A stretch of 64,000 nucleotides of DNA, from the sequence record LC788706.1; one strand, given 5' to 3'. Shown one piece after another: positions 1 through 64,000 of the stretch (within the stretch, counting starts at the first letter, position 1; every line of letters begins with the position of its first letter). The stretch is from Escherichia coli phage KS_S14. The translations under genes were made by a program, and so were the position numbers. The notes beneath the pieces are model-generated. The model did not search any database. It was not told where the DNA came from and worked only from the letters and a program-made list of their open reading frames with translations.

Positions 1-36
1 AGATACAAAATTAAGGTTAATCAAGGAACCTAATAA

Positions 37-522
37 ATGGATCACAGAACAAGTATAGCACAAGCTCTGGTTGATCGAATAGCCAAACAAATGGATGGCT
101 CTCAACCAGATGAATATTTTAATAACTTGTATGGAAACGTCTCACGTCAAACTTATAAGTTTGAGGAGATACGAGAGTTTCCTTATGTTGCAGTTCATAT
201 CGGAACTGAAACTGGGCAATATCTTCCCTCAGGTCAACAGTGGATGTTTTTAGAACTTCCTATCCTGGTGTATGATAAAGAGAAAACAGACATTCAAGAG
301 CAACTTGAAAAACTCGTAGCGGATATAAAAACCGTTATTGACACAGGTGGAAATTTAGAATATACTGTTAGTAAACCTAATGGATCGACCTTCCCATGTG
401 AGGCGACTGATATGAGCATTACATCAGTTAGTACAGATGAGGGTCTACTGGCCCCATATGGTTTAGCAGAAATAAATGTAACAGTGAGGTATCAGCCTCC
501 ACGTAGGTCACTTCGCAGATAA
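37..522 (+). CDS. tail completion / tail terminator-like protein (position of T5 p142-class gene)
   Basis: 161-aa ORF ending 27 nt upstream of the tail tube gene; assignment by synteny only, no motif recognised. Confidence 0.45.
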   Translation: MDHRTSIAQALVDRIAKQMDGSQPDEYFNNLYGNVSRQTYKFEEIREFPYVAVHIGTETGQYLPSGQQWMFLELPILVYDKEKTDIQEQLEKLVADIKTVIDTGGNLEYTVSKPNGSTFPCEATDMSITSVSTDEGLLAPYGLAEINVTVRYQPPRRSLRR

Positions 523-548
523 GTTACAGATTAGGAGAAAATAATTAA

Positions 549-1946
549 ATGTCTTTACAACTATTACGTAATACTCGAATCTTCGTGTCTACGGTTAAGA
601 CTGGTCACAACAAGACCAACACGCAAGAGATTCTAGTTCAGGATGATATTTCTTGGGGTCAGGACAGTAACTCAACAGATATTACTGTTAACGAAGCTGG
701 TCCGCGTCCTACTCGTGGTTCTAAACGATTTAACGATTCCTTAAACGCAGCTGAGTGGAGTTTTTCTACTTATATCCTGCCATATATCAATAAAGATGAT
801 CAGAAGCAAATCGTTCCTGACTATATGTTATGGCATGCACTTTCTAGTGGTAAAGCTATTAACTTAGGAGGTAATACAGGAGCACACAATAACGAAGCTA
901 ACTTCATGGTTAACTTCAAAGATAACTCCTATCATGAGTTAGCAATGTTACATATTTATATTCTGACTGATAAAGCATGGAGTTATATCGATTCCTGTCA
1001 GATTAACCAGGCAGAAGTTAACGTTGATATTGAGGATATTGGTCGTGTAACTTGGTCCGGTAATGGTAATCAGCTTATTCCTCTGGATGAGCAACCATTT
1101 GACCCAGATGAGTTAGGTATTGATGATGAAACTTATATGACTATCCAGGGTTCTTATATTAAGAACAAACTAACGATCTTGAAGATCAAGGATATGGATA
1201 CCAATAAGTCTTATGACATACCTATTACTGGTGGTACTTTCACTATTAATAACAACATCACGTACCTAACCCCGAATATTATGTCTCGTGTTAATATTCC
1301 GATCGGTTCATTTACTGGCGCATTTGAACTAACTGGTTCATTAACTGCTTATCTGAATGATAAATCTCTTGGTTCTATGGAGCTATACAAAGATCTTATC
1401 AAGACTCTGAAGGTAGTTAACCGCTTCGAAATTGCTCTAGTACTTGGTGGTGAATACGATGAAGAACGTCCTGCGGCTATTCTGGTAGCTAAACAAGCAC
1501 ACGTTAATATTCCTACTATTGAAACTGATGATGTACTTGGTACTTCAGTAGAGTTTAAAGCTATTCCATCTGATCTGGATGCTGGTGATGAAGGTTACTT
1601 AGGCTTCTCTAGTAAATATACCAAAACAACTATTAATAACTTGATTGTTAATGGTGATGGTGCTACTAATGCTGTAACCGCAATTACTGTTAAATCTGCT
1701 GGTGATGCTACTACAGTAAATAACTCGGCTACTCTTCAAATGAGTGTTGAAGTTACTCCTTCTTCCGCAAAGAATAAGGAAGTTACTTGGGCTATCACTG
1801 CCGGTGATGCAGCTACAATTGATCCAGAATCTGGCCTATTAACTGCGGACACCACTAAAACTGGTGAAGTAACTGTAGAAGCTACTGCTAAAGATGGTTC
1901 TGGAGTTAAAGGTACTAAACAGATTACTGTAACAGCAGGTGGCTAA
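549..1946 (+). CDS. major tail tube protein (T5 pb6-like) with C-terminal Ig-like (Big_2-type) domain
   Basis: 465 aa; C-terminal ~85 aa Thr/Val/Ala-rich beta-sandwich-like segment (TVKSAGDATTV...EVTVEATAKDGSGVKGTKQITV) typical of Ig-like decoration domains; RBS aggag upstream; position before chaperones and tape measure. Confidence 0.75.
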   Translation: MSLQLLRNTRIFVSTVKTGHNKTNTQEILVQDDISWGQDSNSTDITVNEAGPRPTRGSKRFNDSLNAAEWSFSTYILPYINKDDQKQIVPDYMLWHALSSGKAINLGGNTGAHNNEANFMVNFKDNSYHELAMLHIYILTDKAWSYIDSCQINQAEVNVDIEDIGRVTWSGNGNQLIPLDEQPFDPDELGIDDETYMTIQGSYIKNKLTILKIKDMDTNKSYDIPITGGTFTINNNITYLTPNIMSRVNIPIGSFTGAFELTGSLTAYLNDKSLGSMELYKDLIKTLKVVNRFEIALVLGGEYDEERPAAILVAKQAHVNIPTIETDDVLGTSVEFKAIPSDLDAGDEGYLGFSSKYTKTTINNLIVNGDGATNAVTAITVKSAGDATTVNNSATLQMSVEVTPSSAKNKEVTWAITAGDAATIDPESGLLTADTTKTGEVTVEATAKDGSGVKGTKQITVTAGG

Positions 1947-1950
1947 TTAA

Positions 1951-2850
1951 ATGTACTACTCTCTAATGAGAGAGTCAAAAGTTATAGTTGAGTATGATGG
2001 TAGGGCATTTCATTTTGATGCCCTATCAAACTATGATATACAGACTTCCTACGAGGAATTCAAGACTCTTCGTAGGACTGTTCATCGTAGAACTAACTAT
2101 GCAGACTCTATTATAAATGCTCAAACCCCTTCTTCTATCTCTCTAGCAGTAAATTTTAGTAATACTCTTACTGAAGCTAACTTCTTTGAATGGTTAGGTT
2201 TTGATAGAAAAGGTAATACTTTCTTACTCCCATTATATAGTAATAATATTGAACCTATTATGTTCAATATCTATATAGTAAACAAAGATAATAACTGTGT
2301 ATATTTTGAAAACTGTTATGTATCTACAGTAGATTTTTCTTTAGATAAGAATATACCAATTCTTAATATTGGTATTGAGTCTGGGAAATTCTCAGAAGTA
2401 TCTACCTATAGAGAAGCAGCTTCTATTATACAGGGTGAAGTAATGTCTTACAGCCCAGTAATAGCTTCTACTAATGGCAGCATCTTACCCGGTCTTATCT
2501 CTGCTTCCTTATCTTTCCAACAGCAGTGCTCCTGGAGAGAGGATAAGAGTGTTTTTGATATAAATAAAATTTATAATAATAAAAGAGCCTATGTAACTGA
2601 AATGAATGCTTCGGCAACCATTTCTCTATACTACTTAAAACGTTTTGCAGGAGATATGGTTTACAATATCGAACCGGAGACAGATGTACCTTTAAATATA
2701 AGAAATAATAATATTTCTATAGATTTTCCTTCAGCACGTATTACAAAACGCCTAGAGTTCTCAGATGTGTATAGAGTTGAGTGGGATGTTATACCTACTG
2801 CTTCTTCAGACCCAGTGAGAATAGATTTCTTTGGAGAAATTAAAAAATGA
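1951..2850 (+). CDS. hypothetical tail-region protein
   Basis: 299-aa ORF, AT-rich codon usage, start 5 nt after tail tube stop, stop overlaps next start (ATGA). Confidence 0.55.
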   Translation: MYYSLMRESKVIVEYDGRAFHFDALSNYDIQTSYEEFKTLRRTVHRRTNYADSIINAQTPSSISLAVNFSNTLTEANFFEWLGFDRKGNTFLLPLYSNNIEPIMFNIYIVNKDNNCVYFENCYVSTVDFSLDKNIPILNIGIESGKFSEVSTYREAASIIQGEVMSYSPVIASTNGSILPGLISASLSFQQQCSWREDKSVFDINKIYNNKRAYVTEMNASATISLYYLKRFAGDMVYNIEPETDVPLNIRNNNISIDFPSARITKRLEFSDVYRVEWDVIPTASSDPVRIDFFGEIKK

Positions 2851-3251
2851 TTAATTTAAAAGATATTACTCTTGATACTCGTACTATTACTCTTTCCTAC
2901 CCAGGTATGCCGAATTTTAAACTAGAACTTAACTATATGTCTCGTGCTACCTCTAAACGTGTTATTTCTTCTGCTAAACGTGATGAATGGGTTAATGGTA
3001 CGCTGATACAAGTACAGGATGATGATAAGTTTATTGAAGCCTTTGTTGATGCAGCTATTAAAGGCTGGACTGGCTTAACTGTTGGTGACGTTGAAAAACT
3101 GATGCTGATTGAAACTGATGCTGATCCTGAAACTGAAGTTCCTTTTAGCCGCGACAATGCTGTAATGCTTATGCAGAACTCTGCTGCGTTTGATTCTTGG
3201 ATCAACCAGACAGTGTTCCACTTAGACACTTTTCGTAGCCCAAAAGCGTAA
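2847..3251 (+). CDS. putative tail assembly chaperone
   Basis: 134-aa acidic ORF, first of two small ORFs immediately upstream of the tape measure gene (conserved G/GT-like arrangement). Confidence 0.5.
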   Translation: MINLKDITLDTRTITLSYPGMPNFKLELNYMSRATSKRVISSAKRDEWVNGTLIQVQDDDKFIEAFVDAAIKGWTGLTVGDVEKLMLIETDADPETEVPFSRDNAVMLMQNSAAFDSWINQTVFHLDTFRSPKA

Positions 3252-3312
3252 AGAACTCCTAGATGCTGTTGCTGATTTTGCAGATAAGTGTATTAAAAGC
3301 TCAGCATCTAAA

Positions 3313-3681
3313 ATGACTAAACAACAATATTTAATACTTTGTGAATCAATGGGTATAGAGCCTGATCCTAAGGCCATACCTGTTGAACTTGAAGACTTTC
3401 CACCTATTGTAGCTACTAGTATGAATATTTATAATAGTCTAATTGACTGTTTCATACCTGGTGACTTCCCTATCTTTATAGGTAAAGACAAAGCTGCTCT
3501 AGGTGTTTTATTTGATATTTATGGGATTACTGATCCTATAGAAAAAGAATTTGTTCTACACATTATCAATATATTTGATGCTAAAGCTGTAGATGCTGCA
3601 CGTAAACGTGCTGAGAAGCATAAACCGCAAAACGGAAGGATTCCTAACGTTAAGCCACATGCTAGATCTCGTGCACGGTAA
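3313..3681 (+). CDS. putative tail assembly chaperone extension ORF (possible frameshift fusion partner)
   Basis: 122-aa ORF in +1 frame relative to upstream ORF; its frame is open from 3226, overlapping the end of the upstream ORF; weak own RBS. Confidence 0.45.
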   Translation: MTKQQYLILCESMGIEPDPKAIPVELEDFPPIVATSMNIYNSLIDCFIPGDFPIFIGKDKAALGVLFDIYGITDPIEKEFVLHIINIFDAKAVDAARKRAEKHKPQNGRIPNVKPHARSRAR

Positions 3682-3765
3682 AAGTTTCCTCCAATGGGCG
3701 TTCCACGATGAGGCTTGGCTCTGGGTGATTTGCCCAGAGCCTTTTTTTATTGGGAAAAATAAAAC

Positions 3766-6700
3766 ATGACTGATAAGCTAATACGAGAATTACTAATAGA
3801 CGTTAAACAGAAGGGGGCAACTCGTACTGCAAAGTCTATTGAAAACGTATCTGATGCGTTGGAAAATGCTGCTGCTGCTTCCGAACTGACAAATGAGCAG
3901 TTAGGTAAAATGCCCAAAACTCTTTATTCCATTGAGAGGGCAGCAGACAGAGCAGCAAAAAGTCTTACTAAAATGCAAGCTAGTAGGGGTATGGCTGGTA
4001 TCACCAAATCTATTAATGATATTGGTGATAAACTAGATTACCTAGCTATCCAACTTATTGAAGTAACAGATAAACTAGAAATTGGATTCGATGGAGTTTC
4101 TAGATCTGTTAAAACAATGGGCAATGATGTTGCAGCTGCAACAGAGAAAGTTCAAGATAGGTTATACGATACTAATAGAGTTTTAGGCGGTACAACCAGA
4201 GGTTTTAATGATACTGCTGGTGCCGCTGGTAGAGCGTCTAGAGCCATTGGTAATACTTCTGGTTCAGCACGTGGTGCAACTCGTGATTTTGCAGCAATGG
4301 CTAAGATAGGTGGTAGTTTACCTATTATGTACGCAGCTCTTGCTTCCAACATCTTCGTTTTGCAATCAGCATTTGAACAACTTAAACTAGGTGATCAGCT
4401 AAATCGTTTAGAAAAATTTGGTGTTATAGTAGGTACTCAGACAGGTACTCCTGTTCAGACCCTTGCTAGATCACTACAAGAAGCTGCTGGATATGCTATT
4501 TCTTTTGAGGAAGCAATGAGACAGGCATCTTCAGCATCAGCTTATGGGTTTGATGCCGAACAACTTAATAAATTTGGTTTAGTAGCTCGTCGTGCGGCTG
4601 CTGTTCTTGGCGTTGATATGACTGATGCACTTAACCGTGTAATTAAGGGCGTATCTAAACAAGAAATCGAACTTCTGGATGAACTTGGTGTCACCATTCG
4701 TCTTAATGACGCATACGCTGATTATGTTAAACAGTTAAATGCTGCAAACACAGGTATAACATATAATGTTAATAGTCTTACCACTTTCCAGAAGCAACAA
4801 GCATACGCTAATGCGGTAATTGCTGAATCTACTAAGCGTTTTGGCTACCTAGATGAAGTACTACGTGCAACTCCATGGGAGCAATTTGCTGCTAATGCAG
4901 ATGCTGCACTAAGAAAAATACAACAAGCTGCTGCTAAGTATTTAGGGCCAGTAATTGATGCTATCAACACAGTATTTTATACATCTCAGGCTTCTATATC
5001 TGCTGAGGCAGCTAGGGCCCAAGAAAAAACTAATAGACAGATAGACCCTACCAACGTTGGTGCTGTTGCTTTAAGTTTAGCTGCATCTGAAGAAGGCTAT
5101 AATAAAGCTCTAGATATGTATAAGGAATCTCTTGATAAGCGTAATAAGCTAAAATCTGAGTTCGATAAACGAATGGAACAAGCAGATTTCTATACAAAAC
5201 TAGCTATACGTCAAGTTGGTGAAGGTATTCCTATTGGTCTTGCAGCAGCAGGTGCCTCGGAGGCCAATAAGCAATTTGTAGCAGAAACTGCAGCTATGGG
5301 TCTACAAGTAACTAGACTTGGTAAGGAAGTAGAGGATTCTACAGAGAACCTCAATGCTTGGAAATCAGCGTATCAAGCTGCCGGGGCTGCTGCTGCAAAG
5401 GCTAGTCCAGAGTTTCAGAAGCAAATTAATCTACAGAGAGATACTACTGATCCTGGTGCTGTATATGATTTTAACTCTACTGTATTAAAAGGACTAACTG
5501 AGCAGCAGAAAGCATACAATCAGACTAAGAAAACTGCTAGTGACTTAGCTAATGATATACAGAACGTTGCTCAGAATACAGATACTGCTGCTAAAACTAG
5601 TGCTACTTTAGCAGATGCTATAAAAAACATAGAATCTCTATCTCTAGGTACTGGTAAGAGTGCTGATGAATACGTTAAAAATCTTAACCTAGGCTATAAT
5701 ACTCTGTCTGAAATGAAAACTGCGTCTCAGGCCTTATCTGAGTACGTTAAACTAACTGGTAATGAGACTAAGAACCAGTTAGCAGTTCAACAGAAGATAG
5801 CTGACGTATACAACCAAACTAAAGATAAAGAAAAAGCACAGGAAGCTGGTAGGCGTTTAGAACTCCAACAGTTAGAAGAGCAAGAAGCTGCTTTACGCCG
5901 TGTACTTCAAACTAATCAGGGAAATAAAGCTGTTGAGAAAGAAATTGAAAAAATTCAGCTGGAGAAACTTAAACTTACTAATCAGGGTATGGAGGCTCAG
6001 AAGAAGGTTAAGGATTATACAGATAAAATCCTGGGTGTAGATCGTGAGATAGCTCTCTTAAATAACCGTACTATGACAGATACTCAGTATCGTCTAGCAC
6101 AGTTAAATCTTGAATTGACCATTGAAAAGGAAAAGTACGAATGGTATACAAAACAAGCTGATAAACAGAAAGAGGCTGAACAGTCTAGACGTGCTCAAGC
6201 CCAAATTGAACGTGAAATCTGGAAATTCCGCCAAGATCAGATTGCTTCAATGGCTGCTGGTAGAGAGGAAGAACAGCAAAGACAATTTACTGCTAAACCA
6301 CTAATGGGAAATGCGGAGCGCTTACAGGAACAGCTAAAATTATATGAAGACTTAAAGCAGAAAACATTAGGTAATGCTGCGGCACAAGCGGAGTATAATA
6401 AAAAGATAGCTGAAACTAGGGCACAACTAGCAGGTTTAAGGGCACAGAGAAATGCGGAGATGCAAGCTTCTGTTGGATCTTCTTTAGGTGCTGTGTATAC
6501 TCCTACAACTGGACTATCTGGAGAAGATAAAGATTTTGCTGATATGGGAAATAGAATGGCTTCTTATGATCAGGCAATTTCTAAACTATCTGAGTTAAAT
6601 TCCGAAGCAACTGCTGTAGCTCAAAGCATGGGTAATTTAACCAATGCTATGATTCAGTTCTCTATGGGGTCTTTAGACACTACTTCCACGATCGCAGCAG

Positions 6701-7446
6701 GTATGCAGACTGTAGCCTCTATGATTCAATATAGTACTAGTCAACAGGTTAGTGCGATTGATCAGGCTATTGCAGCAGAGCAGAAACGAGATGGTAAATC
6801 AGAAGCATCTAAAGCTAAGTTGAAGAAGTTGGAAGCTGAAAAGCTGAAGATTCAACAAGACGCAGCTAAGAAGCAGATTATCATCCAAACTGCAGTAGCT
6901 GTAATGCAGGCAGCCACCGCTGTTCCATATCCGTTCTCTATTCCACTAATGGTTGCGGCAGGTTTGGCGGGTGCCTTAGCTCTTGCTCAAGCATCTTCTG
7001 CTTCTAGTATGTCAAGTATTGCTGATTCGGGAGCTGATACAACTAGTTACTTAACCTTAGGAGAGCGTCAGAAGAATATAGATGTGTCTATGTCTGCTAA
7101 TGCAGGTGAACTATCTTATATTCGTGGAGATAAAGGCATAGGCGGTGCTAACTCTTTCGTTCCTCGCGCTGAGGGTGGTAATATGTACCCTGGGGTTAGC
7201 TATCAAATGGGTGAGCATGGTACAGAAGTAGTTACCCCTATGGTTCCTATGAAAGCTACACCTAATGATGAGCTAAAAACCTCATCTAACTCAACTTCAG
7301 GAAGACCTATCATCTTGAATATTAGTGCTATGGATGCTGCAAGTTTCAGAGAGTTTGCTTCTAGTAATAGTAGTGCTCTAAGAGACGCAGTAGAATTAGC
7401 TCTGAATGAGAACGGTGCTAGTTTGAAAACATTAGGAAATTCTTAA
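3766..7446 (+). CDS. tail tape measure protein (T5 pb2-like)
   Basis: 1226 aa, long Ala/Gln/Lys-rich coiled-coil, hydrophobic segment near C-terminus (VPYPFSIPLMVAAGLAGALALAQA); size and position as tape measure. Confidence 0.85.
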   Translation: MTDKLIRELLIDVKQKGATRTAKSIENVSDALENAAAASELTNEQLGKMPKTLYSIERAADRAAKSLTKMQASRGMAGITKSINDIGDKLDYLAIQLIEVTDKLEIGFDGVSRSVKTMGNDVAAATEKVQDRLYDTNRVLGGTTRGFNDTAGAAGRASRAIGNTSGSARGATRDFAAMAKIGGSLPIMYAALASNIFVLQSAFEQLKLGDQLNRLEKFGVIVGTQTGTPVQTLARSLQEAAGYAISFEEAMRQASSASAYGFDAEQLNKFGLVARRAAAVLGVDMTDALNRVIKGVSKQEIELLDELGVTIRLNDAYADYVKQLNAANTGITYNVNSLTTFQKQQAYANAVIAESTKRFGYLDEVLRATPWEQFAANADAALRKIQQAAAKYLGPVIDAINTVFYTSQASISAEAARAQEKTNRQIDPTNVGAVALSLAASEEGYNKALDMYKESLDKRNKLKSEFDKRMEQADFYTKLAIRQVGEGIPIGLAAAGASEANKQFVAETAAMGLQVTRLGKEVEDSTENLNAWKSAYQAAGAAAAKASPEFQKQINLQRDTTDPGAVYDFNSTVLKGLTEQQKAYNQTKKTASDLANDIQNVAQNTDTAAKTSATLADAIKNIESLSLGTGKSADEYVKNLNLGYNTLSEMKTASQALSEYVKLTGNETKNQLAVQQKIADVYNQTKDKEKAQEAGRRLELQQLEEQEAALRRVLQTNQGNKAVEKEIEKIQLEKLKLTNQGMEAQKKVKDYTDKILGVDREIALLNNRTMTDTQYRLAQLNLELTIEKEKYEWYTKQADKQKEAEQSRRAQAQIEREIWKFRQDQIASMAAGREEEQQRQFTAKPLMGNAERLQEQLKLYEDLKQKTLGNAAAQAEYNKKIAETRAQLAGLRAQRNAEMQASVGSSLGAVYTPTTGLSGEDKDFADMGNRMASYDQAISKLSELNSEATAVAQSMGNLTNAMIQFSMGSLDTTSTIAAGMQTVASMIQYSTSQQVSAIDQAIAAEQKRDGKSEASKAKLKKLEAEKLKIQQDAAKKQIIIQTAVAVMQAATAVPYPFSIPLMVAAGLAGALALAQASSASSMSSIADSGADTTSYLTLGERQKNIDVSMSANAGELSYIRGDKGIGGANSFVPRAEGGNMYPGVSYQMGEHGTEVVTPMVPMKATPNDELKTSSNSTSGRPIILNISAMDAASFREFASSNSSALRDAVELALNENGASLKTLGNS

Positions 7447-7450
7447 AACT

Positions 7451-7480
7451 GGAGGAGGACTTTGAGTCCTCCTTTTCTTT
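7451..7480 (+). terminator. rho-independent terminator after tape measure gene
   Basis: GGAGGAC-TTTGA-GTCCTCC followed by TTTTCTTT. Confidence 0.7.
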
Positions 7481-7555
7481 ATGGAAAAATAAAAATTTCT
7501 TGATAAAATTTTCTAATACTATTATAATATTGTTATTAAAGAGGAGAAATTAACT

Positions 7556-8170
7556 ATGAGATTACCAGACCCATACACGAATCCAGAACTTTCAGGCTTA
7601 GGATTCGAAAGTGTTAACCTGATTGATAATGACCCAGTAATTCGTGATGAGTTACCAAATGGTAAAGTTAACGAAGTTAAGGTATCTGCTCAATACTGGG
7701 GTATAAATATTTCTTATCCAGAATTATTTCCAGATGAATATAGTGTTCTAGATGCATTTATTCTAGAATACAAAAGGACTGGTGGTTATATAGATGTTAT
7801 ATTACCACAATACGAAGCTTTTAGAGTTAGAGGTAATACTAGCCTAGTAAATATACCTGCTGGACAGAAGGGTTCTAATATAACTATGGATACAAAAGGA
7901 CTTCTCACAGGTATTCCAAAACCAGGGGATCTATTTAAGCTATCTAACCATCCAAAAGTATATAAAATAACATCATTCAATAAATCAGGCAATACGTGGT
8001 CTATAAACTTATACCCTGATTTATTTATAACTACTACTGGGGCTGAGAAACCAGTGTTTAACGGAATACTATTTAGAACAAAACTCATGAATGGTGATGC
8101 TTTCGGATCTACATTAAATAATAACGGAACATATTCCGGCATCTCATTAAATTTACGGGAAAGTTTATGA
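7556..8170 (+). CDS. distal tail protein (T5 pb9-like Dit)
   Basis: 204-aa ORF directly after tape measure; RBS gaggag; size and synteny. Confidence 0.55.
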   Translation: MRLPDPYTNPELSGLGFESVNLIDNDPVIRDELPNGKVNEVKVSAQYWGINISYPELFPDEYSVLDAFILEYKRTGGYIDVILPQYEAFRVRGNTSLVNIPAGQKGSNITMDTKGLLTGIPKPGDLFKLSNHPKVYKITSFNKSGNTWSINLYPDLFITTTGAEKPVFNGILFRTKLMNGDAFGSTLNNNGTYSGISLNLRESL

Positions 8171-11016
8171 AGAAAATACTAGATAGTGCTAGAAACTACT
8201 TAAAAAATAATAGCAGAATAAAAACTGCTAGTCTAATTTCCCTAGAATTACCTGGCTCTACTGGTACTAGTACTGCTTTTATTTATTTAACTGATTATTT
8301 TAGAGATGTACTATATAATGGTATTTTGTACCAGGCCGGTAAGGTTAAGTCCATTAGCACACATAAACAAAATAGAGATTTATCTATTGGCAGTCTATCT
8401 TTTACTATTACGGGTACAGCGCAGGATGAAGTACTGAAATTAGTGCAGAATGGTGTGTCCTTTTTAGATAGAATAGTAACAATCCACCAAGCAATTATTA
8501 CAGAGGATGGTTCTATTTTACCTGTAGACCCAGACACAAATGGCCCTTTATTATACTTTAGAGGGAGAATTACCGGTGGGGGTATTAAGGACAACATTAG
8601 TACTTCTGGGGTTGGAACCTCCACAATTACTTGGAATTGTTCTAACCAATTCTATGACTTTGATAGGGTTAACGGTAGATTTACTGATGATGCTTCTCAT
8701 AGAGGGCTTGAGGTTGTAGCAGGGCAATTAGTTCCATCTAACGGGGCTAAAAGACTTGAGTACCAAGAAGATTATGGGTTCTTTCATGCTAATAAAAGTA
8801 TCTCTATTTTAGCAAAATATCAGGTACAGGAAGAGAGATACAAGCTAAAGTCTAAGAAAAAGCTATTTGGCCTATCTAGAAGCTATAGTCTTAAAAAGTA
8901 TTATGAGACTGTTACTAAAGAAGTAGATATAGATTTTAACCTTGCTGCTAAGTATATACCAGTAGTTTATGGTGTACAGAAAATACCAGGAATACCTATT
9001 TTTGCGGATACGGAACTACACAATCCTAATATAGTTTATGTAGTATACGCCTTTGCTGAAGGGGAGATAGACGGTTTTCTTGACTTTTCCTTCGGGGATA
9101 ACCCTATGATTTGTATGGACTCTAATGATAGCTCTGCTAGAACCTGTTTCGGTGTTAAAAAAGTAGCAGGAGACACCATGCAAAGAATAGCATCAGGAAT
9201 ATCTTCTAGTAGTCCTTCTGTGCATGGTCAGGAATATAAGTATAATGATGGTAATGGTGATATAAGGATTTGGACTTATCATGGAAAAGCTGATCAAACG
9301 GCTTCTGAAGTATTAGTAGACATAGCGAAAGAACGTGGGTTCTACCTTCAGAATATGAATGGCAATGGACCGGAGTACTGGGATGCTAGGTATAAACTAC
9401 TAGATACTGCATACGCAGTGGTGCGCTTCACTATTAATGAAAATAGGACTGAGATTCCTGAAGTTAGTGCTGAAATTCAAGGTAAAAAAGTAAAAGTCTA
9501 TCATTCTGATGGTAGAGTAACTGCTAATAGTACTAGTTTAAATGGTATTTGGCAAACACTTGACTACTTAACCTCCGATAGATACGGTGCTAATATTACC
9601 ATTGATCAGTTCCCTCTTCAGCAATTAATACAGGAAGCAGCTATTTTAGATATTATAGATGAATCCTATCAGGTATCTTGGCAGCCATATTGGAGATACG
9701 TTGGGTGGACTGATCCACTAGCAGAAAATAGACAAATAGTACAAATGAATACTATTCTGGATACATCTGAATCAGTATTTAAAAATGTGCAAGGTTTATT
9801 AGAGTCCTACGGTGGGGCTATTAACAACTTATCTGGCCAGTACAGGATTACTGTAGAAAAATACTCTAATACTCCATTAGAGATTAATTTTCTAGATACT
9901 TACGGTGATTTGGAGCTATCAGATACTACTGGTAGAAATAAATTCAACTCAGTTCAAGCATCTATCGTAGATCCAGCCCTTAGCTGGAAAACTAATTCCA
10001 TTACATTCTATAACTCCAAGTATAAGGAACAGGACAAGAACCTAGACAAAAAATTACAATTATCTTTTGCAAATATAACTAACTACTATACTGCTAGAAG
10101 TTTTGCAGACAGAGAACTTAAGAAATCTAGGTATTCTAGAACCCTCTCATTTTCTTTACCATATCAATTCATTGGTATTGAGCCTAATGATGCTATTGCA
10201 TTTACATACGACCGTTACGGATGGGATAAGAAGTACTTTTTAGTAGATGAAGTCGAAAACTCTAGGGAAGGAAAGATAAATGTTACTCTACAGGAGTATG
10301 GAAAAGATGTATTCATCAACTCTGATCAAGTAGATAATAGTGGTAATGATATACCAGATATTAGTAACAACGTTCTTCCTCCTAGAGATTTTAAGTATAC
10401 TCCTACACCCGGTGGCTTAGTTGGTTCTATAGGTAAAAATGGTGAGTTATCCTGGCTTCCGAGTCTAACCAATAATGTAGTTTATTACTCTATTGTGCAC
10501 TCAGGCCATGCCGAACCTTACATAGTACAACAGTTAGAGACCAATCCTAACGAACGTATGATCCAAGAAATAATTGGGGAACCAGCAGGTCTGGCTATAT
10601 TTGAGATAAGAGCAGTAGATATTAATGGTAGAAGAAGTTCCCCGGTGACTCTGTCTATAGAACTTAACTCTGCTAAAAACCTTAGTGTAGTATCTAATTT
10701 TAGGGTAACTAATACTGCTTCTGGAGATGTAACTGAGTTTGTTGGCCCAGATGTAAAACTAGCTTGGGATAGAATACCTGAAGAAGATATAATAGAGAGT
10801 ATATTTTATACACTTGAAATACACGATTCGCAAAATAGGATGTTAAGAAGTGTACGTATTGAAAATCAGTATACTTATGACTATTTATTAACATATAATA
10901 AGGCAGACTTTGCTCTCCAGAACAGCGGTGCTCTAGGTATAAATAGAAAATTGTATTTTCGTATTAGGGCTGAAGGGGATGATGGAGAACAGTCTGTGGA
11001 GTGGGCATCCATTTAA
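8167..11016 (+). CDS. baseplate hub protein (T5 pb3-like)
   Basis: 949-aa ORF following Dit homologue, start overlaps upstream stop; size and synteny. Confidence 0.6.
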   Translation: MKKILDSARNYLKNNSRIKTASLISLELPGSTGTSTAFIYLTDYFRDVLYNGILYQAGKVKSISTHKQNRDLSIGSLSFTITGTAQDEVLKLVQNGVSFLDRIVTIHQAIITEDGSILPVDPDTNGPLLYFRGRITGGGIKDNISTSGVGTSTITWNCSNQFYDFDRVNGRFTDDASHRGLEVVAGQLVPSNGAKRLEYQEDYGFFHANKSISILAKYQVQEERYKLKSKKKLFGLSRSYSLKKYYETVTKEVDIDFNLAAKYIPVVYGVQKIPGIPIFADTELHNPNIVYVVYAFAEGEIDGFLDFSFGDNPMICMDSNDSSARTCFGVKKVAGDTMQRIASGISSSSPSVHGQEYKYNDGNGDIRIWTYHGKADQTASEVLVDIAKERGFYLQNMNGNGPEYWDARYKLLDTAYAVVRFTINENRTEIPEVSAEIQGKKVKVYHSDGRVTANSTSLNGIWQTLDYLTSDRYGANITIDQFPLQQLIQEAAILDIIDESYQVSWQPYWRYVGWTDPLAENRQIVQMNTILDTSESVFKNVQGLLESYGGAINNLSGQYRITVEKYSNTPLEINFLDTYGDLELSDTTGRNKFNSVQASIVDPALSWKTNSITFYNSKYKEQDKNLDKKLQLSFANITNYYTARSFADRELKKSRYSRTLSFSLPYQFIGIEPNDAIAFTYDRYGWDKKYFLVDEVENSREGKINVTLQEYGKDVFINSDQVDNSGNDIPDISNNVLPPRDFKYTPTPGGLVGSIGKNGELSWLPSLTNNVVYYSIVHSGHAEPYIVQQLETNPNERMIQEIIGEPAGLAIFEIRAVDINGRRSSPVTLSIELNSAKNLSVVSNFRVTNTASGDVTEFVGPDVKLAWDRIPEEDIIESIFYTLEIHDSQNRMLRSVRIENQYTYDYLLTYNKADFALQNSGALGINRKLYFRIRAEGDDGEQSVEWASI

Positions 11017-13073
11017 TGATTTCAAATAATGCACCAGCCAAAATGGTCTTAAATAGTATAATGACTGGATATACTTTGGCTTATGTCCAGCACTCCATTT
11101 ATACTGATTATGATGTTATTGGTAGATCTTTTTGGTTAAAAATAGGAGAAAGTATAGATAGACGTGATTACACCGGTATAGATACTTTCTTCGTAATGAT
11201 TAATAATTTAACCCCCTCTACCTCCTATGAGATTCAGGGGGCTTTCTATGACTCAATTATTGACTCAGAGTTACTAGAAGCTAAGATTGGTATCAACCTC
11301 TCTAATGAAACTAACTTTAGAACAAAGGAAAAGCCAATAATTACTGCAGCAAGATCTGAATCAGAACCCGTTGACGTTGGTGTTGGTGCTCCAATAGTTG
11401 TTGTAGAGACTGCTGGTGAGGCTAGTTACTGCACTATTGAATTAAAAAGTACTGCATCAGAAGATAGTGAATGGGTTAAATATTACATAGGAGCACTGGG
11501 ACCTACTATCAAATTTGGTGGTGTTCCTGTTGGCAACTATAAGATCAGAATATCTGGTCAAGTTACTATGCCAGATGGTGTTACAGTTGACTCATCTGGC
11601 TATTATGAATATCCTAGCGTTTTCACTGTAGCTTATAATTTCGTACCACCTACTGCACCTACTAACATTGACTTTAAAGCTGCACGAATCGCAGACGGTA
11701 AGGAACGATATGATGTTAGAATAGAGTGGGACTGGGAACGTGGTGCTGGTGCTAATGTCCGTGAATTTCTGGTTACTTATATAAACTCTGAAGAATATTC
11801 TAAGACTGGCTGGGCTAAAGCTCAAAAGATAAACGTTGGTGCTGCCAGAGCCGCAACGATTATATCATTCCCATGGAAAGTTGAGCATACTTTTAAGGTA
11901 TCATCAATTGCCTGGGGACCAAATAAGCAAGATATAGCAGAATCAGCTCCTGTAACGTTTATACTTAATGAAGATACTCCTCTAGACAACAGCTTTGTCA
12001 ATGAGACTGGTATTGATGTTAACTATGCCTTTATTAAGGGCAGCATGAAAGATGGAGAAATCTGGAGACAGACATTCTTAATCGACGCAGCTACTGGTGC
12101 TATTAACATTGGTCTGCTAGATGAAGAAGGAAAAGCACCTATTTCTTTTGACCCTATAAACCGTGTTGTTAACGTTGATGGTAAAGTAATTACTAGAGAT
12201 ATTAATGCTGCGAACTTTATCATGACTAACTTATCTGGTAAGGATAATCCAGCAATTTACACTCAAGGTAAATCTTGGGGTGATAATAACTCCGGTATTT
12301 GGATGGGTATGGATAATACTTCTGCCAAAGCTAAACTAGACATTGGTAACGCCACACAATGGATACGTTATGATGGTGATGTGCTACGTATTTCTAGTGG
12401 AGTAGTTATTGGAACTCCTAATGGCGATGTAGATCTGGGTACTGGTATGCAAGGTAAGCAAACAGTATTTGTTTATAAGTTAGCAACATCTCTACCTGCT
12501 AAACCACTAGAACAAGATTATCCGCCTCCTGGTTGGTCAAAAACTCCACCTAACCGTACAGATATGACACAAAATATCTATACCACTACAGGTACGCTTG
12601 ATCCAGTTACTAATAGGTTATTAGAGGGTACTAGCTGGTCGGATGTAGTTCAGTGGAGTGGTACTGAAGGTACTATAGGGCATGATGGACAACGTGGTCC
12701 TGGGATGTATTCTGTAGGTATAGCAGGTTTAGGTGGTTGGGATGATGGACAAGCTAATTCCTTCTTTCAAAGTAACTTCGGTTCTCCACCAGTTAAATAC
12801 GATGTATTAACTGAATTTAATAGTAATGCCCCCCAATCAGCATTTACAAGGCAATGGAATGGGTCTGGTTGGGTTAACCCTGCAATGGTTCTCCATGGAA
12901 ACATGATTGTTAATGGGACGGTGACGGCAGATAAAATTGTAGCAGGAAATGCTTTCTTATCTCAGATCGGTGTTAACATCATTTATGATAGGAATGCTGC
13001 ATTATCGGGAAACCCTGAGGCATACTACAAGATGAAGATAGACCTAAATAGTGGGTATATCCATATAAGGTAA
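11016..13073 (+). CDS. central tail fibre / baseplate tube protein (T5 pb4-like)
   Basis: ~685-aa ORF; ATG at 11016 overlaps hub stop (TAATG); ORF track shows alternative GTG start at 11001. Confidence 0.55.
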   Translation: MISNNAPAKMVLNSIMTGYTLAYVQHSIYTDYDVIGRSFWLKIGESIDRRDYTGIDTFFVMINNLTPSTSYEIQGAFYDSIIDSELLEAKIGINLSNETNFRTKEKPIITAARSESEPVDVGVGAPIVVVETAGEASYCTIELKSTASEDSEWVKYYIGALGPTIKFGGVPVGNYKIRISGQVTMPDGVTVDSSGYYEYPSVFTVAYNFVPPTAPTNIDFKAARIADGKERYDVRIEWDWERGAGANVREFLVTYINSEEYSKTGWAKAQKINVGAARAATIISFPWKVEHTFKVSSIAWGPNKQDIAESAPVTFILNEDTPLDNSFVNETGIDVNYAFIKGSMKDGEIWRQTFLIDAATGAINIGLLDEEGKAPISFDPINRVVNVDGKVITRDINAANFIMTNLSGKDNPAIYTQGKSWGDNNSGIWMGMDNTSAKAKLDIGNATQWIRYDGDVLRISSGVVIGTPNGDVDLGTGMQGKQTVFVYKLATSLPAKPLEQDYPPPGWSKTPPNRTDMTQNIYTTTGTLDPVTNRLLEGTSWSDVVQWSGTEGTIGHDGQRGPGMYSVGIAGLGGWDDGQANSFFQSNFGSPPVKYDVLTEFNSNAPQSAFTRQWNGSGWVNPAMVLHGNMIVNGTVTADKIVAGNAFLSQIGVNIIYDRNAALSGNPEAYYKMKIDLNSGYIHIR

Positions 13074-13079
13074 TAAATA

Positions 13080-13502
13080 ATGAGTACTGAAAATAGAGTT
13101 ATAGACTTAGTAATAGATGAAAAAGTACCTTATGGTCTAATGATGCAATTCTTAGATGTTGATGATAGTACTTATCCACCTACAAATACCCCTGTTAACT
13201 TAACAGGGTATTCCCTAAGGGGTACTATAAAGGCGGGGCTTGATGAGAACGCGGAAACTTTGGCATCTTTTACTACTAAAATTATTGATGCTGCTCAAGG
13301 TGCTATAGCTATAAGTTTACCTGTAGAGGCGGTAGATAATATTGGTGAAAAAGCTACCAAAGAGAGAGATAAGTATAACCCTCGCCAACGTTTTGCAGGA
13401 TACTATGATATAATTATGACACGAGATGTCATAGGATCAGCTATTAGCTCTTTTCGTATAATGGAGGGTAAAGTATTTATCAGTGATGGGGTAACTAGAT
13501 AA
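13080..13502 (+). CDS. tail collar protein (T5 p132-like)
   Basis: 140-aa ORF between central-fibre and side-fibre genes; size and synteny. Confidence 0.5.
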
Positions 13503-15175
13503 TGGCAATAACTACTAAGATTATTGTACAACAAATATTAAATATTGATGATACTAAAGCTACTGCTAGTAAATTTCCTAGATACACAGTAACTCTTGGA
13601 AATTCTATTAGCTCTATTACTGCTAATGAGTTAGTATCTTCTATAGAGGCTGCTGCTAAATCTGCTGCGGCTGCAAAAGATTCTGAAATAGCTGCTAAAA
13701 CCTCAGAACTTAATGCTAAGAACTCTGAACAGAAAGCTGCTATTTCTGCTACTGAAGCAGGAAAACAAGCTACTAATGCTGCTAATAGTGCTAATACTGC
13801 TAAAACTGAAGCCGATCGTTCAAAAACTGAGGCTGATAGATCAGAAGCTGCTGCTAATTCTACCCCCGACATTCAACCTCTTCCAGATGTATGGATACCG
13901 TTTAACGATTCTCTAGATATGATCACCGGCTTTGCGCCAGGCTATAAAAAAATAACAGTCGGTGATGAGGAAATAACACTGCCCAGTGACAAGATTGTTA
14001 GCTTTACACGTGCATCAACTGCGACATATATTAATAAATCAGGTGTATTAACTGTTGCGGGGATTGATGAACCTAGATTTGAAAAGGATGGTTTGCTCAT
14101 TGAGGGGCAAAGAACTAACTATCATCTTAACTCACTTACGCCATCTAAGTGGGGAGCTACAACAAGTGTAACTATAACAGAAAGTGGTGTTGATGAGTTT
14201 GGATTTACTTATGGGCGGTTTCAAATAAAGGACGAAAAAATTGGGACAAATACGGCAATGAATATCGCTGCGATTTCAGGAGGAAGAGGTGTCGATGTTA
14301 CCGGAACTGAAAAGTATGTTACAACATCATGTCGTGTAAAAAGCGATAGTGCTAATATACAATGTCGTATAAGATTTGAAAGATATGACGGATCCGCATA
14401 TTTTTATCTAGCAGATGCATATCTTAATATAACAGATATGTCCATTAGAAAAACGGGAGTAGGGGCTGCAAGAATAACCGCCCGAGCGGAGAAAGAATCT
14501 AATGGATGGATTTATTTCGAGGTTACATATCAATCTGAAGCTATTGATAATATGGTTGGCTCTCAGATCCAAATTGCTCCACCTGTTTCACCTGGCACTT
14601 ATTCTGGTGGAGAGTACTTACAGGTAGCTACCCCTCAAGTTGAAGGCGGGGCGTGCGCTTCATCGTTTATTATTACAGAAGCGACTCCAGTAACACGGGC
14701 AAGCGATATGGTCACATTACCAATAAAAAACAACCTTTACAATTTGCCGTTTACAGTACTTGTGGAAGCTCATAAAAACTGGAGTATAACGCCAAATGCA
14801 GCGCCACGTGTTTTTGATACCAGCGGTCATCAAACCGGAGCGGCTATTATTCTTGCTTTCGGATCTGCCGAAGGCGATAATGATGGTTTCCCTTATTGCG
14901 ATATAGGTAAATCAAACAGAAGGGTTTACGAGAATGCAAAACTAAAAAAGATGATCATGGGAATGAGAGTAAAGAGTGATTACAATACTTGCTGTGTAAG
15001 TAATGCCAGAATATCAAGCGAAACAAAAACGGAATGGAGATACATACAATCAACGGCTACTATAAGGATTGGAGGACAAACAACTACGGGCGGACGTCAT
15101 CTTTTCGGGCACGTTAGAAACTTTAGAATCTGGCATAAGGAACTAACTGATAGACAAATGAAGGAGTATGTATGA
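13502..15175 (+). CDS. L-shaped side tail fibre proximal subunit (LtfA-like) with C-terminal LamG/ConA-like lectin domain
   Basis: 557 aa; N-terminal Ala/Lys/Ser-rich coiled region; C-terminus ends RHLFGHVRNFRIWHKELTDRQMKEY, resembling the terminal strand of LamG-type jelly-roll domains. Confidence 0.6.
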   Translation: MAITTKIIVQQILNIDDTKATASKFPRYTVTLGNSISSITANELVSSIEAAAKSAAAAKDSEIAAKTSELNAKNSEQKAAISATEAGKQATNAANSANTAKTEADRSKTEADRSEAAANSTPDIQPLPDVWIPFNDSLDMITGFAPGYKKITVGDEEITLPSDKIVSFTRASTATYINKSGVLTVAGIDEPRFEKDGLLIEGQRTNYHLNSLTPSKWGATTSVTITESGVDEFGFTYGRFQIKDEKIGTNTAMNIAAISGGRGVDVTGTEKYVTTSCRVKSDSANIQCRIRFERYDGSAYFYLADAYLNITDMSIRKTGVGAARITARAEKESNGWIYFEVTYQSEAIDNMVGSQIQIAPPVSPGTYSGGEYLQVATPQVEGGACASSFIITEATPVTRASDMVTLPIKNNLYNLPFTVLVEAHKNWSITPNAAPRVFDTSGHQTGAAIILAFGSAEGDNDGFPYCDIGKSNRRVYENAKLKKMIMGMRVKSDYNTCCVSNARISSETKTEWRYIQSTATIRIGGQTTTGGRHLFGHVRNFRIWHKELTDRQMKEYV

Positions 15176-15450
15176 GAGATATAATCCTAAAATTCACGGA
15201 TAAATCAGCATATAAAGATTTTCTCTTAAAAATAGAGTGGGATACTAATGAAAATTTGCAAAACCAAATAATGCTTGACGAAATTGGATATACTTATACT
15301 GAAATCTCTCCGCTAGGTGATGAGGAACCTAGATGCATCCGTAATGAAGGGTATTATATTAATGTAAGGATTCTTGATGAATCCTTTACTTACGAATCCT
15401 TCGAGCCTTTTATAGTTCAGCTAGAACAGCCTCTTAGAGTATGGGCATAA
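15172..15450 (+). CDS. hypothetical small protein in tail fibre locus
   Basis: 92-aa ORF translationally coupled (ATGA overlap) to the LtfA-like gene. Confidence 0.45.
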   Translation: MRDIILKFTDKSAYKDFLLKIEWDTNENLQNQIMLDEIGYTYTEISPLGDEEPRCIRNEGYYINVRILDESFTYESFEPFIVQLEQPLRVWA

Positions 15451-15459
15451 GGTTTTATA

Positions 15460-17228
15460 ATGGTAACTAAAACAGTAATTCCTACGGATATTACAAAACT
15501 TAAAAATGAGTCACTTAATAAAAATAATAACCTGAGTGACTTAGCAGACCGTGCAGCAGCATGGCTAAATGTGCGTCCTATTGGATCTACCCCTCTTGCT
15601 GGAGATCCTGTTAGTGACTATGATGCCGCAACTAAGCGTTGGGTGGAGAACAAACTTAATACTGGCACAGTAGGACCCACAATGAATGGTGTTATGAACT
15701 ACGGGGTGGGGGATTTTCATCTTCGAGATAGCCGTGCGTATATTCAACCTTATGAGGTAGTTTCTGATGGGCAGCTTCTTAACAGGGCTGACTGGCCTGA
15801 ACTTTGGGCGTATGCACAAATGGTTGGAGCTATAGATGATTCAGTTTGGTTAGCAGATGTAGGACAACGTGGGAAATATTCTACGGGAGATGGTACCACT
15901 ACTTTCCGCGTCCCAGATCGTAATGGTGTGCAACTAAATTCAATCAAAGGGTTATTCGCTCGTGGTGACGGTGGGGGGATGCTGGTCAAGCTGGTTCAAT
16001 ATCAGAAGCTGCAGCACCCAATATTACTGGTAGTTTTCCTGGCGCTATTGCTGGTGCATATGAAGAAGCGCTTAATAGATATTCATCTAGATTTGGTCTT
16101 ATTGGGGCGATTGGTGGTGAAAACGGCTTAGGTGCCGCTCCTGGAGGTGCATCTAAATCATTCGCCGTAGTTAATCCTGATAACCAATACGGATTTAGTT
16201 TTGATGCAAACTTAGCGGACCCTGTTTATGGGCGTTATGGAATAAAAGGTACTATTATTCCAAACAGCTTTATAGGTGTCTGGGTAATCCGTGCTTCTGG
16301 TGGGTTCGTGGCTGCAAAGACTTCGTGGAGTGTTATTAGTGGTGATGCTGTCAAACCTAATACTGGTACTACTGTTTATGGCGGGAGTGTACTATCTGAG
16401 TATAAAGTAGGTACTAGTAGTGAGGCTGTAAGTACACTACGAGCTAAAGCTACTATTGGTGGCACCTACTCTACTGAACTACTAATAGACAATAAATCTA
16501 CCGGTAAATCGAATTCCGCCCAGCTTGTAGATAATGGGGATTTTGTAACGGATCGTTTTAAAGCTAGATTAGTTACTGGCATGGCGTGGTCTCAGACTGG
16601 CTGGGTACAAGGTACTCTTTCTCAGAACGAGGTCAATATAGGTAGTACATTTAACTTTAATAGTATATTGAGCGGTTCCCAGTCTTCTTCCGCAGGGTAT
16701 AAGACATCTGCACATTTTGGATTAATTCATAATGACTTAGGCTCATTTGCAGATTCTTGTTGGCAGGTAGCGGGAGATGATGATAATAAATTTGGTGTGC
16801 GTTTAAAAATTCAGCCGAATAATAATAGTATTTATTTTTATTCTTGGTGGCCAGGTGCTTCAGCAACCTATACTTTGCAATTAAATGCTGTATCTGATTC
16901 TCGCTTAAAGCATGATATTAAGGCTATAGACGCAACTAAGTCCATCGAGGTATTAAAAGGATTAGAATTCCAATCCTTTGTATATAATAACGATGAAAAA
17001 TCTCGTGTCCGACGTGGGGTTATTGCTCAGCAAGTAGAGACTATAGAACCACTTTATGTAAAAACTAGAAAATTTTATAATGATGACGGAATAGAGCAGG
17101 AGCAAAAGGAATTAGATACAACTCCAATGCTTCTTGACACTATGCATGTTGTGCAAGATCTTATTAAACGGATTGAAGATCTAGAGAAAGAGCTTGAGCA
17201 ATTAAAGGTACAATTAGTATCACAATAA
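15460..17228 (+). CDS. side tail fibre distal subunit (LtfB-like): tail-collar domain + C-terminal S74-type intramolecular chaperone; reading frame interrupted at a G6 run
   Basis: Frame 1 (15460-15977) encodes collar-like motif (SDGQLLNRADWPELWAYA...TTFRVPDRNG); frame 0 opens after TGA at 15966-68 and continues to 17228 with Gly/Ala-rich fibre sequence and C-terminal chaperone-like block (SDSRLKHDIKAIDATKSIEVLKGLEFQSF...). Junction is GGGGGG at 15973-15978. Confidence 0.55.
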
Positions 17229-17231
17229 AAG

Positions 17232-17270
17232 AAAACCCCAGTGGACAAAATCCACTGGGGTTTATTATTT
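17232..17270. terminator. bidirectional terminator between convergent tail-fibre and dut genes
   Basis: 10-bp stem CCCCAGTGGA/TCCACTGGGG, loop CAAAA, A/T runs on both sides. Confidence 0.75.
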
Positions 17271-17284
17271 ATTTTATATGTAGA

Positions 17285-17731
17285 TTACTTACTTCCTGAA
17301 CTTCCAAATCCTCCTTCTCCACGTACAGTCTCTTCTAACTCATCAACGATTTCAAAATTATGAGTTGAGTAATGTGGCAATACCACTAGCTGACAAAGTC
17401 TCTCGAAATTCTCCAGAGTTTGCATTTCAGAACCGTAATTATAGAGGTTCATCTTAATAGTACCACGATAGTCTGAGTCGATCACCCCTGCGGTGTTTGC
17501 AATCATCAAATAGCGCTTACCTAAAGAGCTACGAGGAACCACCAAACCGAACCAACCTCGCGGAATTTCTACCGCGACACCGGTGTCAATCATTAGGGAT
17601 TTGCCTGGCGCAATAGCACGTAAATCTGCGGCAGGGTTTGTACCAAAGAATGCTCGCAGATCCATACCTGCGGCATCTTCGGAACCAATCTTAGGCATAC
17701 AATCTGGATTAGTTAATTTAATTTTAATCAT
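17285..17731 (-). CDS. dut: dUTP diphosphatase
   Basis: 148 aa; dUTPase motifs (AGMDLRA, AGVIDSDYRG, C-terminal GGFGSSG). Confidence 0.85.
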   Translation of the reverse strand: MIKIKLTNPDCMPKIGSEDAAGMDLRAFFGTNPAADLRAIAPGKSLMIDTGVAVEIPRGWFGLVVPRSSLGKRYLMIANTAGVIDSDYRGTIKMNLYNYGSEMQTLENFERLCQLVVLPHYSTHNFEIVDELEETVRGEGGFGSSGSK

Positions 17732-18603
17732 TGTTCTGCAATCTCCAAAATATCTTTTGTAAACTTATCTAATACATCTTGACCTACAGCAGCAATAGCG
17801 TCCACACAGTAGGTAGGTAAATCAACTAAAATTAGGTTTCGATAAAGCAATTCTTCCGAAGCATTTAAATTCTGTATATATTTCTGTTTTCCAGGTAGTG
17901 GAAGCTGATCAATAATATCCAGAACGTTACCAAATTCACGAATAATATTATACCCGCGTTTTGCCCCAATACCTTCAACACCACGGATATTATCCCCTAA
18001 ATCACCCATAATTGCTTTCAGAGAGATAAACTGCTCTACATCGTCAACATTATGGTGCTCATACATATCACGAAGATGATATTCACGACGTGTTGTAAAA
18101 GAGAAGCGAGAAACTTTATCAGTTAATAAAGTATCCCAGTCACCATCGGTAGAAATTAGCCAAACATGATCATATAGATGCCCAATCAGCTTAACAATAT
18201 AAGCTGCCATATCATCTGCTTCTACACCACGAATAGTGAAGGTTGGGAATGTAGTTTCACATAGTTCGAAAGCATCTTTCAAATACTCGAAAAACTGCTC
18301 ATCTAACGCTTTTTCCTCTTCCGTACGCTGAGAGTATTTCTCATCTCGATTCCCTTTATACTCTGGAAGATGCTCTAGGCGGAATGCAGACTTTCCTTTA
18401 TCCCCTAAAACTATTGTAGTTCTAGCAGAATAAGATTTTGCTAGAGACTGAATAGTGGAAACATAACTTGAGGCAAATGGTTTTTTACTATTGTTATGTT
18501 TGAAGCGGAAGCCTAAGTTAGTTCCATCAACAATCATTAGGTTACGACGGGAAGCCATTTCAGCTTCCTCTTCTTCAATAAATTTTCCCCAGGATTTACT
18601 CAT
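17728..18603 (-). CDS. flap endonuclease / 5'-3' exonuclease (T5 D15-like)
   Basis: 291 aa; N-terminal MIVDGTNLGFR nuclease motif; acidic clusters typical of FEN family. Confidence 0.85.
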   Translation of the reverse strand: MSKSWGKFIEEEEAEMASRRNLMIVDGTNLGFRFKHNNSKKPFASSYVSTIQSLAKSYSARTTIVLGDKGKSAFRLEHLPEYKGNRDEKYSQRTEEEKALDEQFFEYLKDAFELCETTFPTFTIRGVEADDMAAYIVKLIGHLYDHVWLISTDGDWDTLLTDKVSRFSFTTRREYHLRDMYEHHNVDDVEQFISLKAIMGDLGDNIRGVEGIGAKRGYNIIREFGNVLDIIDQLPLPGKQKYIQNLNASEELLYRNLILVDLPTYCVDAIAAVGQDVLDKFTKDILEIAEQ

Positions 18604-19085
18604 TATTTAATTAAGTCCTCAACAGATGCATGATGTAGCCACGGTTCAAATAAACCAATTACGATTTCCATGTCTTTCTTATTTAACACCATATGGGTAC
18701 GACTCATTAAGTTGTCAACCATCGGGTCTGCGCTATCCAAAGCTATTAACCACTGTCCTCTGTCTTTTTTGAATATTAATGCAGACTTGGAGTTCATCTG
18801 CTCACCTTCACGTGAGCATTGCTGCCACCACTTCTCTAGAGTGGATTCACCGACATTAAATAAATTACTTGATATATTATCATCTTTATACCACTTAACT
18901 TCGAAGCAGTATTTACTAATGTGTCCGCTTTGTGGTGGAAGGTAGATGTCACCTTTCAGTCCGTGGCTCTGGCCAAAAGCACCAGAGCCAGGAACACGTT
19001 CCCACTCAAGACCTGTACGCTCGCGTAGAATATCTCTTACCTGATATTCACCACGTTTACCTTTCTCTCTACTATCTACAGCCAT
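18603..19085 (-). CDS. hypothetical protein (D14 position)
   Basis: 160-aa ORF between FEN and SbcC-like genes. Confidence 0.5.
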   Translation of the reverse strand: MAVDSREKGKRGEYQVRDILRERTGLEWERVPGSGAFGQSHGLKGDIYLPPQSGHISKYCFEVKWYKDDNISSNLFNVGESTLEKWWQQCSREGEQMNSKSALIFKKDRGQWLIALDSADPMVDNLMSRTHMVLNKKDMEIVIGLFEPWLHHASVEDLIK

Positions 19086-19088
19086 GTT

Positions 19089-20927
19089 TTATTCTAAGTA
19101 GGAAAATCCTTCTGCATCTTTTTTGACAGTAATCTTATGGGCCAATGGATGCGTATGCCCATGAGAAACAATGATAGAGTTTAGACTTTCTTCCTCATTT
19201 AATAATTCAACAAGGGTGTCAAGTCCTTTCGTATCAATAAAGCTAATTACTTCATCAAGGAATAGAAGATTAATATTAACTTTACTAATAGATGTTAGTA
19301 GCATTCGAATAGCTAACAGAGTTGCTAGGTTGATTCGACTTTGCTGACCAGTAGAGCAGTTCTCCATACTGGTACGGTTTCCATCATTGAAGATTACTAC
19401 TTGTAATTTTGTTTCATCAAGTTCAAATCCAAGTGCGAACTTACCACCAGTCATAATGGAAAGGTATTTATTAATTAGTTCTTCAAATACTTTCACACTA
19501 TGCTCTAGCTTATACCCTACCAGATTTTTCAATGCGGCGATCAGAATATCGAGATCAGCAACAGCTTCTGATACTTCATCCAGTTTGGAAGTAATCTCAG
19601 ACATTTCTGCCTCAGCTTTCTCAATCTGTTCTAGTTTCGCTTTATATTTTGCATTGGCTAATTCAACATTTGCATTATGCTCTTTGGCAATTGCAACCTT
19701 AGAACGTCCATCAGCAATTTCCTGTTCTAATTGTCGTATTTGCACCTGTAGGTTTTGCACATTGAGTTCTTCAAAAGAAGCATCACTCATTGAATTTTTG
19801 AACTCGTCTCTAGCTGCTACTGCTTTATCCAAAGCATCCTTTGCTCTAATATACGTAGTGTACTCAAGTTGTTCTTTCTTCAGCTGTTCTAGCTTGGTTT
19901 CAAGAGATTGCTTCTCTTTGAACAGAGGATCATATTCTGTTCTAGCCATATCCATTGCTTTTTGAGCAGCAGTTGTATCCAGGTGAGTACCACAAGTAGG
20001 ACATTCAGTATTTGAAGCCTCTTGCTTGAACTTCTGATAACGTTTCTTGACTTCGCCCGCACGTGAGGTCACAATCGTTAGGTCACGCGTAACACTCGAG
20101 ATCTCTTCATTTTGGTCGGTGGGCGCAGGCAAATTTTTGAAAGGCTCGAAAGATTGTTCGGCAACTTGTACAGCTTTGTCCAAATTACGCAATTTAGTAA
20201 TATTAGCCTCTTGAGACTTGGCTAATGCCGCCTTAATTTTCGATTCTGTAAGTTCTTGTGCTAATGGTTCTTCATCAAATTCTGGTACTTCGACTGGTTC
20301 TTGTAAGGTTCCCAAGTTATTCTTTCCATTAAGGATTTTTGTAATTACAGCCATTTGGCCCTGCAAATTATTTAAGGTATTTGCTATTTCTTTACGGTCA
20401 GCCTTAATAGTTTCTGACATTTCTTTATACTGTTCTTGATTGAACAAGTTAACAAGAAAAGCCTTACGTGTTGCATCTGTTGCTTTGAGGAAGTCTAGAT
20501 TGGAACCAACAGATTGATAGATTAGTTTAGTGAATGTTTGGAAGTCACCACCCATAATCTCTTCAATCATCTTGTACGTTTGAGTTGCTGTGTGTCCACT
20601 GATATCTTCTCCATTCTTAATCAGTGTAACCTTAGCAGTTGATTTAACTACTTTATGCAATTCATACTCATCTTCATCTTTCGAGAAGTAAGCATGCATA
20701 TCATACTCTTTCTTCGGAGAACCCCAAGAGAATAGGGCGTCCTTCTTGATACCACGTGAGTTCTTGTTATAAAACAATTCCTCAATAACAGTAGCAATAG
20801 TGGACTTCCCTAGACCGTTTCCTCCGATTAACTGAGTAACTGGATTCTTATCGAAATGAATTACGATGTCCCTACCGTAAGACATAACGTTACTAAATTT
20901 TAGTGTCTTAATTGTAATCTTTGACAT
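19089..20927 (-). CDS. SbcC/Rad50-like ATPase (T5 D13-like)
   Basis: Walker A GGNGLGKST, long coiled-coil, signature-like STGQQ and Walker B LLFLDEV; start taken at MSKITIK (ATG 20927) rather than the longer ORF-track start at 21002. Confidence 0.75.
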   Translation of the reverse strand: MSKITIKTLKFSNVMSYGRDIVIHFDKNPVTQLIGGNGLGKSTIATVIEELFYNKNSRGIKKDALFSWGSPKKEYDMHAYFSKDEDEYELHKVVKSTAKVTLIKNGEDISGHTATQTYKMIEEIMGGDFQTFTKLIYQSVGSNLDFLKATDATRKAFLVNLFNQEQYKEMSETIKADRKEIANTLNNLQGQMAVITKILNGKNNLGTLQEPVEVPEFDEEPLAQELTESKIKAALAKSQEANITKLRNLDKAVQVAEQSFEPFKNLPAPTDQNEEISSVTRDLTIVTSRAGEVKKRYQKFKQEASNTECPTCGTHLDTTAAQKAMDMARTEYDPLFKEKQSLETKLEQLKKEQLEYTTYIRAKDALDKAVAARDEFKNSMSDASFEELNVQNLQVQIRQLEQEIADGRSKVAIAKEHNANVELANAKYKAKLEQIEKAEAEMSEITSKLDEVSEAVADLDILIAALKNLVGYKLEHSVKVFEELINKYLSIMTGGKFALGFELDETKLQVVIFNDGNRTSMENCSTGQQSRINLATLLAIRMLLTSISKVNINLLFLDEVISFIDTKGLDTLVELLNEEESLNSIIVSHGHTHPLAHKITVKKDAEGFSYLE

Positions 20928-21885
20928 ATTTCGCAGCTCTAGCCAAGATTCTATCAATGTCGCCTTGAGACAGCTTCTCGACTTCACGGAAGTAAAGTTC
21001 AAGTTCCCCTAACATATCAAGATCAACAAGATTTAACTTAGCGTCTTTAGTAACTCGATGGTTAATCTTCTTATCTAACAAATCAGAGTCTTTAATAGAC
21101 TTTAATTGAACAACGTCACCAGTAACTTCATAGACTACACGATCATAATCACTAGGTTCCATCTCTTCACCTGCTCCGATTGTTTTACGAATCAGTTGTG
21201 GTAAATCACCTAGTTCAATCCATTCTACTTTTAATGTGTCGGTATCAATGATAAAGCAACCATTTGTACCTTTTGTGCGTTCTCTATGGAACGATGTAGT
21301 TAATGGAGATCCTGGGTAGAGAAGTCTAGTAGATCCGATAGTCTGGCTATTAGTATAAGAATGTAAATCGCCAGCAATTACAGTATCATAACAGTTGTAC
21401 TTAGTTAGATCAATTTCTGGTTTTACATGTGGAGGGATTTCACCACGAACATGCGTGAAACATAGTTTTGATACAGGAGGTTTCCACTTAGATTTATGGA
21501 TTTCGTCATATGGAACAATATCAAATTCAGGGGAACGATATGGTTTGGTAATTACTTCCCACTTACCACTCGTTACTTTATTAATAACTCCTGCATAATG
21601 ATATAGGCATGAAATAGTCTTAGTTATTAATTCATGATTACCTGTAAATACCATTCCTATATGATCTAGCCTAGACATAAATTTTTCTAGAAGTTCTACT
21701 TCTTCCGACGACGGGTCGGAATGATCAAATAAATCACCACCAATAATATGCAAATCACAGTTATGATTATGGAATATATCATTTAACCGTTCTCCTAGCA
21801 TCAGGAAGCGACGCTTCTGCCATTCTTTGGGTATCTTATCTTGGCCCAGCTTAATATGATGATCAGCACTAAATAATATTCTCAT
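20908..21885 (-). CDS. SbcD/Mre11-like nuclease (T5 D12-like)
   Basis: 325 aa; calcineurin-like phosphoesterase motifs (SADHH, GGDLFDH, TGNHE). Confidence 0.8.
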   Translation of the reverse strand: MRILFSADHHIKLGQDKIPKEWQKRRFLMLGERLNDIFHNHNCDLHIIGGDLFDHSDPSSEEVELLEKFMSRLDHIGMVFTGNHELITKTISCLYHYAGVINKVTSGKWEVITKPYRSPEFDIVPYDEIHKSKWKPPVSKLCFTHVRGEIPPHVKPEIDLTKYNCYDTVIAGDLHSYTNSQTIGSTRLLYPGSPLTTSFHRERTKGTNGCFIIDTDTLKVEWIELGDLPQLIRKTIGAGEEMEPSDYDRVVYEVTGDVVQLKSIKDSDLLDKKINHRVTKDAKLNLVDLDMLGELELYFREVEKLSQGDIDRILARAAKYVKDYN

Positions 21886-21897
21886 AAGTTAAAAAGA

Positions 21898-21916
21898 AAG
21901 GGGCCGAAGCCCCTCT
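21898..21916 (-). terminator. hairpin terminator after D11-position gene
   Basis: GGGGC-CGAA-GCCCC; T-run on minus strand. Confidence 0.55.
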
Positions 21917-21921
21917 ATTTA

Positions 21922-22695
21922 TTAGTCGTCCAGATCGCTTGCAGCTTCTGTGTCAATACCTTTCTGGGAGCCTGCATTGCTATTACCAGATTTGGCATCA
22001 TCATCTTTATTCTCACGACCCTCCATGAAGGCTTGAATTGCTTCTTTCTGCTCTTCATAGGTAGGAACCGGATAGGTTTGTTCCAGAGAAGGAACTTTTT
22101 CGAACTTAATGATGTCGCCATCTTCATCACACATAGCTTCACCGATCAGATCTACATCTGCAGCATATTGCTTAGATTCTGCACTGTTAGGATCTTGCAG
22201 CTTAATCTGGAACTGCATAGCAGCAATCTGCTGTACATCATACTCAGTATCGAAACCTTTACCTTTTTTCTCGATAGAAATATCAATATCAAACGGAGTT
22301 GCCAGATTCAACTGCTTCATGATAGACTGGATGCCTTTCAGAATAGTAGCCTTGACTTCCATTACTTTCAGTTTGTTATCAGAACGGTCGATAACAAAAG
22401 CGATATAGTTTTTCTTCGGTTTCAGCGGAACACGATTACCGTCTTTATCCAGCTCTTTCTCGAAGAAGCCCATCTCATGAACCGGATCAGCTTTACCACG
22501 AACAAAGCTCTCTTTGTCACGGTTAAAACGGAGACATTCAAAAGGAGCTACGTTACCCTCTTTATTAGTCAGCCAATAGACATAACGTGGAAGAACACCA
22601 GAAACGATACGGACACGAGTGATACCGTTGTTGAACTTCAGGAATTCGATTTTATCGTTAGAACCGCCAGTAGTTTCGCCCCAAGACTTAGCCAT
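21922..22695 (-). CDS. hypothetical protein (D11 position)
   Basis: 257-aa ORF, RBS agagga; followed by hairpin terminator. Confidence 0.5.
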   Translation of the reverse strand: MAKSWGETTGGSNDKIEFLKFNNGITRVRIVSGVLPRYVYWLTNKEGNVAPFECLRFNRDKESFVRGKADPVHEMGFFEKELDKDGNRVPLKPKKNYIAFVIDRSDNKLKVMEVKATILKGIQSIMKQLNLATPFDIDISIEKKGKGFDTEYDVQQIAAMQFQIKLQDPNSAESKQYAADVDLIGEAMCDEDGDIIKFEKVPSLEQTYPVPTYEEQKEAIQAFMEGRENKDDDAKSGNSNAGSQKGIDTEAASDLDD

Positions 22696-22972
22696 ATTTT
22701 ATTTCCTCTTTAAAGATTAATTTCGATTTGTTAATTGCGATTAGTGGGTTAGTGTCGATTACTAAACGTGGTATCCATACTGGAACATATTGTATGTTCA
22801 AACTAGGATCGTTTGTAAACTTGTATTCGGCATAATTTCGTAGACTTAAAATTCCTAGATATTCTGCCAGTTGTCTATTAGACAATTTATTTGGATTATC
22901 AACTATTGTTGACTCATTCAAAATGAATGAGTAACCGACCAATAATTGGTGAACATCAGGCTCTATGAGCAT
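22688..22972 (-). CDS. hypothetical protein
   Basis: 94-aa ORF downstream of tandem promoter copies. Confidence 0.4.
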   Translation of the reverse strand: MLIEPDVHQLLVGYSFILNESTIVDNPNKLSNRQLAEYLGILSLRNYAEYKFTNDPSLNIQYVPVWIPRLVIDTNPLIAINKSKLIFKEEIKYG

Positions 22973-23039
22973 TCTTTTGAATAACTTAATAATTAGGTCG
23001 GAATTTCCTCTAGCTAGTAAGTATAGCTTTTCATAATCG

Positions 23040-23230
23040 AAGAATTTAATTTTTGTTTTCTCCTCGAATTTATGTATATATTATACTAGATTTCGAGAGA
23101 ATTTAGCAACTAAAATTTTTATTTTTCTGCTTCGGACTTTCTTATCAATCCGAAACTTTCTCTCTCAAATTTATGTATATATTATACATCATTTATGAGC
23201 TGTTGCCAAATGCAATTTTAGCTAATTGAA
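23040..23230 (-). promoter_or_regulatory. two tandem promoter copies on minus strand
   Basis: Repeated block GAATTTATGTATATATTATA at ~23066-23085 and ~23168-23187 (plus-strand view), each with -10 TATAAT on minus strand and upstream TTGCTA / TTGGCA. Confidence 0.5.
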
Positions 23231-24545
23231 CTGCTTTCTCAGGAGTCATGGTAATAGTTTTCCACCCATTGTTACGATATACTGCCATACGTCCAGAAGC
23301 CTGCCTTAGTCCAGTGCCACCTTTCATAATTAGATCTACAACAATAGGGTCGAGTTTACCATCGACAATACGTTGAACACGTCCTGCAAGCTGTTCAATG
23401 AGAGATTCATTATTAATGAGGCTTCCCATTATTAAACAAGACAGCTCATTAAGGGAAATACCTTCAGAGAAGATACTTTGAGCTGCTGCAAGTACACAAG
23501 GCCCACCTTTTGCTATATCTTCCTGAATTTTTAATCGGTCATCCAAGTGAGTTGCCCCTATAATTTCATATGTTGTAACACCACGTTGTGCAAGAGCTTC
23601 TAGTACTGTTTGGATTAACTCTGTTCTATCACTTACAATGAGTACTTTATGTCCCATATTCACATATAAATGTGCTAGGTTTATAATAGTTTCTCGATAT
23701 TCAGGATGATTATACACATCATTAGCACGTAATGCCCACGGTACGTTTTGGTTTCCAGACAACTCAACTGGTACGGAGTACCTGTGGATTGTAGGTGCAA
23801 CAGTATTATTAACCGGTGGGCTAAAGATCTTATATCCAAAGAAATCTTTGAACATAACTTGTAGACCATCTTTACGTTTTAATGTTCCAGATAGCCCAAT
23901 CTTATAGCGAGCACATGATATTTCTAGGAAGTTAGTGAAAGTTGTAGCCACACAATGGTGAACTTCATCAACTATAACAGTACCGAATACTTTAGAAAGA
24001 TTATTCGCATGTTTATTCACTGTTTGAATATTACTGACTACAATTGGTGGATCAATATTGTATTTCCCAGAACCTATAATACCTGGCTCAAATCCAAACC
24101 ATTTACGAACTTCTGCTGCCCACATCTCACGAATAGATGTGTTAGTACAAATTACCAGAGTTTTCTGGCCAAATTTATACGCAAGTGCAAGGGCTAGGAT
24201 AGTTTTGCCAAATCCAGGCTTACCATTAATAATACAGGTATCATCACACTCTTCATATATTGGGAGCTGGTCTTCTTCACGCAGCTTGAACTTAGGTTTT
24301 GGTATATCTACCGGAGCTAATGTGCGTTTATCGACTAATTCGTATTTTACTCCTTTAGCATCTAGTAAGTCCAGACGCGTAATAGGAATCCACTTAATCT
24401 CTTTGGCAACAACACCACTATTCTTATACATAATAGGGTATTTACTAGTCATTGTCTCAATGTGATAAGTGGTTTGCTTACTACAATAATCCCAAAGTTC
24501 ATCATCGGGCTTGAAATAGGCTTTATTAGATATAACAACCTTCAT
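23193..24545 (-). CDS. SF2 DNA helicase (T5 D10-like)
   Basis: 450 aa; Walker A GKPGFGKT, DEVHH box. Confidence 0.75.
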   Translation of the reverse strand: MKVVISNKAYFKPDDELWDYCSKQTTYHIETMTSKYPIMYKNSGVVAKEIKWIPITRLDLLDAKGVKYELVDKRTLAPVDIPKPKFKLREEDQLPIYEECDDTCIINGKPGFGKTILALALAYKFGQKTLVICTNTSIREMWAAEVRKWFGFEPGIIGSGKYNIDPPIVVSNIQTVNKHANNLSKVFGTVIVDEVHHCVATTFTNFLEISCARYKIGLSGTLKRKDGLQVMFKDFFGYKIFSPPVNNTVAPTIHRYSVPVELSGNQNVPWALRANDVYNHPEYRETIINLAHLYVNMGHKVLIVSDRTELIQTVLEALAQRGVTTYEIIGATHLDDRLKIQEDIAKGGPCVLAAAQSIFSEGISLNELSCLIMGSLINNESLIEQLAGRVQRIVDGKLDPIVVDLIMKGGTGLRQASGRMAVYRNNGWKTITMTPEKAVQLAKIAFGNSS

Positions 24546-25039
24546 AATTTTATTCTAAGTCTAGGAATTTCAGGCTCCTCTTGATGGACTTGATAAATAA
24601 CAGGGCTATTATTTACCAGAATATAGCTTATATAAGCTGGAACATAGGATAATACAAATGGATAAGGAACTTTAGCCACATAGCATTGGTATTTTCCATT
24701 ATAAATTCTAGCTGAATGCAAAACTTTAGAGGTGACAACATCATAGAACGTAGTTTTCTTCCAGTTAATAAGATTTCCATCAGAATCTATAAATTGGCTA
24801 CGCTTTGACCCAACTAATTGAGACAACATTGATATTCTACCTCTAATAGGGTAGAGCTTGTATGGTAATTCTTTCCGTTTCTCAAATAGAATAAGTCTAC
24901 GTTGAGAAAACGTGCCAGGCAACTTCCTGTTATCTAGCACATATTTATTATATCTTGTTGTAATTACGGAATAATCACCTTCTTGCTCAATTGATACAAA
25001 CGCCCGTAAAGCATATACGGGCAATTTGAAATTAAGCAC
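24542..25039 (-). CDS. hypothetical protein
   Basis: 165-aa ORF coupled to polymerase gene. Confidence 0.45.
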   Translation of the reverse strand: MLNFKLPVYALRAFVSIEQEGDYSVITTRYNKYVLDNRKLPGTFSQRRLILFEKRKELPYKLYPIRGRISMLSQLVGSKRSQFIDSDGNLINWKKTTFYDVVTSKVLHSARIYNGKYQCYVAKVPYPFVLSYVPAYISYILVNNSPVIYQVHQEEPEIPRLRIKL

Positions 25040-27599
25040 CGAGAATCCTTCTCACGTTATCCAAATCTTTACATATAGCAATAAACTTATCATCCTTGTA
25101 CTTGCTATGATCTGGATGCTCTTTATCCATTGCAGCTAGTTTCTTATACTCGAACTCTGCATCAAGTAATACACCCTTGACATAACGAGTATATTCATCA
25201 TCATCAATACAAGCGATTGATGGGTGCTGTTTCTTCATCTTACCACAAGAATAGTCACGAGAACCTCCTGCTTCAGAATCTGAATCAATACCAATCGGAC
25301 AGCCAGGAATACTAATACCACGGTCTTTCTGAATATTACGAATCAGGATTTCATTGTATTGGTCGATCAAGTCTTCACGAACAATAGCAACTACGGAGTC
25401 ATGAACTAGCATAACAATCTTCATCTCTTGTTCTAGGCCAAGAGAAATGATCTCATTATCTGCATCTACAGCACCTAAAAGGAGACTGTCGGAAGAAGCA
25501 GACTGAATGATTGCGTTAAATCCAGAACGGATTTCTTCACCCTGAACACCACGGTCTTCGGAATGGATATTATGCAGACGACGTTTACGACCAAAGTGAC
25601 TATAGATAAATCCATGATTCTTGATCTGGTCGTGACACTTATCAATCCAACGCTTAAGCTGCGGGAACTGACCGAAGTAAGTTTCGATATAGTCCTTCGC
25701 ATCCGCAACAGTACACTCTACAAACGGTTCACCTGTCTTAGCAGCCTGTTCCAGAAGAGCTTCGTTAACAGAATGAGCTACTTTAGCCGGGCCAGAACCA
25801 TACAGAATACCAAAGGTGATTGCTTTAGCAGCCTGACGCAGAGCTGGGAATAACTTTTTAACATCACGAGGCTCGCATTGGAGTTTAAATACCATGTGTG
25901 CGATGTTAGAGTGGAAGTCAGGGTATTTATCAGGTTCATTTCTCATGTTGATAAATACTTGTTGCATATTTCTATCCCCAGATAGAACAGCAGCATAATA
26001 AACTTCCGCAGTTGTTAAGTCCCATGCAATTACACGATACCCGGGAGGAGCTACTACACAACCCTTGATAATAGATTCATCACGAGGTAACTGTTGCAGG
26101 TTCAGTTTACCAGAAGAACTCAGACGACCAGAAGTAGTCATATGTTCATGGAAACCAGTACGAATGCAACCATCTGCATCAATACTCAGAAGAATCTTCT
26201 CAACATAAGTAGAGATCAGCTTAGTCAGCTTACGAATCTCTAGTAGAGTCTTAGCAATTGGATGCTGCGTAGCCAGTTCATTCAGAGCTTCTGCATCTGT
26301 AGAGTCTGCCCCAGTATCCGTCAATTTACCTGTTGGAGTTAAGCCAACATAATCAAACAGAAGAACACGCAGTTGCTTAACAGAGTTTGGGTTAAACGCC
26401 TCGTTCTGGTCTTTTTCTAGCTGAACGACTTCTGGATAAGTATACAGTTTCTCACGAGCCTTATTCAGATTATGGGTTAACTGGTACTGAGCTTCTTTTA
26501 AACGATCAATAGAAATAGGTACACCACGATCCTCAACACGCTGGAGAAATACACAACCAGGCATTAGGACATCATAATACAGACTGCAAAGTTTTTCATT
26601 CTTCTCAATTTTTGGTAAGAAGAAGTTGTGCAAACGTATGGTGGCATCGGTATCTTTTGCAGCGTAAGGCCACATAATATCAAACGGAATTAAATCATAG
26701 GTGAAATCTTCTTTCTTGATTTTATGTGCTTTGCAGTAATCCTCCTTGAACTTATCTAGTTCAAAGTCATAGTCGCCCATATCGGTATACTTCATTGCTA
26801 GAGATTTCAAGCCATGAGTACCACGACGCTCATCTAGAACATAATGCTGCAACATGGTATCATGGAGCCTGCGTTCTTTATGTGCTTTATCAAAAGTAAG
26901 TCCCAGATGGTACTTATAAAAGTGCATATCAAACTTCAAGTTGTGAAAAACAATAGTGTGGTTTTCACTATCCAGAATTTTCTGGAGATAATATACTGCA
27001 ACCTCTGTGAGACAATCAGAATCGATATATACACCCTGATACTCTTGGTGAGACATAGAAACACCAAGCAGATAACCATCTCGACAGTATAGTGCTGAGG
27101 TTTCGGAGTCGAATGCGACAGGTCCGATAACCATATTATACACCATCTTGATATATTCTTCCGCCTCGTCAGGGTCAGTAATAGGACGGTAATCACCAGC
27201 TTTTGCAATCTTCTCACGACCATTGATAATATCGTGGATATTCTCTACTGTTGCATCGAAAACTGGTTTCATTTCAGGCTTAAAGTGTAACTGGGCGGGG
27301 CTGATACTCGCAATCCAGTTAGCATATCCATTATACTCTACACGTTTACCAGTATAGTCACCAATGCCTTTCTTACCTGCAAAGTACAGGAAAGGCTCGG
27401 CACCTACCAGTATAACAAAATCATAATCATTCGGGTCAAATGGGTTTTCCGGAGTCCCGATAGTAATATGCTTTTTGAGCAAACGACCGGATAACTTCTC
27501 GTTACACATATGGAATACATCAACTTCCTCGCCGTATAGCTGGAAATGTTTATCATAACGAGTGTTATTTAGAGCTTTATCAACTACTGCGATTTTCAA
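25032..27599 (-). CDS. DNA polymerase, family A, with 3'-5' exonuclease domain
   Basis: 855 aa; motif B RQAAKAITFGILYGSG, motif C LVHDS; N-terminal exo region. Confidence 0.9.
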   Translation of the reverse strand: MKIAVVDKALNNTRYDKHFQLYGEEVDVFHMCNEKLSGRLLKKHITIGTPENPFDPNDYDFVILVGAEPFLYFAGKKGIGDYTGKRVEYNGYANWIASISPAQLHFKPEMKPVFDATVENIHDIINGREKIAKAGDYRPITDPDEAEEYIKMVYNMVIGPVAFDSETSALYCRDGYLLGVSMSHQEYQGVYIDSDCLTEVAVYYLQKILDSENHTIVFHNLKFDMHFYKYHLGLTFDKAHKERRLHDTMLQHYVLDERRGTHGLKSLAMKYTDMGDYDFELDKFKEDYCKAHKIKKEDFTYDLIPFDIMWPYAAKDTDATIRLHNFFLPKIEKNEKLCSLYYDVLMPGCVFLQRVEDRGVPISIDRLKEAQYQLTHNLNKAREKLYTYPEVVQLEKDQNEAFNPNSVKQLRVLLFDYVGLTPTGKLTDTGADSTDAEALNELATQHPIAKTLLEIRKLTKLISTYVEKILLSIDADGCIRTGFHEHMTTSGRLSSSGKLNLQQLPRDESIIKGCVVAPPGYRVIAWDLTTAEVYYAAVLSGDRNMQQVFINMRNEPDKYPDFHSNIAHMVFKLQCEPRDVKKLFPALRQAAKAITFGILYGSGPAKVAHSVNEALLEQAAKTGEPFVECTVADAKDYIETYFGQFPQLKRWIDKCHDQIKNHGFIYSHFGRKRRLHNIHSEDRGVQGEEIRSGFNAIIQSASSDSLLLGAVDADNEIISLGLEQEMKIVMLVHDSVVAIVREDLIDQYNEILIRNIQKDRGISIPGCPIGIDSDSEAGGSRDYSCGKMKKQHPSIACIDDDEYTRYVKGVLLDAEFEYKKLAAMDKEHPDHSKYKDDKFIAICKDLDNVRRILGA

Positions 27600-27654
27600 A
27601 TTTAATCTCCTCTTGGTAAGTAAGTATAACTTCAGTGTTTCTTCTCTAACTTAC

Positions 27655-27695
27655 CAATATATTATATCAAAATATTGGGATAATAGCAAATACTA
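27655..27695 (-). promoter_or_regulatory. T5-type promoter (minus strand) upstream of DNA polymerase gene
   Basis: Plus-strand attata 27661-66 and tagcaa 27684-89 = minus-strand TATAAT and TTGCTA, 17-bp spacer. Confidence 0.55.
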
Positions 27696-28022
27696 TTTAT
27701 AGGTGTGAAGTAATTTACGCATTTCATTGCGCTGCTTTTCTAGTACCCGAAATTCTTCATCTATACGCAGAAAAGCATCTAGCGCTTTCATAGATTGCTC
27801 AGTATTTTCTACAACAGCCCAATCATATGTTAGGTATACCTCTTGACCTGTATCTTTTACTTTAAAGTAAATATAAGATGCAGGTAATTTAGGATCACCA
27901 AATAAATGGAAATTCTTTCGTTTATTAAGGGACTCCAGTGTTGTAAACCGCTCTAGTTTAACCTCTTTGTGTGTTACACTATCATACACTGGAACATCCG
28001 CATAAATATATACATATTCCAT
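27693..28022 (-). CDS. hypothetical protein
   Basis: 109-aa ORF. Confidence 0.45.
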   Translation of the reverse strand: MEYVYIYADVPVYDSVTHKEVKLERFTTLESLNKRKNFHLFGDPKLPASYIYFKVKDTGQEVYLTYDWAVVENTEQSMKALDAFLRIDEEFRVLEKQRNEMRKLLHTYK

Positions 28023-28048
28023 AGTAGCTCCTCAGTTATTTAGGACTA

Positions 28049-28939
28049 TTATACCAAATCTTTAAGCGATTCAGCAACTAAAATTTCAATACGTTTTGCT
28101 AACATATCAATTTCATCTTTGTTTAAATCACCTGGATCTTTGCCTTCAGGTAGGAGAAAGTTAGCAACTACAGGTGTTAAACGCGTTTTTGTACGAATTA
28201 GCTTAGCCAATGCTTGTGCAGCTTTATTACCAGAAGCATCATTATCTAGTAAGATAACAACAACTTTTACACCAGCAATAATATAAGGACTGAACTTATC
28301 TGCAATGTTATCCGAAGTAAACTGATGTGTACCAAAGCAGCAAGAAGCATAGTCTATACCATTATCCTCTAGGTTCAGCATATCAAAGATACCTTCAACT
28401 AGAATAAGAACTGGAGTATTATATCGTACAGGGAAAATCGGTGGTGAAACTTGTTTTGGTTTTACTAAGTATTTAGGAGGGGCAGAACTGTTTATAGAAC
28501 GACCCAAAAATAGGATATTGCGTCCAACAGCATCTGTGATTGGGAATACAATTCTGCCTTCCCAGTCTGCTTGGTGTTGGAAAGCAAAATATTTCTTCAA
28601 GGTCTTAGAACTTATACCTCGGAAATCACCTTCGAAAAGGTAAGCAGATTCAGGAATTGCAAGATTCGTAGATCCATTCCTAATCTCTGAAATCTTTTTA
28701 CGTACCTGCGATAGTCTTGGAGACTGTCGGTACTGAGTCTCATTAAAATAATGGTAAATGCTCGGTATACCTTTACCGAAGCCACAACTCAAGCAGTGCA
28801 TAATACCTGTTTCAGGGTCAATACGCAAACTTGGGTGTTTATCGTCATGATCTGGATTGAGACAACAGATGAGGATGTCCCCACCTGTGTCTTTATATTC
28901 AATGCCTTTCAGATCAAGTAGTTCTGTTATTCTACTCAT
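28049..28939 (-). CDS. DNA primase (zinc-binding + Toprim)
   Basis: 296 aa; Cys/His cluster CLNPDHDDKHPS...HCLSCGFGKG and Toprim-like VLILVEGIFDMLNLEDNG. Confidence 0.75.
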   Translation of the reverse strand: MSRITELLDLKGIEYKDTGGDILICCLNPDHDDKHPSLRIDPETGIMHCLSCGFGKGIPSIYHYFNETQYRQSPRLSQVRKKISEIRNGSTNLAIPESAYLFEGDFRGISSKTLKKYFAFQHQADWEGRIVFPITDAVGRNILFLGRSINSSAPPKYLVKPKQVSPPIFPVRYNTPVLILVEGIFDMLNLEDNGIDYASCCFGTHQFTSDNIADKFSPYIIAGVKVVVILLDNDASGNKAAQALAKLIRTKTRLTPVVANFLLPEGKDPGDLNKDEIDMLAKRIEILVAESLKDLV

Positions 28940-30408
28940 ATATCGCTGGCCTGTTCACCTGTTGAATTTTCAGCTTTGTCTTTCTTAGCACGTTTAGATT
29001 GAGCCGGCTTATCCTTCTCAATAGGGATAACGAACTCAGCTTCCATTTGAGATATATCTTCCATTGCTAGGTTGGTAGTGTTATCCATCCGCAGGGTTTC
29101 CCAGTTCATTTTAGGCATAAACTTCACGCTATCAGAAGAACGAGTCTTAACGAAGTCAAACATAATAGCACCTTGACCATTATCAGCTTTTGCAGCATTA
29201 AGATTAGCAGCCATGTCTGCAGAATCAAGAATCCCCTTTGACATACGTGTTCTACCATCTTGATCGATCTGGTAAGGAGCTACACCAGCCACGTTATGTT
29301 TCTGGCAGATGGATTTGAAAGACGAGCTAACAACCATCTGTTCTTTCCAGTCATACATATCAATGGTTTTAGAGTCTGGAAGTCTGGTTTGGTTAATATA
29401 GTCCAGTAAAGCTACTGTAACTTTATCCCCATATCTAGCAACTAATTTATTTAATTCTACATCAACTGTTGTAATAGACAGCTCAGGGTCATAAACAATA
29501 ATCATAGGAGTATGTAGCTCATACCCTTCTATTAGCTTACTCTCCATATCGTAGAAATCACTCATCTTAGCCATTGTGTACTGTTTAACGAAGTTGTCGA
29601 AAAGCTCTTCACCACCATTAAACATTCTAGCTCTAGTTCTGGCTAATCTCAACAGAGCTGCACCTTCTAGAGTATTATTACGCATTGCTAGTGCTGATAC
29701 ACCAGCTAACATGGCTAGATTACGTCTAAATACTTCATGTTCTTTCATTTCAATTGAGAAGTATGGAGCAATATCTCCATTCAAATATTGCTGAACCTGT
29801 ATGTTTGAACAGATAATGGATTTACCAGTACCACGCCAACCACCAAGCAGTAACGTTTCTGTGCGAGCTAAACCAATTTGAGCGTCGAACTCATTACAAA
29901 TACCAAGAGCGATTAAGTTCAGTTTGGTATCTTCTTCTCTCTGGAAAATACGCATGTTATCTGCGTTGAATACTTTTCCAGTATTCGTTACTTTCTCTTC
30001 TAATTTTAAGTGAAGGGAGGCAACTCGGTTGAGAATTTCTCCCTGATCCAGCATTGTTAAATCTTGAAGCACGTCTGTTTCTAGAAGCTTCAGGAATAAA
30101 TCCTGTGTATATTCAGCCTCTAGGACTTCAAGTGCCTGTTCCATGCTAACTTCTGGAATTTGAGTGTTAGCTAAAACGACTAGAGCTTGAGAAAGGCGGG
30201 CGTTCCTATTAGCCTCAAGCATCAGTGCGTCAATGGACGGCATTGTGTTATATTTTTTATAATAATTCTGGACGGCTTGGTAAATTGAGGAGAAAGCGTC
30301 ATTAAAATGATCTTTATGCAGTTTTGAGAATGTTTCCAATGCTATTTGCTTCTGTTCGGAAGCTAGAAGCATCTTCAACACTACAGCTTGCACGTTAAAC
30401 AAGGTCAT
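28936..30408 (-). CDS. replicative DNA helicase (DnaB-like)
   Basis: Walker A GGWRGTGKS; start taken at MTLFNV with RBS aaggag (ORF track gives longer 30459 start). Confidence 0.75.
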   Translation of the reverse strand: MTLFNVQAVVLKMLLASEQKQIALETFSKLHKDHFNDAFSSIYQAVQNYYKKYNTMPSIDALMLEANRNARLSQALVVLANTQIPEVSMEQALEVLEAEYTQDLFLKLLETDVLQDLTMLDQGEILNRVASLHLKLEEKVTNTGKVFNADNMRIFQREEDTKLNLIALGICNEFDAQIGLARTETLLLGGWRGTGKSIICSNIQVQQYLNGDIAPYFSIEMKEHEVFRRNLAMLAGVSALAMRNNTLEGAALLRLARTRARMFNGGEELFDNFVKQYTMAKMSDFYDMESKLIEGYELHTPMIIVYDPELSITTVDVELNKLVARYGDKVTVALLDYINQTRLPDSKTIDMYDWKEQMVVSSSFKSICQKHNVAGVAPYQIDQDGRTRMSKGILDSADMAANLNAAKADNGQGAIMFDFVKTRSSDSVKFMPKMNWETLRMDNTTNLAMEDISQMEAEFVIPIEKDKPAQSKRAKKDKAENSTGEQASDI

Positions 30409-30490
30409 TCTCCTTTGCACGCTTTCGTGCCTTCTAAATGCAAAAAGGGGAAGGAGCATAGCCCCCTCCCCTTAGGTTTAATTTACCAGA

Positions 30491-31258
30491 TTATTCAGCA
30501 GCCGCAGCTTTTGCATCCAGTTTAGCACGCTTAGCGGCACCATCATAGTCCTTAGCAACCAGACCACGACGAGACAACATAGATTTAACACCACGCTCAG
30601 ACTTACCAGTTTTCTCAGCGATCTCAGCAACGGTCATGTTAACCAGATCCAGACCTTCTAGCAGATCTTCACGAGTTTTAGCACTTGAAGTTTCCTGTAC
30701 CGGCATAGCAGCGATACGACCTTCACGAAGCAGGCTCAGAGCTTTACCACGGATCTGCTTGATATTACGACCGAAGTGAGCAGCGATAGCTTCAATAGTA
30801 GCTCCAGCAACAACCTGATTAACAAAATCGGTTTCTTCATCAGGAGTGAAGGAACGAACAGCAGCAGCTTTTTCAGTTGGTTTAACAGAGGCGGTCATTT
30901 CCAGACTCAGGATCTTACCCTGTACCTGCTTAGCACCAAATTGACCACCAACTACAGCAGCAGCGATTTCAGCATAAGTATACTGACCAGCATGAGCGTT
31001 CAGGAAATCAACCAGTTCAGCTTCCTGCTCAGGAGTCCATGGGGATTTCTGTACTTCGTTAGCTTTCTGTACTTCAAAACCTTCTTTACGCAGTTTAGAG
31101 CCAACAGAGCGAGCAGTAACATCTTTGCCAGTTTCAGCAGCCAGTTCAGCAGCAATAGCAGCTACTTGTTCTTGAGAGATTACAGAAACACCCAGAGCGG
31201 TGGCTTTTGCTTTCAGAGACTCGGTTACACCTTCTACGTTCCAGTTCAGTTTAGACAT
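30491..31258 (-). CDS. putative DNA-binding protein (D5 position)
   Basis: 255-aa Ala/Lys-rich ORF with repeated helix-rich segments; synteny only. Confidence 0.45.
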   Translation of the reverse strand: MSKLNWNVEGVTESLKAKATALGVSVISQEQVAAIAAELAAETGKDVTARSVGSKLRKEGFEVQKANEVQKSPWTPEQEAELVDFLNAHAGQYTYAEIAAAVVGGQFGAKQVQGKILSLEMTASVKPTEKAAAVRSFTPDEETDFVNQVVAGATIEAIAAHFGRNIKQIRGKALSLLREGRIAAMPVQETSSAKTREDLLEGLDLVNMTVAEIAEKTGKSERGVKSMLSRRGLVAKDYDGAAKRAKLDAKAAAAE

Positions 31259-32024
31259 TATTATTTTTCTCCAATAGTTCTTTAATCGACAGGATTTCTA
31301 TCCCATTCGTTTCGGCTTTCTTATAAGATGAGGAAGAACGCTTCGATTCATCCTCACAGATTAGGTATTTGACGTCTTTGGTAACGGATTTCTTAACCGT
31401 GTATCCTAGACCTTCTAAATAGTTTGTTGCATCCGTTCGGTTTGCAAAGTCTTGCAAAGATCCGGTAATACATACCGCGATTCCATTTGGCTGGGCAACT
31501 AAATCATCAGTAACGACGGTTTTAGCTTTAGCACCAGTTGAGAATTTCCACGGTAATTCGATAACATCCTTGCCTTGTGGGGAATTTAGCCAGGCTTTAT
31601 AGTTTTCTCCAGCCTTGCCGTCAGCCTTCACATCGTGAAAGCCAGTGCAATTTTGGGATAATTTCTTTGCTGCAACCTCTCCAATTAGAGGGATTCCTAA
31701 AGAACCGAGAACTGAACCAAAGTCAATGTCTCCGCGAACTTTAGTATTTAATTCGCTAATTAACTTAGCGGCAACCTTGCTACCCACGGCTCTAACCAAA
31801 TCTTCTTCGGTTAGGTAAAATAGTTCTGAAATCTTCGTCAGCTCCAGCTTCTCAATAGTTTTCGGGCCAAAGCCCTTTAACTTCATTTTTGTACAGAAGT
31901 TCTCAATTAACTTACTTGATTGCGCTGGACAGTTGGACTTATTCCGACAGAATAATTGTCCGTTGACAAGATCTAGCTTAGAACCACAAGAGGGACATTG
32001 TGTTGGAATTTCGATTTTCATCAA
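31251..32024 (-). CDS. NAD-dependent DNA ligase, C-terminal part (Zn-finger, HhH, BRCT-like)
   Basis: 257 aa; CPSCGSKL...C..C zinc-finger-like start, GFGPKT HhH-like motif. Confidence 0.75.
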   Translation of the reverse strand: MMKIEIPTQCPSCGSKLDLVNGQLFCRNKSNCPAQSSKLIENFCTKMKLKGFGPKTIEKLELTKISELFYLTEEDLVRAVGSKVAAKLISELNTKVRGDIDFGSVLGSLGIPLIGEVAAKKLSQNCTGFHDVKADGKAGENYKAWLNSPQGKDVIELPWKFSTGAKAKTVVTDDLVAQPNGIAVCITGSLQDFANRTDATNYLEGLGYTVKKSVTKDVKYLICEDESKRSSSSYKKAETNGIEILSIKELLEKNNNV

Positions 32025-32044
32025 ATTTCTTCCTTATCAATTTA

Positions 32045-32090
32045 TATAAATATTATAGCAAGTATTTAAGCATTTAGCAACTACAATTTT
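32045..32090 (-). promoter_or_regulatory. T5-type promoter (minus strand) upstream of ligase C-terminal gene
   Basis: attata 32052-57, tagcaa 32075-80, 17-bp spacer. Confidence 0.55.
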
Positions 32091-32139
32091 AACTAACTTT
32101 GCTTACCCTCGCCATAACTTTCTATCCCTCAACTGAATG

Positions 32140-32185
32140 ATAATAGTATATACCTAAGCGGCGAAAATGTCAATAACCACTTTAT
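32140..32185 (-). promoter_or_regulatory. sigma70 consensus-like promoter (TTGACA type) on minus strand in ligase spacer
   Basis: Minus strand reads TTGACATTTTCGCCGCTTAGGTATATACT (TTGACA, 17 bp, TATACT). Confidence 0.4.
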
Positions 32186-32223
32186 AATTCCGATATGGTA
32201 GATGGGTAGCAAAGGGTTATGTA

Positions 32224-33195
32224 TTAATCATATACTCGCTCTACTATGCACGGGATTACACCACCAGCACGAATCACTCGAATCTGGCAACCGATCTCTA
32301 GATCAAGAGAGTTAATATAATCAACGTTATTAAGAGTCGCTTTAACAATTGTAGCATCATCAATAATTACCGGTTCGAAATAACCAACTGGAGTTACTTT
32401 ACCAGAGGCCCCTACCTGCCACTCAACTTTAGTAAGAGTAGTAATCTCACCTTCTTCATCCTCTTTAATAGCGAATGCTCCACGAGGGAATTTATTAGTC
32501 CAGCCTTCTCGGAAGAATTTGTTGTTGTCATTAATACGAACAACTTTACCATCCGTTGGAATCCACTTAAAGAAGGAACGCACATTAACAACTGTTAAGA
32601 AATCTTCATTCTCTAGCCAAAGCATATCTTTTAAATACGTTTCTGTAATACCTACAGATTCAGCAGAACACTGGATACCATATGCAACGAAGATTAAACC
32701 ACCTTCCCCTATACGTTGTACGAAATCATCGCTATCTTTGAGGTTAATAGCACCAGAGGCAAAGTTACGTTTATTTTCTACTTCTTTTGTAATTAGAACT
32801 TCACCAGTGATTTGAGTAGGTACTTTTTGGGAAATCTTTTGAGGGATGTTCAGCAATCTTACGTTGCTTGTGACATCATTCCCTAGAATACCATTACCAC
32901 GAGTTAGTGCTTGAACAAATTCGCCATTAATATATAACAGAGAAATCGCACAACCATCTAACTTATCAGTTTCTACCTGACCTAATGGGTTAAACGGAGG
33001 TTTATCTCCACGATTATAATAAACTTTCTGTAAAGAATACATACGATACAGATGTGGAATATCGCCCTTAGGCCCGATCTCTTCTTCTAACGGAAATCTT
33101 TTAATCAGACGATCATATTCTTCGTCAGAGATTAAAGACATTCCCTGGTAATATGCTTCTTGGCAACGTTTAATAAAGTCTTTTACATTAGTCAT
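32224..33195 (-). CDS. NAD-dependent DNA ligase, N-terminal part (adenylation + OB domains)
   Basis: 323 aa; N-terminal Ia-like region and KLDG adenylation motif. Confidence 0.8.
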   Translation of the reverse strand: MTNVKDFIKRCQEAYYQGMSLISDEEYDRLIKRFPLEEEIGPKGDIPHLYRMYSLQKVYYNRGDKPPFNPLGQVETDKLDGCAISLLYINGEFVQALTRGNGILGNDVTSNVRLLNIPQKISQKVPTQITGEVLITKEVENKRNFASGAINLKDSDDFVQRIGEGGLIFVAYGIQCSAESVGITETYLKDMLWLENEDFLTVVNVRSFFKWIPTDGKVVRINDNNKFFREGWTNKFPRGAFAIKEDEEGEITTLTKVEWQVGASGKVTPVGYFEPVIIDDATIVKATLNNVDYINSLDLEIGCQIRVIRAGGVIPCIVERVYD

Positions 33196-33219
33196 TTATT
33201 TGTATCTCTCATTAATTTA

Positions 33220-33262
33220 TATAAATATTATATAACAAAACTGAGTTGAAAGCAAATACATT
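33220..33262 (-). promoter_or_regulatory. T5-type promoter (minus strand) upstream of ligase N-terminal gene
   Basis: attata 33227-32, aagcaa 33250-55, 17-bp spacer. Confidence 0.55.
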
Positions 33263-33282
33263 TATAAAGAAAAAGCCAAGAA

Positions 33283-33591
33283 CTAGGCATTCTTGGCTTT
33301 GAGTTCTTCAGCTCGTTTCTGTACTTCATGTAAAACCTCAGATTCGCTAAGAATCTGTGTAAACGCATAGAAAAGCTGCGATGTTGTTTCTAGGGTGTAA
33401 GGAAAAGAGAAGCCAGATTTCGTTGGAAACCATTCATCATTAATATCAAGAAGCCAGTAACGAATACCCATGTATAGATTCCCACGAAATTCAGATACTG
33501 TTAATCTTACTTGTTCTCCCTCCTTCTCCCAGAGTATGATGGACTGGTCATCAACGTGTCCTTCATAGTTTTGATTTACCTGTTCGCTCAT
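33283..33591 (-). CDS. hypothetical protein
   Basis: 102-aa ORF. Confidence 0.4.
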   Translation of the reverse strand: MSEQVNQNYEGHVDDQSIILWEKEGEQVRLTVSEFRGNLYMGIRYWLLDINDEWFPTKSGFSFPYTLETTSQLFYAFTQILSESEVLHEVQKRAEELKAKNA

Positions 33592-33607
33592 TTACATATC
33601 CCAAATA

Positions 33608-33632
33608 CACAAAAAGCCCCATATAGGGGCTA
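33608..33632 (-). terminator. rho-independent terminator (minus strand)
   Basis: GCCCC-ATAT-AGGGGC; minus strand followed by TTTTTGTG. Confidence 0.6.
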
Positions 33633-33641
33633 ATTGGTTTC

Positions 33642-33938
33642 TTATCGGCCTACTGGAGAAGCACGATCTAACTCTGATTGGAGGCTAGTCACACGACGGA
33701 CTTTCTCGACAGGAATAAAACGGAAGCTATCATTAGTACGAGAGAAGACAAGGATCTCATCATCTTTCGCTTTACGAATACGTTCACGTTTAATACGCTC
33801 AGCCAGATATTTATCTTGGGCTGGATCAAATTCCATCGTACCCTGAAGGTACGTGGTTCCTTTCTGACGAAGTTTCTCGTAATGAAGATAAAACTCACCA
33901 AATTTTTCACATTGTGCGATAATTTCAGCTTTGGTCAT
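33642..33938 (-). CDS. hypothetical protein
   Basis: 98-aa ORF followed by hairpin terminator. Confidence 0.4.
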   Translation of the reverse strand: MTKAEIIAQCEKFGEFYLHYEKLRQKGTTYLQGTMEFDPAQDKYLAERIKRERIRKAKDDEILVFSRTNDSFRFIPVEKVRRVTSLQSELDRASPVGR

Positions 33939-33974
33939 AACTGTGTTCCTTTTGTTGGTGGATTTATCTAAAAA

Positions 33975-34385
33975 TTACTTAGTGATAGCTCGGATTGCTT
34001 CTGCCAGATGAGCAGCCGCTTTACCAGTCAGTTTGTCGATAATTGCATCATCCAGAAAATCTGGTGCTAAGCCAGCATCAGAGAATGCTGAACGAAGATC
34101 GGCATGAGCTTGGGCTTTGGAAGTACGAGAACCACCAGAAGCTTTTTCTCCAGTAGATGCGCTAGATTTAGAAGCAGAGCCAGCAGCTTTCTTGATATAC
34201 ACACCTGCTTTAGTTAGCTTCATACGAAAACCGTTCGGAGTTACACCATTTTCCTGGGCAATTTCGCTAACAATTTCCATGCTAACACCCGGACGTTCAT
34301 CCTCTGGGAATTGCTCCATACGAGCAACGTATTCGGAAGACATTTTTTCGAACAGTTCATCAGTCCACTGAGTTGGAGTAGTCAT
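33975..34385 (-). CDS. hypothetical protein
   Basis: 136-aa ORF with T5-type promoter upstream. Confidence 0.4.
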   Translation of the reverse strand: MTTPTQWTDELFEKMSSEYVARMEQFPEDERPGVSMEIVSEIAQENGVTPNGFRMKLTKAGVYIKKAAGSASKSSASTGEKASGGSRTSKAQAHADLRSAFSDAGLAPDFLDDAIIDKLTGKAAAHLAEAIRAITK

Positions 34386-34434
34386 ATTTTATATTTCCTT
34401 AATTAATAATTAAACAGAATAGTTCTTTCAAACT

Positions 34435-34480
34435 ATGAGAATATTATATCAAGAATTATAGGATTAAGCAACTGAAATTT
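34435..34480 (-). promoter_or_regulatory. T5-type promoter (minus strand)
   Basis: attata 34443-48, aagcaa 34466-71, 17-bp spacer. Confidence 0.55.
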
Positions 34481-34491
34481 TTCTGTAATTG

Positions 34492-34779
34492 CTACACATC
34501 TAGCTCAACGATCTCCCAATCATCCGCCAGAGCTTCTTCTAGGGTTAGGGAGGAGGTTTTCCATGTTGCGTCTTTTATATCGAACTTGGTATACCCATCT
34601 TCATTGGGCCACCAGGTAAACTCGACAATATCATTATTATCAACATCTACTTTTATAATGGTAGAGTAATAAGTACGAGCGTCCCAATTACCCCAGCTAT
34701 CCCGCTGGAGATATTTTACATCTCCATCTTTAAGCAAATCTGTTAGCTTACTCACGGCGTTTTCCTTTTTCTTTATCAA
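34492..34779 (-). CDS. hypothetical protein
   Basis: 95-aa ORF. Confidence 0.4.
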   Translation of the reverse strand: MIKKKENAVSKLTDLLKDGDVKYLQRDSWGNWDARTYYSTIIKVDVDNNDIVEFTWWPNEDGYTKFDIKDATWKTSSLTLEEALADDWEIVELDV

Positions 34780-35452
34780 GCTTCAGGGCGGCCTTAACAG
34801 CTTCGTTAATCAACGTAATAATTTCTTCACGAGTCCACTTGTACCCTAGAGATTTTACGTCAACCCCTAACTTTTCTAGATGCTTAACAGAGGCCAACTC
34901 GTAATTCATATAATGGACGTTCTGTTGTTTGCCTTCCGATAGAAGCCATACACGGTAACAACCAACAGGATTATCCATTGCTTTTTTGATTTCACCGATA
35001 CACTGGTATCCAGGAACCCAAACAAGCTCACCAACTGCAAATTCTTCTGCTACAGCATCATCAGGAATAATTGGAGGATTCAATGGATCTACAATATCGT
35101 TCAAACGAAGTAGAGCACCATATCGTTCCAGAACAGATTTAACCATTGCTACAGAGCGGTAATTACGATCGGCAATTTCTTCAAAAGAATCACCAGATAA
35201 ATACTGCTCAATAACGTTAGCTAACTCAATGCCTTCAATGAGTGTGCCACGTTTCTTTTTCTTCATTTCGGCAACTTGAATCTGGCGGTCTTGCCATTCT
35301 TCAATCATTCTTTCCATAGTTGGATTAGATGATACGCCGAGCATTTCACATGCTGCTTTCTTAGTACCACCGTTCTCCAGATGCTCTATAACCTTTTTAA
35401 AGACTTCATCCGGGATTTCATGGATATGTTTCTTTCTACGAGAACCAGCCAT
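34748..35452 (-). CDS. putative HTH DNA-binding protein
   Basis: 234 aa; HTH-like segment GGTKKAACEMLGVSSNPTMERMIEEW. Confidence 0.45.
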   Translation of the reverse strand: MAGSRRKKHIHEIPDEVFKKVIEHLENGGTKKAACEMLGVSSNPTMERMIEEWQDRQIQVAEMKKKKRGTLIEGIELANVIEQYLSGDSFEEIADRNYRSVAMVKSVLERYGALLRLNDIVDPLNPPIIPDDAVAEEFAVGELVWVPGYQCIGEIKKAMDNPVGCYRVWLLSEGKQQNVHYMNYELASVKHLEKLGVDVKSLGYKWTREEIITLINEAVKAALKLDKEKGKRRE

Positions 35453-35474
35453 ATTTAAACTCCTCTCTCAAATT

Positions 35475-35520
35475 TATGAATCTATTATACAGAAATTTTT
35501 TGCACTATGCAAATAAATTT
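35475..35520 (-). promoter_or_regulatory. T5-type promoter (minus strand) upstream of HTH protein gene
   Basis: attata 35482-87, atgcaa 35505-10 (= TTGCAT), 17-bp spacer. Confidence 0.55.
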
Positions 35521-35763
35521 TTACGATTCCTTGAGCAAAGAAGCAAGTTCAGCATAGACTTTATCTAATTCAAAGCCGATGCGAAGAGACACGTTTGTTT
35601 TCCGTTGTTTAAGTAACCACTCGGATATGTTAGGGATGCCAGCTAATCTATGCGGTACCACCCTACATAGCTTTTCCGAAGTGTCGTAAACAGGAACTTT
35701 ACGTTCTTTTACTGGAAACTTCCTTGTTTCCCATTTTTTATTCTTCACTGTCATTTCTAGCAC
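35521..35763 (-). CDS. hypothetical protein
   Basis: 80-aa basic ORF. Confidence 0.4.
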   Translation of the reverse strand: MLEMTVKNKKWETRKFPVKERKVPVYDTSEKLCRVVPHRLAGIPNISEWLLKQRKTNVSLRIGFELDKVYAELASLLKES

Positions 35764-38605
35764 CTAGCTCTGCCATTGCTTCATCATGCATATGTTTCTC
35801 CTCATCAGTCATAAACTTATACGGGATTGGCATACACTCGATTTTACAATAGGTTCTGTACCAGTCTACAATATTCTCCGTGTTCATATCCTTACCAATA
35901 CCCATCATACCAAGATACATTCTAGCATATTTTGGGTTAGCACTCTGACCTGTTTTAAGGAAGAAATCTTTCTTCTTACCTTTCAGAGCTTCTATAAATG
36001 GTTTGATAGTGACATTTGAACACTTCTTAATATCTTCCCAGAACATCTCGTGCATTTTATGGAAAAATGCCGCTCGATCATTCGGTTTATCCTTAATATA
36101 TTGTTCAACATGCTCAACTGTTACATCTTTAATAGACTCAAGATGATAATAGCGAACAAGAAGTAGTTTAGCTTCATACGCATCAGCATGGCGTGGAGCA
36201 CAATAATCAGGGGTTGAATATAAAATAGCTTTGATTCGCTCTTCCGTATATTCCTTCCCAGCACCTTCGATAGTTCCCCAGCTTTCACTGAAAATATCAA
36301 TAGTTGCACCCTGATCAAGCAAGTAATAACGTAAAGTACTAGTATAGTTCCTAGATTCCAGCTCTCTACGACGTGCGTATAATTGCTGTGCTAACTCCAG
36401 CCAACCTTCATCAATGTTATATTGCTCAGAACCTGCGGAGAATCCACTCGTAGATTTATCAATAAAATAATAAATGTTCTGAGCGCCACGGTCGCGCCTG
36501 ATTGCTTGAAAACGCATGTTTGGCGCTTGGTTGCTGGTTCTAGTAATAACGAATACGTTATCAAAATAGTTGAAGTCAACACCACTAGTTACGGAGGGAC
36601 TACATAATAAGCAATCAATTTGTTGATCAATTAGCTCATTAGTTGTGTAATCCAGAATACGTCGAATATCTACATCAGACGTAGAGTTTGAGTGGATTTC
36701 CTTAACTAACGCACCCGTATTACGACGCAGCGCCATACCCTTCTCATTCAGTTCATCCGGGCCACAATCAGATACCAGAATAGATTTCTCCCCCATTTCT
36801 AGAGAAGTCTGAAGTGCAACCCAAATACTGGATTCATCAGGGAACTCATAAGCATGAGCTTTTGACAGCATTTTACGGTGATGATTATAAAATGCAACCG
36901 GTTTATCAAACTCAATTAAAGAACCATATGCTTCAATTGTTTCTGCACTAATATCCCCATCAGATAATATAATAATTTTTGCAGTTGCAAGAATGTCACG
37001 TAGAACTTGAATACATTCGCGACGTTGTTTAACAACCGGGGCGAATAATAGGTCATTCATTACAGCATCACATTCATCGATAAAGATTGCATCAATTTGA
37101 CCAATAAAACTCTTGAACTTATGCAAAGAGTGAATAGTTGTGGACATACGGTCAATAGCACCACGCTTAAAATTAAGCATATCTACAGACTTATCATATT
37201 GTCCTGCACTAAATTTCTTAGCATTTGAAGATACCAGTGCTCGAGTATTGGTAATTGCTAAGAAATTACCTTTAATAACTCCTGAATCTAACCAACGCAC
37301 AACCGCCGTAGTTTTACCTGTACCTAGACTTGCTTTTACAAAAGTCATATAACCTTCTGGTGGTACAGTATTTAATTTCAAGAAGTTATCAGTTTCTAGA
37401 GAATTAGTTTCTAGCTTTTTAAGTGGAATACCTTTTAAAACATCAGGTATATCGCGTTTAGAATTATTAACAAACGCTTTCAGAGCCTGTTTACGGCCGT
37501 TATTAAAGTAATCTTGAATATTACGACTATTATCTTTAGTTGCAATATATTCTGATAAGGCTGGACGGATTTCTTTTTCTAGCCATGCAAAATCAACACC
37601 ATCCTCCAAAGCTCTATGATAGAGTTTAGGTATAATACGTAGATACACCCCATCCTCAGCTTCTTCTAGTTCGCTGATAGTTTCCTCTACTTTATCAGAG
37701 GCAGCTTTTTTACCTTTAATTTGATCGAGTAAAGAGTAAAACTCCTCCTTAAACTCACCTCTAGTTGTTTCATAGTCAACCAGATTATTGGGTAAATTTA
37801 CTTTAGAACCCTTAACAAATACCAGACGTGAAGCACCCTCCGCTTTAAACGGATCTACTATACCATCGGTAAATAACGGATCTGCAAAATAATGGAGCTG
37901 TACGGAAGAGTAATACGCTAAGTCGGCAATATCAAAGCCATACTTTTGTCTACTACTTTCGTTGATAGATGTAAATAAGAATTTGATTTGACCCTGAGTT
38001 ACTTTAACATTAGATTCTAGTATTAAGTGCATTCGGATACCTGGTTTTAGCCCAGACGAAGACGATGCATGAGCGATAAACCCTGCATCAAGAGGAAACA
38101 TATCCTCACTAATACTATTTAACATTCTAATAATATGTCGAGCCATGCCAACAAGATCAAACTTGTTACAACCACCTGTATCTACAATACCATCCACGTC
38201 CATTGCAATTATATGACTTGGGTTAGATACATTAAAGTTGCCCTTCTTACGTCGCACATTATTTTTAGGTGCAAGACATCGACCTCGTACCGCAACGATA
38301 TGAGGGTCAGACGTTAAACGTCTCATAAGAGGGAGCATTTCTACTAGGGTTTGAGGATCAACTTCATCAATTACATCAAACTTGAAGGGCATTGAAGCTG
38401 GTTTACCTTCAGGATGCTTTGAGGAAAATCTTTTAGCAAAAAGATAGTCTTCTGCTTTAACTTCTCGCCAATTGCCTGTGGCTAAATCGCGATGAAATCC
38501 TGCATGACCTTGTAGGATTGAGAACACAACGATACTCCTGTGTTGGAAATGAAATAAGTTTTCTTTAGGACTATTCAGAAAGAATAGAACAACTGTTACT
38601 GTCAA
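35738..38605 (-). CDS. large P-loop ATPase, putative origin-binding / helicase-like replication protein
   Basis: Walker A SLGTGKTT, Walker B-like FIDECD; start uncertain (ORF track start is TTG at 38605; an internal ATG near 38400 is possible). Confidence 0.6.
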   Translation of the reverse strand: MTVTVVLFFLNSPKENLFHFQHRSIVVFSILQGHAGFHRDLATGNWREVKAEDYLFAKRFSSKHPEGKPASMPFKFDVIDEVDPQTLVEMLPLMRRLTSDPHIVAVRGRCLAPKNNVRRKKGNFNVSNPSHIIAMDVDGIVDTGGCNKFDLVGMARHIIRMLNSISEDMFPLDAGFIAHASSSSGLKPGIRMHLILESNVKVTQGQIKFLFTSINESSRQKYGFDIADLAYYSSVQLHYFADPLFTDGIVDPFKAEGASRLVFVKGSKVNLPNNLVDYETTRGEFKEEFYSLLDQIKGKKAASDKVEETISELEEAEDGVYLRIIPKLYHRALEDGVDFAWLEKEIRPALSEYIATKDNSRNIQDYFNNGRKQALKAFVNNSKRDIPDVLKGIPLKKLETNSLETDNFLKLNTVPPEGYMTFVKASLGTGKTTAVVRWLDSGVIKGNFLAITNTRALVSSNAKKFSAGQYDKSVDMLNFKRGAIDRMSTTIHSLHKFKSFIGQIDAIFIDECDAVMNDLLFAPVVKQRRECIQVLRDILATAKIIILSDGDISAETIEAYGSLIEFDKPVAFYNHHRKMLSKAHAYEFPDESSIWVALQTSLEMGEKSILVSDCGPDELNEKGMALRRNTGALVKEIHSNSTSDVDIRRILDYTTNELIDQQIDCLLCSPSVTSGVDFNYFDNVFVITRTSNQAPNMRFQAIRRDRGAQNIYYFIDKSTSGFSAGSEQYNIDEGWLELAQQLYARRRELESRNYTSTLRYYLLDQGATIDIFSESWGTIEGAGKEYTEERIKAILYSTPDYCAPRHADAYEAKLLLVRYYHLESIKDVTVEHVEQYIKDKPNDRAAFFHKMHEMFWEDIKKCSNVTIKPFIEALKGKKKDFFLKTGQSANPKYARMYLGMMGIGKDMNTENIVDWYRTYCKIECMPIPYKFMTDEEKHMHDEAMAELGARNDSEE

Positions 38606-39019
38606 TTTCTCAACAAATTAATTGCAAATACTGAAGTGGGGTGGCAACTTCCACTTTCACGCTACACTGCCGCTTCACTATACCGCACAAATCCTTGAGG
38701 ATGGCCGCTAAGCCAGATTTGCTCACCTAATGCTTCATGTACTAGCTCATACTAGATGTAGTATACCTTACGTCATCACTTCTCAGAGTTTTTCACTCTT
38801 CCCGTCTCACTTCACAACCACCTCACACTAGGTTGCTTCGAGGCCTTACCAGGGTTCCTACGGGATGTAGATCGCTAAGTATTCTATTAATTATTTGTTT
38901 AAAAACTAACACGTAACAGTTAAAACAACCCTTAATGGGGCAGCCTAACTGTTCCGTATCGCGGATTGTAAACAAGAAAAATTAGCAAAATCAATTTTTA
39001 CTAATGTCTCTCAATTCAA

Positions 39020-39065
39020 TATAAATATTATATCAAGATTTTGGGCATCCTGCAAGTAAAATTTT
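39020..39065 (-). promoter_or_regulatory. T5-type promoter (minus strand) ~400 nt upstream of large ATPase gene
   Basis: attata 39027-32, ctgcaa 39050-55 (= TTGCAG), 17-bp spacer. Confidence 0.55.
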
Positions 39066-39131
39066 CCGGATGGTGCTATCATTGGTCTTGAGTACGGATA
39101 AAACCGAGCCAAAATGACTCGGTTATGTGGA

Positions 39132-39329
39132 TTAGACACTTAAAATACTTCTAATCTCTTCTATATACTTATCTACTTTTTTAGCATCTACTTTACTTAG
39201 TTTTCCTATGTCAAAATCAGGATCAGTAAACATTCTAGCTATCTCTATCTCTAGAGACTTACTAATTTTCCCTGTAGTATTCCACTTAGAAATCTTCCCT
39301 TTTATTTTCCAAAATTCCTTATTCATCAT
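39132..39329 (-). CDS. hypothetical protein
   Basis: 65-aa ORF, last gene of coupled operon. Confidence 0.35.
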   Translation of the reverse strand: MMNKEFWKIKGKISKWNTTGKISKSLEIEIARMFTDPDFDIGKLSKVDAKKVDKYIEEIRSILSV

Positions 39330-39711
39330 TTAATCCCGGAACATATACCCCAACACGATTTAATTGTTCTTTAGCTTCTTTGAGAATATCTGGAGTGTAC
39401 TCCCAAATATCATCTTCCACCTGTAAAAGATGGGGCGAACAACTATCATCAGGCACACGACATATGGCCAAACCACGTGGATGGAACAAAGAGAAGTTTA
39501 GGGCAACAATCAAGCCCATAGCAGACAACTCATTCCAATCCAGTTCCCATTCCCCGGCGTATCCAGACAGGAAAACGCCAATGCATGGATCATCTATTTG
39601 CTGCTCAGGAAAAGTGAAGGAGGCTTGTCTTACCCCCAACCAACGTTGTAGCAGCTTCTCCGCACGTTTCACCAAACTAGGGTCAATCTGACGCCAATAT
39701 ACTTGTTCCAT
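39319..39711 (-). CDS. hypothetical protein, paralogue of adjacent 142-aa ORF
   Basis: Shares PCIG, MGL..ALN..LF.P and C-terminal PGL motifs with 39721-40149 product. Confidence 0.5.
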   Translation of the reverse strand: MEQVYWRQIDPSLVKRAEKLLQRWLGVRQASFTFPEQQIDDPCIGVFLSGYAGEWELDWNELSAMGLIVALNFSLFHPRGLAICRVPDDSCSPHLLQVEDDIWEYTPDILKEAKEQLNRVGVYVPGLNDE

Positions 39712-39720
39712 TGTGCCCCC

Positions 39721-40149
39721 TTAGGCGGTTAAACCCGGAATTTGATAACCAAAACGACGAAGTTTTTGGATACCATCATTTACTTCTTCTGGTGAGTAAG
39801 ACCAACCATACCGTTCATTAACTTGAAAACCAGGAGATTCGTTGGTTTTATAGTTAACAACAATACGGTGTTTATTAGGCATAAACAGCCTATAGTTTAA
39901 CGCAAAAACCAAGCCCATTTCATCCAACTCTTTCCAGCCAACAATCTCTTCAAGACCCTCCTCTACCTGCACAATTAAACCAATACAGGGAGCTTCTTCA
40001 ATCTCGCCTTTAAAAGCAAAGGAGATTTCATTATTCTCACACCATATTTTCAGAGCATTAATAGCCTCATTGTACAGGTTGGCTGGAAGAGTACGCCAAA
40101 AATTAACCAATATCGGGTTAGCCTCTTTAGAGAATACATTATTGAACAT
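39721..40149 (-). CDS. hypothetical protein, paralogue of adjacent 130-aa ORF
   Basis: See paralogue; tandem duplication. Confidence 0.5.
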   Translation of the reverse strand: MFNNVFSKEANPILVNFWRTLPANLYNEAINALKIWCENNEISFAFKGEIEEAPCIGLIVQVEEGLEEIVGWKELDEMGLVFALNYRLFMPNKHRIVVNYKTNESPGFQVNERYGWSYSPEEVNDGIQKLRRFGYQIPGLTA

Positions 40150-40151
40150 AT

Positions 40152-40658
40152 TTACACCTTAAATTGTTGTAGGGCTTTACACATTTCAAGATCTGGGCTA
40201 AATTCTAACATATAGCTAACAGCTCTTAAATCTTGAAGATTTATTCCAGTTCTACCATTGACTATAACCGTTGGATACTGATACATCATAGCACCAGCAT
40301 CATCCAGCACACACCAATGTTTGAGCCTATGCTTTTCAACGAAGCGAAGAACAGAATTACCCCTAGATAATCCACCACCAGTAAAATCCGTTGTACCAAG
40401 AAAACGATCAATAAGATCTAATCCGGTCATAATCTGAACGTTCTCCATCTCATTCCTGACAGAGAACCATGAAGATACTCCAACAATCATTATTGGGGAA
40501 GGACGAATAAAGTCCTGAAAAGCCTTGAGAAGCGGTTTAAAAACCCAGTCACTTCCAAAGAAAATCTTTTCATCATCAGGTGCATGGTGATGGGAGATGC
40601 TCGAGTTGAGCACCCCATCAATATCTAGAAAAATAATTGGAGTATTACTTATTTCCAT
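40152..40658 (-). CDS. HAD-superfamily phosphatase-like protein
   Basis: N-terminal IIFLDIDGVLN (DxDG motif I) and later VLDDAG. Confidence 0.5.
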   Translation of the reverse strand: MEISNTPIIFLDIDGVLNSSISHHHAPDDEKIFFGSDWVFKPLLKAFQDFIRPSPIMIVGVSSWFSVRNEMENVQIMTGLDLIDRFLGTTDFTGGGLSRGNSVLRFVEKHRLKHWCVLDDAGAMMYQYPTVIVNGRTGINLQDLRAVSYMLEFSPDLEMCKALQQFKV

Positions 40659-40827
40659 TTTTGTCCCTTTCTAAGAACGTATCATACTCAACCGTATCAA
40701 CATATATGACACCATAGTCATCGGATTTATAGTCCATTTCCCATAGCTCACACCGATAGCACCAACTACCATCCGCCCATACAAATATATCATCTGGATG
40801 TGTATACACAGATTTAACTATGGACAT
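40645..40827 (-). CDS. hypothetical small protein
   Basis: 60-aa ORF overlapping both neighbours. Confidence 0.3.
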   Translation of the reverse strand: MSIVKSVYTHPDDIFVWADGSWCYRCELWEMDYKSDDYGVIYVDTVEYDTFLERDKNGNK

Positions 40828-41642
40828 ATTTGTTTTCCCGGCATATAAGGTCTACCCTCTAAATGGGCTTCCACACGAGCAATAAAACCAGGGTCACTGA
40901 AAGCATCTACCGCACCTTTACTCCAGTAAGAAATACCCCGATCTTCCAGTTGGTACATATCACTACGAGTCATGCCTTGATAGCCTGGTTCTGCCGCTAG
41001 GGCACTATCGTAGTAGTTAACCACCATAAGTTTCGCAGCAGTCAAATTAAGAATAGGAAATAATTCCCAGTAGAAGTTAATTACTTGGTTAGAGCAACCA
41101 ACTACAACGATCATATCTTGACTGGTAATACCATCAAAAATATTGTACATTTCTGCGTACGCTGGAGCATGCTCACCAAAGAAGATTACATTAGGTTTAA
41201 CCCATTTATAATCATCTGGGTCAATAGAGCTATACCCAACATCAATAACTCGTTTATTGCTACTATTGTAGCTGTCAGCTACAACAACCTCTTTTAAATA
41301 CCCATGAATATGCAAAATGTCACTATGCGGAACACCAGCACGCTCAATAAGGTCATCAACGTTAGTAGTCAAATTTACTACTTGACCCGGATATTTCTTA
41401 TACCATTCACCAATACGCAAGTGTGCAAGATTGGGTTCAACAGTTTTTAGCTCTTCACGTCGCTTGTTGTAAAACATATGGGTTTTATGATAAAAATTAC
41501 CACGAAAGGCATGAATATTACATACCTCTTCTAAGTCATACTCATCCCACAATGCTTTACCACTGGCAGTATCAGTACGGAAGGCTCGTACACCACTTTC
41601 GACACTCAAACCCGCACCGCTAATAATAATTAATCTACGCAT
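40818..41642 (-). CDS. Sir2-family (sirtuin-fold) NAD-binding protein lacking the zinc ribbon
   Basis: ISGAGLSVESGVRAFR (GAGIS.ESGI..FR motif), TTNVDDLIERAG, HIHGYL catalytic-His motif; no CxxC...CxxC pair. Confidence 0.7.
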   Translation of the reverse strand: MRRLIIISGAGLSVESGVRAFRTDTASGKALWDEYDLEEVCNIHAFRGNFYHKTHMFYNKRREELKTVEPNLAHLRIGEWYKKYPGQVVNLTTNVDDLIERAGVPHSDILHIHGYLKEVVVADSYNSSNKRVIDVGYSSIDPDDYKWVKPNVIFFGEHAPAYAEMYNIFDGITSQDMIVVVGCSNQVINFYWELFPILNLTAAKLMVVNYYDSALAAEPGYQGMTRSDMYQLEDRGISYWSKGAVDAFSDPGFIARVEAHLEGRPYMPGKQICP

Positions 41643-41856
41643 TTTTCACCTGTTCTCTGAAGTTTTGCCCAATACTGTCTAATAGCTCAGCTAATTCTTT
41701 ATTGCCTTCCTCCATTAAGGTATTAGCAATAACTTCTAGCATAGTAGCGCAGGATTCAACACCATCCTTATAGCCAGTTTCCCAGTGCTGCATTAATGCG
41801 TTTTCCAAAGCGGCGTTTAAACCCTTATCTGGTAGCATCGGCTTCGAGAATGCCAT
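41635..41856 (-). CDS. hypothetical protein
   Basis: 73-aa ORF. Confidence 0.35.
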   Translation of the reverse strand: MAFSKPMLPDKGLNAALENALMQHWETGYKDGVESCATMLEVIANTLMEEGNKELAELLDSIGQNFREQVKNA

Positions 41857-42028
41857 AAAGTTTCTCCTCTAGTTCCATAACACGATTTTCATAAGAGGCA
41901 CGCAACTTTTCAATTGCCAGCGCACGCACTGTAACCTCATTAGAATTAATAGCTAACTGGGCCAGATCTTCTGTTTCCATACGTCCGTTGTAAATTAAGC
42001 GATATTTAAGATGTTTTACGTTTTTCAT
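41825..42028 (-). CDS. hypothetical protein
   Basis: 67-aa ORF. Confidence 0.35.
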   Translation of the reverse strand: MKNVKHLKYRLIYNGRMETEDLAQLAINSNEVTVRALAIEKLRASYENRVMELEEKLYGILEADATR

Positions 42029-42037
42029 TCTTGTTCC

Positions 42038-42319
42038 TTAGTTCTGTACTGTAAATTCATTCTTATCACAGTGAGCATAATAATACCCATACATACGATA
42101 AATTTTCACAGCCTTAGTAGACCCCTTCGATTCTTCATAATCAATCCAGAGCCACTTGTCTTTACCTACATAATGTACCCGAAACTTCTTAACTTTCTTA
42201 TCATTCCATGTTGCAACAACACGACGATAATCAAATCCGCCCAACCAATCTAGAGCCTTACGTTCTTCACTAGGCCCCCCAAGATGGGAGACATCTACTT
42301 TAGGAAGCAATTCGCTCAT
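42038..42319 (-). CDS. hypothetical protein
   Basis: 93-aa ORF, first gene after T5-type promoter. Confidence 0.4.
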   Translation of the reverse strand: MSELLPKVDVSHLGGPSEERKALDWLGGFDYRRVVATWNDKKVKKFRVHYVGKDKWLWIDYEESKGSTKAVKIYRMYGYYYAHCDKNEFTVQN

Positions 42320-42339
42320 AGCTTTCTCCTCTCAAATTT

Positions 42340-42385
42340 ATAAATCTATTATATATAAATTTTTGGCTGAAAGCAAATAAAATAA
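42340..42385 (-). promoter_or_regulatory. T5-type promoter (minus strand) heading the Sir2-containing operon
   Basis: attata 42348-53, aagcaa 42371-76, 17-bp spacer. Confidence 0.6.
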
Positions 42386-42418
42386 AAGCCAGGTCGACTA
42401 GCAACCCGGCTGATTAGC

Positions 42419-44293
42419 TTATTTAGCTCGAATATCCTGATGTTTCACCCTGCCCATAACCTCGTGCTGTTTGCCGGGGTTAAATGGACGAGCACCTGGA
42501 TTTCCAAGATACCCACAAACTCGACGAGTTACTTCAAGAGTTTCGGGGTCATGATTACCACAGATAGGGCACTTAAATCCATCTTCGGATGCTACTGTTT
42601 CACCTAAGAATCCACATTTACCGCAAGAATCCACTGGAGTATTAATACCGAAGTAATGAACCTTACTAGCAGCATAATTAATAACCCATTCCAGTGCATC
42701 TGGGAATCGTTTCATATCTGGTAGTTCTACATAAGAGATACACCCACCAGAAGCAATCGGAGTAAAGTTAGATTCATAATCAAACTTCACGTTAGGAGCA
42801 ACTTTTCGTTCCACATCAAGGTGGTGAGAGTTAGTGTAGTATCCTTTGGACAGAATATCTTCATGCTCCGGGAAATATTCACGGTCTAGACGACAAAAAC
42901 GGTCACATAGGGATTCTGATGGTGTAGCATACAGGCTATAACCTAACTTAGTTTCTTCCTTCTTCTGATCGACTCTATCCCGCATGTACTGCAATACACG
43001 CTGAACAAACTTGATGCAGGTCTCGGACATTGTGTCTACATCTTTGCCAAACATGAACTGTAGCATTTCATGGCAACCAATATACCCCAGAGATACAGAA
43101 GCACGGTTATAAAAATGATCAAATACATATTCATCAGGCTCCAAGCGTAACCCAAAGGCTCCTGACATATAGAGGATGGGTGCAGCTTTAGCTTGGATGT
43201 ATTTTAAGCGATCAACTCTCCACTCCAATGCTTTTAACGCTGTATCCACACGTAGCTCAAGCAAATCAAAGAATAGATCAATATTTCCTTCAGCTTCGAT
43301 AGCAATTCTAGGCAAGTTTACAGAAACAACACCTAAGTTATTACGGCCAGCAGTTTCACCATCTTCTGCAGCAGCTAGGAATGAACGGCAGCCCATAGAA
43401 ACTTTGTAGTCTCCAGTAACTTCTACAACTTTGTCATAGCTGATATAATCTGGATACATACGTTCAGCAGTACATTTCATAGCTAACTTCTTGATGTCAT
43501 AATTAACATCTCCTGGTTTCATATTTACGCCATCACGAAGTACAAATACCAGTTTCGGGAAGATAGCTGTACGTTTATTGATACCTAAACCATCCATGCG
43601 TACTTTCAGTATTGCCCTCTGTACTAGACGTGCTTCCCAAGAAGTTCCTAGACCAAAACCAAAGGTAATAAATGGACTCTGACCATTAGAGTTGAACATG
43701 GTATTGATTTCATATTCTAAACCCTGACAAGCGTCATAGACTTCTTTTTCAGTCATCTCCGTAGCCATTACGGATGCTTTGGCTTCATCCTTAGTCCAAC
43801 GTTTTGCAAACGCATGATTTTTATCATAGGACTTACGAACATAAGGGGCTAATACTTCATCTAATCGGTCTACAGAAGTACCACCATACTGATGGGAGCT
43901 AACCTGTGTGATAATCTGAGCTGTAATAGCAGCAGCAGTAGTGATAGAGTTTGGAGTGCTAATTTCAGCATTACCAACCTTCATACCATTCTTCAACATA
44001 TCTTCCAGAGCTACCAGACAACAGTTAGTCATGCCTAATGCGGCATAATCAGCATCATGGAAATGAATATCTCCAATCATATGAGCATTTCGAATCTGAA
44101 TTGGCATTTCTTCTAGAATCAGATACTTACTCAATTCACCTGCAAGCATATCCCTTTGTGTAGGGAAACGTTCTGAGGGTTTATTGGCATTATTAAACAG
44201 CAGCTCTTCATCTGCTGATCCTTCGATAATCTCTTTGCAGTTTCTAATTAACGCCTGCATTTCTTTATACTTTAGTTCTTCATTACGATTCAT
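42419..44293 (-). CDS. nrdD: anaerobic ribonucleoside-triphosphate reductase
   Basis: 624 aa; C-terminal zinc ribbon CGKCGF...CPICGN and glycyl-radical motif RRVCGYLG; strong RBS. Confidence 0.9.
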   Translation of the reverse strand: MNRNEELKYKEMQALIRNCKEIIEGSADEELLFNNANKPSERFPTQRDMLAGELSKYLILEEMPIQIRNAHMIGDIHFHDADYAALGMTNCCLVALEDMLKNGMKVGNAEISTPNSITTAAAITAQIITQVSSHQYGGTSVDRLDEVLAPYVRKSYDKNHAFAKRWTKDEAKASVMATEMTEKEVYDACQGLEYEINTMFNSNGQSPFITFGFGLGTSWEARLVQRAILKVRMDGLGINKRTAIFPKLVFVLRDGVNMKPGDVNYDIKKLAMKCTAERMYPDYISYDKVVEVTGDYKVSMGCRSFLAAAEDGETAGRNNLGVVSVNLPRIAIEAEGNIDLFFDLLELRVDTALKALEWRVDRLKYIQAKAAPILYMSGAFGLRLEPDEYVFDHFYNRASVSLGYIGCHEMLQFMFGKDVDTMSETCIKFVQRVLQYMRDRVDQKKEETKLGYSLYATPSESLCDRFCRLDREYFPEHEDILSKGYYTNSHHLDVERKVAPNVKFDYESNFTPIASGGCISYVELPDMKRFPDALEWVINYAASKVHYFGINTPVDSCGKCGFLGETVASEDGFKCPICGNHDPETLEVTRRVCGYLGNPGARPFNPGKQHEVMGRVKHQDIRAK

Positions 44294-44314
44294 TATACTC
44301 TCCTTCTCTAACTA

Positions 44315-44360
44315 AGACTACTATTATAACTCATTCGAGGGCGGATGTCAACAATATTTT
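44315..44360 (-). promoter_or_regulatory. sigma70 consensus promoter (minus strand) upstream of nrdD
   Basis: Minus strand TTGACA (plus 44346-51), 17 bp, TATAAT (plus 44323-28). Confidence 0.6.
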
Positions 44361-44529
44361 ACTATAAAGTTCTGTAACATGATCTGAGTCAAAAAATTTT
44401 ATTTGCCAATCTCTATTAAAAATTATATAATCACGCACTCGTGCACGCGATATAAAATGATTATCTAGTATCACACATCTCACGTTAAAAGCAAGCAAAT
44501 TTTTTATTTAAATGCAATATCATAGGCTT

Positions 44530-44580
44530 ATTTAAAATTGTAGTTGCTTTTTACTGTATATATTGGTATAATATATTTGT
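44530..44580 (+). promoter_or_regulatory. sigma70-type early promoter upstream of phoH
   Basis: TTGCTT (44545-50), 16 bp, TATAAT (44567-72), AT-rich upstream. Confidence 0.55.
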
Positions 44581-44645
44581 AAGTTGATAAACAAGATCTT
44601 TTTGTTGATCCTCTGTTAGCGAAGTACACTATAGGAGTGTTATTT

Positions 44646-45398
44646 ATGGGAAAAGCACGTCAAAAAAGAGAGAACCGCAATGGTTCAAGAAAGCGTGGCA
44701 ACAAATATGAGAATAACGTAATTCAGGCTGATTTTTCTAATGATTACGCTAACCCAGTTGCTAAATCCCTAGTAGGTAAAAACCGCGAGCAAAAATCATA
44801 TATCAATATGATCAAGAACAACACAGTGACTGTGGGTATTGGTGAGCCAGGTACTGGTAAAACCTTTATCCCGTCTGTTCTTGCAGCTCAGGAACTCGTA
44901 GACATTCACTCAGATATTGAGCAAGTGATTCTCGTACGTCCTAATGAACCTCTAGGTAAGTCTCTTGGTATGCTTCCTGGTGATCTAGCAGAAAAGCTAG
45001 AGCCTTGGTTAGAGCCAATAGCTGATGGTATGAAATGGGCCATCGGTGATCATGCGTATAAAGGATATGTCGAACGTCAGAAAATTAAATTTTTGGCTAT
45101 AGAACATGCTCGTGGCAGAACTTTCAACAACTCCTATGTAATTGTCGATGAAGCTCAGAATATTTCCGTTGAGGCAATGGTTTGTCTCCTAACTCGTGTA
45201 GGACAAGACTGCCGTTTAATTATCTGCGGAGATATAGCTCAGAAGGACATTAAAGGTGACTCAGGTCTAGCACTTCTTATGGAAGTTTATGAGAAATATG
45301 AAAATGCTCCATTCTCAATGATCGAATTGATTGATAACGTTCGTTCTGCTGAGTCTAAAGCATTCTACGATATTTTTAAAGACATGGGAAAGGTGTAA
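44646..45398 (+). CDS. phoH: PhoH-like ATPase
   Basis: Walker A GEPGTGKTF, Walker B VIVDEAQN; ATG 44646 preceded by RBS taggag. Confidence 0.85.
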   Translation: MGKARQKRENRNGSRKRGNKYENNVIQADFSNDYANPVAKSLVGKNREQKSYINMIKNNTVTVGIGEPGTGKTFIPSVLAAQELVDIHSDIEQVILVRPNEPLGKSLGMLPGDLAEKLEPWLEPIADGMKWAIGDHAYKGYVERQKIKFLAIEHARGRTFNNSYVIVDEAQNISVEAMVCLLTRVGQDCRLIICGDIAQKDIKGDSGLALLMEVYEKYENAPFSMIELIDNVRSAESKAFYDIFKDMGKV

Positions 45399-45399
45399 T

Positions 45400-45621
45400 A
45401 TGGGAAACGTCGTTCATCTGAGCCGTAAAACTAAAATACATCGTACTTCACTGAGTGCTGCTAATATGATTACACGTAAGGAAGGGGAAGAAAGTCCTAA
45501 GACAACCCTAGCGTGGAAAATTGTAACCTCAAATCCAAATAAACCATTCAATTATAACGAGCTGAGCACCTCCATAGATATTCTATTAAAAGAAGTAGCT
45601 AGAGCTAAAGTAATTGAATAA
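45400..45621 (+). CDS. hypothetical protein
   Basis: 73-aa ORF from ATG 45400 (ORF-track start 45331 overlaps phoH). Confidence 0.4.
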   Translation: MGNVVHLSRKTKIHRTSLSAANMITRKEGEESPKTTLAWKIVTSNPNKPFNYNELSTSIDILLKEVARAKVIE

Positions 45622-45689
45622 GCTAAAAAGCTAGACTGGTAATACATAAGGCCTGGGTATGAAAATACTCGGGCCTTTTCTATCAGAAA

Positions 45690-45730
45690 ATTTTATTTGC
45701 CTAATGACCAATAATAAAGTAGAATATTCC
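45690..45730 (+). promoter_or_regulatory. early promoter upstream of nrdA
   Basis: TTGCCT (45697-45702), 17 bp, TAGAAT (45720-25). Confidence 0.5.
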
Positions 45731-45763
45731 TTAAATCCTGATAACTATAAAAAGGAAAGCCAA

Positions 45764-48094
45764 ATGAGCCATCGCATTGAAAAAGTAATTAAACGTGACG
45801 GTACTGTAGAAGACTTTGCTCCTGAAAAACTCAATGGTTGGGCGGAGTATGGTTGCAAAACAGTTGATGTAAGTTGGTCAGCCATTACTATGGCTGCTCA
45901 AAAAACTCTGCCTAAAGGGGTTGTAGATTCCGATACTCTGATGGATGCGTTAATTAAAGCTGCTGAAAGTCTTATCAAAGATAATCCAGCATACGACGTA
46001 CCAGCAAAGGAACTACGTCTTGCGCAGATGCGTAAACGTCTTTATGATTCCTTCGAACCACCTTCTCTACGCTTCTTCCACGACCATATGGTTAGTGTAG
46101 GTGCATGGGAAGACATGAGTGCATGGATTACCGATGAGCAGTTTGAGGCTTTGAATCAGGTTATTGACCATGATCGCGACCGTCTTTTCACTAGCGGAGG
46201 ATTGAAACAATTCTTTGATAAGTATTCCCGTCGTAATATCGCAACTGGCGAAATTTACGAAACCCCGCAATTTGCCTATATGGGCATGGCAATGGCGATG
46301 TTATCTCAACCTAATTGGACAATTCTAGATGCAATCGACCTCTACAACGCAATGTCGCTACACAAAATCAACATTCCTACGCCGCCATTGGTTGGCTTGC
46401 GCTCTAGTGACCGTGGATTTGCTAGTTGTTGCCTCGTTGATTCCACTGACACATTGGATTCAATCGACACAGCCGAACACATCGTCTTCAAAATGGTCGC
46501 AGCCAGAGCGGGAATCGGGTATCATCTTGAAAGCCGATCAATTGCTGATCCGGTGCGAAATGGGGCATTCCCGCATTCCGGAAAACTGCCATATTATCGA
46601 CACATTGACCGTTCAGTAAAGGCTAATACTCAGCAAACTCGTGGTGGTTCTGCTACTGTATCCTATCCTTACTTTGACCCTGAAATCATTCAATTGATGC
46701 AGGTTAAGCAACAACGTGCTACAGATGAGAATAAAATCGATAAGATGGATTATTCTCTGAGCTTCAACAATCTTTTGTTAAAACGTTATCTGAAAAATGA
46801 AGATATTACGCTAATGTCATACTTCTATGCTCCAGAAGTTCATGAAGCGTTTTATAGTGATGACGAGGCTAAATTTGAAGAAATCTATGTGGCAGCGGAG
46901 AAACGTGTGGCATCTCTTACAAAGATCGACCACGAAGGAAAAACAGTTCCAGCAGCTCCTAAAGTCTCTGCAAAAGAAAGCCTAGATACTTGGCTACGTA
47001 TCCGAATGGAAACAGGACGTATGTATGCTCACCACATCGGGGAATCTAATCGTCACGGTAACTTCCTTGATCCGATCCGTATGACAAACCTTTGTGTTGA
47101 AATTACTCAGCCTACACGTCCGTTCCATCATATCACGGAACTGTATAAAACAAAAGAACAACTTGATCAAATGAAGCCGGAGGATATTGGTGAAGTATCT
47201 CTGTGTAACTTAGGTGGTGTTGTACTAGGACGCATGGAATCTCTGGCTGAGTGGGAAAAGACTTGCTATATTCTTCTGAAATTCGTTGATACCATCATTG
47301 AAATTCAGGACTATCCGTTCCCAACTATGGAATATACAGCTAAGAAACGTCGTAACGTTGGTATTGGCCTTATGAACGCAGCAGGTGCAATGGCAGCAGA
47401 AGGTCTGGCTTATGAAGGCGTTGAAGCACGTAACTGGATCCATCGTGAAGCTGAAAAACTGTCTTACTTCCTGCATAAAGCCTCTGTACGTCTAGCCAAA
47501 GAGCAAGGTGCATGTGAATGGTTCGATCGTACTAAACCATCTAAAGGAATACTAGTAATCGACACGTACAAGAAAACTGTTGATGAACTGGTATCAGTAG
47601 GTCTAGAAATGGACTGGGAATCTCTGCGTGCAGATATTTTGAAATACGGTATGCGTAACTCTGTTCTGACTGCGCAGATGCCGGGAGAGAGTTCTTCCGT
47701 TCTGTTAGGGGTTACAAACTCAATTGAGCCACCTCGTAAGATTGTATCTATCAAGGGTAGTGCAGTGAATAAAGTAATTGCAATTGCTCCAGGTGCAACT
47801 GACTGGGATACTCTCATGAGCTATAAACTGGCTTATGATGTGGATCGTATTGAATGGATCAAATGGGTAGCAACTATGCAGAAATTCTTCAGCCAGTCTA
47901 TCAGTACTAATATGTACTACGACTACACCAAGTTTGAGAATGAAATCATTCCTGGCCCGGTAGTAGTTCGTGATTTCATGACTGCTGTTAAATATGGTTG
48001 GAAGACTTGGTACTACGCAAACTTCAACACTGCAAATGGTGGTGGGGCTGGAGAAGAAGCAGCTGGTTGTGCTTCTGGTGGTTGCCAGTTATAA
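45764..48094 (+). CDS. nrdA: ribonucleoside-diphosphate reductase alpha subunit
   Basis: ATP-cone N-terminus (RIEKVIKRDGTVEDF), class I RNR length; ATG 45764 with RBS aaaggaaag (upstream part of ORF-track ORF contains the promoter). Confidence 0.9.
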   Translation: MSHRIEKVIKRDGTVEDFAPEKLNGWAEYGCKTVDVSWSAITMAAQKTLPKGVVDSDTLMDALIKAAESLIKDNPAYDVPAKELRLAQMRKRLYDSFEPPSLRFFHDHMVSVGAWEDMSAWITDEQFEALNQVIDHDRDRLFTSGGLKQFFDKYSRRNIATGEIYETPQFAYMGMAMAMLSQPNWTILDAIDLYNAMSLHKINIPTPPLVGLRSSDRGFASCCLVDSTDTLDSIDTAEHIVFKMVAARAGIGYHLESRSIADPVRNGAFPHSGKLPYYRHIDRSVKANTQQTRGGSATVSYPYFDPEIIQLMQVKQQRATDENKIDKMDYSLSFNNLLLKRYLKNEDITLMSYFYAPEVHEAFYSDDEAKFEEIYVAAEKRVASLTKIDHEGKTVPAAPKVSAKESLDTWLRIRMETGRMYAHHIGESNRHGNFLDPIRMTNLCVEITQPTRPFHHITELYKTKEQLDQMKPEDIGEVSLCNLGGVVLGRMESLAEWEKTCYILLKFVDTIIEIQDYPFPTMEYTAKKRRNVGIGLMNAAGAMAAEGLAYEGVEARNWIHREAEKLSYFLHKASVRLAKEQGACEWFDRTKPSKGILVIDTYKKTVDELVSVGLEMDWESLRADILKYGMRNSVLTAQMPGESSSVLLGVTNSIEPPRKIVSIKGSAVNKVIAIAPGATDWDTLMSYKLAYDVDRIEWIKWVATMQKFFSQSISTNMYYDYTKFENEIIPGPVVVRDFMTAVKYGWKTWYYANFNTANGGGAGEEAAGCASGGCQL

Positions 48095-48101
48095 TAAAAA
48101 C

Positions 48102-48130
48102 AAGGAGATCTTCGGGTCTCCTTTTTCTTT
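48102..48130 (+). terminator. rho-independent terminator after nrdA
   Basis: AGGAGA-TCTTCGGG-TCTCCT then TTTTCTTT. Confidence 0.7.
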
Positions 48131-48134
48131 GAAA

Positions 48135-48172
48135 TTTTACTTGCTAATCGCTACCTGATTTGCTATAATATT
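48135..48172 (+). promoter_or_regulatory. T5-type early promoter upstream of nrdB
   Basis: TTGCTA (48141-46), 17 bp, TATAAT (48164-69). Confidence 0.65.
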
Positions 48173-48200
48173 CCTGAAATAGTGAGAAAGAGGAAAATCA

Positions 48201-49346
48201 ATGACTACTTTATTAAACCTGAATTGGGATCATACTAACGCTGATCTTTTCCTGGGCGATTCTCTAGGTATCGCAGATTATGTACGCGTAGCACATCCAG
48301 AATTAGAGCGTCTGGCACTTCTGCAACGCTCTCAATTTTGGACTGAAACTGAAATCAGCCTGGAAGCAGATAAGAAACAATGGCCTAACCTCCCACGTGA
48401 AATTCAGGAAATTACACTTCTGAATTTAGCATGGCAGACTCAAACTGATTCCTTTATCAGTCGAGCACCTGAAGCAGCTATTATGCCACTTGTAAGTCGT
48501 CCAGAATTGGAAGGTATGCTAAAGCAGTGGAGCTACTTCGAAGACCTGCATAGTCGTGCCTATAGCAATATTATTCGTAATGTGCTGACTGATCCAGCAG
48601 AATTTATTGATTCTGTAACTAAAAACCAAGAAGCATTTGCACGTATCGCAGATTCTGTTGAACTGTTCGATGAACTGTACCAGTTAGGTCAGTATTTCAT
48701 CGCAGTACGTGATCATCGTGGTGACAATACATATCCAGAAACTGAGTTCCCTGAAGTTAAGCGTGAAACTCAGGCTAAACTGTTAGATGCTTATTTTGCA
48801 ATCTACGGTCTGGAAGCAATGCAGTTCTACGCATCCTTTGCATGTACTTTTGCTCTAGCAGAGAACGATATTCTGCAAGGTATTGCTAAAAATCTGCAAT
48901 TAATCGCTAAAGATGAGGCTCTGCACACCCAGATGTCTAAAGCAATCATCCAGATTATGTTCCAGCAGTTTGATAAAGATCTGGTAGATGAAGCAGTGGC
49001 TAAAGCACCAGCACAGCTCCTGAAAACTCTGAAAACTGAAATTGAATGGGGTCATTTCATTTTCAAAGGTCGTAGTCTGATTGGTTTGAATGCAGAACTT
49101 CTAGAAGAATACTTGTACTTTGTGGGACGTAATGCATTTATGCACATTGGTGTAGAATGGCCTAGTCACTTACCAGTAATCACCAAAAACCCTATTCCGT
49201 GGATCATGAACTGGTTGGATACTACTTCTCTACAGCCTGCTCCACAAGAAATCCAGATTGGTGCAGCCTACCGTGTAGGTCAGGTAACTGAGACCTCTAC
49301 TGATACTCTGAAAGATCTGGGCAATGAATTTGGAGATTTCCTATGA
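48201..49346 (+). CDS. nrdB: ribonucleoside-diphosphate reductase beta subunit
   Basis: 381 aa; di-iron ligand motifs (E..H pairs), C-terminal tail. Confidence 0.9.
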   Translation: MTTLLNLNWDHTNADLFLGDSLGIADYVRVAHPELERLALLQRSQFWTETEISLEADKKQWPNLPREIQEITLLNLAWQTQTDSFISRAPEAAIMPLVSRPELEGMLKQWSYFEDLHSRAYSNIIRNVLTDPAEFIDSVTKNQEAFARIADSVELFDELYQLGQYFIAVRDHRGDNTYPETEFPEVKRETQAKLLDAYFAIYGLEAMQFYASFACTFALAENDILQGIAKNLQLIAKDEALHTQMSKAIIQIMFQQFDKDLVDEAVAKAPAQLLKTLKTEIEWGHFIFKGRSLIGLNAELLEEYLYFVGRNAFMHIGVEWPSHLPVITKNPIPWIMNWLDTTSLQPAPQEIQIGAAYRVGQVTETSTDTLKDLGNEFGDFL

Positions 49347-49876
49347 TTACAGCAATGTACGCAGTTGGGCCGAATGGAGAGTTCGGCCTCCGAGGTAAGC
49401 TTCCCTGGGGTTCTTTTAAAGAAGAACTAGATGCTTTTTATTCACAATTAGATGTACTAAATCCTGATAATATTATTATTGGGGCAGGTACTTATTTAGC
49501 TCTTCCATACGCCGTTAGGGAACGTATGATTGGAGCTTCTGACCTATTTATTCGTGCTGATCGTCCACTGCCAGATGATATTACACACGATATTTACACT
49601 CCCATATCAATGATAGGTGATACATTACCTACTTTTCTAAAAGATCAGCAAACAGTAGTTCTAGGTGGAGCTAATCTTCTTCTAGAAATGTACCAACATG
49701 GACATATTGAAAGTGCTTTTGTATCTACAATTTTTAGCGAGCAGAAGCTAGAGGCAGATACACACCTAGATAGTATGATACTGGATTATAACTATGAATC
49801 CACTCGATTAGTCTATGCAGTTGGCGCAAACAGTGATAACAGCCTGCGATTTGTACAGGAATTGGTTACTTATTAA
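49343..49876 (+). CDS. frd: dihydrofolate reductase
   Basis: 177 aa; N-terminal MITAMYAVGPNGEFGLRGKLPW. Confidence 0.8.
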   Translation: MITAMYAVGPNGEFGLRGKLPWGSFKEELDAFYSQLDVLNPDNIIIGAGTYLALPYAVRERMIGASDLFIRADRPLPDDITHDIYTPISMIGDTLPTFLKDQQTVVLGGANLLLEMYQHGHIESAFVSTIFSEQKLEADTHLDSMILDYNYESTRLVYAVGANSDNSLRFVQELVTY

Positions 49877-50715
49877 TGCAACAATACTTAAAAATTTTGA
49901 CAGATGTAATTTTACTAGGTGAACCCCGTAATGACCGTACAGGAACAGGCACAGTTTCAATTTTTGATTCCTATGCTAAGTTTGACCTACGTGAAGGGTT
50001 CCCGGCTGTAACTACTAAACGCCTGGCCTGGAAATCAGTAGTAGGAGAACTTTTATGGTTCTTGTCTGGTTCCACAAATCTTCATGATCTACGTGTATTC
50101 ACATTTGGGCGTGACGAAGGACAGTGGACCATCTGGACTCCAAATTATGAAGACCAAGCCATAAGTATGGGGTATGATAAGGGTAATCTAGGACCAGTAT
50201 ATGGTAAACAGTGGCGTAACTTTGGTGGGCGAGATCAGATTCTAGAACTTATTGAAGGACTCAAGAATAATCCTCATGGCCGCAGACATCTAGTTTCTGC
50301 GTGGAACGTAGCTGAACTTGATAAAATGGCATTACCACCTTGTCACTACGGCTTCCAGTGTTATGTAAGTAACGATGGATACCTAGATCTTAAATGGACA
50401 CAACGCTCTGTGGATTGTTTCCTCGGTTTACCTTTCAATATTGCTAGTTATGCTTTATTAACGCATATATTAGCAAAACTGACAGGATTAAAACCTCGTT
50501 ATCTTATCTTTAGTGGCGGTGATACTCATATCTATAATGACCACATGGAACAGGTAGAAGAACAGGTAAAACGCAAGCCACGCCCTCTGCCAACTCTAGT
50601 AATGCCAGAGTTTGTAGATCTTTACGATTTATTAGAAAATAATACAGCAGCTTGGTCATTCCATTTAGAGGGGTACGATCCTCATCCAGCTCTTAAAGCT
50701 AAAATGTCCTCTTAA
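49876..50715 (+). CDS. thyA: thymidylate synthase
   Basis: 279 aa; active-site PPCHYGFQCYV. Confidence 0.9.
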   Translation: MQQYLKILTDVILLGEPRNDRTGTGTVSIFDSYAKFDLREGFPAVTTKRLAWKSVVGELLWFLSGSTNLHDLRVFTFGRDEGQWTIWTPNYEDQAISMGYDKGNLGPVYGKQWRNFGGRDQILELIEGLKNNPHGRRHLVSAWNVAELDKMALPPCHYGFQCYVSNDGYLDLKWTQRSVDCFLGLPFNIASYALLTHILAKLTGLKPRYLIFSGGDTHIYNDHMEQVEEQVKRKPRPLPTLVMPEFVDLYDLLENNTAAWSFHLEGYDPHPALKAKMSS

Positions 50716-50719
50716 CTTA

Positions 50720-50745
50720 AATAGCCCTTCGGGGCTATTATATTT
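50720..50745 (+). terminator. hairpin after thyA
   Basis: ATAGCCC-TTCG-GGGCTAT, weak U-tract. Confidence 0.5.
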
Positions 50746-50790
50746 AAAATTTCATTTGCTTATTTAGTGAAATTTTAAATATAATATACT
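50745..50790 (+). promoter_or_regulatory. T5-type early promoter
   Basis: TTGCTT (50756-61), 18 bp, TATAAT (50780-85), AT-rich UP region. Confidence 0.6.
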
Positions 50791-50816
50791 AAATCAACCA
50801 ATATGGACAAACAAGA

Positions 50817-51203
50817 ATGAGCAAAGATATAGAATTAGAACACGCCCTGCATAATTATACCTCTTACTTGGAGGGTAATGAAGTAAAAGAATTAACTAAG
50901 GAACAAATCCTACTAATTCTAGATTCTCTAGTTTTAAAGTTTAAAAAACTAGAGGAATACTACTCCGTAGGTAATGGGGATGAAAGAGTAGAACTATCTC
51001 TAAGTCTTCTAGAAGATATGGGGTGGGATGAAGATGACCAAGTAGGGTACTTGGGGATTTCTGTAGAAATCTTAGAAAACACAGAACATGAAGATATTTT
51101 AGAAGTGAAAAGTAGAACAGCTATTCGTTATGGTACTTATGGAAGTGGAATAACTGGATTAAAAGCGCTTCTTAGTATGGATCTAGGATGGTTAGATGAG
51201 TAA
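50817..51203 (+). CDS. hypothetical acidic protein
   Basis: 128-aa ORF after T5-type promoter. Confidence 0.4.
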   Translation: MSKDIELEHALHNYTSYLEGNEVKELTKEQILLILDSLVLKFKKLEEYYSVGNGDERVELSLSLLEDMGWDEDDQVGYLGISVEILENTEHEDILEVKSRTAIRYGTYGSGITGLKALLSMDLGWLDE

Positions 51204-51741
51204 ACAACCGACACTAGAGAGATTAAAAGAACTTCTAAATTATGATCCTGATACCGGAATATTTACTAATAAAATAAGTAGAGGTAGGGGAGGTAAAGCC
51301 GGAGCAGTTGCTGGTTATTTAAGAAAAGATGGTTATATAACTATAAAAATAGATAAAGTAGATTATCTAGCCCATAGACTGGCATTCCTGTATATGACAG
51401 GGAGTATTCCTGACTTAGTAGATCATATAAATCGTATACGGTCAGATAATAGATGGAAAAATTTAAGAGAATCTACTAGTCAAATTAATAATAGAAACTG
51501 CACTGCCTCTAGCAAATCAGGGTACTTAGGGGTACATTGGAATAAGCAACTACAAAAGTGGCAAGTACAGATAATAAACTGTGAGGGTAAGAATATTTAT
51601 GGTGGAATATTCGAATATCTAGACTTAGAGAACGCCGTATTAAAAGCAAATACCTTGAGACACGAGTTACATGGTAAAGATGCTGTAGAAGAAATATTTT
51701 ATAATAACTATTATCCTACATTAGAGGATCTTAATAAATGA
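51196..51741 (+). CDS. HNH homing endonuclease
   Basis: 181 aa; AHRLAFLYMTG...VDHINRIRSDNRWKNLRE HNH motif. Confidence 0.7.
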   Translation: MSKQPTLERLKELLNYDPDTGIFTNKISRGRGGKAGAVAGYLRKDGYITIKIDKVDYLAHRLAFLYMTGSIPDLVDHINRIRSDNRWKNLRESTSQINNRNCTASSKSGYLGVHWNKQLQKWQVQIINCEGKNIYGGIFEYLDLENAVLKANTLRHELHGKDAVEEIFYNNYYPTLEDLNK

Positions 51742-52214
51742 GTACATTCCACATTTACACAGATGGTGCATGTAAAGGCAATCCGGGTTTAGGTGCTTGG
51801 GGTTTTATTGTCTATGATGATAACGACGATCGTTTAGGTTCTAAATCTGGATATAGTCCTAAAACTACAAATAATGAGATGGAACTCACGGCTATTGTAG
51901 AAGCTCTACGTTGGTCTGTTAAAAAAGATAATAGACCAATTGCTATCTATACTGACTCTGCTTATTGCAAAAATGGCATGGAAAGTTGGATGTTTTCTTG
52001 GCAAAGAAAAGGCTGGAAGAAAGCAGATGGTGAAGTTCCACTTAATCTAGAACTTTGGCAGGAAGCATTTAAATTAACACAGCAGTATATCAACTTTCAT
52101 AATACTAACCCTACCTTTATTAAGGTTAAAGGACATTCTGGTATTAGTGGTAATGAAGCTGTAGATGCATTGTGTAATACTGTTATTACTGAAGCTGAAA
52201 TGGCTGAGATGTGA
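51738..52214 (+). CDS. rnh: ribonuclease H
   Basis: 158 aa; TDGACKGNPG, TNNEMEL, YTDSAYC motifs. Confidence 0.85.
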   Translation: MSTFHIYTDGACKGNPGLGAWGFIVYDDNDDRLGSKSGYSPKTTNNEMELTAIVEALRWSVKKDNRPIAIYTDSAYCKNGMESWMFSWQRKGWKKADGEVPLNLELWQEAFKLTQQYINFHNTNPTFIKVKGHSGISGNEAVDALCNTVITEAEMAEM

Positions 52215-52224
52215 TAAATAAATT

Positions 52225-52270
52225 AAAAATTTTCTTGCTTAAAGCCCTCTAATTTAGTATAATATTCGTA
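52225..52270 (+). promoter_or_regulatory. T5-type early promoter
   Basis: TTGCTT (52235-40), 17 bp, TATAAT (52258-63). Confidence 0.65.
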
Positions 52271-52290
52271 TTGAAAGTGAGGAGGGCTTT

Positions 52291-52575
52291 ATGCGAATTT
52301 ATAACTCAAATTCATCAGGATTTAAACCATTGAGAAAACGTGCACAATCACCTCGTCAAATAAGAAAGGCTAATATTGGTGAGCCAGAGACACGTCTTCC
52401 ACCTCCTCCAGAACAACGTTTAGTTTATCTGGACGAAGAATTAGCTGAACGCGAAAGAAAAGCTCAAGAAGAGATTGAGCGTAAGAAAATGTGTACTGCT
52501 CCAGCCTACTCCAAAGGGGCTTATCAGTATATTTATACAGCCGAGGAGGCTAAAGATGCGGGGCGTAAAAAATGA
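52291..52575 (+). CDS. hypothetical protein
   Basis: 94-aa ORF, RBS gaggag. Confidence 0.4.
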   Translation: MRIYNSNSSGFKPLRKRAQSPRQIRKANIGEPETRLPPPPEQRLVYLDEELAERERKAQEEIERKKMCTAPAYSKGAYQYIYTAEEAKDAGRKK

Positions 52576-53021
52576 AGATTACTGAATTTAAAGGTGCTTA
52601 TAGTTTCTTATCAAACTTTTATTTATCACCAATTACTTTCGAATATCTAAATGAAATATGGCATGCTGATACTGTAGAACATGCTTTTCAGGCTATGAAA
52701 TCAGACCAAAAAGATGATGTAGCTCATGTACTACGATCTCTAAACGCAGGAGTTGCCAAACGTAGAGGACGTAAATTAACTCTACGCTCTGACTGGGATA
52801 AAGTAAAAGATGATGTAATGCTAGAACTTTTACGGTTAAAGTTCGCAATCCCTGATTTGAGAGACAAACTGTTAGCAACAAAAAATGCAACTTTGATTGA
52901 AGGAAATACCTGGGGAGATACATATTGGGGTGTTTGCCGAGGCATCGGGGATAATACTTTAGGAGTTCTTTTGATGCAGGTAAGGTCTGAAATTAAAAGA
53001 AGCTTACAGTTAATAAATTAA
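52572..53021 (+). CDS. NADAR-family (YbiA-like) protein
   Basis: 149 aa; FLSNFYLSPI, HADTVEHAFQAMK, EGNTWGDTYWGV. Confidence 0.65.
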   Translation: MKITEFKGAYSFLSNFYLSPITFEYLNEIWHADTVEHAFQAMKSDQKDDVAHVLRSLNAGVAKRRGRKLTLRSDWDKVKDDVMLELLRLKFAIPDLRDKLLATKNATLIEGNTWGDTYWGVCRGIGDNTLGVLLMQVRSEIKRSLQLIN

Positions 53022-53055
53022 AAATTCATTTGCTAAACGCTTCAAATTCTCGTAT
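53010..53055 (+). promoter_or_regulatory. T5-type early promoter
   Basis: AAAATTCATTTGCTA with TTGCTA (53019-24), 18 bp, TATAAT (53043-48). Confidence 0.65.
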
Positions 53056-53096
53056 AATATACTTCATAAATTGATAAACAAAAAGGAAAACAAATA

Positions 53097-53612
53097 ATGG
53101 CTAAGCAGAAAAACGCAAAAACTCAAGCAGCTCCGGCAGTTAAAACTTTCCCGAAGACTGAGGCTAACCGCAAAGCTCGTCTGGAACGTCACCTGCGCAA
53201 GCATCCTACTGATGCTCAAGCTGCACAGGCACTGAATCGTCCGGCTCCGATTCGTCAAAAGCCGAAGGCTAAGAATGCTACTCGTTCTGTAGCCCGCCTT
53301 GTGACCTATGTACAGGGTTATGGTCACAAATCTGTTCCAGTAACACTGAGTTTCAATGCTGGAGCTGAATTGTTCTCTCGTAATGGTATGTCTATGAAAG
53401 ACTATGAGAAGGCAGTTAACCAGAAGCGTAAACCAACAGCAGATGTATTGCGTGATACTCGTGGACAGTTTGGTTCTGTTAAGCCAAATATCTTTGGCGT
53501 AGAGTATAGTAAAGATAATGTTCGTGCTCTGTGTTACGGTGTAGGCATTAAGTTCACGGGTGATTCTGCTCGTAAATCTGCTAAACCAGCTCGCAAGCGT
53601 AAAGCGAAGTAA
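53097..53612 (+). CDS. highly basic hypothetical protein
   Basis: 171 aa, Lys/Arg/Ala-rich termini, codon usage resembling highly expressed enterobacterial genes. Confidence 0.5.
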   Translation: MAKQKNAKTQAAPAVKTFPKTEANRKARLERHLRKHPTDAQAAQALNRPAPIRQKPKAKNATRSVARLVTYVQGYGHKSVPVTLSFNAGAELFSRNGMSMKDYEKAVNQKRKPTADVLRDTRGQFGSVKPNIFGVEYSKDNVRALCYGVGIKFTGDSARKSAKPARKRKAK

Positions 53613-53620
53613 TAGATAAA

Positions 53621-53637
53621 TAGGGGCGAGAGCCCCT
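53621..53637 (+). terminator. GNRA-tetraloop hairpin after basic-protein gene
   Basis: AGGGGC-GAGA-GCCCCT, no clear U-tract. Confidence 0.4.
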
Positions 53638-53676
53638 ACAATCTACTGATTCTCTAACTAATCAAGGATATTTTTT

Positions 53677-53892
53677 ATGTTCTCTAAGAAACCACGTTCC
53701 GTTACTGAAATCGTTGCTTCCTTTACCACTATCACTGATGAGCTTCAAGCTCGTATTGAGGCTGATCAAAAAATTGCTGCGGATATTCAGAAACAGCAGG
53801 AAGAACTCGCTTTAAAGTTGGCTGAAACCAACAAGAGTGAAAAATCTGCCCAAACTATTATGGAAAATATCCTTAAACTGCTGGGCAAGTAA
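53677..53892 (+). CDS. hypothetical coiled-coil protein
   Basis: 71-aa ORF bounded by hairpins. Confidence 0.4.
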   Translation: MFSKKPRSVTEIVASFTTITDELQARIEADQKIAADIQKQQEELALKLAETNKSEKSAQTIMENILKLLGK

Positions 53893-53900
53893 TTTAAATC

Positions 53901-53925
53901 AGGGGGCGAAAGCCCCTCTTATTTG
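53901..53925 (+). terminator. GNRA-tetraloop hairpin / terminator
   Basis: GGGGGC-GAAA-GCCCCT then CTTATTT. Confidence 0.45.
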
Positions 53926-53933
53926 GAGAAACT

Positions 53934-54170
53934 ATGCGTAATTTTGTAGCAAAGAATGATTTTAACCGTGCTAGCACCCATAAGTCAGCTAGGGATTATA
54001 CACGACTTTCTAGTCATGAGGTAATGGATACCTGTTATGAAGAGCTGGAAGGTAGCTGGAATGAATGGCCCGACTTCTCTATGGAAGAGAACTGGGATGT
54101 CAGTGAGGATATGCTTCCTGGTTTTAAAGACCCCAAGAAGTGGGAGTCTATTAAAGAGACAGCTCTTTAA
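53934..54170 (+). CDS. hypothetical protein
   Basis: 78-aa ORF. Confidence 0.4.
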   Translation: MRNFVAKNDFNRASTHKSARDYTRLSSHEVMDTCYEELEGSWNEWPDFSMEENWDVSEDMLPGFKDPKKWESIKETAL

Positions 54171-54198
54171 TAGTTTTCTACACAATAAAGGATAAGTT

Positions 54199-54900
54199 AT
54201 GAAAGTAAAACCATTTGGTATGCTAGATATTGAATCTCTAGGAACTCCAGGAGATTGTGGTACTACTCATATCGCAATGCCTTCTTTCGCCTTTGTAGCT
54301 ATGCATGGGATTGATAAAGACCCTGACTTAGTATTTGTTACTTTGGATGTGCAGGATCAGCTTAATTCTGGTGCCAAAGTTACAGCATCTACTCTAGCAT
54401 TCTGGATGGATCAGGCTAAACATAGCCCGTCTGCTATCCACATTATGGAAGCTATGAATGAGCGTAATCCAAAACTGATTGCCTTCCAAAATGGTAAACA
54501 TCATTGCACTAATAAACTTGGCTCTAACCATGCTGCCTTCTCTATGGCTCAAAATATTATGGAGTTGGCTCTAGGCGAAAATGCTTTGTATTATGGCAAT
54601 GGCCCAGAGTTTGATATGACTATCTACTCTGCAAACACTTTCCATGCTGGAACCAATGAAGAAATAGTTCCGTGGAAATTCTGGAACTTGGGTAATGTTA
54701 GATCTCTTCGTAATCTCTGGATGCAAACTGGCTATAGTTATAAAGCTCTAGAAACCGAAGGTATTAGCTGGGCAATAGCTAAAATGGAGAAGATGGACAC
54801 CATTCGTTATGGGATCTATCCGGTTAAGCACGACCCAGCATTCGATGCCTTAGTTGAGAGCTATTGTGTTGCAGCTATGATCGAAAAAATGAAAATTTGA
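54199..54900 (+). CDS. DnaQ-fold 3'-5' exonuclease (T4 DexA-like)
   Basis: 233 aa; N-terminal LDIESLGT (D.E motif), KFWN, C-terminal HDPAFDAL. Confidence 0.55.
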   Translation: MKVKPFGMLDIESLGTPGDCGTTHIAMPSFAFVAMHGIDKDPDLVFVTLDVQDQLNSGAKVTASTLAFWMDQAKHSPSAIHIMEAMNERNPKLIAFQNGKHHCTNKLGSNHAAFSMAQNIMELALGENALYYGNGPEFDMTIYSANTFHAGTNEEIVPWKFWNLGNVRSLRNLWMQTGYSYKALETEGISWAIAKMEKMDTIRYGIYPVKHDPAFDALVESYCVAAMIEKMKI

Positions 54901-54935
54901 TTTGCTTCCGGCTCCAAAATTCTGTATAATATATT
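54890..54935 (+). promoter_or_regulatory. T5-type early promoter
   Basis: TTGCTT (54902-07), 17 bp, TATAAT (54925-30), conserved downstream ATATATTCATAAATTTGAGA. Confidence 0.65.
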
Positions 54936-54970
54936 CATAAATTTGAGAAAACAATAAAAGGAAAACAAAT

Positions 54971-55153
54971 ATGCCAGTATCTAAAAATGTTCGTAAAAAT
55001 GGTAAGAAAGCTACTCGTAATCTGGGTATCCGTCGTATGGCTGAACGTCAATCAGGTATCCAGAAAATCTTTGATCTGCTAAATCGTGCTAATCCTAAAA
55101 TTGATAACAGTAACGATACTGTTCTGCGCACTCTGCTGGCAATTGGTCTGTAA
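54971..55153 (+). CDS. hypothetical small basic protein
   Basis: 60-aa ORF with T5-type promoter and RBS. Confidence 0.4.
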   Translation: MPVSKNVRKNGKKATRNLGIRRMAERQSGIQKIFDLLNRANPKIDNSNDTVLRTLLAIGL

Positions 55154-55206
55154 TAGACCAAATTTAAACAAATTCAAATCTCAAACTTCATATAAGGAAG
55201 CAAATA

Positions 55207-55845
55207 ATGACTACTCGTATTTCTAAAACTCGCGCTCTGGCAACTATCAAATCTCTGGAAGCTAAAATTCGTAAAGCTACTGAACAACAGCTCCTGATTG
55301 CTGTTGGTGAAGGTAAGGATAAAAACCAGGTTGTAGTTGGCGCTGCAATCGAAGTAGATGCCCTGTCTACTCGTATTAAGACTGATTTCCAATCTCTGCT
55401 GGATATGATGTCTAAGCGTGATAGTATCAAATCTGCTCTGATTAAGAGCAATGCAGAAACAATAGTTGAGATCGGTTCTCGTAAAATGACTGTTGCGGAA
55501 GCAATTGAAGCTAAGCGTTCTATGGAACTTAAAGCCCAACTGCTGGCTAACATGCGTAAGCAGTTCCATGCCGCTACGGTTAAGTTTAATACGCAGAAAG
55601 CACAGTTTGATGCTAAATATGAGCGTTTGCAGGATAGCATGGCTACCCGCGATAAGAAAACTTCCGAAGATGAAGTTAAAATGCAGCTCAACCTGTTGGA
55701 ACTCAAGAATACTCCATTCTTGATTGATCCGCTGGAGCTGGAGAAGCTGATTAAACAGCATGACGAGGAATACCAGGACTTTGCAACAAATGTTGACTTT
55801 GTTCTGTCCGAGTCTAACGCCTCTACTTTCATTGAAGTAGAGTAA
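55207..55845 (+). CDS. hypothetical protein
   Basis: 212-aa ORF, RBS aaggaag. Confidence 0.5.
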   Translation: MTTRISKTRALATIKSLEAKIRKATEQQLLIAVGEGKDKNQVVVGAAIEVDALSTRIKTDFQSLLDMMSKRDSIKSALIKSNAETIVEIGSRKMTVAEAIEAKRSMELKAQLLANMRKQFHAATVKFNTQKAQFDAKYERLQDSMATRDKKTSEDEVKMQLNLLELKNTPFLIDPLELEKLIKQHDEEYQDFATNVDFVLSESNASTFIEVE

Positions 55846-56219
55846 TAATTTAAAAGCTAGTAAATCGGTAGACGAAAGCCCAAGCATCTTACCTCGCAGC
55901 AGCGGTTGAAATACGAGGTTAAATAAGACCGCTGACCATACTATAAAGTATAATCTATTGGAGATTATGTTTATTACATCAGACATTTAATCTGACACGT
56001 AAAAACAAAGAGTCGTTGATATTACCGACACAACTTCAAAGATCAACATTTAAGTATGAAAGCTGAAAAGTTTAAAGAACTCAAACTTCTAAACTTCTAA
56101 AGCTAAAAGATGCAAAGTATTCGTTGATGATTCAAATCCTAGATCAAAGGTACATGGCTCGTAAGATATGGCCTGTGGCGCCTCTAGGCTGTTTATCGGT
56201 TTACTAGTTTCACAATTTA

Positions 56220-56262
56220 AAAATGTATTTGCTAATTTATTAAGTTATCTGTATAATATATT
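56220..56262 (+). promoter_or_regulatory. T5-type early promoter
   Basis: TTGCTA (56229-34), 17 bp, TATAAT (56252-57). Confidence 0.65.
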
Positions 56263-56287
56263 TTTAAATTGATGAAACGAGGCTATT

Positions 56288-56605
56288 ATGACTTTTCATA
56301 TTTTGATTGATGATGTGCGTAATCTTCACGGAATGGACATTATCATTCGAACCCCAGAAGCCGCTGTAGAGTTTCTGAATAAAACTGATACTACAGGCCA
56401 TTTCGTTTATATGGATAATGACTTGGCTGTAGATGGTATGGAAGGTTATCAAATTCTTCGTTTACTCTTAGAATTTGGGCAGAGACCAAAGAAAGTGGTA
56501 CTAGTAACCTCGAACCCAGTAGCTAAGCAAAATATGCGTAATGATTTGCTTGACTTAGGGTATAAAGAAAATCCCAATCGTGTTGAGTATGATTGGCAGG
56601 AGTAA
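56288..56605 (+). CDS. hypothetical protein
   Basis: 105-aa ORF after T5-type promoter. Confidence 0.4.
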   Translation: MTFHILIDDVRNLHGMDIIIRTPEAAVEFLNKTDTTGHFVYMDNDLAVDGMEGYQILRLLLEFGQRPKKVVLVTSNPVAKQNMRNDLLDLGYKENPNRVEYDWQE

Positions 56606-56610
56606 AAAGA

Positions 56611-57060
56611 ATGAAGGCAGCTTTGCTTTTAGTAGCTGCCCTTACCTTCAGCTTTAGTAGTCAGGCATCGCACGATGCAAAAGAAATAGATTGCATTGCT
56701 AAAAATATCTATTTCGAGAGTCGTGGTGAGGGCATAAAGGGAATGACGGCGATTGCACATGTTACTAAAAACCGTGTAAACTCTGGTAAATTCCCAGATT
56801 CCTACTGTAAAGTAGTATATCAGTCTAACCAGTTCTCTTGGGTATCTAAGAGACCAAAAGTTGATAAAACCGATGAGGCTTGGCAAACTGCTAAGAATTT
56901 AGCTAGAGTGATATACTACGTTGATTTACCACAAGATCCTACACATGGAGCACTATACTTCCATAGTGGTAAAGATAAACCTTACTGGACAAAGAAATTT
57001 AAGAAAACAACTAAGATTAAGGGACATACGTTTTATAAACCTGTTGTCACTAAAACTTAA
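56611..57060 (+). CDS. SleB/CwlJ-type cell wall hydrolase with N-terminal signal peptide
   Basis: MKAALLLVAALTFSFSSQA signal-like N-terminus; IYFESRGEG...AIAHVTKNRV...DPTHGALYFH...GHTFY match Hydrolase_2 pattern. Confidence 0.6.
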   Translation: MKAALLLVAALTFSFSSQASHDAKEIDCIAKNIYFESRGEGIKGMTAIAHVTKNRVNSGKFPDSYCKVVYQSNQFSWVSKRPKVDKTDEAWQTAKNLARVIYYVDLPQDPTHGALYFHSGKDKPYWTKKFKKTTKIKGHTFYKPVVTKT

Positions 57061-57102
57061 AAATTTACTTGCTTAAATACTTAAATTTCTGTATAATACT
57101 TC
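57060..57102 (+). promoter_or_regulatory. T5-type early promoter
   Basis: TTGCTT (57069-74), 17 bp, TATAAT (57092-97). Confidence 0.65.
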
Positions 57103-57128
57103 CATAAACTAATGAGAGGAAGCGAAAT

Positions 57129-57299
57129 ATGAAATCAGTTGTAATTATTGGTGTTAACACTCGCGGTATTCGTACTACGAAAACTGTTAAAACATCTAAC
57201 GTGGCTGAAATTACTACTAACCCTAAAAAGTTTGATTTCGCCAAAGTCTCAGCAGTTATGACAGAACAATCTTTTAACCAAGCGTTAGGAATGAAATAA
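57129..57299 (+). CDS. hypothetical small protein
   Basis: 56-aa ORF below ORF-track cutoff, RBS gagagga. Confidence 0.3.
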   Translation: MKSVVIIGVNTRGIRTTKTVKTSNVAEITTNPKKFDFAKVSAVMTEQSFNQALGMK

Positions 57300-57742
57300 T
57301 GGAAGAGAATATTTTAGATGTTTTGCGTAGAGCTTTGCAGGATTCTAAGTTTAATGGTTCTGATAAAGAAGTCGCTAAAAGCTATCAGACCATAATCGGG
57401 GATCTTCAGCGTATTAATAAAGATTTCATCACTTCTGAACAATTTGTGTCTTATCTCAAAGCTCAACTAAAAAGCATTAACCAGATGAAAGCTAAACTTC
57501 ATGGTCAAGATCTTGATAGTTATAGCTTGCAGTCCGCTCAGTATGAATACATTCTAAATAAGTGGTTGCAGGAGTATCTGCCTCCTCAGTTATCTGATAC
57601 TGAGATTCGTAAATACTTTGCAGAATTAGTTAAGCTAAACCCTGGAATTACAAAAGGTATGCTAATGAAAGCGATTAAGGAAGAATTTCCTGGGCGTTAT
57701 GATGGTGGTACTGCTGCTCAGATTGCTGGCGAATTTAATTAA
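57299..57742 (+). CDS. GatB/YqeY-domain protein
   Basis: 147 aa; C-terminal KGMLMKAIKEEFPGRYDGGTAAQIAGEF typical of YqeY family. Confidence 0.55.
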   Translation: MEENILDVLRRALQDSKFNGSDKEVAKSYQTIIGDLQRINKDFITSEQFVSYLKAQLKSINQMKAKLHGQDLDSYSLQSAQYEYILNKWLQEYLPPQLSDTEIRKYFAELVKLNPGITKGMLMKAIKEEFPGRYDGGTAAQIAGEFN

Positions 57743-57785
57743 AAATTTATTTGCTAAATGCTTATAAATTCTGTATAATATATTC
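57740..57785 (+). promoter_or_regulatory. T5-type early promoter driving tRNA/structured-RNA region
   Basis: AAAAATTTATTTGCTA with TTGCTA (57751-56), 17 bp, TATAAT (57774-79). Confidence 0.65.
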
Positions 57786-58017
57786 ATAAATTAGAGAACA
57801 GCGAGCCGATTACGCTGAACTTGTCTTAATGTAAGATGCGTCAAGCACTAAGATTCGTTGAATAGAGTCGGTGGGTTAGTTGTAAAACTAGTACACAGGG
57901 GGCGGCAATCCCGGTTAGTGGCTAGAACGTGTAAAATGAGGCGTCTGAAACCTCTCCCCTAAACTCTTCTCTAATTTATAAATAGTGGGGTGTGGAAATC
58001 ACTTATGTAGTAACACT

Positions 58018-58089
58018 GCCGTCCTAGTATAATTGGTATTATCAAGCCGTAACTGGTGGAAGATGTAGGTTCGAATCCTACGGTCGGTA
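58018..58089 (+). tRNA. tRNA-like element, possibly degenerate tRNA
   Basis: Perfect T-arm GTAGG-TTCGAAT-CCTAC and acceptor pairing with one U-U mismatch, but no convincing anticodon stem and no encoded CCA. Confidence 0.3.
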
Positions 58090-58591
58090 AGAACTGGATA
58101 ACTGATGCTTTTAACGTAAAAGCTTCCGAGGTTAGTTGCGCACTGCCTAAACCACGCGGTAGTTGGTTCCAGACTAACCAACCAGTCTGCTGAATAGTTT
58201 TATTACGATTTAACTATGTCCAGGCTAAAGAAGAACTTTAGAAGGTATTCTAGGATAGTGAAGTTCTTTCTCCATATCGGAGTAGTTTTTCAAGCTATCC
58301 ACAAAGTGGGAAATGCTGACATGAGAGATGTCACTAATGGTGCACAATAGCACAGGTAATTCGCGATAACTCCTGTTGAGTAGCAGCAAAAGGCGGGAAG
58401 TCATGACCCCAAGCCTAACCGAGTCCTCAATATACCGCAGGACATAACCACTAAGTCACCCTGACTTAAACTGGAAAATAATAGACGTTACTGTATTTTG
58501 TCTTGAAATACTTAATGAGCGAGACTTATGACTCTCCCGGTATCGTCTGTATTTTTAAGAGCTTTTATAAGAGTTCTTAAAAATGCCTAAA

Positions 58592-58666
58592 CGGGGTGTA
58601 GTCTAAGGGAGAGGCAGGAGTCTTCTAAATTCCTTTATGCAGGTTCGAATCCTGTCACCTCGGCCA
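58592..58666 (+). tRNA. tRNA-Arg (anticodon TCT)
   Basis: Hand fold: acceptor CGGGGTG/CACCTCG, anticodon stem GGAGT/ATTCC, loop CTTCTAA, T-arm GCAGG-TTCGAAT-CCTGT, encoded CCA. Confidence 0.6.
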
Positions 58667-58700
58667 ATTTTATTAACTGTAACTAAAACAAAGGAAACAT

Positions 58701-59648
58701 ATGTTTAATACTAAAAATATGAAAGAACTGACTTCTGAGCAGAAAGTAATTCGTACTATTAAACGTTGGGGTATTGGTGCTGTAGTTGGTTTAGCAGGCT
58801 TGATTCTAGCTTTTAATTCATATACTATTGTTTCTGATGGTACGGTTAAAACCCAAACATTCCTGGGTAAAGTAGATCCTAATCCAGTATTGCCTGGTTT
58901 CCACCTTGTAAACCCGTTTGCATCTTTCGATACTTTTAGTACAAAAGATATTGCTGTAAAATTATATAAACTTCAGGTTCCTAGCCAGGATAAGTTTAAA
59001 TCCACTGTTGACCTGACTGTTATGTTGCAGTTTGATGGTTCTAAGGCACCGATTAACCGTATTAACGCAGGTACTCAGGATCAGGCACTAGACAAGTATG
59101 TAACTGAAAAATTACTGTCTACTATTCGTGAGTTTGGTAAGTCTGTACCTAAAGCACAAGATTTATTTGATGCTAAAATTCAGGCTCAATTGCAAACTGC
59201 AATTCAACAGGAAGTTGAAGAGTATGCACGCCCATATGGTTACACAGTTAAGCAGGTGTTCCTTCAGGATATTACTTTGCCACCGGTAATCATGGAACAG
59301 GTACAGAATACCAAAGTTCGTGAAGAACAGGTTAATGCTGCGAAAGCTGAACTGGCTCGCGTTGAACAAGAAGCTCAGCAGAAAGTCAAACAAGCAGAAG
59401 CAGACCGTGAAGCTCGCAACAACCAAGCTATTGCCAATGAACGTGATGCAGATGCTAAACTGTACGCAGCTAAGAAAGAAGCTGAAGCTAACGCCGCATT
59501 GCAACGTACCATTACTCCTGAGATGATTCGCTGGAAGCAACTGGAAGTTGAAATGATTCGTGCTCAGAAATACCAAGGTGGTGTACCGCAGACTGTGGTT
59601 GGCACTGGCTACGATGGTCAAATGATTATGGATATGCGTAATAAATAA
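58701..59648 (+). CDS. SPFH / band-7 (prohibitin-like) membrane protein
   Basis: 315 aa; N-terminal TM helix (GIGAVVGLAGLILAF), SPFH-like core, Ala/Glu/Gln-rich coiled-coil. Confidence 0.65.
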   Translation: MFNTKNMKELTSEQKVIRTIKRWGIGAVVGLAGLILAFNSYTIVSDGTVKTQTFLGKVDPNPVLPGFHLVNPFASFDTFSTKDIAVKLYKLQVPSQDKFKSTVDLTVMLQFDGSKAPINRINAGTQDQALDKYVTEKLLSTIREFGKSVPKAQDLFDAKIQAQLQTAIQQEVEEYARPYGYTVKQVFLQDITLPPVIMEQVQNTKVREEQVNAAKAELARVEQEAQQKVKQAEADREARNNQAIANERDADAKLYAAKKEAEANAALQRTITPEMIRWKQLEVEMIRAQKYQGGVPQTVVGTGYDGQMIMDMRNK

Positions 59649-59672
59649 TATCCACATGTAACACCTGAAGTA

Positions 59673-59708
59673 AGCCCTGCGTTTCCTGGAGAGCGCAGGG
59701 CTTTTCTG
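59673..59708 (+). terminator. rho-independent terminator after SPFH gene
   Basis: AGCCCTGCG...CGCAGGGCT then TTTTCTG. Confidence 0.7.
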
Positions 59709-59724
59709 TACTTAAGATAAAAGA

Positions 59725-59755
59725 AAAGCCCCTAAGTCTTTCGACTAGGGGCTTT
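59725..59755 (-). terminator. terminator for convergent minus-strand Q-rich gene
   Basis: GCCCCTA(A)GTC...GACTAGGGGC; minus strand followed by TTTTCTTTT. Confidence 0.6.
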
Positions 59756-59972
59756 ATTGTTTGGTTCTTCAGAACCATATACTCTTATTACAGCAACCAC
59801 CCATACGGGAGGCCAATCTTGACTGAAAATCTACTCTAGGGGGCAGGATAAGAGTAGGCTTAAAGGCAAACGGATTGAACGCCGGTATTTGCGTAAACAT
59901 TGCTGGAGAGCAACAACGTGCTACAGGCATTGGGCAGCACGAAACAGATTTTCTGCAACACATAATTCCTCC

Positions 59973-60389
59973 TTAGGAGTTATTACCACTATTTTGAGCT
60001 TTTGCAACCTGGCTTTGGCAGAAGCTATTAAACTTACCCATAAGTGATACAAGCTGTTTACCATCCTCTGTCTTTGCGAAGTCTTCGAAAAGGGCTAGTA
60101 CTGCCTGTCCTTCCGCAGAAACCTGCGGTTGTTGGGTTTGCTGCTGAGCTTGCTGCTGCGGCACCTGTTGCTGCATTTGTTGAGGCATTTGCGACTGCCC
60201 GCTCATTTGCTGCATCATTTGCATAGGACTCACACTTCCAGGGTTTTGCTGGAGTTGTTGCTGCATCTGTTGCGCTTCTGCTAAACGCTGTTGCAATTGT
60301 TGTAAGTAGGGGTTATCCAGACCAGGAATGGGCTGCTGGGAGCCCATACTTTGATTAAGTCCGTTATTTACAAAACCATATTTACTCAT
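59973..60389 (-). CDS. Gln-rich low-complexity protein
   Basis: 138 aa, central Q/M/P-rich tract. Confidence 0.5.
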   Translation of the reverse strand: MSKYGFVNNGLNQSMGSQQPIPGLDNPYLQQLQQRLAEAQQMQQQLQQNPGSVSPMQMMQQMSGQSQMPQQMQQQVPQQQAQQQTQQPQVSAEGQAVLALFEDFAKTEDGKQLVSLMGKFNSFCQSQVAKAQNSGNNS

Positions 60390-60410
60390 AATGGGCTCCT
60401 CCCCTTAATA

Positions 60411-61398
60411 TTAAGCCGGCAGTTTAGCCTGCAGACCAGCCAGAGTCTGAGTGATAGCACCAAGACTTACAGCGATTTGATTAATTACCTGACCGTTAGC
60501 ACCGGTACCCGCAGCGATTGCTTCACGTAGGCGACATGCATCTAACTCATCCTGAATACGCGCAGTAGTTACACCAGCGATCGCAGTCTGAAGTTCACAG
60601 CAACATTCAGCGATCTGACGTTCCAGAGAGTTCTGGTTAGCACACATCTGAGCCTGAACAGCGACAAACTGGTTATTAGTTTGTAAAGTCTGCTGGAAAG
60701 CGATCTGTGCAGAATCAAACTTATCTTGTGCACGAGCTATCTGGTTAGCTGCGAAAGATTGATCGATCTGGCGAGAAAGATCGAACTGACCCTGAATAAC
60801 GTTGCGGGTTTCCTGGCAGATCTGATTAGACAGATTAGCACCTGTACCATAGATCGTAGTTAGTACAGACTGAGTATCACGGCTCTGGTTTTGGGATGTC
60901 TGGCTAAAACCATTGTTAACTGCGCTTAAAACAGCTCCAGTACCCTGGTTAGCTTCTGTACGAGTAGTGTTAATAGCTGCTAGAATACTAGCGGTATCTT
61001 GGTTCTGAAGTACTGCATCAACTGCGGTACCTTCACCAACTACACCACGTCCACCGAATCCACCGAAACCACCGAATCCGCCTGTTAATAGAGCACCGAT
61101 TAGGATAGCTCCGAATAGACCCATACCTTCCCCACCGAAAGCACCTGCGTTTGCTGGATAACCACCCAGTAGGCCAGGGAAGCCACTAGTGAATACGTTT
61201 ACTGGTTCTTGCATTTTATGTTTTCCATATTTATGACAATGCTCATCATCGTCATCTTCTTCATCATCGTGTTCACGATGTTTTTCTTCGTAGGCTCTGA
61301 CCTTCTCCCACTTTTTCTTATCTGATTCCTCGTGACGGTGCAGTTCTGCTGCAACGCTAGCGACGGTCTCAGGACTCTTAGCTACTTCTTCTGTCATT
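60411..61398 (-). CDS. glycine-zipper membrane protein with acidic/His-rich N-terminus and Gln/Asn/Thr-rich C-terminal region
   Basis: Start taken at MTEEVAK with RBS aggagg (ORF-track start 61457); GMGLFGAILIGALLTGGFGGFGGFGG segment. Confidence 0.5.
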
Positions 61399-61469
61399 TT
61401 TTGACACCTCCTAGTATATAGAAAATGTGTGTCTCTTTGATCACTCATCCATAACATATACTTTACACT

Positions 61470-61515
61470 ACCCCAGCGAAAATGTCAAGGGGTCTTTAAA
61501 AATTGCCCCCGGATT
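61470..61515 (-). promoter_or_regulatory. sigma70-like promoter (TTGACA type, minus strand) upstream of Gly-zipper/Q-rich gene pair
   Basis: Minus strand reads CCCTTGACATTTTCGCTGGGGTAGTGTAAAGTAT (TTGACA, 17 bp, TAAAGT). Confidence 0.4.
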
Positions 61516-61594
61516 TTTAGTGGGGTCACAAATTTTGGTCCTCACCACTTATCTGCTACCCTTAAGTGCCCTATGATTTTCCTCTAAAAAGTTA

Positions 61595-61640
61595 AAAAAT
61601 TTGATTGCTTGAATGCTAAATTCTCTGTATAATATATCTA
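61595..61640 (+). promoter_or_regulatory. T5-type early promoter
   Basis: TTGCTT (61605-10), 17 bp, TATAAT (61628-33). Confidence 0.65.
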
Positions 61641-61663
61641 TAAATTTGAGAGAGGAACCAAAT

Positions 61664-62182
61664 ATGAATGTTGATGAACTAACAGAACATCTCTTATCTA
61701 GAGGGTTTGATACAGATAAATATCACTGCTGGCTAAGCCCAGAAGGATGGCTAACAGTCCCATTGTATGACTTCTCTGGGATGTTGAGAGGCTATCAGAC
61801 TTATAATCCTTCTGCTCCAAAAGGTCATGGTAAACGCCCCTTTGAAGCTAGATATTTTACTTATTCTACTACACAGTGTGTAGGGGGACTAGAAACTCTC
61901 AATGGAGACGAAAAAGTAGTATTGATTGCTGAATCTGTATTTAAGGCAGTTGCGTTACATAACGCTGGTTATCCAGCCCTGGCAATGTTGGGTTCTTCCC
62001 CTGGAAAAGCGTTGTTAAAGCAATTGAAATTACTACCTTTTAAATTGGTAGCTGTTGGGGATAATGATCCTGCTGGTGAAAAATTTGCTAGACAATTAAA
62101 TGGATTTGTTTCTCCTGTAGATGTGGATGAGATGTCTACCGAAAACTTGAAAAATTTTCTTGCTATGAAGCTAAATTTCTAA
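61664..62182 (+). CDS. Toprim-like small protein
   Basis: ATG 61664 with RBS gagagga; IAESVF (Glu) and VGDNDPAG (DxD) Toprim-like. Confidence 0.45.
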   Translation: MNVDELTEHLLSRGFDTDKYHCWLSPEGWLTVPLYDFSGMLRGYQTYNPSAPKGHGKRPFEARYFTYSTTQCVGGLETLNGDEKVVLIAESVFKAVALHNAGYPALAMLGSSPGKALLKQLKLLPFKLVAVGDNDPAGEKFARQLNGFVSPVDVDEMSTENLKNFLAMKLNF

Positions 62183-62195
62183 TATAATATATTTA
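62155..62195 (+). promoter_or_regulatory. T5-type promoter immediately upstream of tRNA-Ser
   Basis: TTGCTA (62160-65), 18 bp, TATAAT (62184-89); lies in 3' end of preceding ORF. Confidence 0.55.
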
Positions 62196-62202
62196 TAAAT
62201 TC

Positions 62203-62291
62203 GGAAGAATAGCATAACGGTATTGCAGCAGATTGCTAATCTGTCGGTTTGAAATATAGCCTTGTGGGTTCGATTCCCACTTCTTCCGCCA
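62203..62291 (+). tRNA. tRNA-Ser (anticodon GCT), long variable arm
   Basis: Acceptor GGAAGAA/TTCTTCC, 3-bp D-stem, anticodon stem GCAGA/TCTGT, loop TTGCTAA, long variable arm, T-arm GTGGG-TTCGATT-CCCAC, encoded CCA. Confidence 0.7.
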
Positions 62292-62297
62292 AATTCT

Positions 62298-62375
62298 GGT
62301 TCTCAAGCTCATATGGTATGAGCACCCGGCTCATAACCGGAAGGTACGTAGGTTCGAATCCTCGGGGAGCCACCA
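62298..62375 (+). tRNA. tRNA with CAT anticodon (Met or Ile2-type), weak T-stem
   Basis: Acceptor GGTTCTC/GGGAGCC with G-U pairs, D-stem GCTC/GAGC, anticodon loop CTCATAA, TTCGAAT T-loop but only 3 T-stem pairs; encoded CCA. Confidence 0.45.
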
Positions 62376-62395
62376 ACTTAATTAGGGGATTACAA

Positions 62396-62584
62396 GTGGA
62401 ATTATACATAGTTTATGTTGTGTTTATTCAAGATAGAGAATACCCTGATGAATATAAAAAAGGATATAGGTTAGCCAGAGCTACTTCTGAAGCCCAAGCT
62501 ATGGATAAAGTGGCAGATTATATGCTTACAGTAGAAAACGTACACTACATCGACTACCTTGAAGCCTCAAAAGTAATTGACTAA
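62396..62584 (+). CDS. hypothetical small protein
   Basis: 62-aa ORF from GTG 62396 after RBS aggggat; the longer ORF-track ORF from 62249 overlaps tRNA genes. Confidence 0.3.
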   Translation: MELYIVYVVFIQDREYPDEYKKGYRLARATSEAQAMDKVADYMLTVENVHYIDYLEASKVID

Positions 62585-62591
62585 ACTACAC

Positions 62592-62668
62592 GGGGGTGTA
62601 ATCGAATTGGCATAGGTACTGGACTTAAAATTCAGGTTTTGTGGGTTCGAATCCCACCACCCCTACCA
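62592..62668 (+). tRNA. tRNA with TAA anticodon (Leu-like) and short variable loop
   Basis: Acceptor GGGGGTG/CACCCCT, anticodon stem CTGGA/TTCAG, loop CTTAAAA, T-arm GTGGG-TTCGAAT-CCCAC, encoded CCA; short variable loop is atypical for Leu. Confidence 0.5.
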
Positions 62669-62843
62669 AATTAAGGAAATAAGATGTATAGACACCCACC
62701 TCCGCCAACACGTCGTTCTAGAGAAGTTATCCTCATGGAATTGACTAAAAACTTCAAGGCAACTCTTGAGGATAGAGATTTAGGCACGGATGAAGACATT
62801 GATTTTATTTGTAGACTATTAAAGATGAAACTGGAGAAACAAC

Positions 62844-63050
62844 ATGGCTAATCCTGAAATTACCATGCAACGATTCATGGCTAAAGGCATGATAGCTGAG
62901 GCAGGCATTGAACAAGAAGTAAAAAGTTATTACGAACAGATTAAGGGTATTGTAGACTCGGCTAAAAACACCGGAGAAAAAGAACATGGTGCGGCAATTA
63001 TGGCTATAACTCTTATTAGTCTAGACTTGGCCGAAGAATCTGGAGTTTAG
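62844..63050 (+). CDS. hypothetical protein
   Basis: 68-aa ORF, RBS ggaga. Confidence 0.4.
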   Translation: MANPEITMQRFMAKGMIAEAGIEQEVKSYYEQIKGIVDSAKNTGEKEHGAAIMAITLISLDLAEESGV

Positions 63051-63069
63051 CTCCTCCAAACAGAATTTT

Positions 63070-63115
63070 TAAAAATGTACTTGCCTTTTGCTTTAAATTT
63101 CTGATATAATAGTTG
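63070..63115 (+). promoter_or_regulatory. T5-type early promoter
   Basis: TTGCCT (63081-86), 18 bp, TATAAT (63105-10). Confidence 0.6.
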
Positions 63116-63140
63116 TATAAATTGATGAAGGAGTTAACGA

Positions 63141-63416
63141 ATGCAAAATCGTGTTATAGCAACTGGTATTGAAAGTGCAATCTGCAAATCCTGGGAAGAC
63201 TGGGAAGGTGAGATTGAGTGGCTCTATCTCTATAACGTAGAGCTTTTACCAGAAGTTAAAGCTGAATGTATTGAAGCTGGCATGGCTCCAGATGCAAAAG
63301 CTGATATTGATATTTTAATGTCTGAACTTAAAGGTCGTGTAGTTACTGTTAGTACTGAGGGTGAAGAAGTTTTTGAACTTCCGTTCTCCTTAACTGTCAC
63401 TCCTAAGTTCGACTAA
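63141..63416 (+). CDS. hypothetical acidic protein
   Basis: 91-aa ORF, RBS gaaggag, T5-type promoter upstream. Confidence 0.45.
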   Translation: MQNRVIATGIESAICKSWEDWEGEIEWLYLYNVELLPEVKAECIEAGMAPDAKADIDILMSELKGRVVTVSTEGEEVFELPFSLTVTPKFD

Positions 63417-63424
63417 CTAATACA

Positions 63425-63463
63425 GCACTGAGCAAGTTCTTCAAAATTTGACTTGCTCAGTGC
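63425..63463 (+). terminator. inverted-repeat hairpin overlapping promoter -35
   Basis: 12-bp arms GCACTGAGCAAG / CTTGCTCAGTGC. Confidence 0.45.
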
Positions 63464-63485
63464 CTTAAAACTTGGTATAATAGTT
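63440..63485 (+). promoter_or_regulatory. T5-type promoter upstream of tRNA-Tyr/Glu cluster
   Basis: TTGCTC (63453-58), 17 bp, TATAAT (63476-81); -35 lies in 3' arm of an inverted repeat. Confidence 0.55.
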
Positions 63486-63544
63486 ATCTAATTCGGAAAC
63501 ATATTTAAAAGTGTTTAAACTAGTATTTGAATACTTTTAAATAT

Positions 63545-63635
63545 GTTGGATTAGTATCGTAGAGGTAGCGAAGCAGACTGTAAATCTGCCGACTCGGAAG
63601 GGTCTCGGGTGGTTCGACTCCATCATCCAACACCA
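63545..63635 (+). tRNA. tRNA-Tyr (anticodon GTA), long variable arm
   Basis: Acceptor GTTGGAT/ATCCAAC, anticodon stem GCAGA/TCTGC, loop CTGTAAA, long variable arm, T-arm GGTGG-TTCGACT-CCATC, encoded CCA. Confidence 0.7.
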
Positions 63636-63642
63636 AATTTAA

Positions 63643-63719
63643 GTCCTGTTAGACAAACTGGTAAAGTCACTACCCTTTCAAGGTAGGGTTTGCGGGTTCG
63701 ATCCCCGCACAGGACCCCA
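63643..63719 (+). tRNA. tRNA-Glu (anticodon TTC)
   Basis: Acceptor GTCCTGT/ACAGGAC, anticodon stem CTACC/GGTAG, loop CTTTCAA, T-arm GCGGG-TTCGATC-CCCGC, encoded CCA. Confidence 0.7.
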
Positions 63720-63728
63720 ATTAATAAT

Positions 63729-63796
63729 TGGGGTACGCATAGGTTGCAAATGGGCCTCCAAAACCCATGAAAAGGTTTCGAATACCTTTACCCCTG
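63729..63796 (+). tRNA. tRNA-like element with 9-nt anticodon-like loop, no CCA
   Basis: Perfect T-arm AAGGT-TTCGAAT-ACCTT, acceptor-like GGGGTA/TACCCC, 5-bp stem ATGGG/CCCAT enclosing 9-nt loop CCTCCAAAA, minimal D-arm. Confidence 0.3.
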
Positions 63797-63805
63797 CTAA
63801 AATTT

Positions 63806-63880
63806 GCACCTTTAGCTGAGATGGATTAGCGCTTGCCTGAAGAGCTTGAGAGGTTCGTTCGATACGAACAGGGTGCACCA
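63806..63880 (+). tRNA. tRNA, anticodon ambiguous (GAA or CTG)
   Basis: Acceptor GCACCTT/AGGGTGC, D-stem GCTG/TAGC, T-arm GTTCG-TTCGATA-CGAAC, encoded CCA; anticodon stem has two alternative registers. Confidence 0.5.
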
Positions 63881-63892
63881 AATTGAAGGAGA

Positions 63893-64000
63893 TGCTGATG
63901 CATCCTGAAAACTTCTTTATTTACTGCGCGGATAAGTCGCTGAAACGTAGAATTAACAAAGTCTATCATTATCGTGTTAGTCAACAGCCTTATGTATACG
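63893..64000 (+). CDS. hypothetical protein, 5' partial at window edge
   Basis: ATG after RBS aaggag, open to window end. Confidence 0.3.

Follow-up and report, generated by a model that had tools for sequence, protein, structure and literature searches.

The locus under study belongs to a T5-like phage (Tequintavirus) and lies in a sequenced stretch of 64,000 nt, referred to here as the window. It is bordered upstream by a gene for a YqeY-like protein and downstream by tRNA-Arg(UCU) and a gene for an SPFH/Band-7 membrane protein (Table 1). Homologs of T5.081, among which the YqeY-like protein falls, are frequently labelled 'tRNA amidotransferase', and the SPFH protein is also common to T4-like phages. 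The strong promoter that the original prediction had placed upstream of the region was recovered as a T5-type early promoter; it carries an A/T-rich stretch upstream, is conserved in all relatives examined, and is homologous to the T5 promoter 'P 16-17', which overlaps the start of rnaX. Transcription would begin at the A at 57786, a placement that we assume by analogy with T5 PN25. From this strong promoter, host RNA polymerase would transcribe the RNA (hereafter RNAX) early, and RNAX, tRNA-Arg(UCU) and the SPFH gene would form a single transcription unit, since a terminator scan found no terminator-like site on the + strand between 57786 and 59684. Cleavage by RNase P at the 5′ end of tRNA-Arg would release the RNAX 3′ end, while a cut by the same enzyme at an internal tRNA-like domain may or may not occur.

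The original prediction read this region as an array of structured RNAs and missed that it corresponds to a gene annotated before. The segment 57786-58591 is, in all probability, the ortholog of bacteriophage T5 rnaX, encoding a large, multi-domain structured non-coding RNA of about 806 nt. In the T5 record AY543070, rnaX is a misc_RNA described as a 'stable RNA with unknown functions' that extends from promoter P 16-17 to tRNA-Arg as one RNA of 719 nt, so the feature itself is already known from T5 GenBank records. The label in DT571/2 (NC_047749) is a copy of the T5 annotation, and the status of RNAX as a stable RNA derives from the GenBank notes of these two phages. The RNAX region is 99% identical to T5-like phages, and identity to T5 and DT571/2 reaches 92-95% across 57962-58590. 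DT571/2 matches 57962-58697 at 95.9%, and T5 matches 57962-58476 at 91.7% and 58454-58700 at 96.0%, with the annotated rnaX lying under every one of these matches. Gene order agrees as well, running from the T5.081 homolog through the early promoter, the RNA and tRNA-Arg(UCU) to the SPFH gene, and both the tRNA-like element and the conserved motifs recur in T5 rnaX. The versions differ in that the phage of the window has a full 194-nt 5′ domain where T5 and DT571/2 have a 39-nt hairpin, whereas T5 rnaX holds an additional 83-nt hairpin flanked by a duplicated 20-nt motif. A literature search on RNAX, the T5 stable RNAs and the 20-nt motif turned up nothing relevant, in particular no open-access paper characterising RNAX; the matches to a 13-mer were unrelated primers and gene sequences.

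Table 1. Features of the rnaX locus, with positions in the window
Feature	Position	Strand	Evidence or remark
YqeY-like protein, upstream neighbour, T5.081 homolog	57299..57742	+	Pfam YqeY 25.4 bits, slightly below cut-off 27
Sigma-70 early promoter: -35 TTGCTA (57751-56), 17-nt spacer, -10 TATAAT (57774-79)	57751..57779	+	Promoter scan, 10/12 matches
Putative RNAX primary product, 806 nt	57786..58591	+	Homology, annotation, structure, no conserved ORF, no + strand terminator before 59684
5′ domain, 194 nt, closed by P0	57786..57979	+	MFE reproduces P0, z = -2.15
Helix P0, 12 bp: AUAAAUUAGAGA with UCUCUAAUUUAU	57786-57797 with 57968-57979	+	12/12 paired in most variants
Joining motif AUAGUGGGGUG(NN)GAA, between P0 and P1	57982..57997	+	Highly conserved; GGGGUG and GAA invariant in A1 and Sugarlandvirus versions
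P1, 5′ strand AUCACUUAUGUAGU	57998..58011	+	Pairs with 58093-58106
tRNA-like domain: acceptor stem, D arm, T arm (UUCGAAU loop)	58018..58089	+	Rfam tRNA 35.5 bits, gathering score 29
P1, 3′ strand ACUGGAUAACUGAU	58093..58106	+	Pairs with 57998-58011
Hairpin GCUUUU-AACGU-AAAAGC, immediately 3′ of P1	58107..58123	+	6 pairs, 2 compensatory, 95.6% of cells paired
Middle domain, several hairpins	58127..58300	+	z = -2.57; sub-modules present or absent by clade
Hairpin UUGCG-CACUGCCUAAACCA-CGCGG	58136-58159	+	Middle domain
Hairpin GUUGGUU-CCAGACU-AACCAAC	58162-58182	+	Middle domain
Hairpin AGUCUG..AUAGUU-loop-AACUAU..CAGGCU	58184-58226	+	Middle domain
Long inverted repeat: AGAAGAACUU (58229-58238) with AAGUUCUU(U)CU (58261-71)	58229-58271	+	Encloses hairpin UAGAA-GGUA-UUCUA
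Hairpin CUCC-AUAUC-GGAG	58270-58282	+	Middle domain
3′ domain, closed by invariant GUGG (58306-09) with CCAC (58448-51)	58303..58452	+	RNAalifold on A2
Hairpin of 3′ domain	58317-58333	+	RNAalifold on A2
Long irregular helix, loop with conserved CGNGAUAAC	58338-58356 with 58372-58388	+	RNAalifold on A2
Hairpin whose loop is the invariant palindrome AGUCAUGA	58393-58398 with 58407-58414	+	RNAalifold on A2
Hairpin GUCCU/AGGAC	58423-58427 with 58439-58443	+	5/5 pairs compensatory in relatives
Invariant hairpin AAGUCA-CCC-UGACUU + UAAACUGG	58453..58474	+	Sequence comparison
Variable tail segment, three clade-specific versions	58475..58550	+	Comparison of relatives
Terminal near-palindromic hairpin AUUUUUAAGAGC...GUUCUUAAAAAU, 7 nt from tRNA-Arg	58551..58584	+	Tail MFE z = -4.53
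tRNA-Arg(UCU)	58592..58666	+	ARAGORN and Rfam; T5 rnaX abuts tRNA-Arg
SPFH/Band-7 membrane protein, downstream, probably co-transcribed	58701..59648	+	Pfam Band_7, E = 8.8e-17
Terminator-like hairpin after SPFH gene	59684-59700	+	Terminator scan; T5 terminator annotated at homologous position

About 30 distinct Demerecviridae versions were compared for structure. They represent some 12 lineages below 97% identity that are linked by mosaic recombination, and with so limited a set of related lineages the compensatory events are few and not independent. Because swapped modules are misaligned by MAFFT, the long-range pairs that RNAalifold proposed for the complete alignment of 12 sequences were unconvincing, and alignments of single domains were used instead. 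At the level of sequence, these establish that the + strand of RNAX is under strong selection for RNA structure, maintained by compensatory evolution. In the alignment of P1 and the tRNA-like domain (A1), 92.5% of cells are paired, against 28-44% when the structure is slid, and 14 pairs carry compensatory changes, against 7.0 +/- 1.4 in shuffles (0/500). The alignment of the 3′ domain (A2) behaves likewise: 94.4% of its cells are paired, compared with 27-49% after sliding, and 18 pairs are compensatory against 9.0 +/- 1.8 in shuffles (0/500). Covariation across related phages, one of the checks proposed with the original prediction, is therefore far above shuffled and slid controls. About 10% of the paired cells in the two alignments are G·U, which would become A·C if read on the opposite strand. 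Single-sequence folding of the + strand gave z-scores of -1.1 to -4.5 depending on the domain, and two flanking ORFs used as controls gave 0.1 and -0.4; the z-score of the whole region is only -1.77. The long-range helices P0 and GUGG/CCAC hardly vary, which leaves covariation little power to test them. Tequintavirus, Epseptimavirus and Sugarlandvirus all carry the same short motifs, without variation, between the helices. Entire domains have been exchanged, have disappeared or have given way to others.

P0 shows G·U wobbles and compensatory changes in two of the variants (L030 and L039). The 5′ domain that it closes holds a conserved hairpin, CAGCG-AGCCGAUUA-CGCUG, and its interior is exchanged between clades without covarying; T5 has it cut down to P0 and an 8-nt loop, and smaug-type phages carry an HNH ORF in its place. 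A leader hairpin GUG...CAC within GGGGUG..GAA was considered and dropped, as smaug and pzk-kv23 break the pairing. P1 comprises 12 pairs with 100% of cells paired and compensatory changes in 6/12, and its C·C and G·G mismatches are conserved. Compensatory variants also occur in the middle domain (UUUCG/CGAGG; GUUGAUU/AAUCAAC; UAGGC/GCCUA; UAGUC/GACUA). Both the long inverted repeat that had been reported at about 58225-58275 and the GTCCT...AGGAC hairpin are present, the latter with compensatory changes in all of its pairs among relatives. Beyond the 3′ domain lies the 20-mer GTCACCYTGACTTAAACTGG (58455-58474). Unrelated viral contigs contain it too, and a search of bacterial and archaeal genomes totalling 596 Gb gave zero matches; the RdRp of one contig (L088), used as query for homologs, returned a single match, 30% identical. 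The terminal hairpin is conserved and forms a perfect palindrome in the SB13 version. It was rejected as a terminator, since no U-run follows it (AUGCCUAAA does) and the terminator scan calls none.

The tRNA-like domain shares with RF00005 the acceptor stem, the D arm and the T arm with its conserved T loop; the anticodon arm of that family (5-bp stem, 7-nt loop, anticodon) is absent. At its position, where cmscan skips 18 nt, there is a stem of 3-4 bp with a 6-nt loop (GUAACU or UUCACC). The original prediction was accordingly right about the element and its T arm and needs correcting where it gave the element no anticodon stem, since a short stem is present at this site and covaries. Nor does the epithet 'degenerate' hold: covariation is seen in the acceptor stem, the mini-arm and the T arm, though not in the D arm, and the whole sits on the conserved P1 helix. 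The Rfam and ARAGORN scans that had been suggested gave a tRNA match with the former and no call of the element in the window with the latter, which in relatives calls it variously as SeC, Ser and '???'. The sequence (...GGUCGGU-A-AGAAC) has no encoded CCA, and the flanks pair together as P1. The T5 record AY587007 of Wang et al. labels the element a tRNA pseudogene. On the comparative evidence, however, it is a conserved peripheral domain and not a decaying pseudogene: it branches from a larger RNA, because P1 pairs its leader with its trailer, and it is peripheral, because S116-type phages swap its body for an unrelated hairpin yet keep P1, and one of its arms is enlarged in Sugarland types. 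By Rfam and by model R1, RNAX contains a single detectable tRNA-like unit; a second R1 match in a Sugarland-type locus proved to be a genuine tRNA-Arg.

RNAX matches 524 GenBank phage records from at least three Demerecviridae genera, a distribution that covers Markadamsvirinae and Sugarlandvirus; a SleB query for more distant T5-like phages returned close relatives only. Depending on the phage, domains have been added or have disappeared, or homing-endonuclease genes stand in their place. RNAX is presumably dispensable on laboratory E. coli. The T5 deletion mutant st0 is viable without the rnaX locus, and Ob_P has a truncated version. These observations, together with the position of the locus in a tRNA-rich anti-defence island (Azam et al.), suggest that RNAX is accessory. 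Among the other products of this region, tRNAs of T5 act against PARIS and retron Ec78, and the Rad protein inhibits retrons. A search of 5,426 E. coli genomes gave no match to RNAX, and mimicry of the host by sequence was rejected.

Several other explanations of the locus were weighed. Since each domain is locally closed, a single RNA and separate RNAs are both possible, and there is a sizeable minority chance that the transcript is cut into several independent RNAs of 100-200 nt, with RNase P cutting at both tRNA-Arg and the tRNA-like element, together with cuts by RNase E or RNase III. Local closing helices, the independent gain and loss of domains among phages, and the conserved U at -1 and G at +1 of the tRNA-like element would all suit such processing, as would domain sizes of 117-194 nt, which resemble those of T5 RNAI, III, IV, 1, 2 and 2H (103-172 nt). 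Yet the T5 annotators give a single RNAX, the single-stranded motifs between domains are invariant, and P1 pairs both flanks of the tRNA-like element, so that cleavage there would not part the pieces. The 'transcribed array of structured RNAs' of the original prediction is thus borne out as regards structure on the + strand, while 'array' is unproven beside one annotated 719-nt RNA. A role in cis, in which the RNA would govern how tRNA-Arg(UCU) and the SPFH mRNA are expressed, processed or stabilised, as an insulator, processing platform or attenuator, is improbable. It would agree with co-transcription, with no terminator in between, and with the abutment of RNAX on tRNA-Arg in Markadamsvirinae; however, tRNA-Arg lies about 1.2 kb further downstream in Sugarlandvirus, SE19 and 26175IV retain RNAX despite a 510-nt ORF between the two, and a complexity of 600-800 nt with interchangeable domains far exceeds known leaders.

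That the locus is mere evolutionary debris, consisting of decayed tRNA genes and homing-endonuclease scars transcribed through their position between a promoter and tRNA-Arg, is highly improbable. One element is indeed tRNA-derived and annotated here as a pseudogene by Wang et al., and the region is mosaic, tolerant of deletion and subject to HNH insertions. This explanation is already disfavoured by 32 base pairs with compensatory changes in two alignments, far above controls, by motifs that stay invariant between genera at 65-80% overall identity, and by the detection of one tRNA-like unit only. The chance that the region encodes small proteins is close to nil, even though several genome records call short CDSs for hypothetical proteins of 34-60 aa. 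These calls differ in frame and strand between records, and all six small ORFs on either strand (57999-58580) are broken by stops or by indels that are not multiples of three in relatives at 65-85% identity. The original prediction had seen no credible coding frame and had named conserved small ORFs with ribosome footprints as evidence that would overturn it; none of the ORFs is conserved among these relatives, and the small-protein explanation was rejected.

The RNA may, as a tentative proposal that we hold to be possible and no stronger, act as an accessory protein-binding RNA. By mimicking tRNA it could serve as decoy or scaffold for factors of the host or the phage that bind or target tRNA while the host is taken over or its defence is countered, and it might do so as a dimer held together by the palindromic loop. 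Mimicry of tRNA as the core activity is disfavoured because S116-type phages have lost the tRNA-like body; they still have the YqeY-like gene. A bolder and rather unlikely scenario would make RNAX the founder of an undescribed class of modular phage non-coding RNAs of 0.6-0.8 kb, in which core motifs and the helices P0, P1 and GUGG/CCAC would carry interchangeable domains, the tRNA mimic among them. Such RNAs would self-associate through the AGUCAUGA loop and serve as decoy or scaffold against tRNA-directed or RNA-sensing host immunity, and the 20-nt motif GUCACCYUGACUUAAACUGG would be an RNA element spread by horizontal transfer, present also in RNA viruses (contigs that encode an RdRp) and in an unrelated phage contig of 97 kb.

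T5 has long served as a model phage, and its tRNA-rich accessory region has recently been shown to be a source of counter-defence; RNAX is the largest non-coding gene of that region. Where the records offered a 'stable RNA with unknown functions', this analysis gives specific helices and unvarying loops, together with naturally domain-swapped variants, so that the gene can now be tested in concrete terms. If RNAX is a decoy or an RNA-protein scaffold, a large structured RNA would join the counter-defence repertoire of phages, and would do so in a genetically tractable phage.

Comparison with known systems sets RNAX apart from the families in Rfam 15. A cmscan of 57600-58800 at E <= 10 gave two tRNA matches and one spurious 16.5-bit match on the opposite strand, with no match to GOLLD, ROOL, OLE, bacterial Y RNA, 6S, RNase P, group I/II introns or ribozymes, and 14 related loci gave nothing beyond tRNA at E <= 1. 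ARAGORN called no tmRNA, and the Rfam clan gave no match besides tRNA; an intrinsic terminator or attenuator leader finds no counterpart either, as no G+C-rich hairpin with a U-run occurs on the + strand at 57786-59684. Like RNAX, the T5 RNAs RNAI, RNAIII, RNAIV, RNA1, rna2 and RNA2H (AY692264) are stable non-tRNA RNAs among the tRNA genes of T5, and some of them also contain tRNA-like T arms, but they measure 103-172 nt against about 720-806 nt for RNAX. They share no similarity with RNAX except for a T-arm 13-mer, and none is present in the window. The species 1 and species 2 RNAs of phage T4 (rnaC, rnaD) are stable RNAs of about 120-140 nt in the T4 tRNA cluster; they are co-transcribed and co-processed with tRNAs, are dispensable in the laboratory, and remained without a known function for decades. 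Likened by description, they and RNAX are phage stable RNAs near tRNAs, RNAX being far larger and multi-domain. Closer in size are GOLLD (RF01998) and ROOL (RF03087), which are likewise about 600-800 nt long, occur in phages and adjoin tRNA genes. They also place conserved motifs between variable helices and, like RNAX, have a self-complementary loop through which the RNA could multimerise. ROOL and GOLLD form cages. RNAX differs from them in its enterobacterial hosts and its motifs, and it matches neither in Rfam even at E <= 10. tRNA-like domains within larger RNAs are also found in YrlA, tmRNA and the mascRNA of MALAT1, which share with RNAX a tRNA-shaped module of acceptor, D and T arms, without a decoding anticodon loop, in a bigger non-coding RNA. 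The modules are joined differently, through P1 as a prolonged acceptor stem in RNAX, on the anticodon side in YrlA and at the RNA termini in tmRNA. By analogy with these RNAs, the tRNA-shaped module of RNAX could recruit tRNA-processing or tRNA-binding proteins.

The source of the window is a T5-like phage, and positions 57700-58700 share 99% identity with numerous Tequintavirus genomes, among them Salmonella phage LVR16A and phage NBEco001. The stop of the YqeY-like ORF and tRNA-Arg(UCU) (58592-58666) are about 850 bp apart, and no credible gene lies between them. In the T5 reference record AY543070, the homologous stretch is labeled misc_RNA rnaX, with product "RNAX", and is described as a "stable RNA with unknown functions"; this 719-nt feature starts inside promoter "P 16-17" and ends exactly at the start of tRNA-Arg. 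The annotation is also present in DT571/2, and in another T5 record, AY587007, only the tRNA-like element is annotated, as a pseudogene. Homology and synteny place the present locus in the T5 rnaX group, and the feature is not a new find, since the T5 record already annotates it as RNAX. Literature searches found no open-access paper describing RNAX; what the present analysis adds for this RNA, long annotated in T5 records, is a map of its domains supported by covariation. The T5-like RNAX region is also matched at 93-97% identity by two records (hits H41 and H50) that are probably mislabeled or contaminated: "Campylobacter phage C13" and "Listeria phage LM 4-11-1".

Features of the RNAX locus, with positions in the window
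Feature	Position	Remarks
YqeY-like protein gene	57299-57742	Just upstream of RNAX promoter; 25.4 bits, slightly below Pfam cut-off
Strong sigma-70 promoter	57751-57779	TTGCTA-17-TATAAT; promoter scan
P0 helix, closing the 5' domain	57786-57797 (AUAAAUUAGAGA, inferred 5' end) with 57968-57979 (UCUCUAAUUUAU)	Perfect complementarity
P1 helix	57998-58011 (AUCACUUAUGUAGU) with 58093-58106 (ACUGGAUAACUGAU)	Brackets tRNA-like element
tRNA-like element	58018-58089	Rfam tRNA, 35.5 bits against threshold of 29; anticodon arm skipped
3' domain	58303-58474	Helix set predicted by RNAalifold
Invariant motif		GGGGUG..GAA
Invariant motif		AACACU, 5' of tRNA-like domain
Invariant motif		AAGA..GAUAACU
Invariant motif		CUAAACCACG
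Invariant motif		AGUGGGAAA
Invariant motif		(G)AGUCAUGAC(C), palindrome in hairpin loop
Invariant motif		AUAACCAC
Invariant motif		AGUCACCYUGACUUAAACUGG

The original observation of an ORF-free stretch rich in structured elements is confirmed, and its interpretation was largely right, although the transcribed "array" of structured RNAs that it proposed may equally be one RNA. The strong promoter that it placed upstream was found and is conserved, with tRNA-Arg directly 3' of RNAX, and the long inverted repeat is present at 58229-58271. A small-protein reading of the region was rejected. Six ORFs, each 23-60 codons long, overlap positions 57999-58580 across the two strands, but only near-identical genomes keep them intact; among relatives with 65-85% nucleotide identity, all six are hit by in-frame stops, start-codon loss, or non-3n indels, so that no conserved small ORF emerged among them. 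The short "hypothetical proteins" annotated here differ between genome records and use both strands, as expected of gene callers on non-coding DNA.

For the covariation analysis, 20 annotated loci were collected along with over 100 of viral or metagenomic origin; they comprise ~30 distinct sequences where conservation is best and, over the full RNA, 12 lineages less than 97% identical. In P1, 12/12 pairs are standard in all 15 distinct sequences, six pairs have changed on both sides, and one C.C and one G.G mismatch are both conserved. Counted together with the acceptor stem, D arm, T arm, the 3-4-bp mini-arm that replaces the anticodon arm, and a hairpin at 58107-58123, this set has 92.5% of cells paired, against 28-44% after sliding the 3' partners 1-3 columns, and compensatory changes in 14 pairs, against 7.0 +/- 1.4 in shuffled alignments (0/500). 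The acceptor stem itself covaries (GCCGACC/GGUCGGU in T5, GCCGAUC/GAUCGGU in DT571/2), with one U.U mismatch in the window. The 3' domain behaves similarly, with 94.4% of cells paired (27-49% slid) and compensatory changes in 18 of 40 pairs (9.0 +/- 1.8 shuffled; 0/500); the predicted GTCCT...AGGAC hairpin is present at 58423-58443, and all five of its pairs (58423-27 with 58439-43) show such changes. P0 is paired 12/12 in most variants, G.U wobbles included, with a double compensatory change (AUAAAUUAGAUG / CAUCUAAUUUAU) in two phages. Hairpins of the middle domain vary likewise: UUGCG/CGCGG becomes UUUCG/CGAGG, GUUGGUU/AACCAAC becomes GUUGAUU/AAUCAAC, and UAGAA/UUCUA becomes UAGGC/GCCUA or UAGUC/GACUA. 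Since about one-tenth of paired cells are G.U, the structure belongs to the + strand only, consistent with the orientation of promoter and tRNA. Single-sequence folding z-scores are less striking: individual domains score between -1.1 and -4.5 on the + strand, the entire region -1.77, and two ORF controls about 0 (0.1 and -0.4). Taken across these genomes, the pattern argues that the RNAX structure is maintained by selection.

The tRNA-like element lies where it was predicted and lacks an anticodon arm, but it is not degenerate: it is a maintained domain with a mini-arm. RNAX was rejected as a tRNA, with the anticodon arm missing, and also as a tmRNA; ARAGORN made no call on the element, and among 4,227 Rfam families, only tRNA matched RNAX. 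The U at -1 and the G at +1 of the domain are conserved. In S116-type phages (L018, L056, and L068 in our collection of related loci; ~L018 861-984), an unrelated hairpin, GCCAGA-UGCUCA..UGAGC..-UCUGG, takes the place of the tRNA-like body, while P1 and the conserved motifs are retained, which is a natural domain swap. Because S116 types swap the body yet keep P1, and Sugarland types enlarge the "anticodon" arm, the unit is a peripheral domain, exchangeable but conserved, within a larger RNA; it is not a decaying gene, nor is it the essential core. Elsewhere in the window, 62298-62372, directly 3' of tRNA-Ser(GCU), gives an Rfam tRNA match of 40.3 bits without an ARAGORN call and may mark a further non-canonical gene for a tRNA or tRNA-like RNA.

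Comparison of the variants indicates that whole domains come and go around a core of motifs, which lie between the helices and are invariant from Tequintavirus through Klebsiella Sugarlandviruses. The 5' domain has shrunk to P0 plus an 8-nt loop in T5 and DT571/2, and smaug, SE3, and SE19 types carry an HNH homing-endonuclease ORF in its place. Where some Epseptimaviruses carry this HNH_3 ORF (smaug L009 417-899; also L010, L020, L054, and L102), its ATG is at the inferred RNAX transcription start, so its mRNA would be leaderless. An extra module of ~190 nt occurs in S116, SB13, and Sugarland types, and middle sub-modules vary by clade. A 510-nt ORF lies between RNAX and tRNA-Arg in SE19 and 26175IV, and in Sugarlandvirus tRNA-Arg is ~1.2 kb downstream. 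Obesumbacterium phage Ob_P (L019 1198-1347) has apparently lost RNAX: it keeps just the leader and the 5'-most three-quarters of the tRNA-like domain, and ORFs replace the remainder.

An invariant 20-mer, GTCACCYTGACTTAAACTGG (58455-58474), is matched exactly in six independent contexts other than T5. Five are short contigs (L082/L090, L087/L100, L088, L092, and L096); in the sixth, an unrelated phage contig of 97 kb (L089/L099), the match lies after an ORF. Two of the five encode RdRp-like proteins (L088, a Pfam RdRP_1 match; L087, a GDD motif), with the 20-mer 14-20 nt 3' of the polymerase stop codon. By inspection, in most non-T5 copies an upstream CCR can pair with the motif's YGG, enclosing an AGUCA-CCY-UGACU hairpin. 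The 20-mer had no match in 596 Gb of bacterial and archaeal genomes or in E. coli genomes. In T5 (L004, AY587007, ~2000-2110), an 83-nt hairpin insertion lies within RNAX between direct duplicates of the 20-nt motif (AGTCACCTTGACTTAAACTGG ... AGTCACCTTGACATAAACTGG), an arrangement shared by L095, a T5-like contig from a metagenome. The 20-mer may represent an RNA element that is either mobile or convergent.

Host RNA polymerase would produce a single early transcript of RNAX, tRNA-Arg, and the mRNA of the downstream SPFH gene, presumably starting at A57786, by analogy with T5 PN25; no + strand terminator was found before 59684 in the terminator scan. RNase P cleavage at the 5' end of tRNA-Arg would then free RNAX with the 3' end ...GCCUAAA (58591), and P1 would hold the fragments together if the enzyme also cut at the embedded tRNA-like domain. 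In T5 st0, a viable deletion mutant, the junction falls within the YqeY-like gene, and rnaX, tRNA-Arg, and the SPFH gene are absent; RNAX is therefore dispensable on laboratory E. coli. Tentatively, and with considerable doubt, the favored reading is that RNAX could be an accessory RNA that binds proteins and serves as a tRNA-mimicking decoy or scaffold during host takeover or counter-defence, because it is dispensable in the laboratory, has strong predicted early expression, lies in a region supplying other T5 counter-defence functions, presents a tRNA shape uncleavable by anticodon nucleases, and exposes invariant loops, among them a palindrome suited to loop-loop dimerization. The tRNA-mimic part of this proposal is weakened because S116-type phages replaced the tRNA-like body. 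The YqeY domain is known from the tRNA-binding C-terminal tail of GatB, and the YqeY-like protein is a conceivable partner of the tRNA-like domain, but S116-type phages retain its gene after losing that body. A DUF7616 mini-protein gene (57129-57299) precedes the YqeY-like gene.

The T5 st0 record AY692264 (L091 3288-6087) annotates six more small misc_RNA features among the tRNAs: RNAIII, RNAI, RNA1, RNA2H, RNAIV, and rna2. None lies within the window, and their likeness to RNAX is limited to a T-arm 13-mer. T-arm-like sequences occur in RNA1 and rna2, and the 3' end of RNAI is GCCA. The six could be a family of tRNA-derived ncRNAs and merit comparative treatment like that given to RNAX. Among known systems, GOLLD and ROOL resemble RNAX in size, phage context, and adjacency to tRNA genes; YrlA, tmRNA, and mascRNA likewise embed a tRNA-like module; and the T4 species 1 and 2 RNAs have a similar history, each likeness being one of analogy and not of membership.

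Follow-up and report, generated by a model that had tools for sequence, protein, structure and literature searches.

The stretch of DNA analysed here, the window, comprises 64,000 nucleotides of Escherichia coli phage KS_S14 (LC788706.1), and its plus strand contains at 58701..59648 an open reading frame which starts with ATG and encodes 315 amino acids followed by a stop codon, the ORF listing agreeing exactly with the extent given in an earlier note on this DNA. A ribosome-binding site (AAGGA, 58691..58695, + strand) is seen in the upstream sequence, 5 nt before the start codon. The encoded protein matches the Pfam Band_7 model and has 99% amino acid identity to T5.080 (YP_006908.1) of Escherichia phage T5, while the 6.5 kb around the gene are 97% identical to Escherichia phage BUCT632, Salmonella phage oldekolle and others; judged from these similarities, the window is that of a T5-like phage. 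T5.080 and its orthologues in Tequintavirus and Epseptimavirus (PHROG 200) are the same gene as the window ORF, with point differences only. Absent from the earlier note was the fact that the gene is T5.080, publicly annotated as SPFH and dispensable in the laboratory; both the gene and its domain assignment are thus already known. Indeed, 'SPFH domain / band 7 family protein' is the name given to the orthologue in several GenBank records, and a comparison of T4-like phages from 2006 listed a Band 7 domain in 44RR ORF098c, Aeh1 ORF064c and RB43 ORF139c (PMC1524935), of which the first two are cited in the T5 record as relatives of T5.080 and the third was recovered among the homologues (P0083). 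Some other orthologue records carry the names 'prohibitin family' or 'PHB domain' protein.

The surroundings of the gene follow the order of the T5 record, in which early promoter P16-17, the 719-nt RNAX, tRNA-Arg, T5.080, the major nick site and a bidirectional terminator succeed one another. At the position of P16-17 a consensus scan finds a sigma-70-like promoter, TTGCTA-17-TATAAT (57751..57779, + strand; 10/12), and no other good plus-strand site of this kind upstream of the SPFH ORF. The non-coding stretch of about 0.8 kb that follows (57790..58591, +, the 5' end being approximate) corresponds to the stable RNA 'RNAX', annotated in T5 as misc_RNA rnaX; it contains only short ORFs and, at 58018-58089 (+), a tRNA-like element scoring 35.5 bits with the Rfam tRNA model. 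Next comes tRNA-Arg(TCT) at 58592..58666 (+), detected by ARAGORN and by Rfam (49.3 bits), and separated by a gap of 34 nt from the SPFH ATG. The window gene is thus placed like T5.080, with RNAX and tRNA-Arg preceding it and the nick site and the bidirectional terminator following, the T5 non-coding stretch upstream of T5.080 being, however, some 80 nt shorter than that of the window. Downstream, a hairpin with a 9-bp stem (59673-59681 / 59694-59702) and a T-run constitutes a putative intrinsic terminator of the SPFH gene (59673..59707, +), evident from the sequence and, for its inner part, from a terminator scan. The T5 nick consensus AGA|GCGC falls within this hairpin, at 59692/59693, and at the corresponding base the T5 record has a major single-chain interruption. 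A second hairpin (59720..59758, assigned to no single strand; stem 59728-59752), situated between an A-run and a T-run, would terminate transcription in both directions and thus serve the convergent genes T5.079-077 as well, in agreement with the T5 annotation of an 'efficient bidirectional rho-independent transcription terminator'. It had been proposed earlier that the gene is expressed from the tRNA-region transcript, and both its position with respect to the T5 annotation and the sole promoter-like site upstream are consistent with the SPFH gene riding on an RNAX/tRNA-Arg transcript.

The protein, whose segments are all encoded on the plus strand, begins with a tail rich in lysine and arginine (codons 1-22, 58701..58766; 6 K/R and 2 D/E) which the charge bias of the family predicts to be cytoplasmic. 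A single transmembrane or signal-anchor segment is then predicted at codons 23-41 (58767..58823) from hydropathy, the best 19-mer having a Kyte-Doolittle score of 1.79, and it overlaps a helix spanning residues 12-38 in an AlphaFold2 monomer model that was computed from a 27-sequence alignment and has a mean pLDDT of 79. The Band_7/SPFH domain (codons 52-225, 58854..59375) is recognized by Pfam PF01145 over residues 52-225 with E = 8.8e-17 and 62.2 bits, the gathering threshold being 23.6 bits, and in agreement the model places an alpha/beta core at residues 41-192. The core is followed by a long helix, CC1 (codons 195-270, about 76 residues, 59283..59510; pLDDT about 78-91), and by a second one, CC2 (codons 273-290, 59517..59570), at the start of which the family alignment has a conserved ITPEMIRWK motif. 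The C-terminal tail (codons 291-315, 59571..59645) is also conserved in the alignment (Y.GGVPQTVVG...MDMR.K) and is a candidate cage-cap segment, the short strands modelled there having low confidence in the monomer (pLDDT 42-50). The N-terminal helix, SPFH-like core and long coiled-coil described in the earlier note are thus all recovered, the last as the modelled helices 195-270 and 273-290.

Foldseek searches of this model against the PDB retrieve full-length erlin1/2, PHB1/2, HflK/C, stomatin, QmcA and flotillin with probability 1.0 over some 270-305 columns, the best matches being erlin1/2 (1.5e-14) and PHB (4.6e-13), while isolated stomatin SPFH domains give TM-scores of 0.72-0.78 on the target. 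Major vault protein is one of the distant fold matches. Cage-forming SPFH proteins follow a TM-SPFH1-SPFH2-CC1-CC2-CT plan and assemble into domed oligomers (PMC12624060). Taken as modelled, the phage protein has all the parts of a cage former in the corresponding order: transmembrane segment, SPFH core, CC1, CC2 and C-terminal segment.

When, at the level of sequence, the family profile is compared with PDB sequences, QmcA ranks first (3e-7), followed by PHB2 (9e-5), PHB1 (4.5e-4) and HflC (6e-3), the last without a significant stretch, and HflK is absent. Aligned by hhalign to the four E. coli K-12 paralogues, the phage family gives a probability of 96% over 202 columns for QmcA, 70% over 32 columns for HflC, 11% for HflK, to which only 50 columns align, and 5% for YqiK; an NCBIfam scan of the SPFH protein yields zero models at E <= 1. 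Since the profile ranking favours QmcA, the hhalign results with HflK/C are weak and NCBIfam is blank, the protein is, on its sequence profiles, a member of the SPFH superfamily that lies outside the HflK/C family. The earlier note had spoken of an HflK/C-type scaffold: what stands of this is the predicted N-in, periplasmic orientation, whereas the sequence relation, which favours QmcA, and the single gene go against it.

QmcA (YbbK; PDB 8Z5G) is the best sequence-level relative among solved structures, at about 23% identity, and like the phage protein it has an N-terminal transmembrane segment, an SPFH domain and a coiled-coil within a similar length (305 against 315 aa). It is, however, a stomatin-like protein forming a 26-mer cage with the NfeD protein YbbJ, whereas the phage gene is without an NfeD partner; moreover, QmcA lacks the charged N-tail and faces the cytoplasm, while for the phage protein a periplasmic body is predicted. 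HflK and HflC (PDB 7VHP, 7WI3, 9CZ2) form a periplasm-facing hetero-24-mer that encloses FtsH, and resemble the phage protein in the predicted N-in orientation, in domain order, in the Foldseek probability and in a similar subunit number (about 24 when predicted from CC1), but the phage protein is encoded by one gene rather than by a K/C pair, its sequence relation to them is very weak and it lacks the long cytoplasmic N-terminus of HflK. The likeness to prohibitins 1/2 and erlins 1/2, the top structural matches, extends to the N-terminal transmembrane helix, the CC1-CC2-CT cap and, as predicted for the phage protein, a non-cytosolic body; these are nevertheless eukaryotic hetero-oligomers of two paralogues, with identities of 15-19%.

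We have then considered on which side of the membrane the body of the protein would be placed. Within the 27 aligned members the net charge averages +3.6 in the N-tail and +0.9 in the 20 residues that follow the transmembrane segment. Among the K-12 paralogues the flank preceding this segment has 2 K/R residues in HflK, 2 in HflC, 0 in QmcA and 0 in YqiK, whose body faces the cytoplasm; the phage protein has 4 (6 in the whole tail). HflK/C are periplasm-facing and QmcA is cytoplasm-facing (PMC12048511, PMC13086221). In two distant bacterial relatives (L040/L053) a lipobox-like 'LSCC' motif replaces the anchor, which also implies export, while the N-tails of some relatives have just 0-3 K/R and there the positive-inside argument is weakened. 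The predicted topology is thus N-in with a periplasmic SPFH body, as in HflK/C. As for the oligomeric state, the number of subunits in SPFH cages has been related to CC1 length by y = 0.1782x + 10.22 (PMC12624060), and for 76 residues this regression, here extrapolated from a fit made on other families, returns 23.8 subunits; on CC1 length alone, a homo-oligomeric dome of roughly 24 subunits is therefore predicted.

A different anchoring is implied by the label under which the protein appears in RefSeq and in PHROG 200, namely that of a lipoprotein, lipid-anchored in the periplasm or at the outer membrane. The match to PHROG_200 'lipoprotein' is very strong (E = 1.1e-85), the RefSeq product name agrees with it, and a few relatives do have a cysteine after the hydrophobic segment ('IGSC' in P0115, besides the 'LSCC' of L040/L053). 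The window protein, however, has 0 Cys, as have 23/27 of the aligned family members, and no lipobox; as there is no cysteine to lipidate, the label is wrong for this protein, and we have rejected a lipid anchor as the most improbable of all the readings considered.

The gene is under strong purifying selection, with dN/dS of 0.014 against T5 and of 0.068 against Salmonella phage S132 (against T4-like copies dS is saturated and the ratio undefined), and is therefore a real gene. On a rough count, a copy with >=80% identity is present in some 438 T5-like records, out of about 463 records in which the region is matched. On the other hand it can be lost: phage NG_S8 retains a truncated gene reduced to the last 42 codons, and BF23 is described as lacking the band 7 gene (PMC12752171); in this classical viable relative, as judged by synteny, the YqeY gene runs straight to hegA with no SPFH gene. 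In a CRISPRi-ART screen of T5, T5.080 was scored 'Not Fit' with 7 guides and was placed in the class 'unknown/other', not 'virion' (PMC11879866 supplement). The gene is thus dispensable for growth of T5 on laboratory E. coli. The deletions of T5Mos (30661-38625) and T5-123 (29191-32442) end before T5.080 (39791-40738) and are consequently uninformative on it.

The same data bear on whether the product could be a virion or morphogenesis protein, such as a scaffold or decoration component with an SPFH/vault-like fold, for which the distant match to major vault protein might speak. The fact that the gene follows a sigma-70 early promoter within the early tRNA region, its predicted N-terminal transmembrane anchor, the CRISPRi-ART class and fitness score (PMC11879866) and the viability of BF23 without it all argue against such a function. 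The protein matches Band_7 and has no demonstrated virion structural role, and we have rejected this reading as highly improbable, given an early gene with a membrane anchor that is absent from a viable phage.

With respect to its distribution, the clade to which the protein belongs is represented in 727 phage records, T5-like copies being 90-99% identical, those of T4-like phages of Klebsiella, Cronobacter and Enterobacter 74-78%, those of Aeromonas phages about 60% and that of an N4-like vibriophage about 35%. These results show that the gene has been exchanged among unrelated lytic phage families. A profile search of 1.84 billion representative proteins gave 1961 matches at E <= 1e-3, of which 344 reach E <= 1e-10 and 85 reach E <= 1e-30, and this we read as a small, distinct SPFH clade. 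Chromosomal members of the same clade, with the same length and plan and no NfeD neighbour, are found in Morganella and Providencia at 57-60% identity and, at 31-40%, in Methylococcaceae, Methylophagaceae, other Gammaproteobacteria, Desulfocapsaceae and one Myxococcota genome; they are equally uncharacterised. These copies differ from the phage gene in that they lie among ordinary chromosomal genes (e.g. trpBA-accD-folC-SPFH, with folC-SPFH recurring in Methylophagaceae), not in prophages. In a rough neighbour-joining tree the Morganellaceae copies nest inside a phage-dominated clade, but this tree has no support values and is neutral as to whether the gene passed from phages to Morganellaceae or the other way. 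A nucleotide search of 5,426 complete E. coli genomes found zero copies of the gene, which indicates that the phage brings into its host a type of SPFH protein that the host is missing.

The search for a dedicated partner gave consistent results at all loci covered. The eight neighbouring window ORFs that were scanned have cREC_REC, cell-wall hydrolase, DUF7616, YqeY or Toprim domains, or no domain, and none has an NfeD, protease or second SPFH domain; neither was a partner gene (NfeD or second SPFH) found at the T4-like or N4-like phage loci or at 60 bacterial loci. In E. coli, qmcA adjoins the NfeD-family gene ybbJ. T4-like copies lie between tk and rI, a variable region, and the vibriophage copy among small unknown genes. 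Clustering of the flanking ORFs of 61 bacterial loci yielded zero partners shared across lineages, and the sole multi-lineage cluster was rejected as an artefact of an ABC ATPase domain common to ABC-F, C39 exporter and oligopeptide ATPase proteins. Synteny is rather lineage-specific, with folC upstream in Methylophagaceae and a Pyr_redox_2 gene downstream in Methylococcaceae, and neither is present in the phages.

Considering these results together, the protein is probably an accessory, early-transcribed, single-pass inner-membrane SPFH protein which would form a cage on the periplasmic face. According to this proposal, the K/R-rich N-tail would stay in the cytoplasm while the body of about 275 residues is exported to the periplasm, where roughly 24 copies would self-assemble on the inner membrane as a homo-oligomeric dome; this dome may then fence off a patch of this membrane together with its resident proteins. 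At the most speculative level, the phage would benefit only under certain conditions, and this may concern host range, envelope stress, competition or defence and not core replication.

Equally speculative is the client, for which FtsH, contacted at its periplasmic domain, comes first among the individual candidates, even if doubtful in absolute terms. It is an obvious one since other outward-facing SPFH cages, HflK/C and the prohibitins, associate with FtsH-family proteases: the HflK SPFH domain contacts FtsH in the periplasm, and the prohibitins, which are the closest solved relatives after QmcA, are described alongside proteases of this family (PMC12048511). A mimic of HflK/C binding the periplasmic domain of FtsH could shield membrane proteins from degradation or redirect them towards it, and the predicted periplasm-facing orientation is common to HflK/C and the phage protein. 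The GenBank record of H63 also names the orthologue 'protease regulator', but this is an unreferenced annotation. In contrast, the hhalign values are lower for HflK (11%) and HflC (70% over 32 columns) than for QmcA (96%), NCBIfam is blank at E <= 1, and the family as a whole shows no preference for HflK/C over the remaining SPFH proteins; furthermore, a single gene does not provide a hetero-pair, the contact of HflK Arg191 with FtsH cannot be mapped because the alignment to HflK is too weak, and knockdown of T5.080 has no fitness effect in the laboratory (PMC11879866). We thus regard modulation of FtsH as possible but improbable.

Comparable in standing, and if anything slightly less favoured, is a role in counter-defence or competition, in which the cage would guard the inner membrane against membrane-acting abortive-infection effectors or block the entry of a superinfecting genome from the periplasm. 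BF23 has a deletion of about 4 kb of T5 ORF071-075 that includes Rad (T5.076), a retron inhibitor, and was read by the authors as loss of an anti-defence locus (PMC10644984); the SPFH gene lies at the edge of this missing block, and the CRISPRi-ART screen lists the nearby T5.076 as 'anti-defense, Known, Semi-Fit' (PMC11879866 supplement). A paper on tRNAs and retrons makes no mention of Rad or of the SPFH gene (PMC11555353). Also in favour are the typical profile of the gene, which is accessory, early, exchanged among lytic phages and dispensable on a defence-poor laboratory strain, and the fact that T4-like copies occupy the variable tk-rI region. The tie to the Rad block is, however, loose, since the SPFH gene is retained in many T5-like genomes in which the block beyond the terminator varies; S132, for example, has a NadR-like gene there. 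A PADLOC scan of the protein gave zero matches at E <= 1, although its library holds defence and not counter-defence proteins, and the ordinary contexts of the close chromosomal relatives point instead to a housekeeping-type membrane role.

Returning to the periplasmic-face cage that we prefer, a bolder extension of it is that T5-, T4- and N4-like phages trade a self-sufficient, single-gene periplasmic SPFH cage as a conditional device for host takeover or counter-defence, an idea we consider rather unlikely. If true, such a cage would capture FtsH or another inner-membrane machine, or would shield the cell against abortive-infection pore-formers or superinfecting phages, and it would become the first viral SPFH protein with an assigned function.

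In itself, the present finding restates an existing annotation of a model phage and corrects a 'lipoprotein' label which has spread through RefSeq. The interest that remains lies in the role of a widespread, selectively kept and presumably cage-forming viral SPFH protein, a role that would be easy to test in T5. SPFH cages have been resolved structurally only recently and their effect on clients is still debated; in this respect the phage version, encoded compactly by one gene without an NfeD partner, strongly selected and yet losable, offers a convenient handle. If FtsH were its target, or if it protected the membrane of the infected cell, SPFH biology would be connected with the conflict between phage and host, and the retention of the gene in about 700 phage genomes would be accounted for. 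A literature search on the function of phage SPFH proteins and on 'T5.080' returned mentions in genome annotation only and no experimental paper. SPFH folds have also been annotated in many phages and in giant viruses.

The chromosomes of Morganella and Providencia (loci L006–L018, with the SPFH match at about 5001–5930 of each) carry SPFH genes that are 57–60% identical to the phage protein, and such chromosomal genes are present in many Morganellaceae species, in contexts that are not those of prophages. Since in a rough tree the Morganellaceae copies are nested within a phage-dominated clade, these sequence comparisons suggest that the SPFH gene has moved between phages and Morganellaceae, in either direction. 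In eight Methylococcaceae loci (L020, L021, L024–L027, L030 and L031) the SPFH gene is directly followed by a gene for a Pyr_redox_2 flavoprotein of 434–444 aa, which in L020 overlaps the SPFH stop codon. The two genes may form a lineage-specific operon of the Methylococcaceae that includes a respiratory-type dehydrogenase; a Pyr_redox_2 gene beside the SPFH gene was not seen in phages.

Natural deletions affect the gene in two phages. In NG_S8 (L066, 4962–5129) the last 42 codons alone are left, within a small annotated ORF, while BF23 (L067, 8363–8722) has lost the whole block from RNAX through tRNA-Arg and the SPFH gene to the fourth gene beyond it, with nuclease genes on the flanks of the deletion. 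The RNAX-matching stretch of the window (about 57790–58591, + strand; ∼0.8 kb, without a convincing ORF) corresponds to the T5 RNAX, a stable RNA that, judging by the T5 annotation, shares a transcription unit with tRNA-Arg and the SPFH gene, and coordinate offsets suggest that it is about 80 nt longer than in T5. Inside it, upstream of tRNA-Arg, a tRNA-like element (58018–58089, + strand) scores 35.5 bits with the Rfam tRNA model, exceeding the gathering score of 29 bits; it received no ARAGORN call and is labelled 'tRNA-OTHER' or 'tRNA-Pseudo' in some GenBank records.

On the 5′ side of this stretch, also on the + strand, the 105-aa T5.084 orthologue (56288–56605), labelled 'hypothetical', matches Pfam cREC_REC (56.8 bits), a cyclic-phosphate processing receiver domain that is notable next to a tRNA gene region. 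Public labels are inconsistent for two genes further along: the SleB-type cell-wall hydrolase (56593–57060, +; Pfam Hydrolase_2) is an 'endolysin' in RefSeq, and the YqeY-domain protein (57299–57742, +) is, depending on the record, a 'tRNA amidotransferase' or a 'recombination related exonuclease'.

Shortly 3′ of the SPFH stop codon, the terminator hairpin at 59673–59702 contains the consensus of the T5 'major single-chain interruption', AGA|GCGC (59692/59693), which is conserved in both T5 and the window; genomic nick site and transcription terminator thus overlap. Beyond it lie three convergent ORFs (59769–61457, − strand), orthologues of T5.079, T5.078 and T5.077, none with a Pfam match; one (59973–60389) encodes a Q-rich protein, and the product of another (60411–61457) is acidic/His-rich in its N-terminal part and then continues into a Gly-rich hydrophobic stretch. 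All three are 'Not Fit' in the T5 knockdown screen and are missing from BF23. The 189-aa Toprim-domain orthologue of T5.076 (61613–62182, + strand) is labelled 'DNA primase' in RefSeq, whereas T5.076 is reported to be the retron defence inhibitor Rad (PMC10644984), and it is classed as 'Semi-Fit' in the T5 CRISPRi-ART screen (PMC11879866).

Follow-up and report, generated by a model that had tools for sequence, protein, structure and literature searches.

Phage KS_S14 of Escherichia coli carries, amid the plus-strand genes of its tRNA region, a short group of genes that run in the opposite direction, which raises the question of what this minus-strand unit is and what its products may do for the phage. 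The window analysed here (64,000 nucleotides of record LC788706.1) belongs to a T5-like phage (Tequintavirus) and displays 98.8% DNA identity to Tequintavirus genomes. The unit, which spans 1.8 kb from promoter to terminator (59719-61488, minus strand), is almost certainly the orthologue of the T5 operon T5.077-T5.078-T5.079, representing a self-contained, dispensable and horizontally mobile accessory cassette.

Organisation of the cassette and its transcription signals

Along the minus strand, the promoter is followed by genes 1, 2 and 3 and then by a hairpin terminator. The cassette and its neighbours are arranged as follows:

58592-58666, plus strand: tRNA-Arg, neighbour of the cassette
58701-59648, plus strand: SPFH gene, neighbour of the cassette
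59719-59755, no strand assigned: intrinsic terminator hairpin (stem 59752-59728, T-run 59727-59719)
59769-59963, minus strand: gene 3 (T5.079/T5p077 orthologue), 64 aa, starting MCCRKSVSCC, preceded by AAGGAGG and following gene 2
59973-60389, minus strand: gene 2 (T5.078/T5p076 orthologue), 138 aa, phrog_7894 (E = 1.4e-79)
60411-61397, minus strand: gene 1 (T5.077/T5p075 orthologue), 328 aa, phrog_8119 (E = 1.9e-203)
61398-61459, minus strand: discriminator plus 5' leader of about 55 nt, with the Shine-Dalgarno sequence TAGGAGGTG at 61413-61405
61459-61455, minus strand: discriminator ATATG, directly after the -10 hexamer
61460-61488, minus strand: putative sigma-70-type promoter, equivalent to T5 'P12' (-35 TTGACA at 61488-61483, 17-nt spacer, -10 TAAAGT at 61465-61460)
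ending at 62182, plus strand: primase-like gene, neighbour of the cassette
from 62203, plus strand: tRNA-Ser, neighbour of the cassette

A preliminary description, made from the sequence alone, had recognised a two-gene minus-strand unit embedded in opposite orientation in the plus-strand tRNA region. The orientation was borne out, with tRNA-Arg, the SPFH gene, the primase-like gene and tRNA-Ser all located on the plus strand and both recognised ORFs on the minus strand, but the unit comprises three genes, as a 64-aa ORF follows gene 2. Co-transcription with the neighbouring genes is impossible, because these are located on the other strand.

The T5 records NC_005859 and AY734508 already annotate this unit as T5.077/078/079 (T5p075-077), together with promoter P12, the bidirectional terminator ter1 and the limits of the st0 deletion, while assigning no function to the three genes. 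Gene order, strand, neighbours, promoter and terminator are all the same in T5 and KS_S14, and the units are orthologous, with protein identities of 81% (gene 1), about 95% (gene 2) and 100% (gene 3). No essential difference was observed between the two, gene 1 being the most diverged part (pS of 0.35 versus 0.05 for gene 3). A literature search retrieved no paper mentioning T5p075-077 or T5.077-079, and no T5 transcriptome covering the unit.

The TTGACA-type promoter that had been ascribed to the unit was recovered as TTGACA-17-TAAAGT at 61488-61460, with a score of 10/12 against the consensus; the consensus scan as such was not above chance (5 promoter-like sites versus 8.2 +/- 2.8 in shuffled sequences). 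Support for this predicted promoter is therefore derived from conservation and from the T5 annotation, rather than from the consensus scan alone. Both hexamers and the ATATG discriminator were shown to be unchanging in 20 T5-like loci, in which the bases of the spacer vary, the T5 records list P12 at this site, and the divergent T5-like loci L004 and L009 carry TTGACA-17-TA(A/G)AGT about 55 nt upstream of the ATG. All known T5 early promoters have been reported to possess an ATATT element (PMC7472727), to which the ATATG of the KS_S14 promoter is close, and the divergent promoter P15A is early in vivo (PMC7472727). By its sequence, the cassette promoter thus resembles the T5 early class. The 5' leader is nearly invariant across T5-like phages, and a search of Rfam identified no known RNA family in the unit, leader included.

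The terminator consists of an A-run, a GCCCCTAGTC-GAAA-GACTTAGGGGC hairpin and then TTTTCTTTT, with a predicted fold of -20.8 kcal/mol (z = -4.0), and corresponds to ter1, annotated in T5 as an efficient bidirectional rho-independent terminator. Its stem is retained across T5-like phages through compensatory variants and in one variant with an inverted inner stem, and a hairpin followed by a T-run also closes every divergent cassette. The earlier proposal of an independent terminator was correct as to its presence, which the T5 annotation corroborates, but the element is positioned outside the interval (59973-61515) to which the unit had been assigned.

Features of the three cassette proteins

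The start of gene 1 is MTEEV at 61397, with TAGGAGGTG upstream, and is the same in all homologues; an alternative upstream ATG at 61457 was rejected, as it overlaps the discriminator of the promoter. A charged helix occupies about residues 12-43 at the N-terminus of the protein and is followed by an acidic/His-rich linker and a conserved MQEPVNVF motif; next come a hydrophobic, Gly-rich segment (about 92-115) and, over about 200 aa, an alpha-helical C-terminal domain rich in Q/N/S/T/A. The acidic/His-rich N-terminus noted previously, with the quoted peptide HREHDDEEDDDDEHCHKYGKHK, and the long Q/N/T/S-rich tail were both found in this product. The N-terminal segment is highly charged, and His-rich runs of up to HHYHHHHHEH occur in the heads of T5-like gene 1 proteins; the C-terminal domain contains about 5% K/R, 8% D/E and 32-39% Q/N/S/T. 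The glycine zipper that had been proposed was upheld as a loose (G/A/S)xxxGxxx(G/S/T) motif within a Gly-rich hydrophobic segment (AILIGALLT at 97-105 and ALLTGGFGG at 102-110; Kyte-Doolittle value of 1.9 over residues 92-108), but none of the Pfam Gly-zipper models (Omp, YMGG and OmpA types) matched gene 1 at E <= 0.1. The sole Pfam match, RIFIN (0.016), was below the cut-off of that family.

Conserved cysteines of gene 1 are C252 and C265-C267, the latter forming an ECCCE motif of which the CCC is invariant in alignments A1 and A5. An AlphaFold2 (AF2) model is mostly represented by a single long helix (134-325) of low confidence (pLDDT 48), too poor for a fold search. Gene 1 exhibits a pN/pS of about 0.19, and 161 remote homologues were identified; the CCC motif is present in 109 of 151 family members. 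Gene 1 falls into a wide, unnamed phage family without a Pfam entry, the hallmarks of which are a Gly-rich segment in the membrane and an ECCCE motif that nearly all members share. Its remote homologues include phrog_16490 and phrog_9288 (unknown function; gut Firmicutes phages, Edwardsiella phage eiAU and Aeromonas phage phiWae15), which share the Gly-rich membrane segment, the Q/N/S/T-rich helical domain and a (L/M)A(E/D)CCC(E/D)xK motif; unlike gene 1, they possess a short uncharged N-terminus, lack gene 2 and gene 3 partners and have other neighbours. For the protein encoded downstream of the gene 1 relatives of Gram-positive phages, a resemblance to BclA/C1q-like domains was considered but found no support in a PDB sequence search.

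In gene 2, a variable linker rich in Q/M/P (about 49-90) connects a conserved N-terminal motif and helix (27-48) to a C-terminal helical hairpin (92-133), the latter conserved as EGQAVLALFEDFAKTEDGKQLVS.MGKFNSFCQS with one invariant Cys. As had been described, the product is dominated by a poly-Q/M tract, with 38 Q and 10 M in 138 aa, of which residues 28-90 hold 30 Q and 7 M. Its designation as prion-like did not stand, being compositional only: among homologues of 99-143 aa the tract is shorter and P-rich, and the conserved columns are those of the flanking helix and the C-terminal hairpin (alignment A2). The tract is a length-variable, poorly conserved linker that is predicted to be disordered, with AF2 pLDDT values below 50 in the linker, 80-90 in the hairpin and 62 overall. 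A Foldseek search of the PDB with this model (pLDDT 62) returned zero matches. All 117 gene 2 homologues are encoded on contigs of T5-like size or on cassette contigs, and pN/pS is about 0.15. The label 'cAMP-dependent protein kinase', which gene 2 bears in some records, was dismissed, as no kinase domain was found in Pfam.

Gene 3, which was missed in the preliminary description and is unannotated in most genome records, encodes a P/F-rich microprotein with an MCC start, four CC doublets and an NPF motif, and with no hydrophobic segment. It was present in all 19 scannable T5-like loci (89-100% identical). In 7 of 7 divergent cassettes, an ORF starting with MCC, MCGCC or MSCNCGC and containing more CC doublets is located directly 3' of gene 2 (alignment A4). 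Only three protein clusters represent gene 3 in a database of 5.8 billion proteins.

For all three proteins and their remote relatives, Pfam, NCBIfam and PADLOC gave no informative match, PADLOC-DB yielding 0 families at E <= 1, and PDB sequence profiles contained no relative of gene 1 or gene 2. Neither homology to a characterised structural or lysis protein nor homology of the Imm, Sp, SieA, Llp, Cor or gp15 type was identified in Pfam, PHROGs, NCBIfam or the PDB.

Distribution, mobility and dispensability

The cassette was found in 211-227 records, compared with 441 records with a DNA polymerase of at least 90% identity, and is missing from about half of the close relatives of T5. In DT57C the same site is empty with a clean junction, and in misterkot and bombadil it is occupied by NadR/PnuC; T5-like genomes use the site as a cargo hotspot, at which the cassette alternates with NadR/PnuC or with nothing. 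The T5 st0 deletion phage is viable. As the cassette is located inside the st0 deletion limits (AY734508) and natural relatives lack it, it is dispensable for lytic growth.

The same gene order was observed in a pair of lambdoid phages (L010 and L067), in a phage of the N4-like group (L011), in a Pseudomonas RSP-like phage (L012) and in one further backbone (L068). The lambdoid copies occupy the interval from the Q antiterminator to holin-lysozyme-Rz and are located on the opposite strand; the copy in L011 is positioned beside an N4-type vRNAP. Copies outside T5-like phages bear an extra divergent zinc-ribbon-like ORF, which may encode a regulator, and the lambdoid and N4-like cassettes have an inverted repeat in common in their intergenic region. 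Scans of IMG/VR and metagenomes recovered nearly exclusively T5-like phages, in addition to the Cys-less variants L052 and L059, in which the gene 1 CCC, the gene 2 Cys and the entire gene 3 are all absent. Gene 2 patterns and gene 1 patterns, each run against 185,579 representative genomes of bacteria and archaea, revealed no prophage copy, and the lambdoid version was found in none of 5,426 complete E. coli genomes. Because the cassette is absent from the scanned bacterial genomes, there is no evidence of a prophage-expressed role.

The GC content of the cassette (46-47% versus 39% for the window) is raised mostly at GC1/GC2, reflecting amino acid content, and its GC3 (0.34-0.45 versus 0.27-0.36 in neighbouring genes) is near the phage background, so that a strong compositional sign of recent transfer was rejected. 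The suggestion of a moron-like acquired module is well supported by the unit's own promoter and terminator, its position inside the st0 deletion, its presence and absence among relatives, the empty or alternatively filled site and its occurrence in unrelated backbones. Lambdoid morons likewise possess their own promoter and terminator, are oriented opposite to their neighbours, occur patchily among close relatives and are dispensable, and two cassette copies are located exactly in their Q-holin interval. Unlike lambdoid morons, the KS_S14 cassette resides in a virulent phage, to which prophage expression is inapplicable, and its compositional signal is weak.

Two alternative readings were weighed. 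That the ORFs are non-functional filler with signals arising by chance could be argued from the promoter scan and from the low-complexity composition of all three proteins, but comparative data effectively rule it out: genes 1 and 2 are under purifying selection (pN/pS 0.15-0.26), gene order is kept in at least 5 unrelated phage backbones, the hexamers are conserved around a variable spacer, the terminator displays compensatory variants, and gene 1 has its 161 remote homologues.

The second reading concerns an arms race, in which the cassette would be an abortive-infection or defence module directed against competitors via a membrane effector, or a counter-defence module. NAD salvage genes serve counter-defence against NAD-depleting defence systems, and it is NAD salvage genes, NadR and PnuC, that represent the alternative content of the site; moreover, the cassette travels as an autonomous unit, putative regulator included, among virulent and lambdoid phages that are unrelated to one another. 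This reading is nonetheless regarded as improbable, as no PADLOC model was matched at E <= 1, a membrane/periplasmic architecture is unusual among known anti-defence proteins, and no toxic or enzymatic domain is detectable in the cassette proteins (Pfam, NCBIfam).

Predicted topology and candidate functions

The cassette probably, though by no means certainly, encodes a bitopic inner-membrane protein (gene 1), a cytoplasmic adaptor (gene 2) and a small cytoplasmic CC-doublet peptide (gene 3), all as predicted. In this model, the charged acidic/His-rich head of gene 1 would be cytoplasmic, the Gly-rich segment would cross the membrane once, and an alpha-helical stalk of ~200 aa with little charge would extend into the periplasm. 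C252 and ECCCE are located in the distal 80 residues of this stalk, which are highly conserved and, placed in the periplasm, would be disulfide-bonded. Gene 2 would act as a cytoplasmic adaptor consisting of a helix, a floppy Q/P-rich linker and a helical hairpin. It probably docks on the long N-terminal head of gene 1, because gene 2 occurs only beside gene 1 forms with such a head; short-headed relatives (eiAU, phiWae15 and Gram-positive phages) are without gene 2. An N-in topology is favoured by the 10-15 K/R that immediately precede the membrane segment of L052 and L067, and by the high charge of the N-terminal segment beside the low-charge C-terminal domain, but in T5-like phages no K/R occurs within 30 residues of the membrane segment. 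In relatives from clostridial-type phages, the C-terminal domain is rich in Cys, as would normally be expected of a cytoplasmic domain.

The co-loss of cysteines in L059 and L052 hints at a shared thiol/metal site, which the N-in/C-out model leaves unexplained. The His/acid-rich head, ECCCE, the gene 2 Cys and the CC-doublet peptide might together bind or transfer metal or form a redox/disulfide relay, as the His-rich runs of T5-like heads, the four CC doublets of gene 3, the frequency of CCC (109/151) and the loss of gene 3 together with the cysteines of genes 1 and 2 in L059 would suggest. Such a role is considered very unlikely: the His-rich tract is unconserved outside T5-like phages, the CCC and the gene 2/3 cysteines would sit in different compartments under N-in/C-out, the co-loss is a single evolutionary event, and no metal-binding family was matched.

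The genomic surroundings of several family members suggest a different possibility, namely that the membrane protein, with its partner in the cytoplasm, serves as a lysis-timing accessory and tunes the triggering of the holin or the disruption of the envelope, in the manner of the T4 RI/RIII antiholins or of a spanin-like periplasmic stalk. In addition to the lambdoid copies between Q and holin-lysozyme-Rz, L059 immediately precedes endolysin-holin-Rz-Rz1 in the same orientation, L005 comes after a CHAP endolysin and a holin, the Ceridwen family member comes after an endolysin, and L065 lies 750 bp from an M15 peptidase. The predicted membrane anchor, long helical domain and conserved Cys of gene 1 resemble those of i-spanins and RI; like the spanins Rz/Rz1 (lambda) and T4 RI/RIII, gene 1 would combine an anchor with a long Cys-bearing helical domain (predicted periplasmic) and small partners, and its family is often found near lysis cassettes. 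However, no lysis genes flank the cassette in T5-like phages or the N4-like phage, the lambdoid copies, which lie on the opposite strand and bring their own terminator, fill the Q-S interval that is the classic slot for morons, about half of the T5-like phages lyse without the cassette, and the promoter is early-type. Genes 2 and 3 display no lipobox or signal peptide, so that neither is an o-spanin. In contrast to spanins and RI/RIII, gene 1 would possess a cytoplasmic head of 60-95 aa (according to the predicted topology) and has no lipoprotein partner, and the cassette, unlike spanins, is located outside the lysis cassette in T5, N4-like and RSP-like phages and is dispensable for lysis. A spanin identity was therefore rejected for want of a lipoprotein partner and because the cassette is dispensable, and a lysis-timing role overall is deemed unlikely, albeit less so than a thiol/metal role.

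The preliminary description had offered superinfection exclusion, membrane remodelling or host interaction as functions, all of them speculative. The preferred interpretation remains that of an envelope complex, which would probably be made early in infection, because the promoter resembles the T5 early class, and would probably act at the envelope. In its favoured version, the complex would block or disturb genome entry of competing phages (superinfection exclusion), or protect or modulate the envelope of the infected cell. We infer such an early-made complex, acting in superinfection exclusion or in envelope/lysis modulation, only weakly, and this mechanism is the doubtful part of the interpretation; identity, products and mechanism taken together are the best overall explanation, to be held tentatively. 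Known superinfection-exclusion proteins (T4 Imm and Sp, P22 SieA, HK97 gp15 and the outer-membrane protein Llp of T5) are likewise small, non-essential, envelope-located accessories made independently of structural genes, an analogy that is functional only. Unlike these proteins, to which it exhibits no sequence or profile similarity, the cassette encodes a module of three proteins that features Cys clusters and a predicted helical stalk of 200 aa.

A more far-reaching reading, which we consider rather improbable, is that of a new mobile phage envelope system, in which a coiled-coil anchor that bears ECCCE and extends into the periplasm, a flexible adaptor in the cytoplasm and a CC-doublet microprotein would employ cysteine chemistry (disulfide cross-linking or a shared metal/thiol centre) to exclude rivals or gate lysis.

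Although T5 is among the classical model phages, the unit from promoter to terminator has carried the label 'hypothetical' for twenty years. The present analysis reveals that it is a conserved cassette of three genes moving among unrelated phages, that one of these genes encodes a cysteine-doublet microprotein and is nearly always missed by gene callers, and that the main protein is part of a broad, unnamed ECCCE-motif membrane family. With a viable deletion, natural null relatives and a size of 1.8 kb, the cassette constitutes a well-defined and cheap target for the study of phage-phage competition or envelope control. Should it prove ordinary, the locus still documents a cargo hotspot of T5-like phages; if the reading as a new envelope system is true, the ECCCE-motif superfamily, present in phages of Gram-negative as well as Gram-positive hosts, would rank as a major family of phage membrane effectors still to be characterised.

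Organization of the minus-strand unit

The minus-strand unit of phage KS_S14 is real and is already annotated in T5, but its preliminary description as a two-gene module was incomplete. Both ORFs and the sequence features quoted for them are present in the window, while a third ORF makes this a three-gene cassette, and the terminator ascribed to the unit exists but falls outside the 59973-61515 interval originally assigned.

Features of the unit and its neighbours
58592-58666, plus: tRNA-Arg, neighbour
58701-59648, plus: SPFH/band-7 gene (Band_7 E = 8.8e-17)
59755-59719: terminator, fold -20.8 kcal/mol, z = -4.0
59963-59769, minus: gene 3, 64 aa, MCCRKSVSCCPMPVARCCSP...GGCCNKSIWF, 9 nt after gene 2, preceded by AAGGAGG
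60389-59973, minus: gene 2
61397-60411, minus: gene 1
61488-61460, minus: promoter TTGACA-17-TAAAGT, 10/12 match
to 62182, plus: Toprim/primase-like gene, neighbour

Gene 1 was assigned to the MTEEV start (61397), which is preceded by TAGGAGGTG and is the same in every homologue; the ATG of the longer ORF (61457) was rejected, as it overlaps the promoter discriminator. The real support for the predicted promoter and terminator is comparative, since a consensus scan returned five sites against 8.2 +/- 2.8 in shuffles, which is not above chance by scanning alone. Across 20 T5-like loci, the consensus-like hexamers already described and the following ATATG were invariant with variable spacer bases, and the terminator stem was maintained, with compensatory variants and one variant in which the stem is inverted. 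In vivo, the divergent neighbouring T5 promoter P15A has the behaviour of an early promoter, and ATATT follows the -10 hexamer in all known T5 early promoters (PMC7472727); because the unit promoter carries ATATG instead, its early-class assignment is likely rather than firm.

The T5 early/tRNA strand corresponds to the plus strand of the window, on which the further tRNAs around the unit also lie. For the primase-like gene, a start at ATG 61661 (MNVDEL...) is more likely than that of the listed ORF (61613-62182, plus); it is the annotated start in T5 and DT57C (519 nt) and is preceded by a P15A-type early promoter (TATAAT then ATATC) and the leader ATAAATTTGAGAGAGGA. Upstream, region ~57873-58591 (plus) is the counterpart of T5 'RNAX', a 719-nt stable RNA just before tRNA-Arg, and holds a tRNA-like element at 58018-58089 (Rfam, 35.5 bits against a gathering score of 29 bits) that ARAGORN did not call. 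ARAGORN also missed an additional tRNA directly after tRNA-Ser (62298-62372, plus; Rfam, 40.3 bits), annotated at this position as tRNA-Ile(CAU) in T5 and DT57C and as tRNA-Met in other relatives. At a distance of 2.7 kb from the cassette is a gene for a SleB-type cell-wall hydrolase (Hydrolase_2, from relatives' annotation; 56593-57060, plus) whose product apparently has a signal peptide at its N-terminus (MKAALLLVAALTFSFSSQA); a divergent T5-like locus also carries a Hydrolase_2 gene, ~1.7 kb away.

In T5 records NC_005859 and AY734508, promoter P12 is followed by T5.077 (T5p075), T5.078 (T5p076) and T5.079 (T5p077), each a 'hypothetical protein'; the records also give an 'efficient bidirectional rho-independent transcription terminator' and, beside it, a major nick in the DNA. 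A literature search found no mention of T5.077-079 or T5p075-077. AY734508 represents the segment missing from the T5 st0 mutant (limits 33667-41891), and the entire unit lies within that segment; as this mutant is viable in the laboratory, the unit is dispensable. A second hairpin in KS_S14 (59674-59701, plus; GCCCTGCG...CGCAGGGC then TTTTCTGT), with compensatory variants of its stem in related phages, serves as the terminator of the plus-strand SPFH gene. Within it is A/GCGCA (slash, predicted nick between 59692 and 59693), and base-for-base alignment of this motif with the T5-annotated 'major DNA single-chain interruption' (consensus NPu-pGCGC-N) means that KS_S14 probably carries the T5 nick, at ~32.6% of the genome and within the terminator stem.

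Accessory status and mobility

The 1.9-kb region matched 227 phage records (217/227 with at least 80% coverage; identity up to 98.8%), all from T5-like phages of Escherichia and Salmonella (Demerecviridae, Tequintavirus/Epseptimavirus). Whereas 441 records encode a DNA polymerase with at least 90% identity to that of the window, only 211-227 carry the cassette. Flank-anchored comparison showed that in DT57C the primase-like gene directly follows the SPFH gene, leaving the site empty, as in EH7 and PK7, and that misterkot, bombadil and others carry NadR and PnuC there (in misterkot, bombadil and MET_P1_137_112, a NadR-type nicotinamide-nucleotide adenylyltransferase, a PnuC transporter and a small ORF). 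The interval between the SPFH gene (end 59648) and the primase-like gene (61661-62182), represented by loci L061 and L062, is therefore a cargo hotspot.

Beyond T5-like phages, the three genes were found in unchanged order, followed by a hairpin and T-run, in five loci.

Non-T5 cassettes, with the coordinates of a divergent upstream ORF (minus strand of each locus)
L010, lambdoid phage: between Q antiterminator and holin-lysozyme-Rz, opposite strand; 2716-2919
L067, a different lambdoid phage: same setting; 4744-4917
L011, N4-like phage: beside virion RNA polymerase; 2756-2911
L012, 62-kb phage related to Pseudomonas phage RSP: three-gene cassette; 2746-2892
L068, one further backbone: three-gene cassette; 4759-4914

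The divergent ORF (48-67 aa, Cys-rich, basic tail), located ~250 bp upstream of gene 1 in all five and absent from T5-like phages, has the zinc-ribbon-like consensus M.RRYCP.CGTL..C.ECG.WFTK.R.DQ.YC.P.CRQRK.R..KK, with only sub-threshold matches to zinc-ribbon proteins and the NinG N-terminus, and may represent the cassette's own regulator. The intergenic leaders of L010 and L067 share the inverted repeat GGTGCTAATACTTAGCACC.

Neither 185,579 representative bacterial genomes nor 5,426 E. coli genomes yielded a copy of the cassette. Its GC content is raised (46-47% versus 39%), mainly through amino-acid content, and GC3 only slightly, so that composition is of little value as evidence on recent transfer. 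The proposal of a moron-like acquired module is well supported by the unit's own signals, its absence from many polymerase-matched relatives and its presence in unrelated backbones.

The encoded proteins

Gene 1 (328 aa, phrog_8119) had no match in Pfam, NCBIfam, PADLOC or PDB. Its product comprises a charged N-terminal helix, an acidic/His-rich linker, a conserved MQEPVNVF, a Gly-rich hydrophobic segment (Kyte-Doolittle 1.9), for which the label 'Gly-zipper' is compositional only, and a 200-aa domain that AF2 models, with low confidence (pLDDT 48), as a single long helix. The last 80 residues, holding C252 and an invariant CCC, are the best conserved part across all backbones. Searching 1.84 billion representative proteins with a profile yielded 161 matches, and (L/M/I)A(E/D)CCC(E/D)xK occurred in 109 of the 151 examined; its carriers (phrog_16490 and phrog_9288), from gut Firmicutes phages, Edwardsiella eiAU and Aeromonas phiWae15, are annotated without function. 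Topology is favoured to be N-in/C-out, because in L067 and in L052, a Cys-less variant, the membrane segment comes immediately after a very basic run (10-15 K/R), and because the head is highly charged while the C-terminal domain is low-charge and Q/N/S/T/A-rich; T5-like forms have no K/R within 30 residues of the segment.

In Salmonella phage SE11 (locus 4000-4339), a premature stop in a repetitive GGFGGFGG stretch leaves gene 1 at 112 aa with genes 2 and 3 intact; this is either a knockout of natural origin or a sequencing slip within the repeat. Downstream of the ECCCE-family gene, two phages that infect Gram-positive bacteria encode mutually similar 150-160-aa proteins with CxCxC motifs (L005 3170-3655; L006 5670-6125); a suspected likeness to BclA/C1q-type domains was unsupported by a PDB sequence search.

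In the gene 2 product (138 aa, phrog_7894), residues 27-48 form a conserved helix and residues 92-133 a C-terminal helical hairpin, which is predicted with confidence (pLDDT 80-90) and bears a single invariant Cys. The intervening Q/M-rich tract, for which the label 'prion-like' is likewise compositional only, is predicted to be disordered, varies in length and is P-rich in other cassettes, and behaves as a linker rather than a conserved prion-like domain. As gene 2 occurs only alongside gene 1 forms that have a long N-terminal head, its product is suggested to dock on that head.

Gene 3 was 89-100% identical in 19/19 T5-like loci where scannable, with counterparts in 7/7 divergent cassettes starting MCC, MCGCC or MSCNCGC and carrying motifs such as CCPxPVxRCC, NPF and a C-terminal GxCC. 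Only three clusters occur among 5.8 billion database proteins, so this gene is nearly always uncalled.

Values of pN/pS were ~0.19 for gene 1 and ~0.15 for gene 2, with too few changes to judge gene 3. Synonymous divergence from T5 falls from 0.35 (gene 1) through 0.15 (gene 2) to 0.05 (gene 3) across 59769-61397, a gradient suggesting either that gene 1 alleles have been exchanged by recombination or that the 3' end is under additional constraint at the nucleotide level.

Possible functions and significance

None of these findings identifies a mechanism. The recurring themes are a predicted envelope-anchored protein with small cytoplasmic partners, autonomy and mobility, and a site shared with NAD-salvage cargo. 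The favoured, though tentative, reading of the unit is an early-made envelope complex that would serve competition between phages (superinfection exclusion) or protect the envelope; defence or counter-defence cargo is a distinctly unlikely reading. Gene 1 family members often, though not universally, lie near lysis cassettes, and a role as a lysis-timing accessory is unlikely.

A Cys-less two-gene subtype (L059 4840-7777; L052 3803-5111) comprises a gene 1 relative without CCC and a gene 2 relative without Cys, and lacks gene 3. In L059, the pair is followed directly, in the same orientation, by a complete lysis cassette (SLT-like endolysin, holin-like, Rz-like and lipobox-bearing Rz1-like proteins). 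The joint absence of the gene 1 CCC, the gene 2 Cys and gene 3 argues for a cysteine-based cooperation among the three predicted proteins and is left unexplained by the N-in/C-out model. A thiol or metal module is considered improbable.

New here are a three-gene cassette distributed across phages, a hidden CC-doublet microprotein (gene 3) and a wide ECCCE-motif family.
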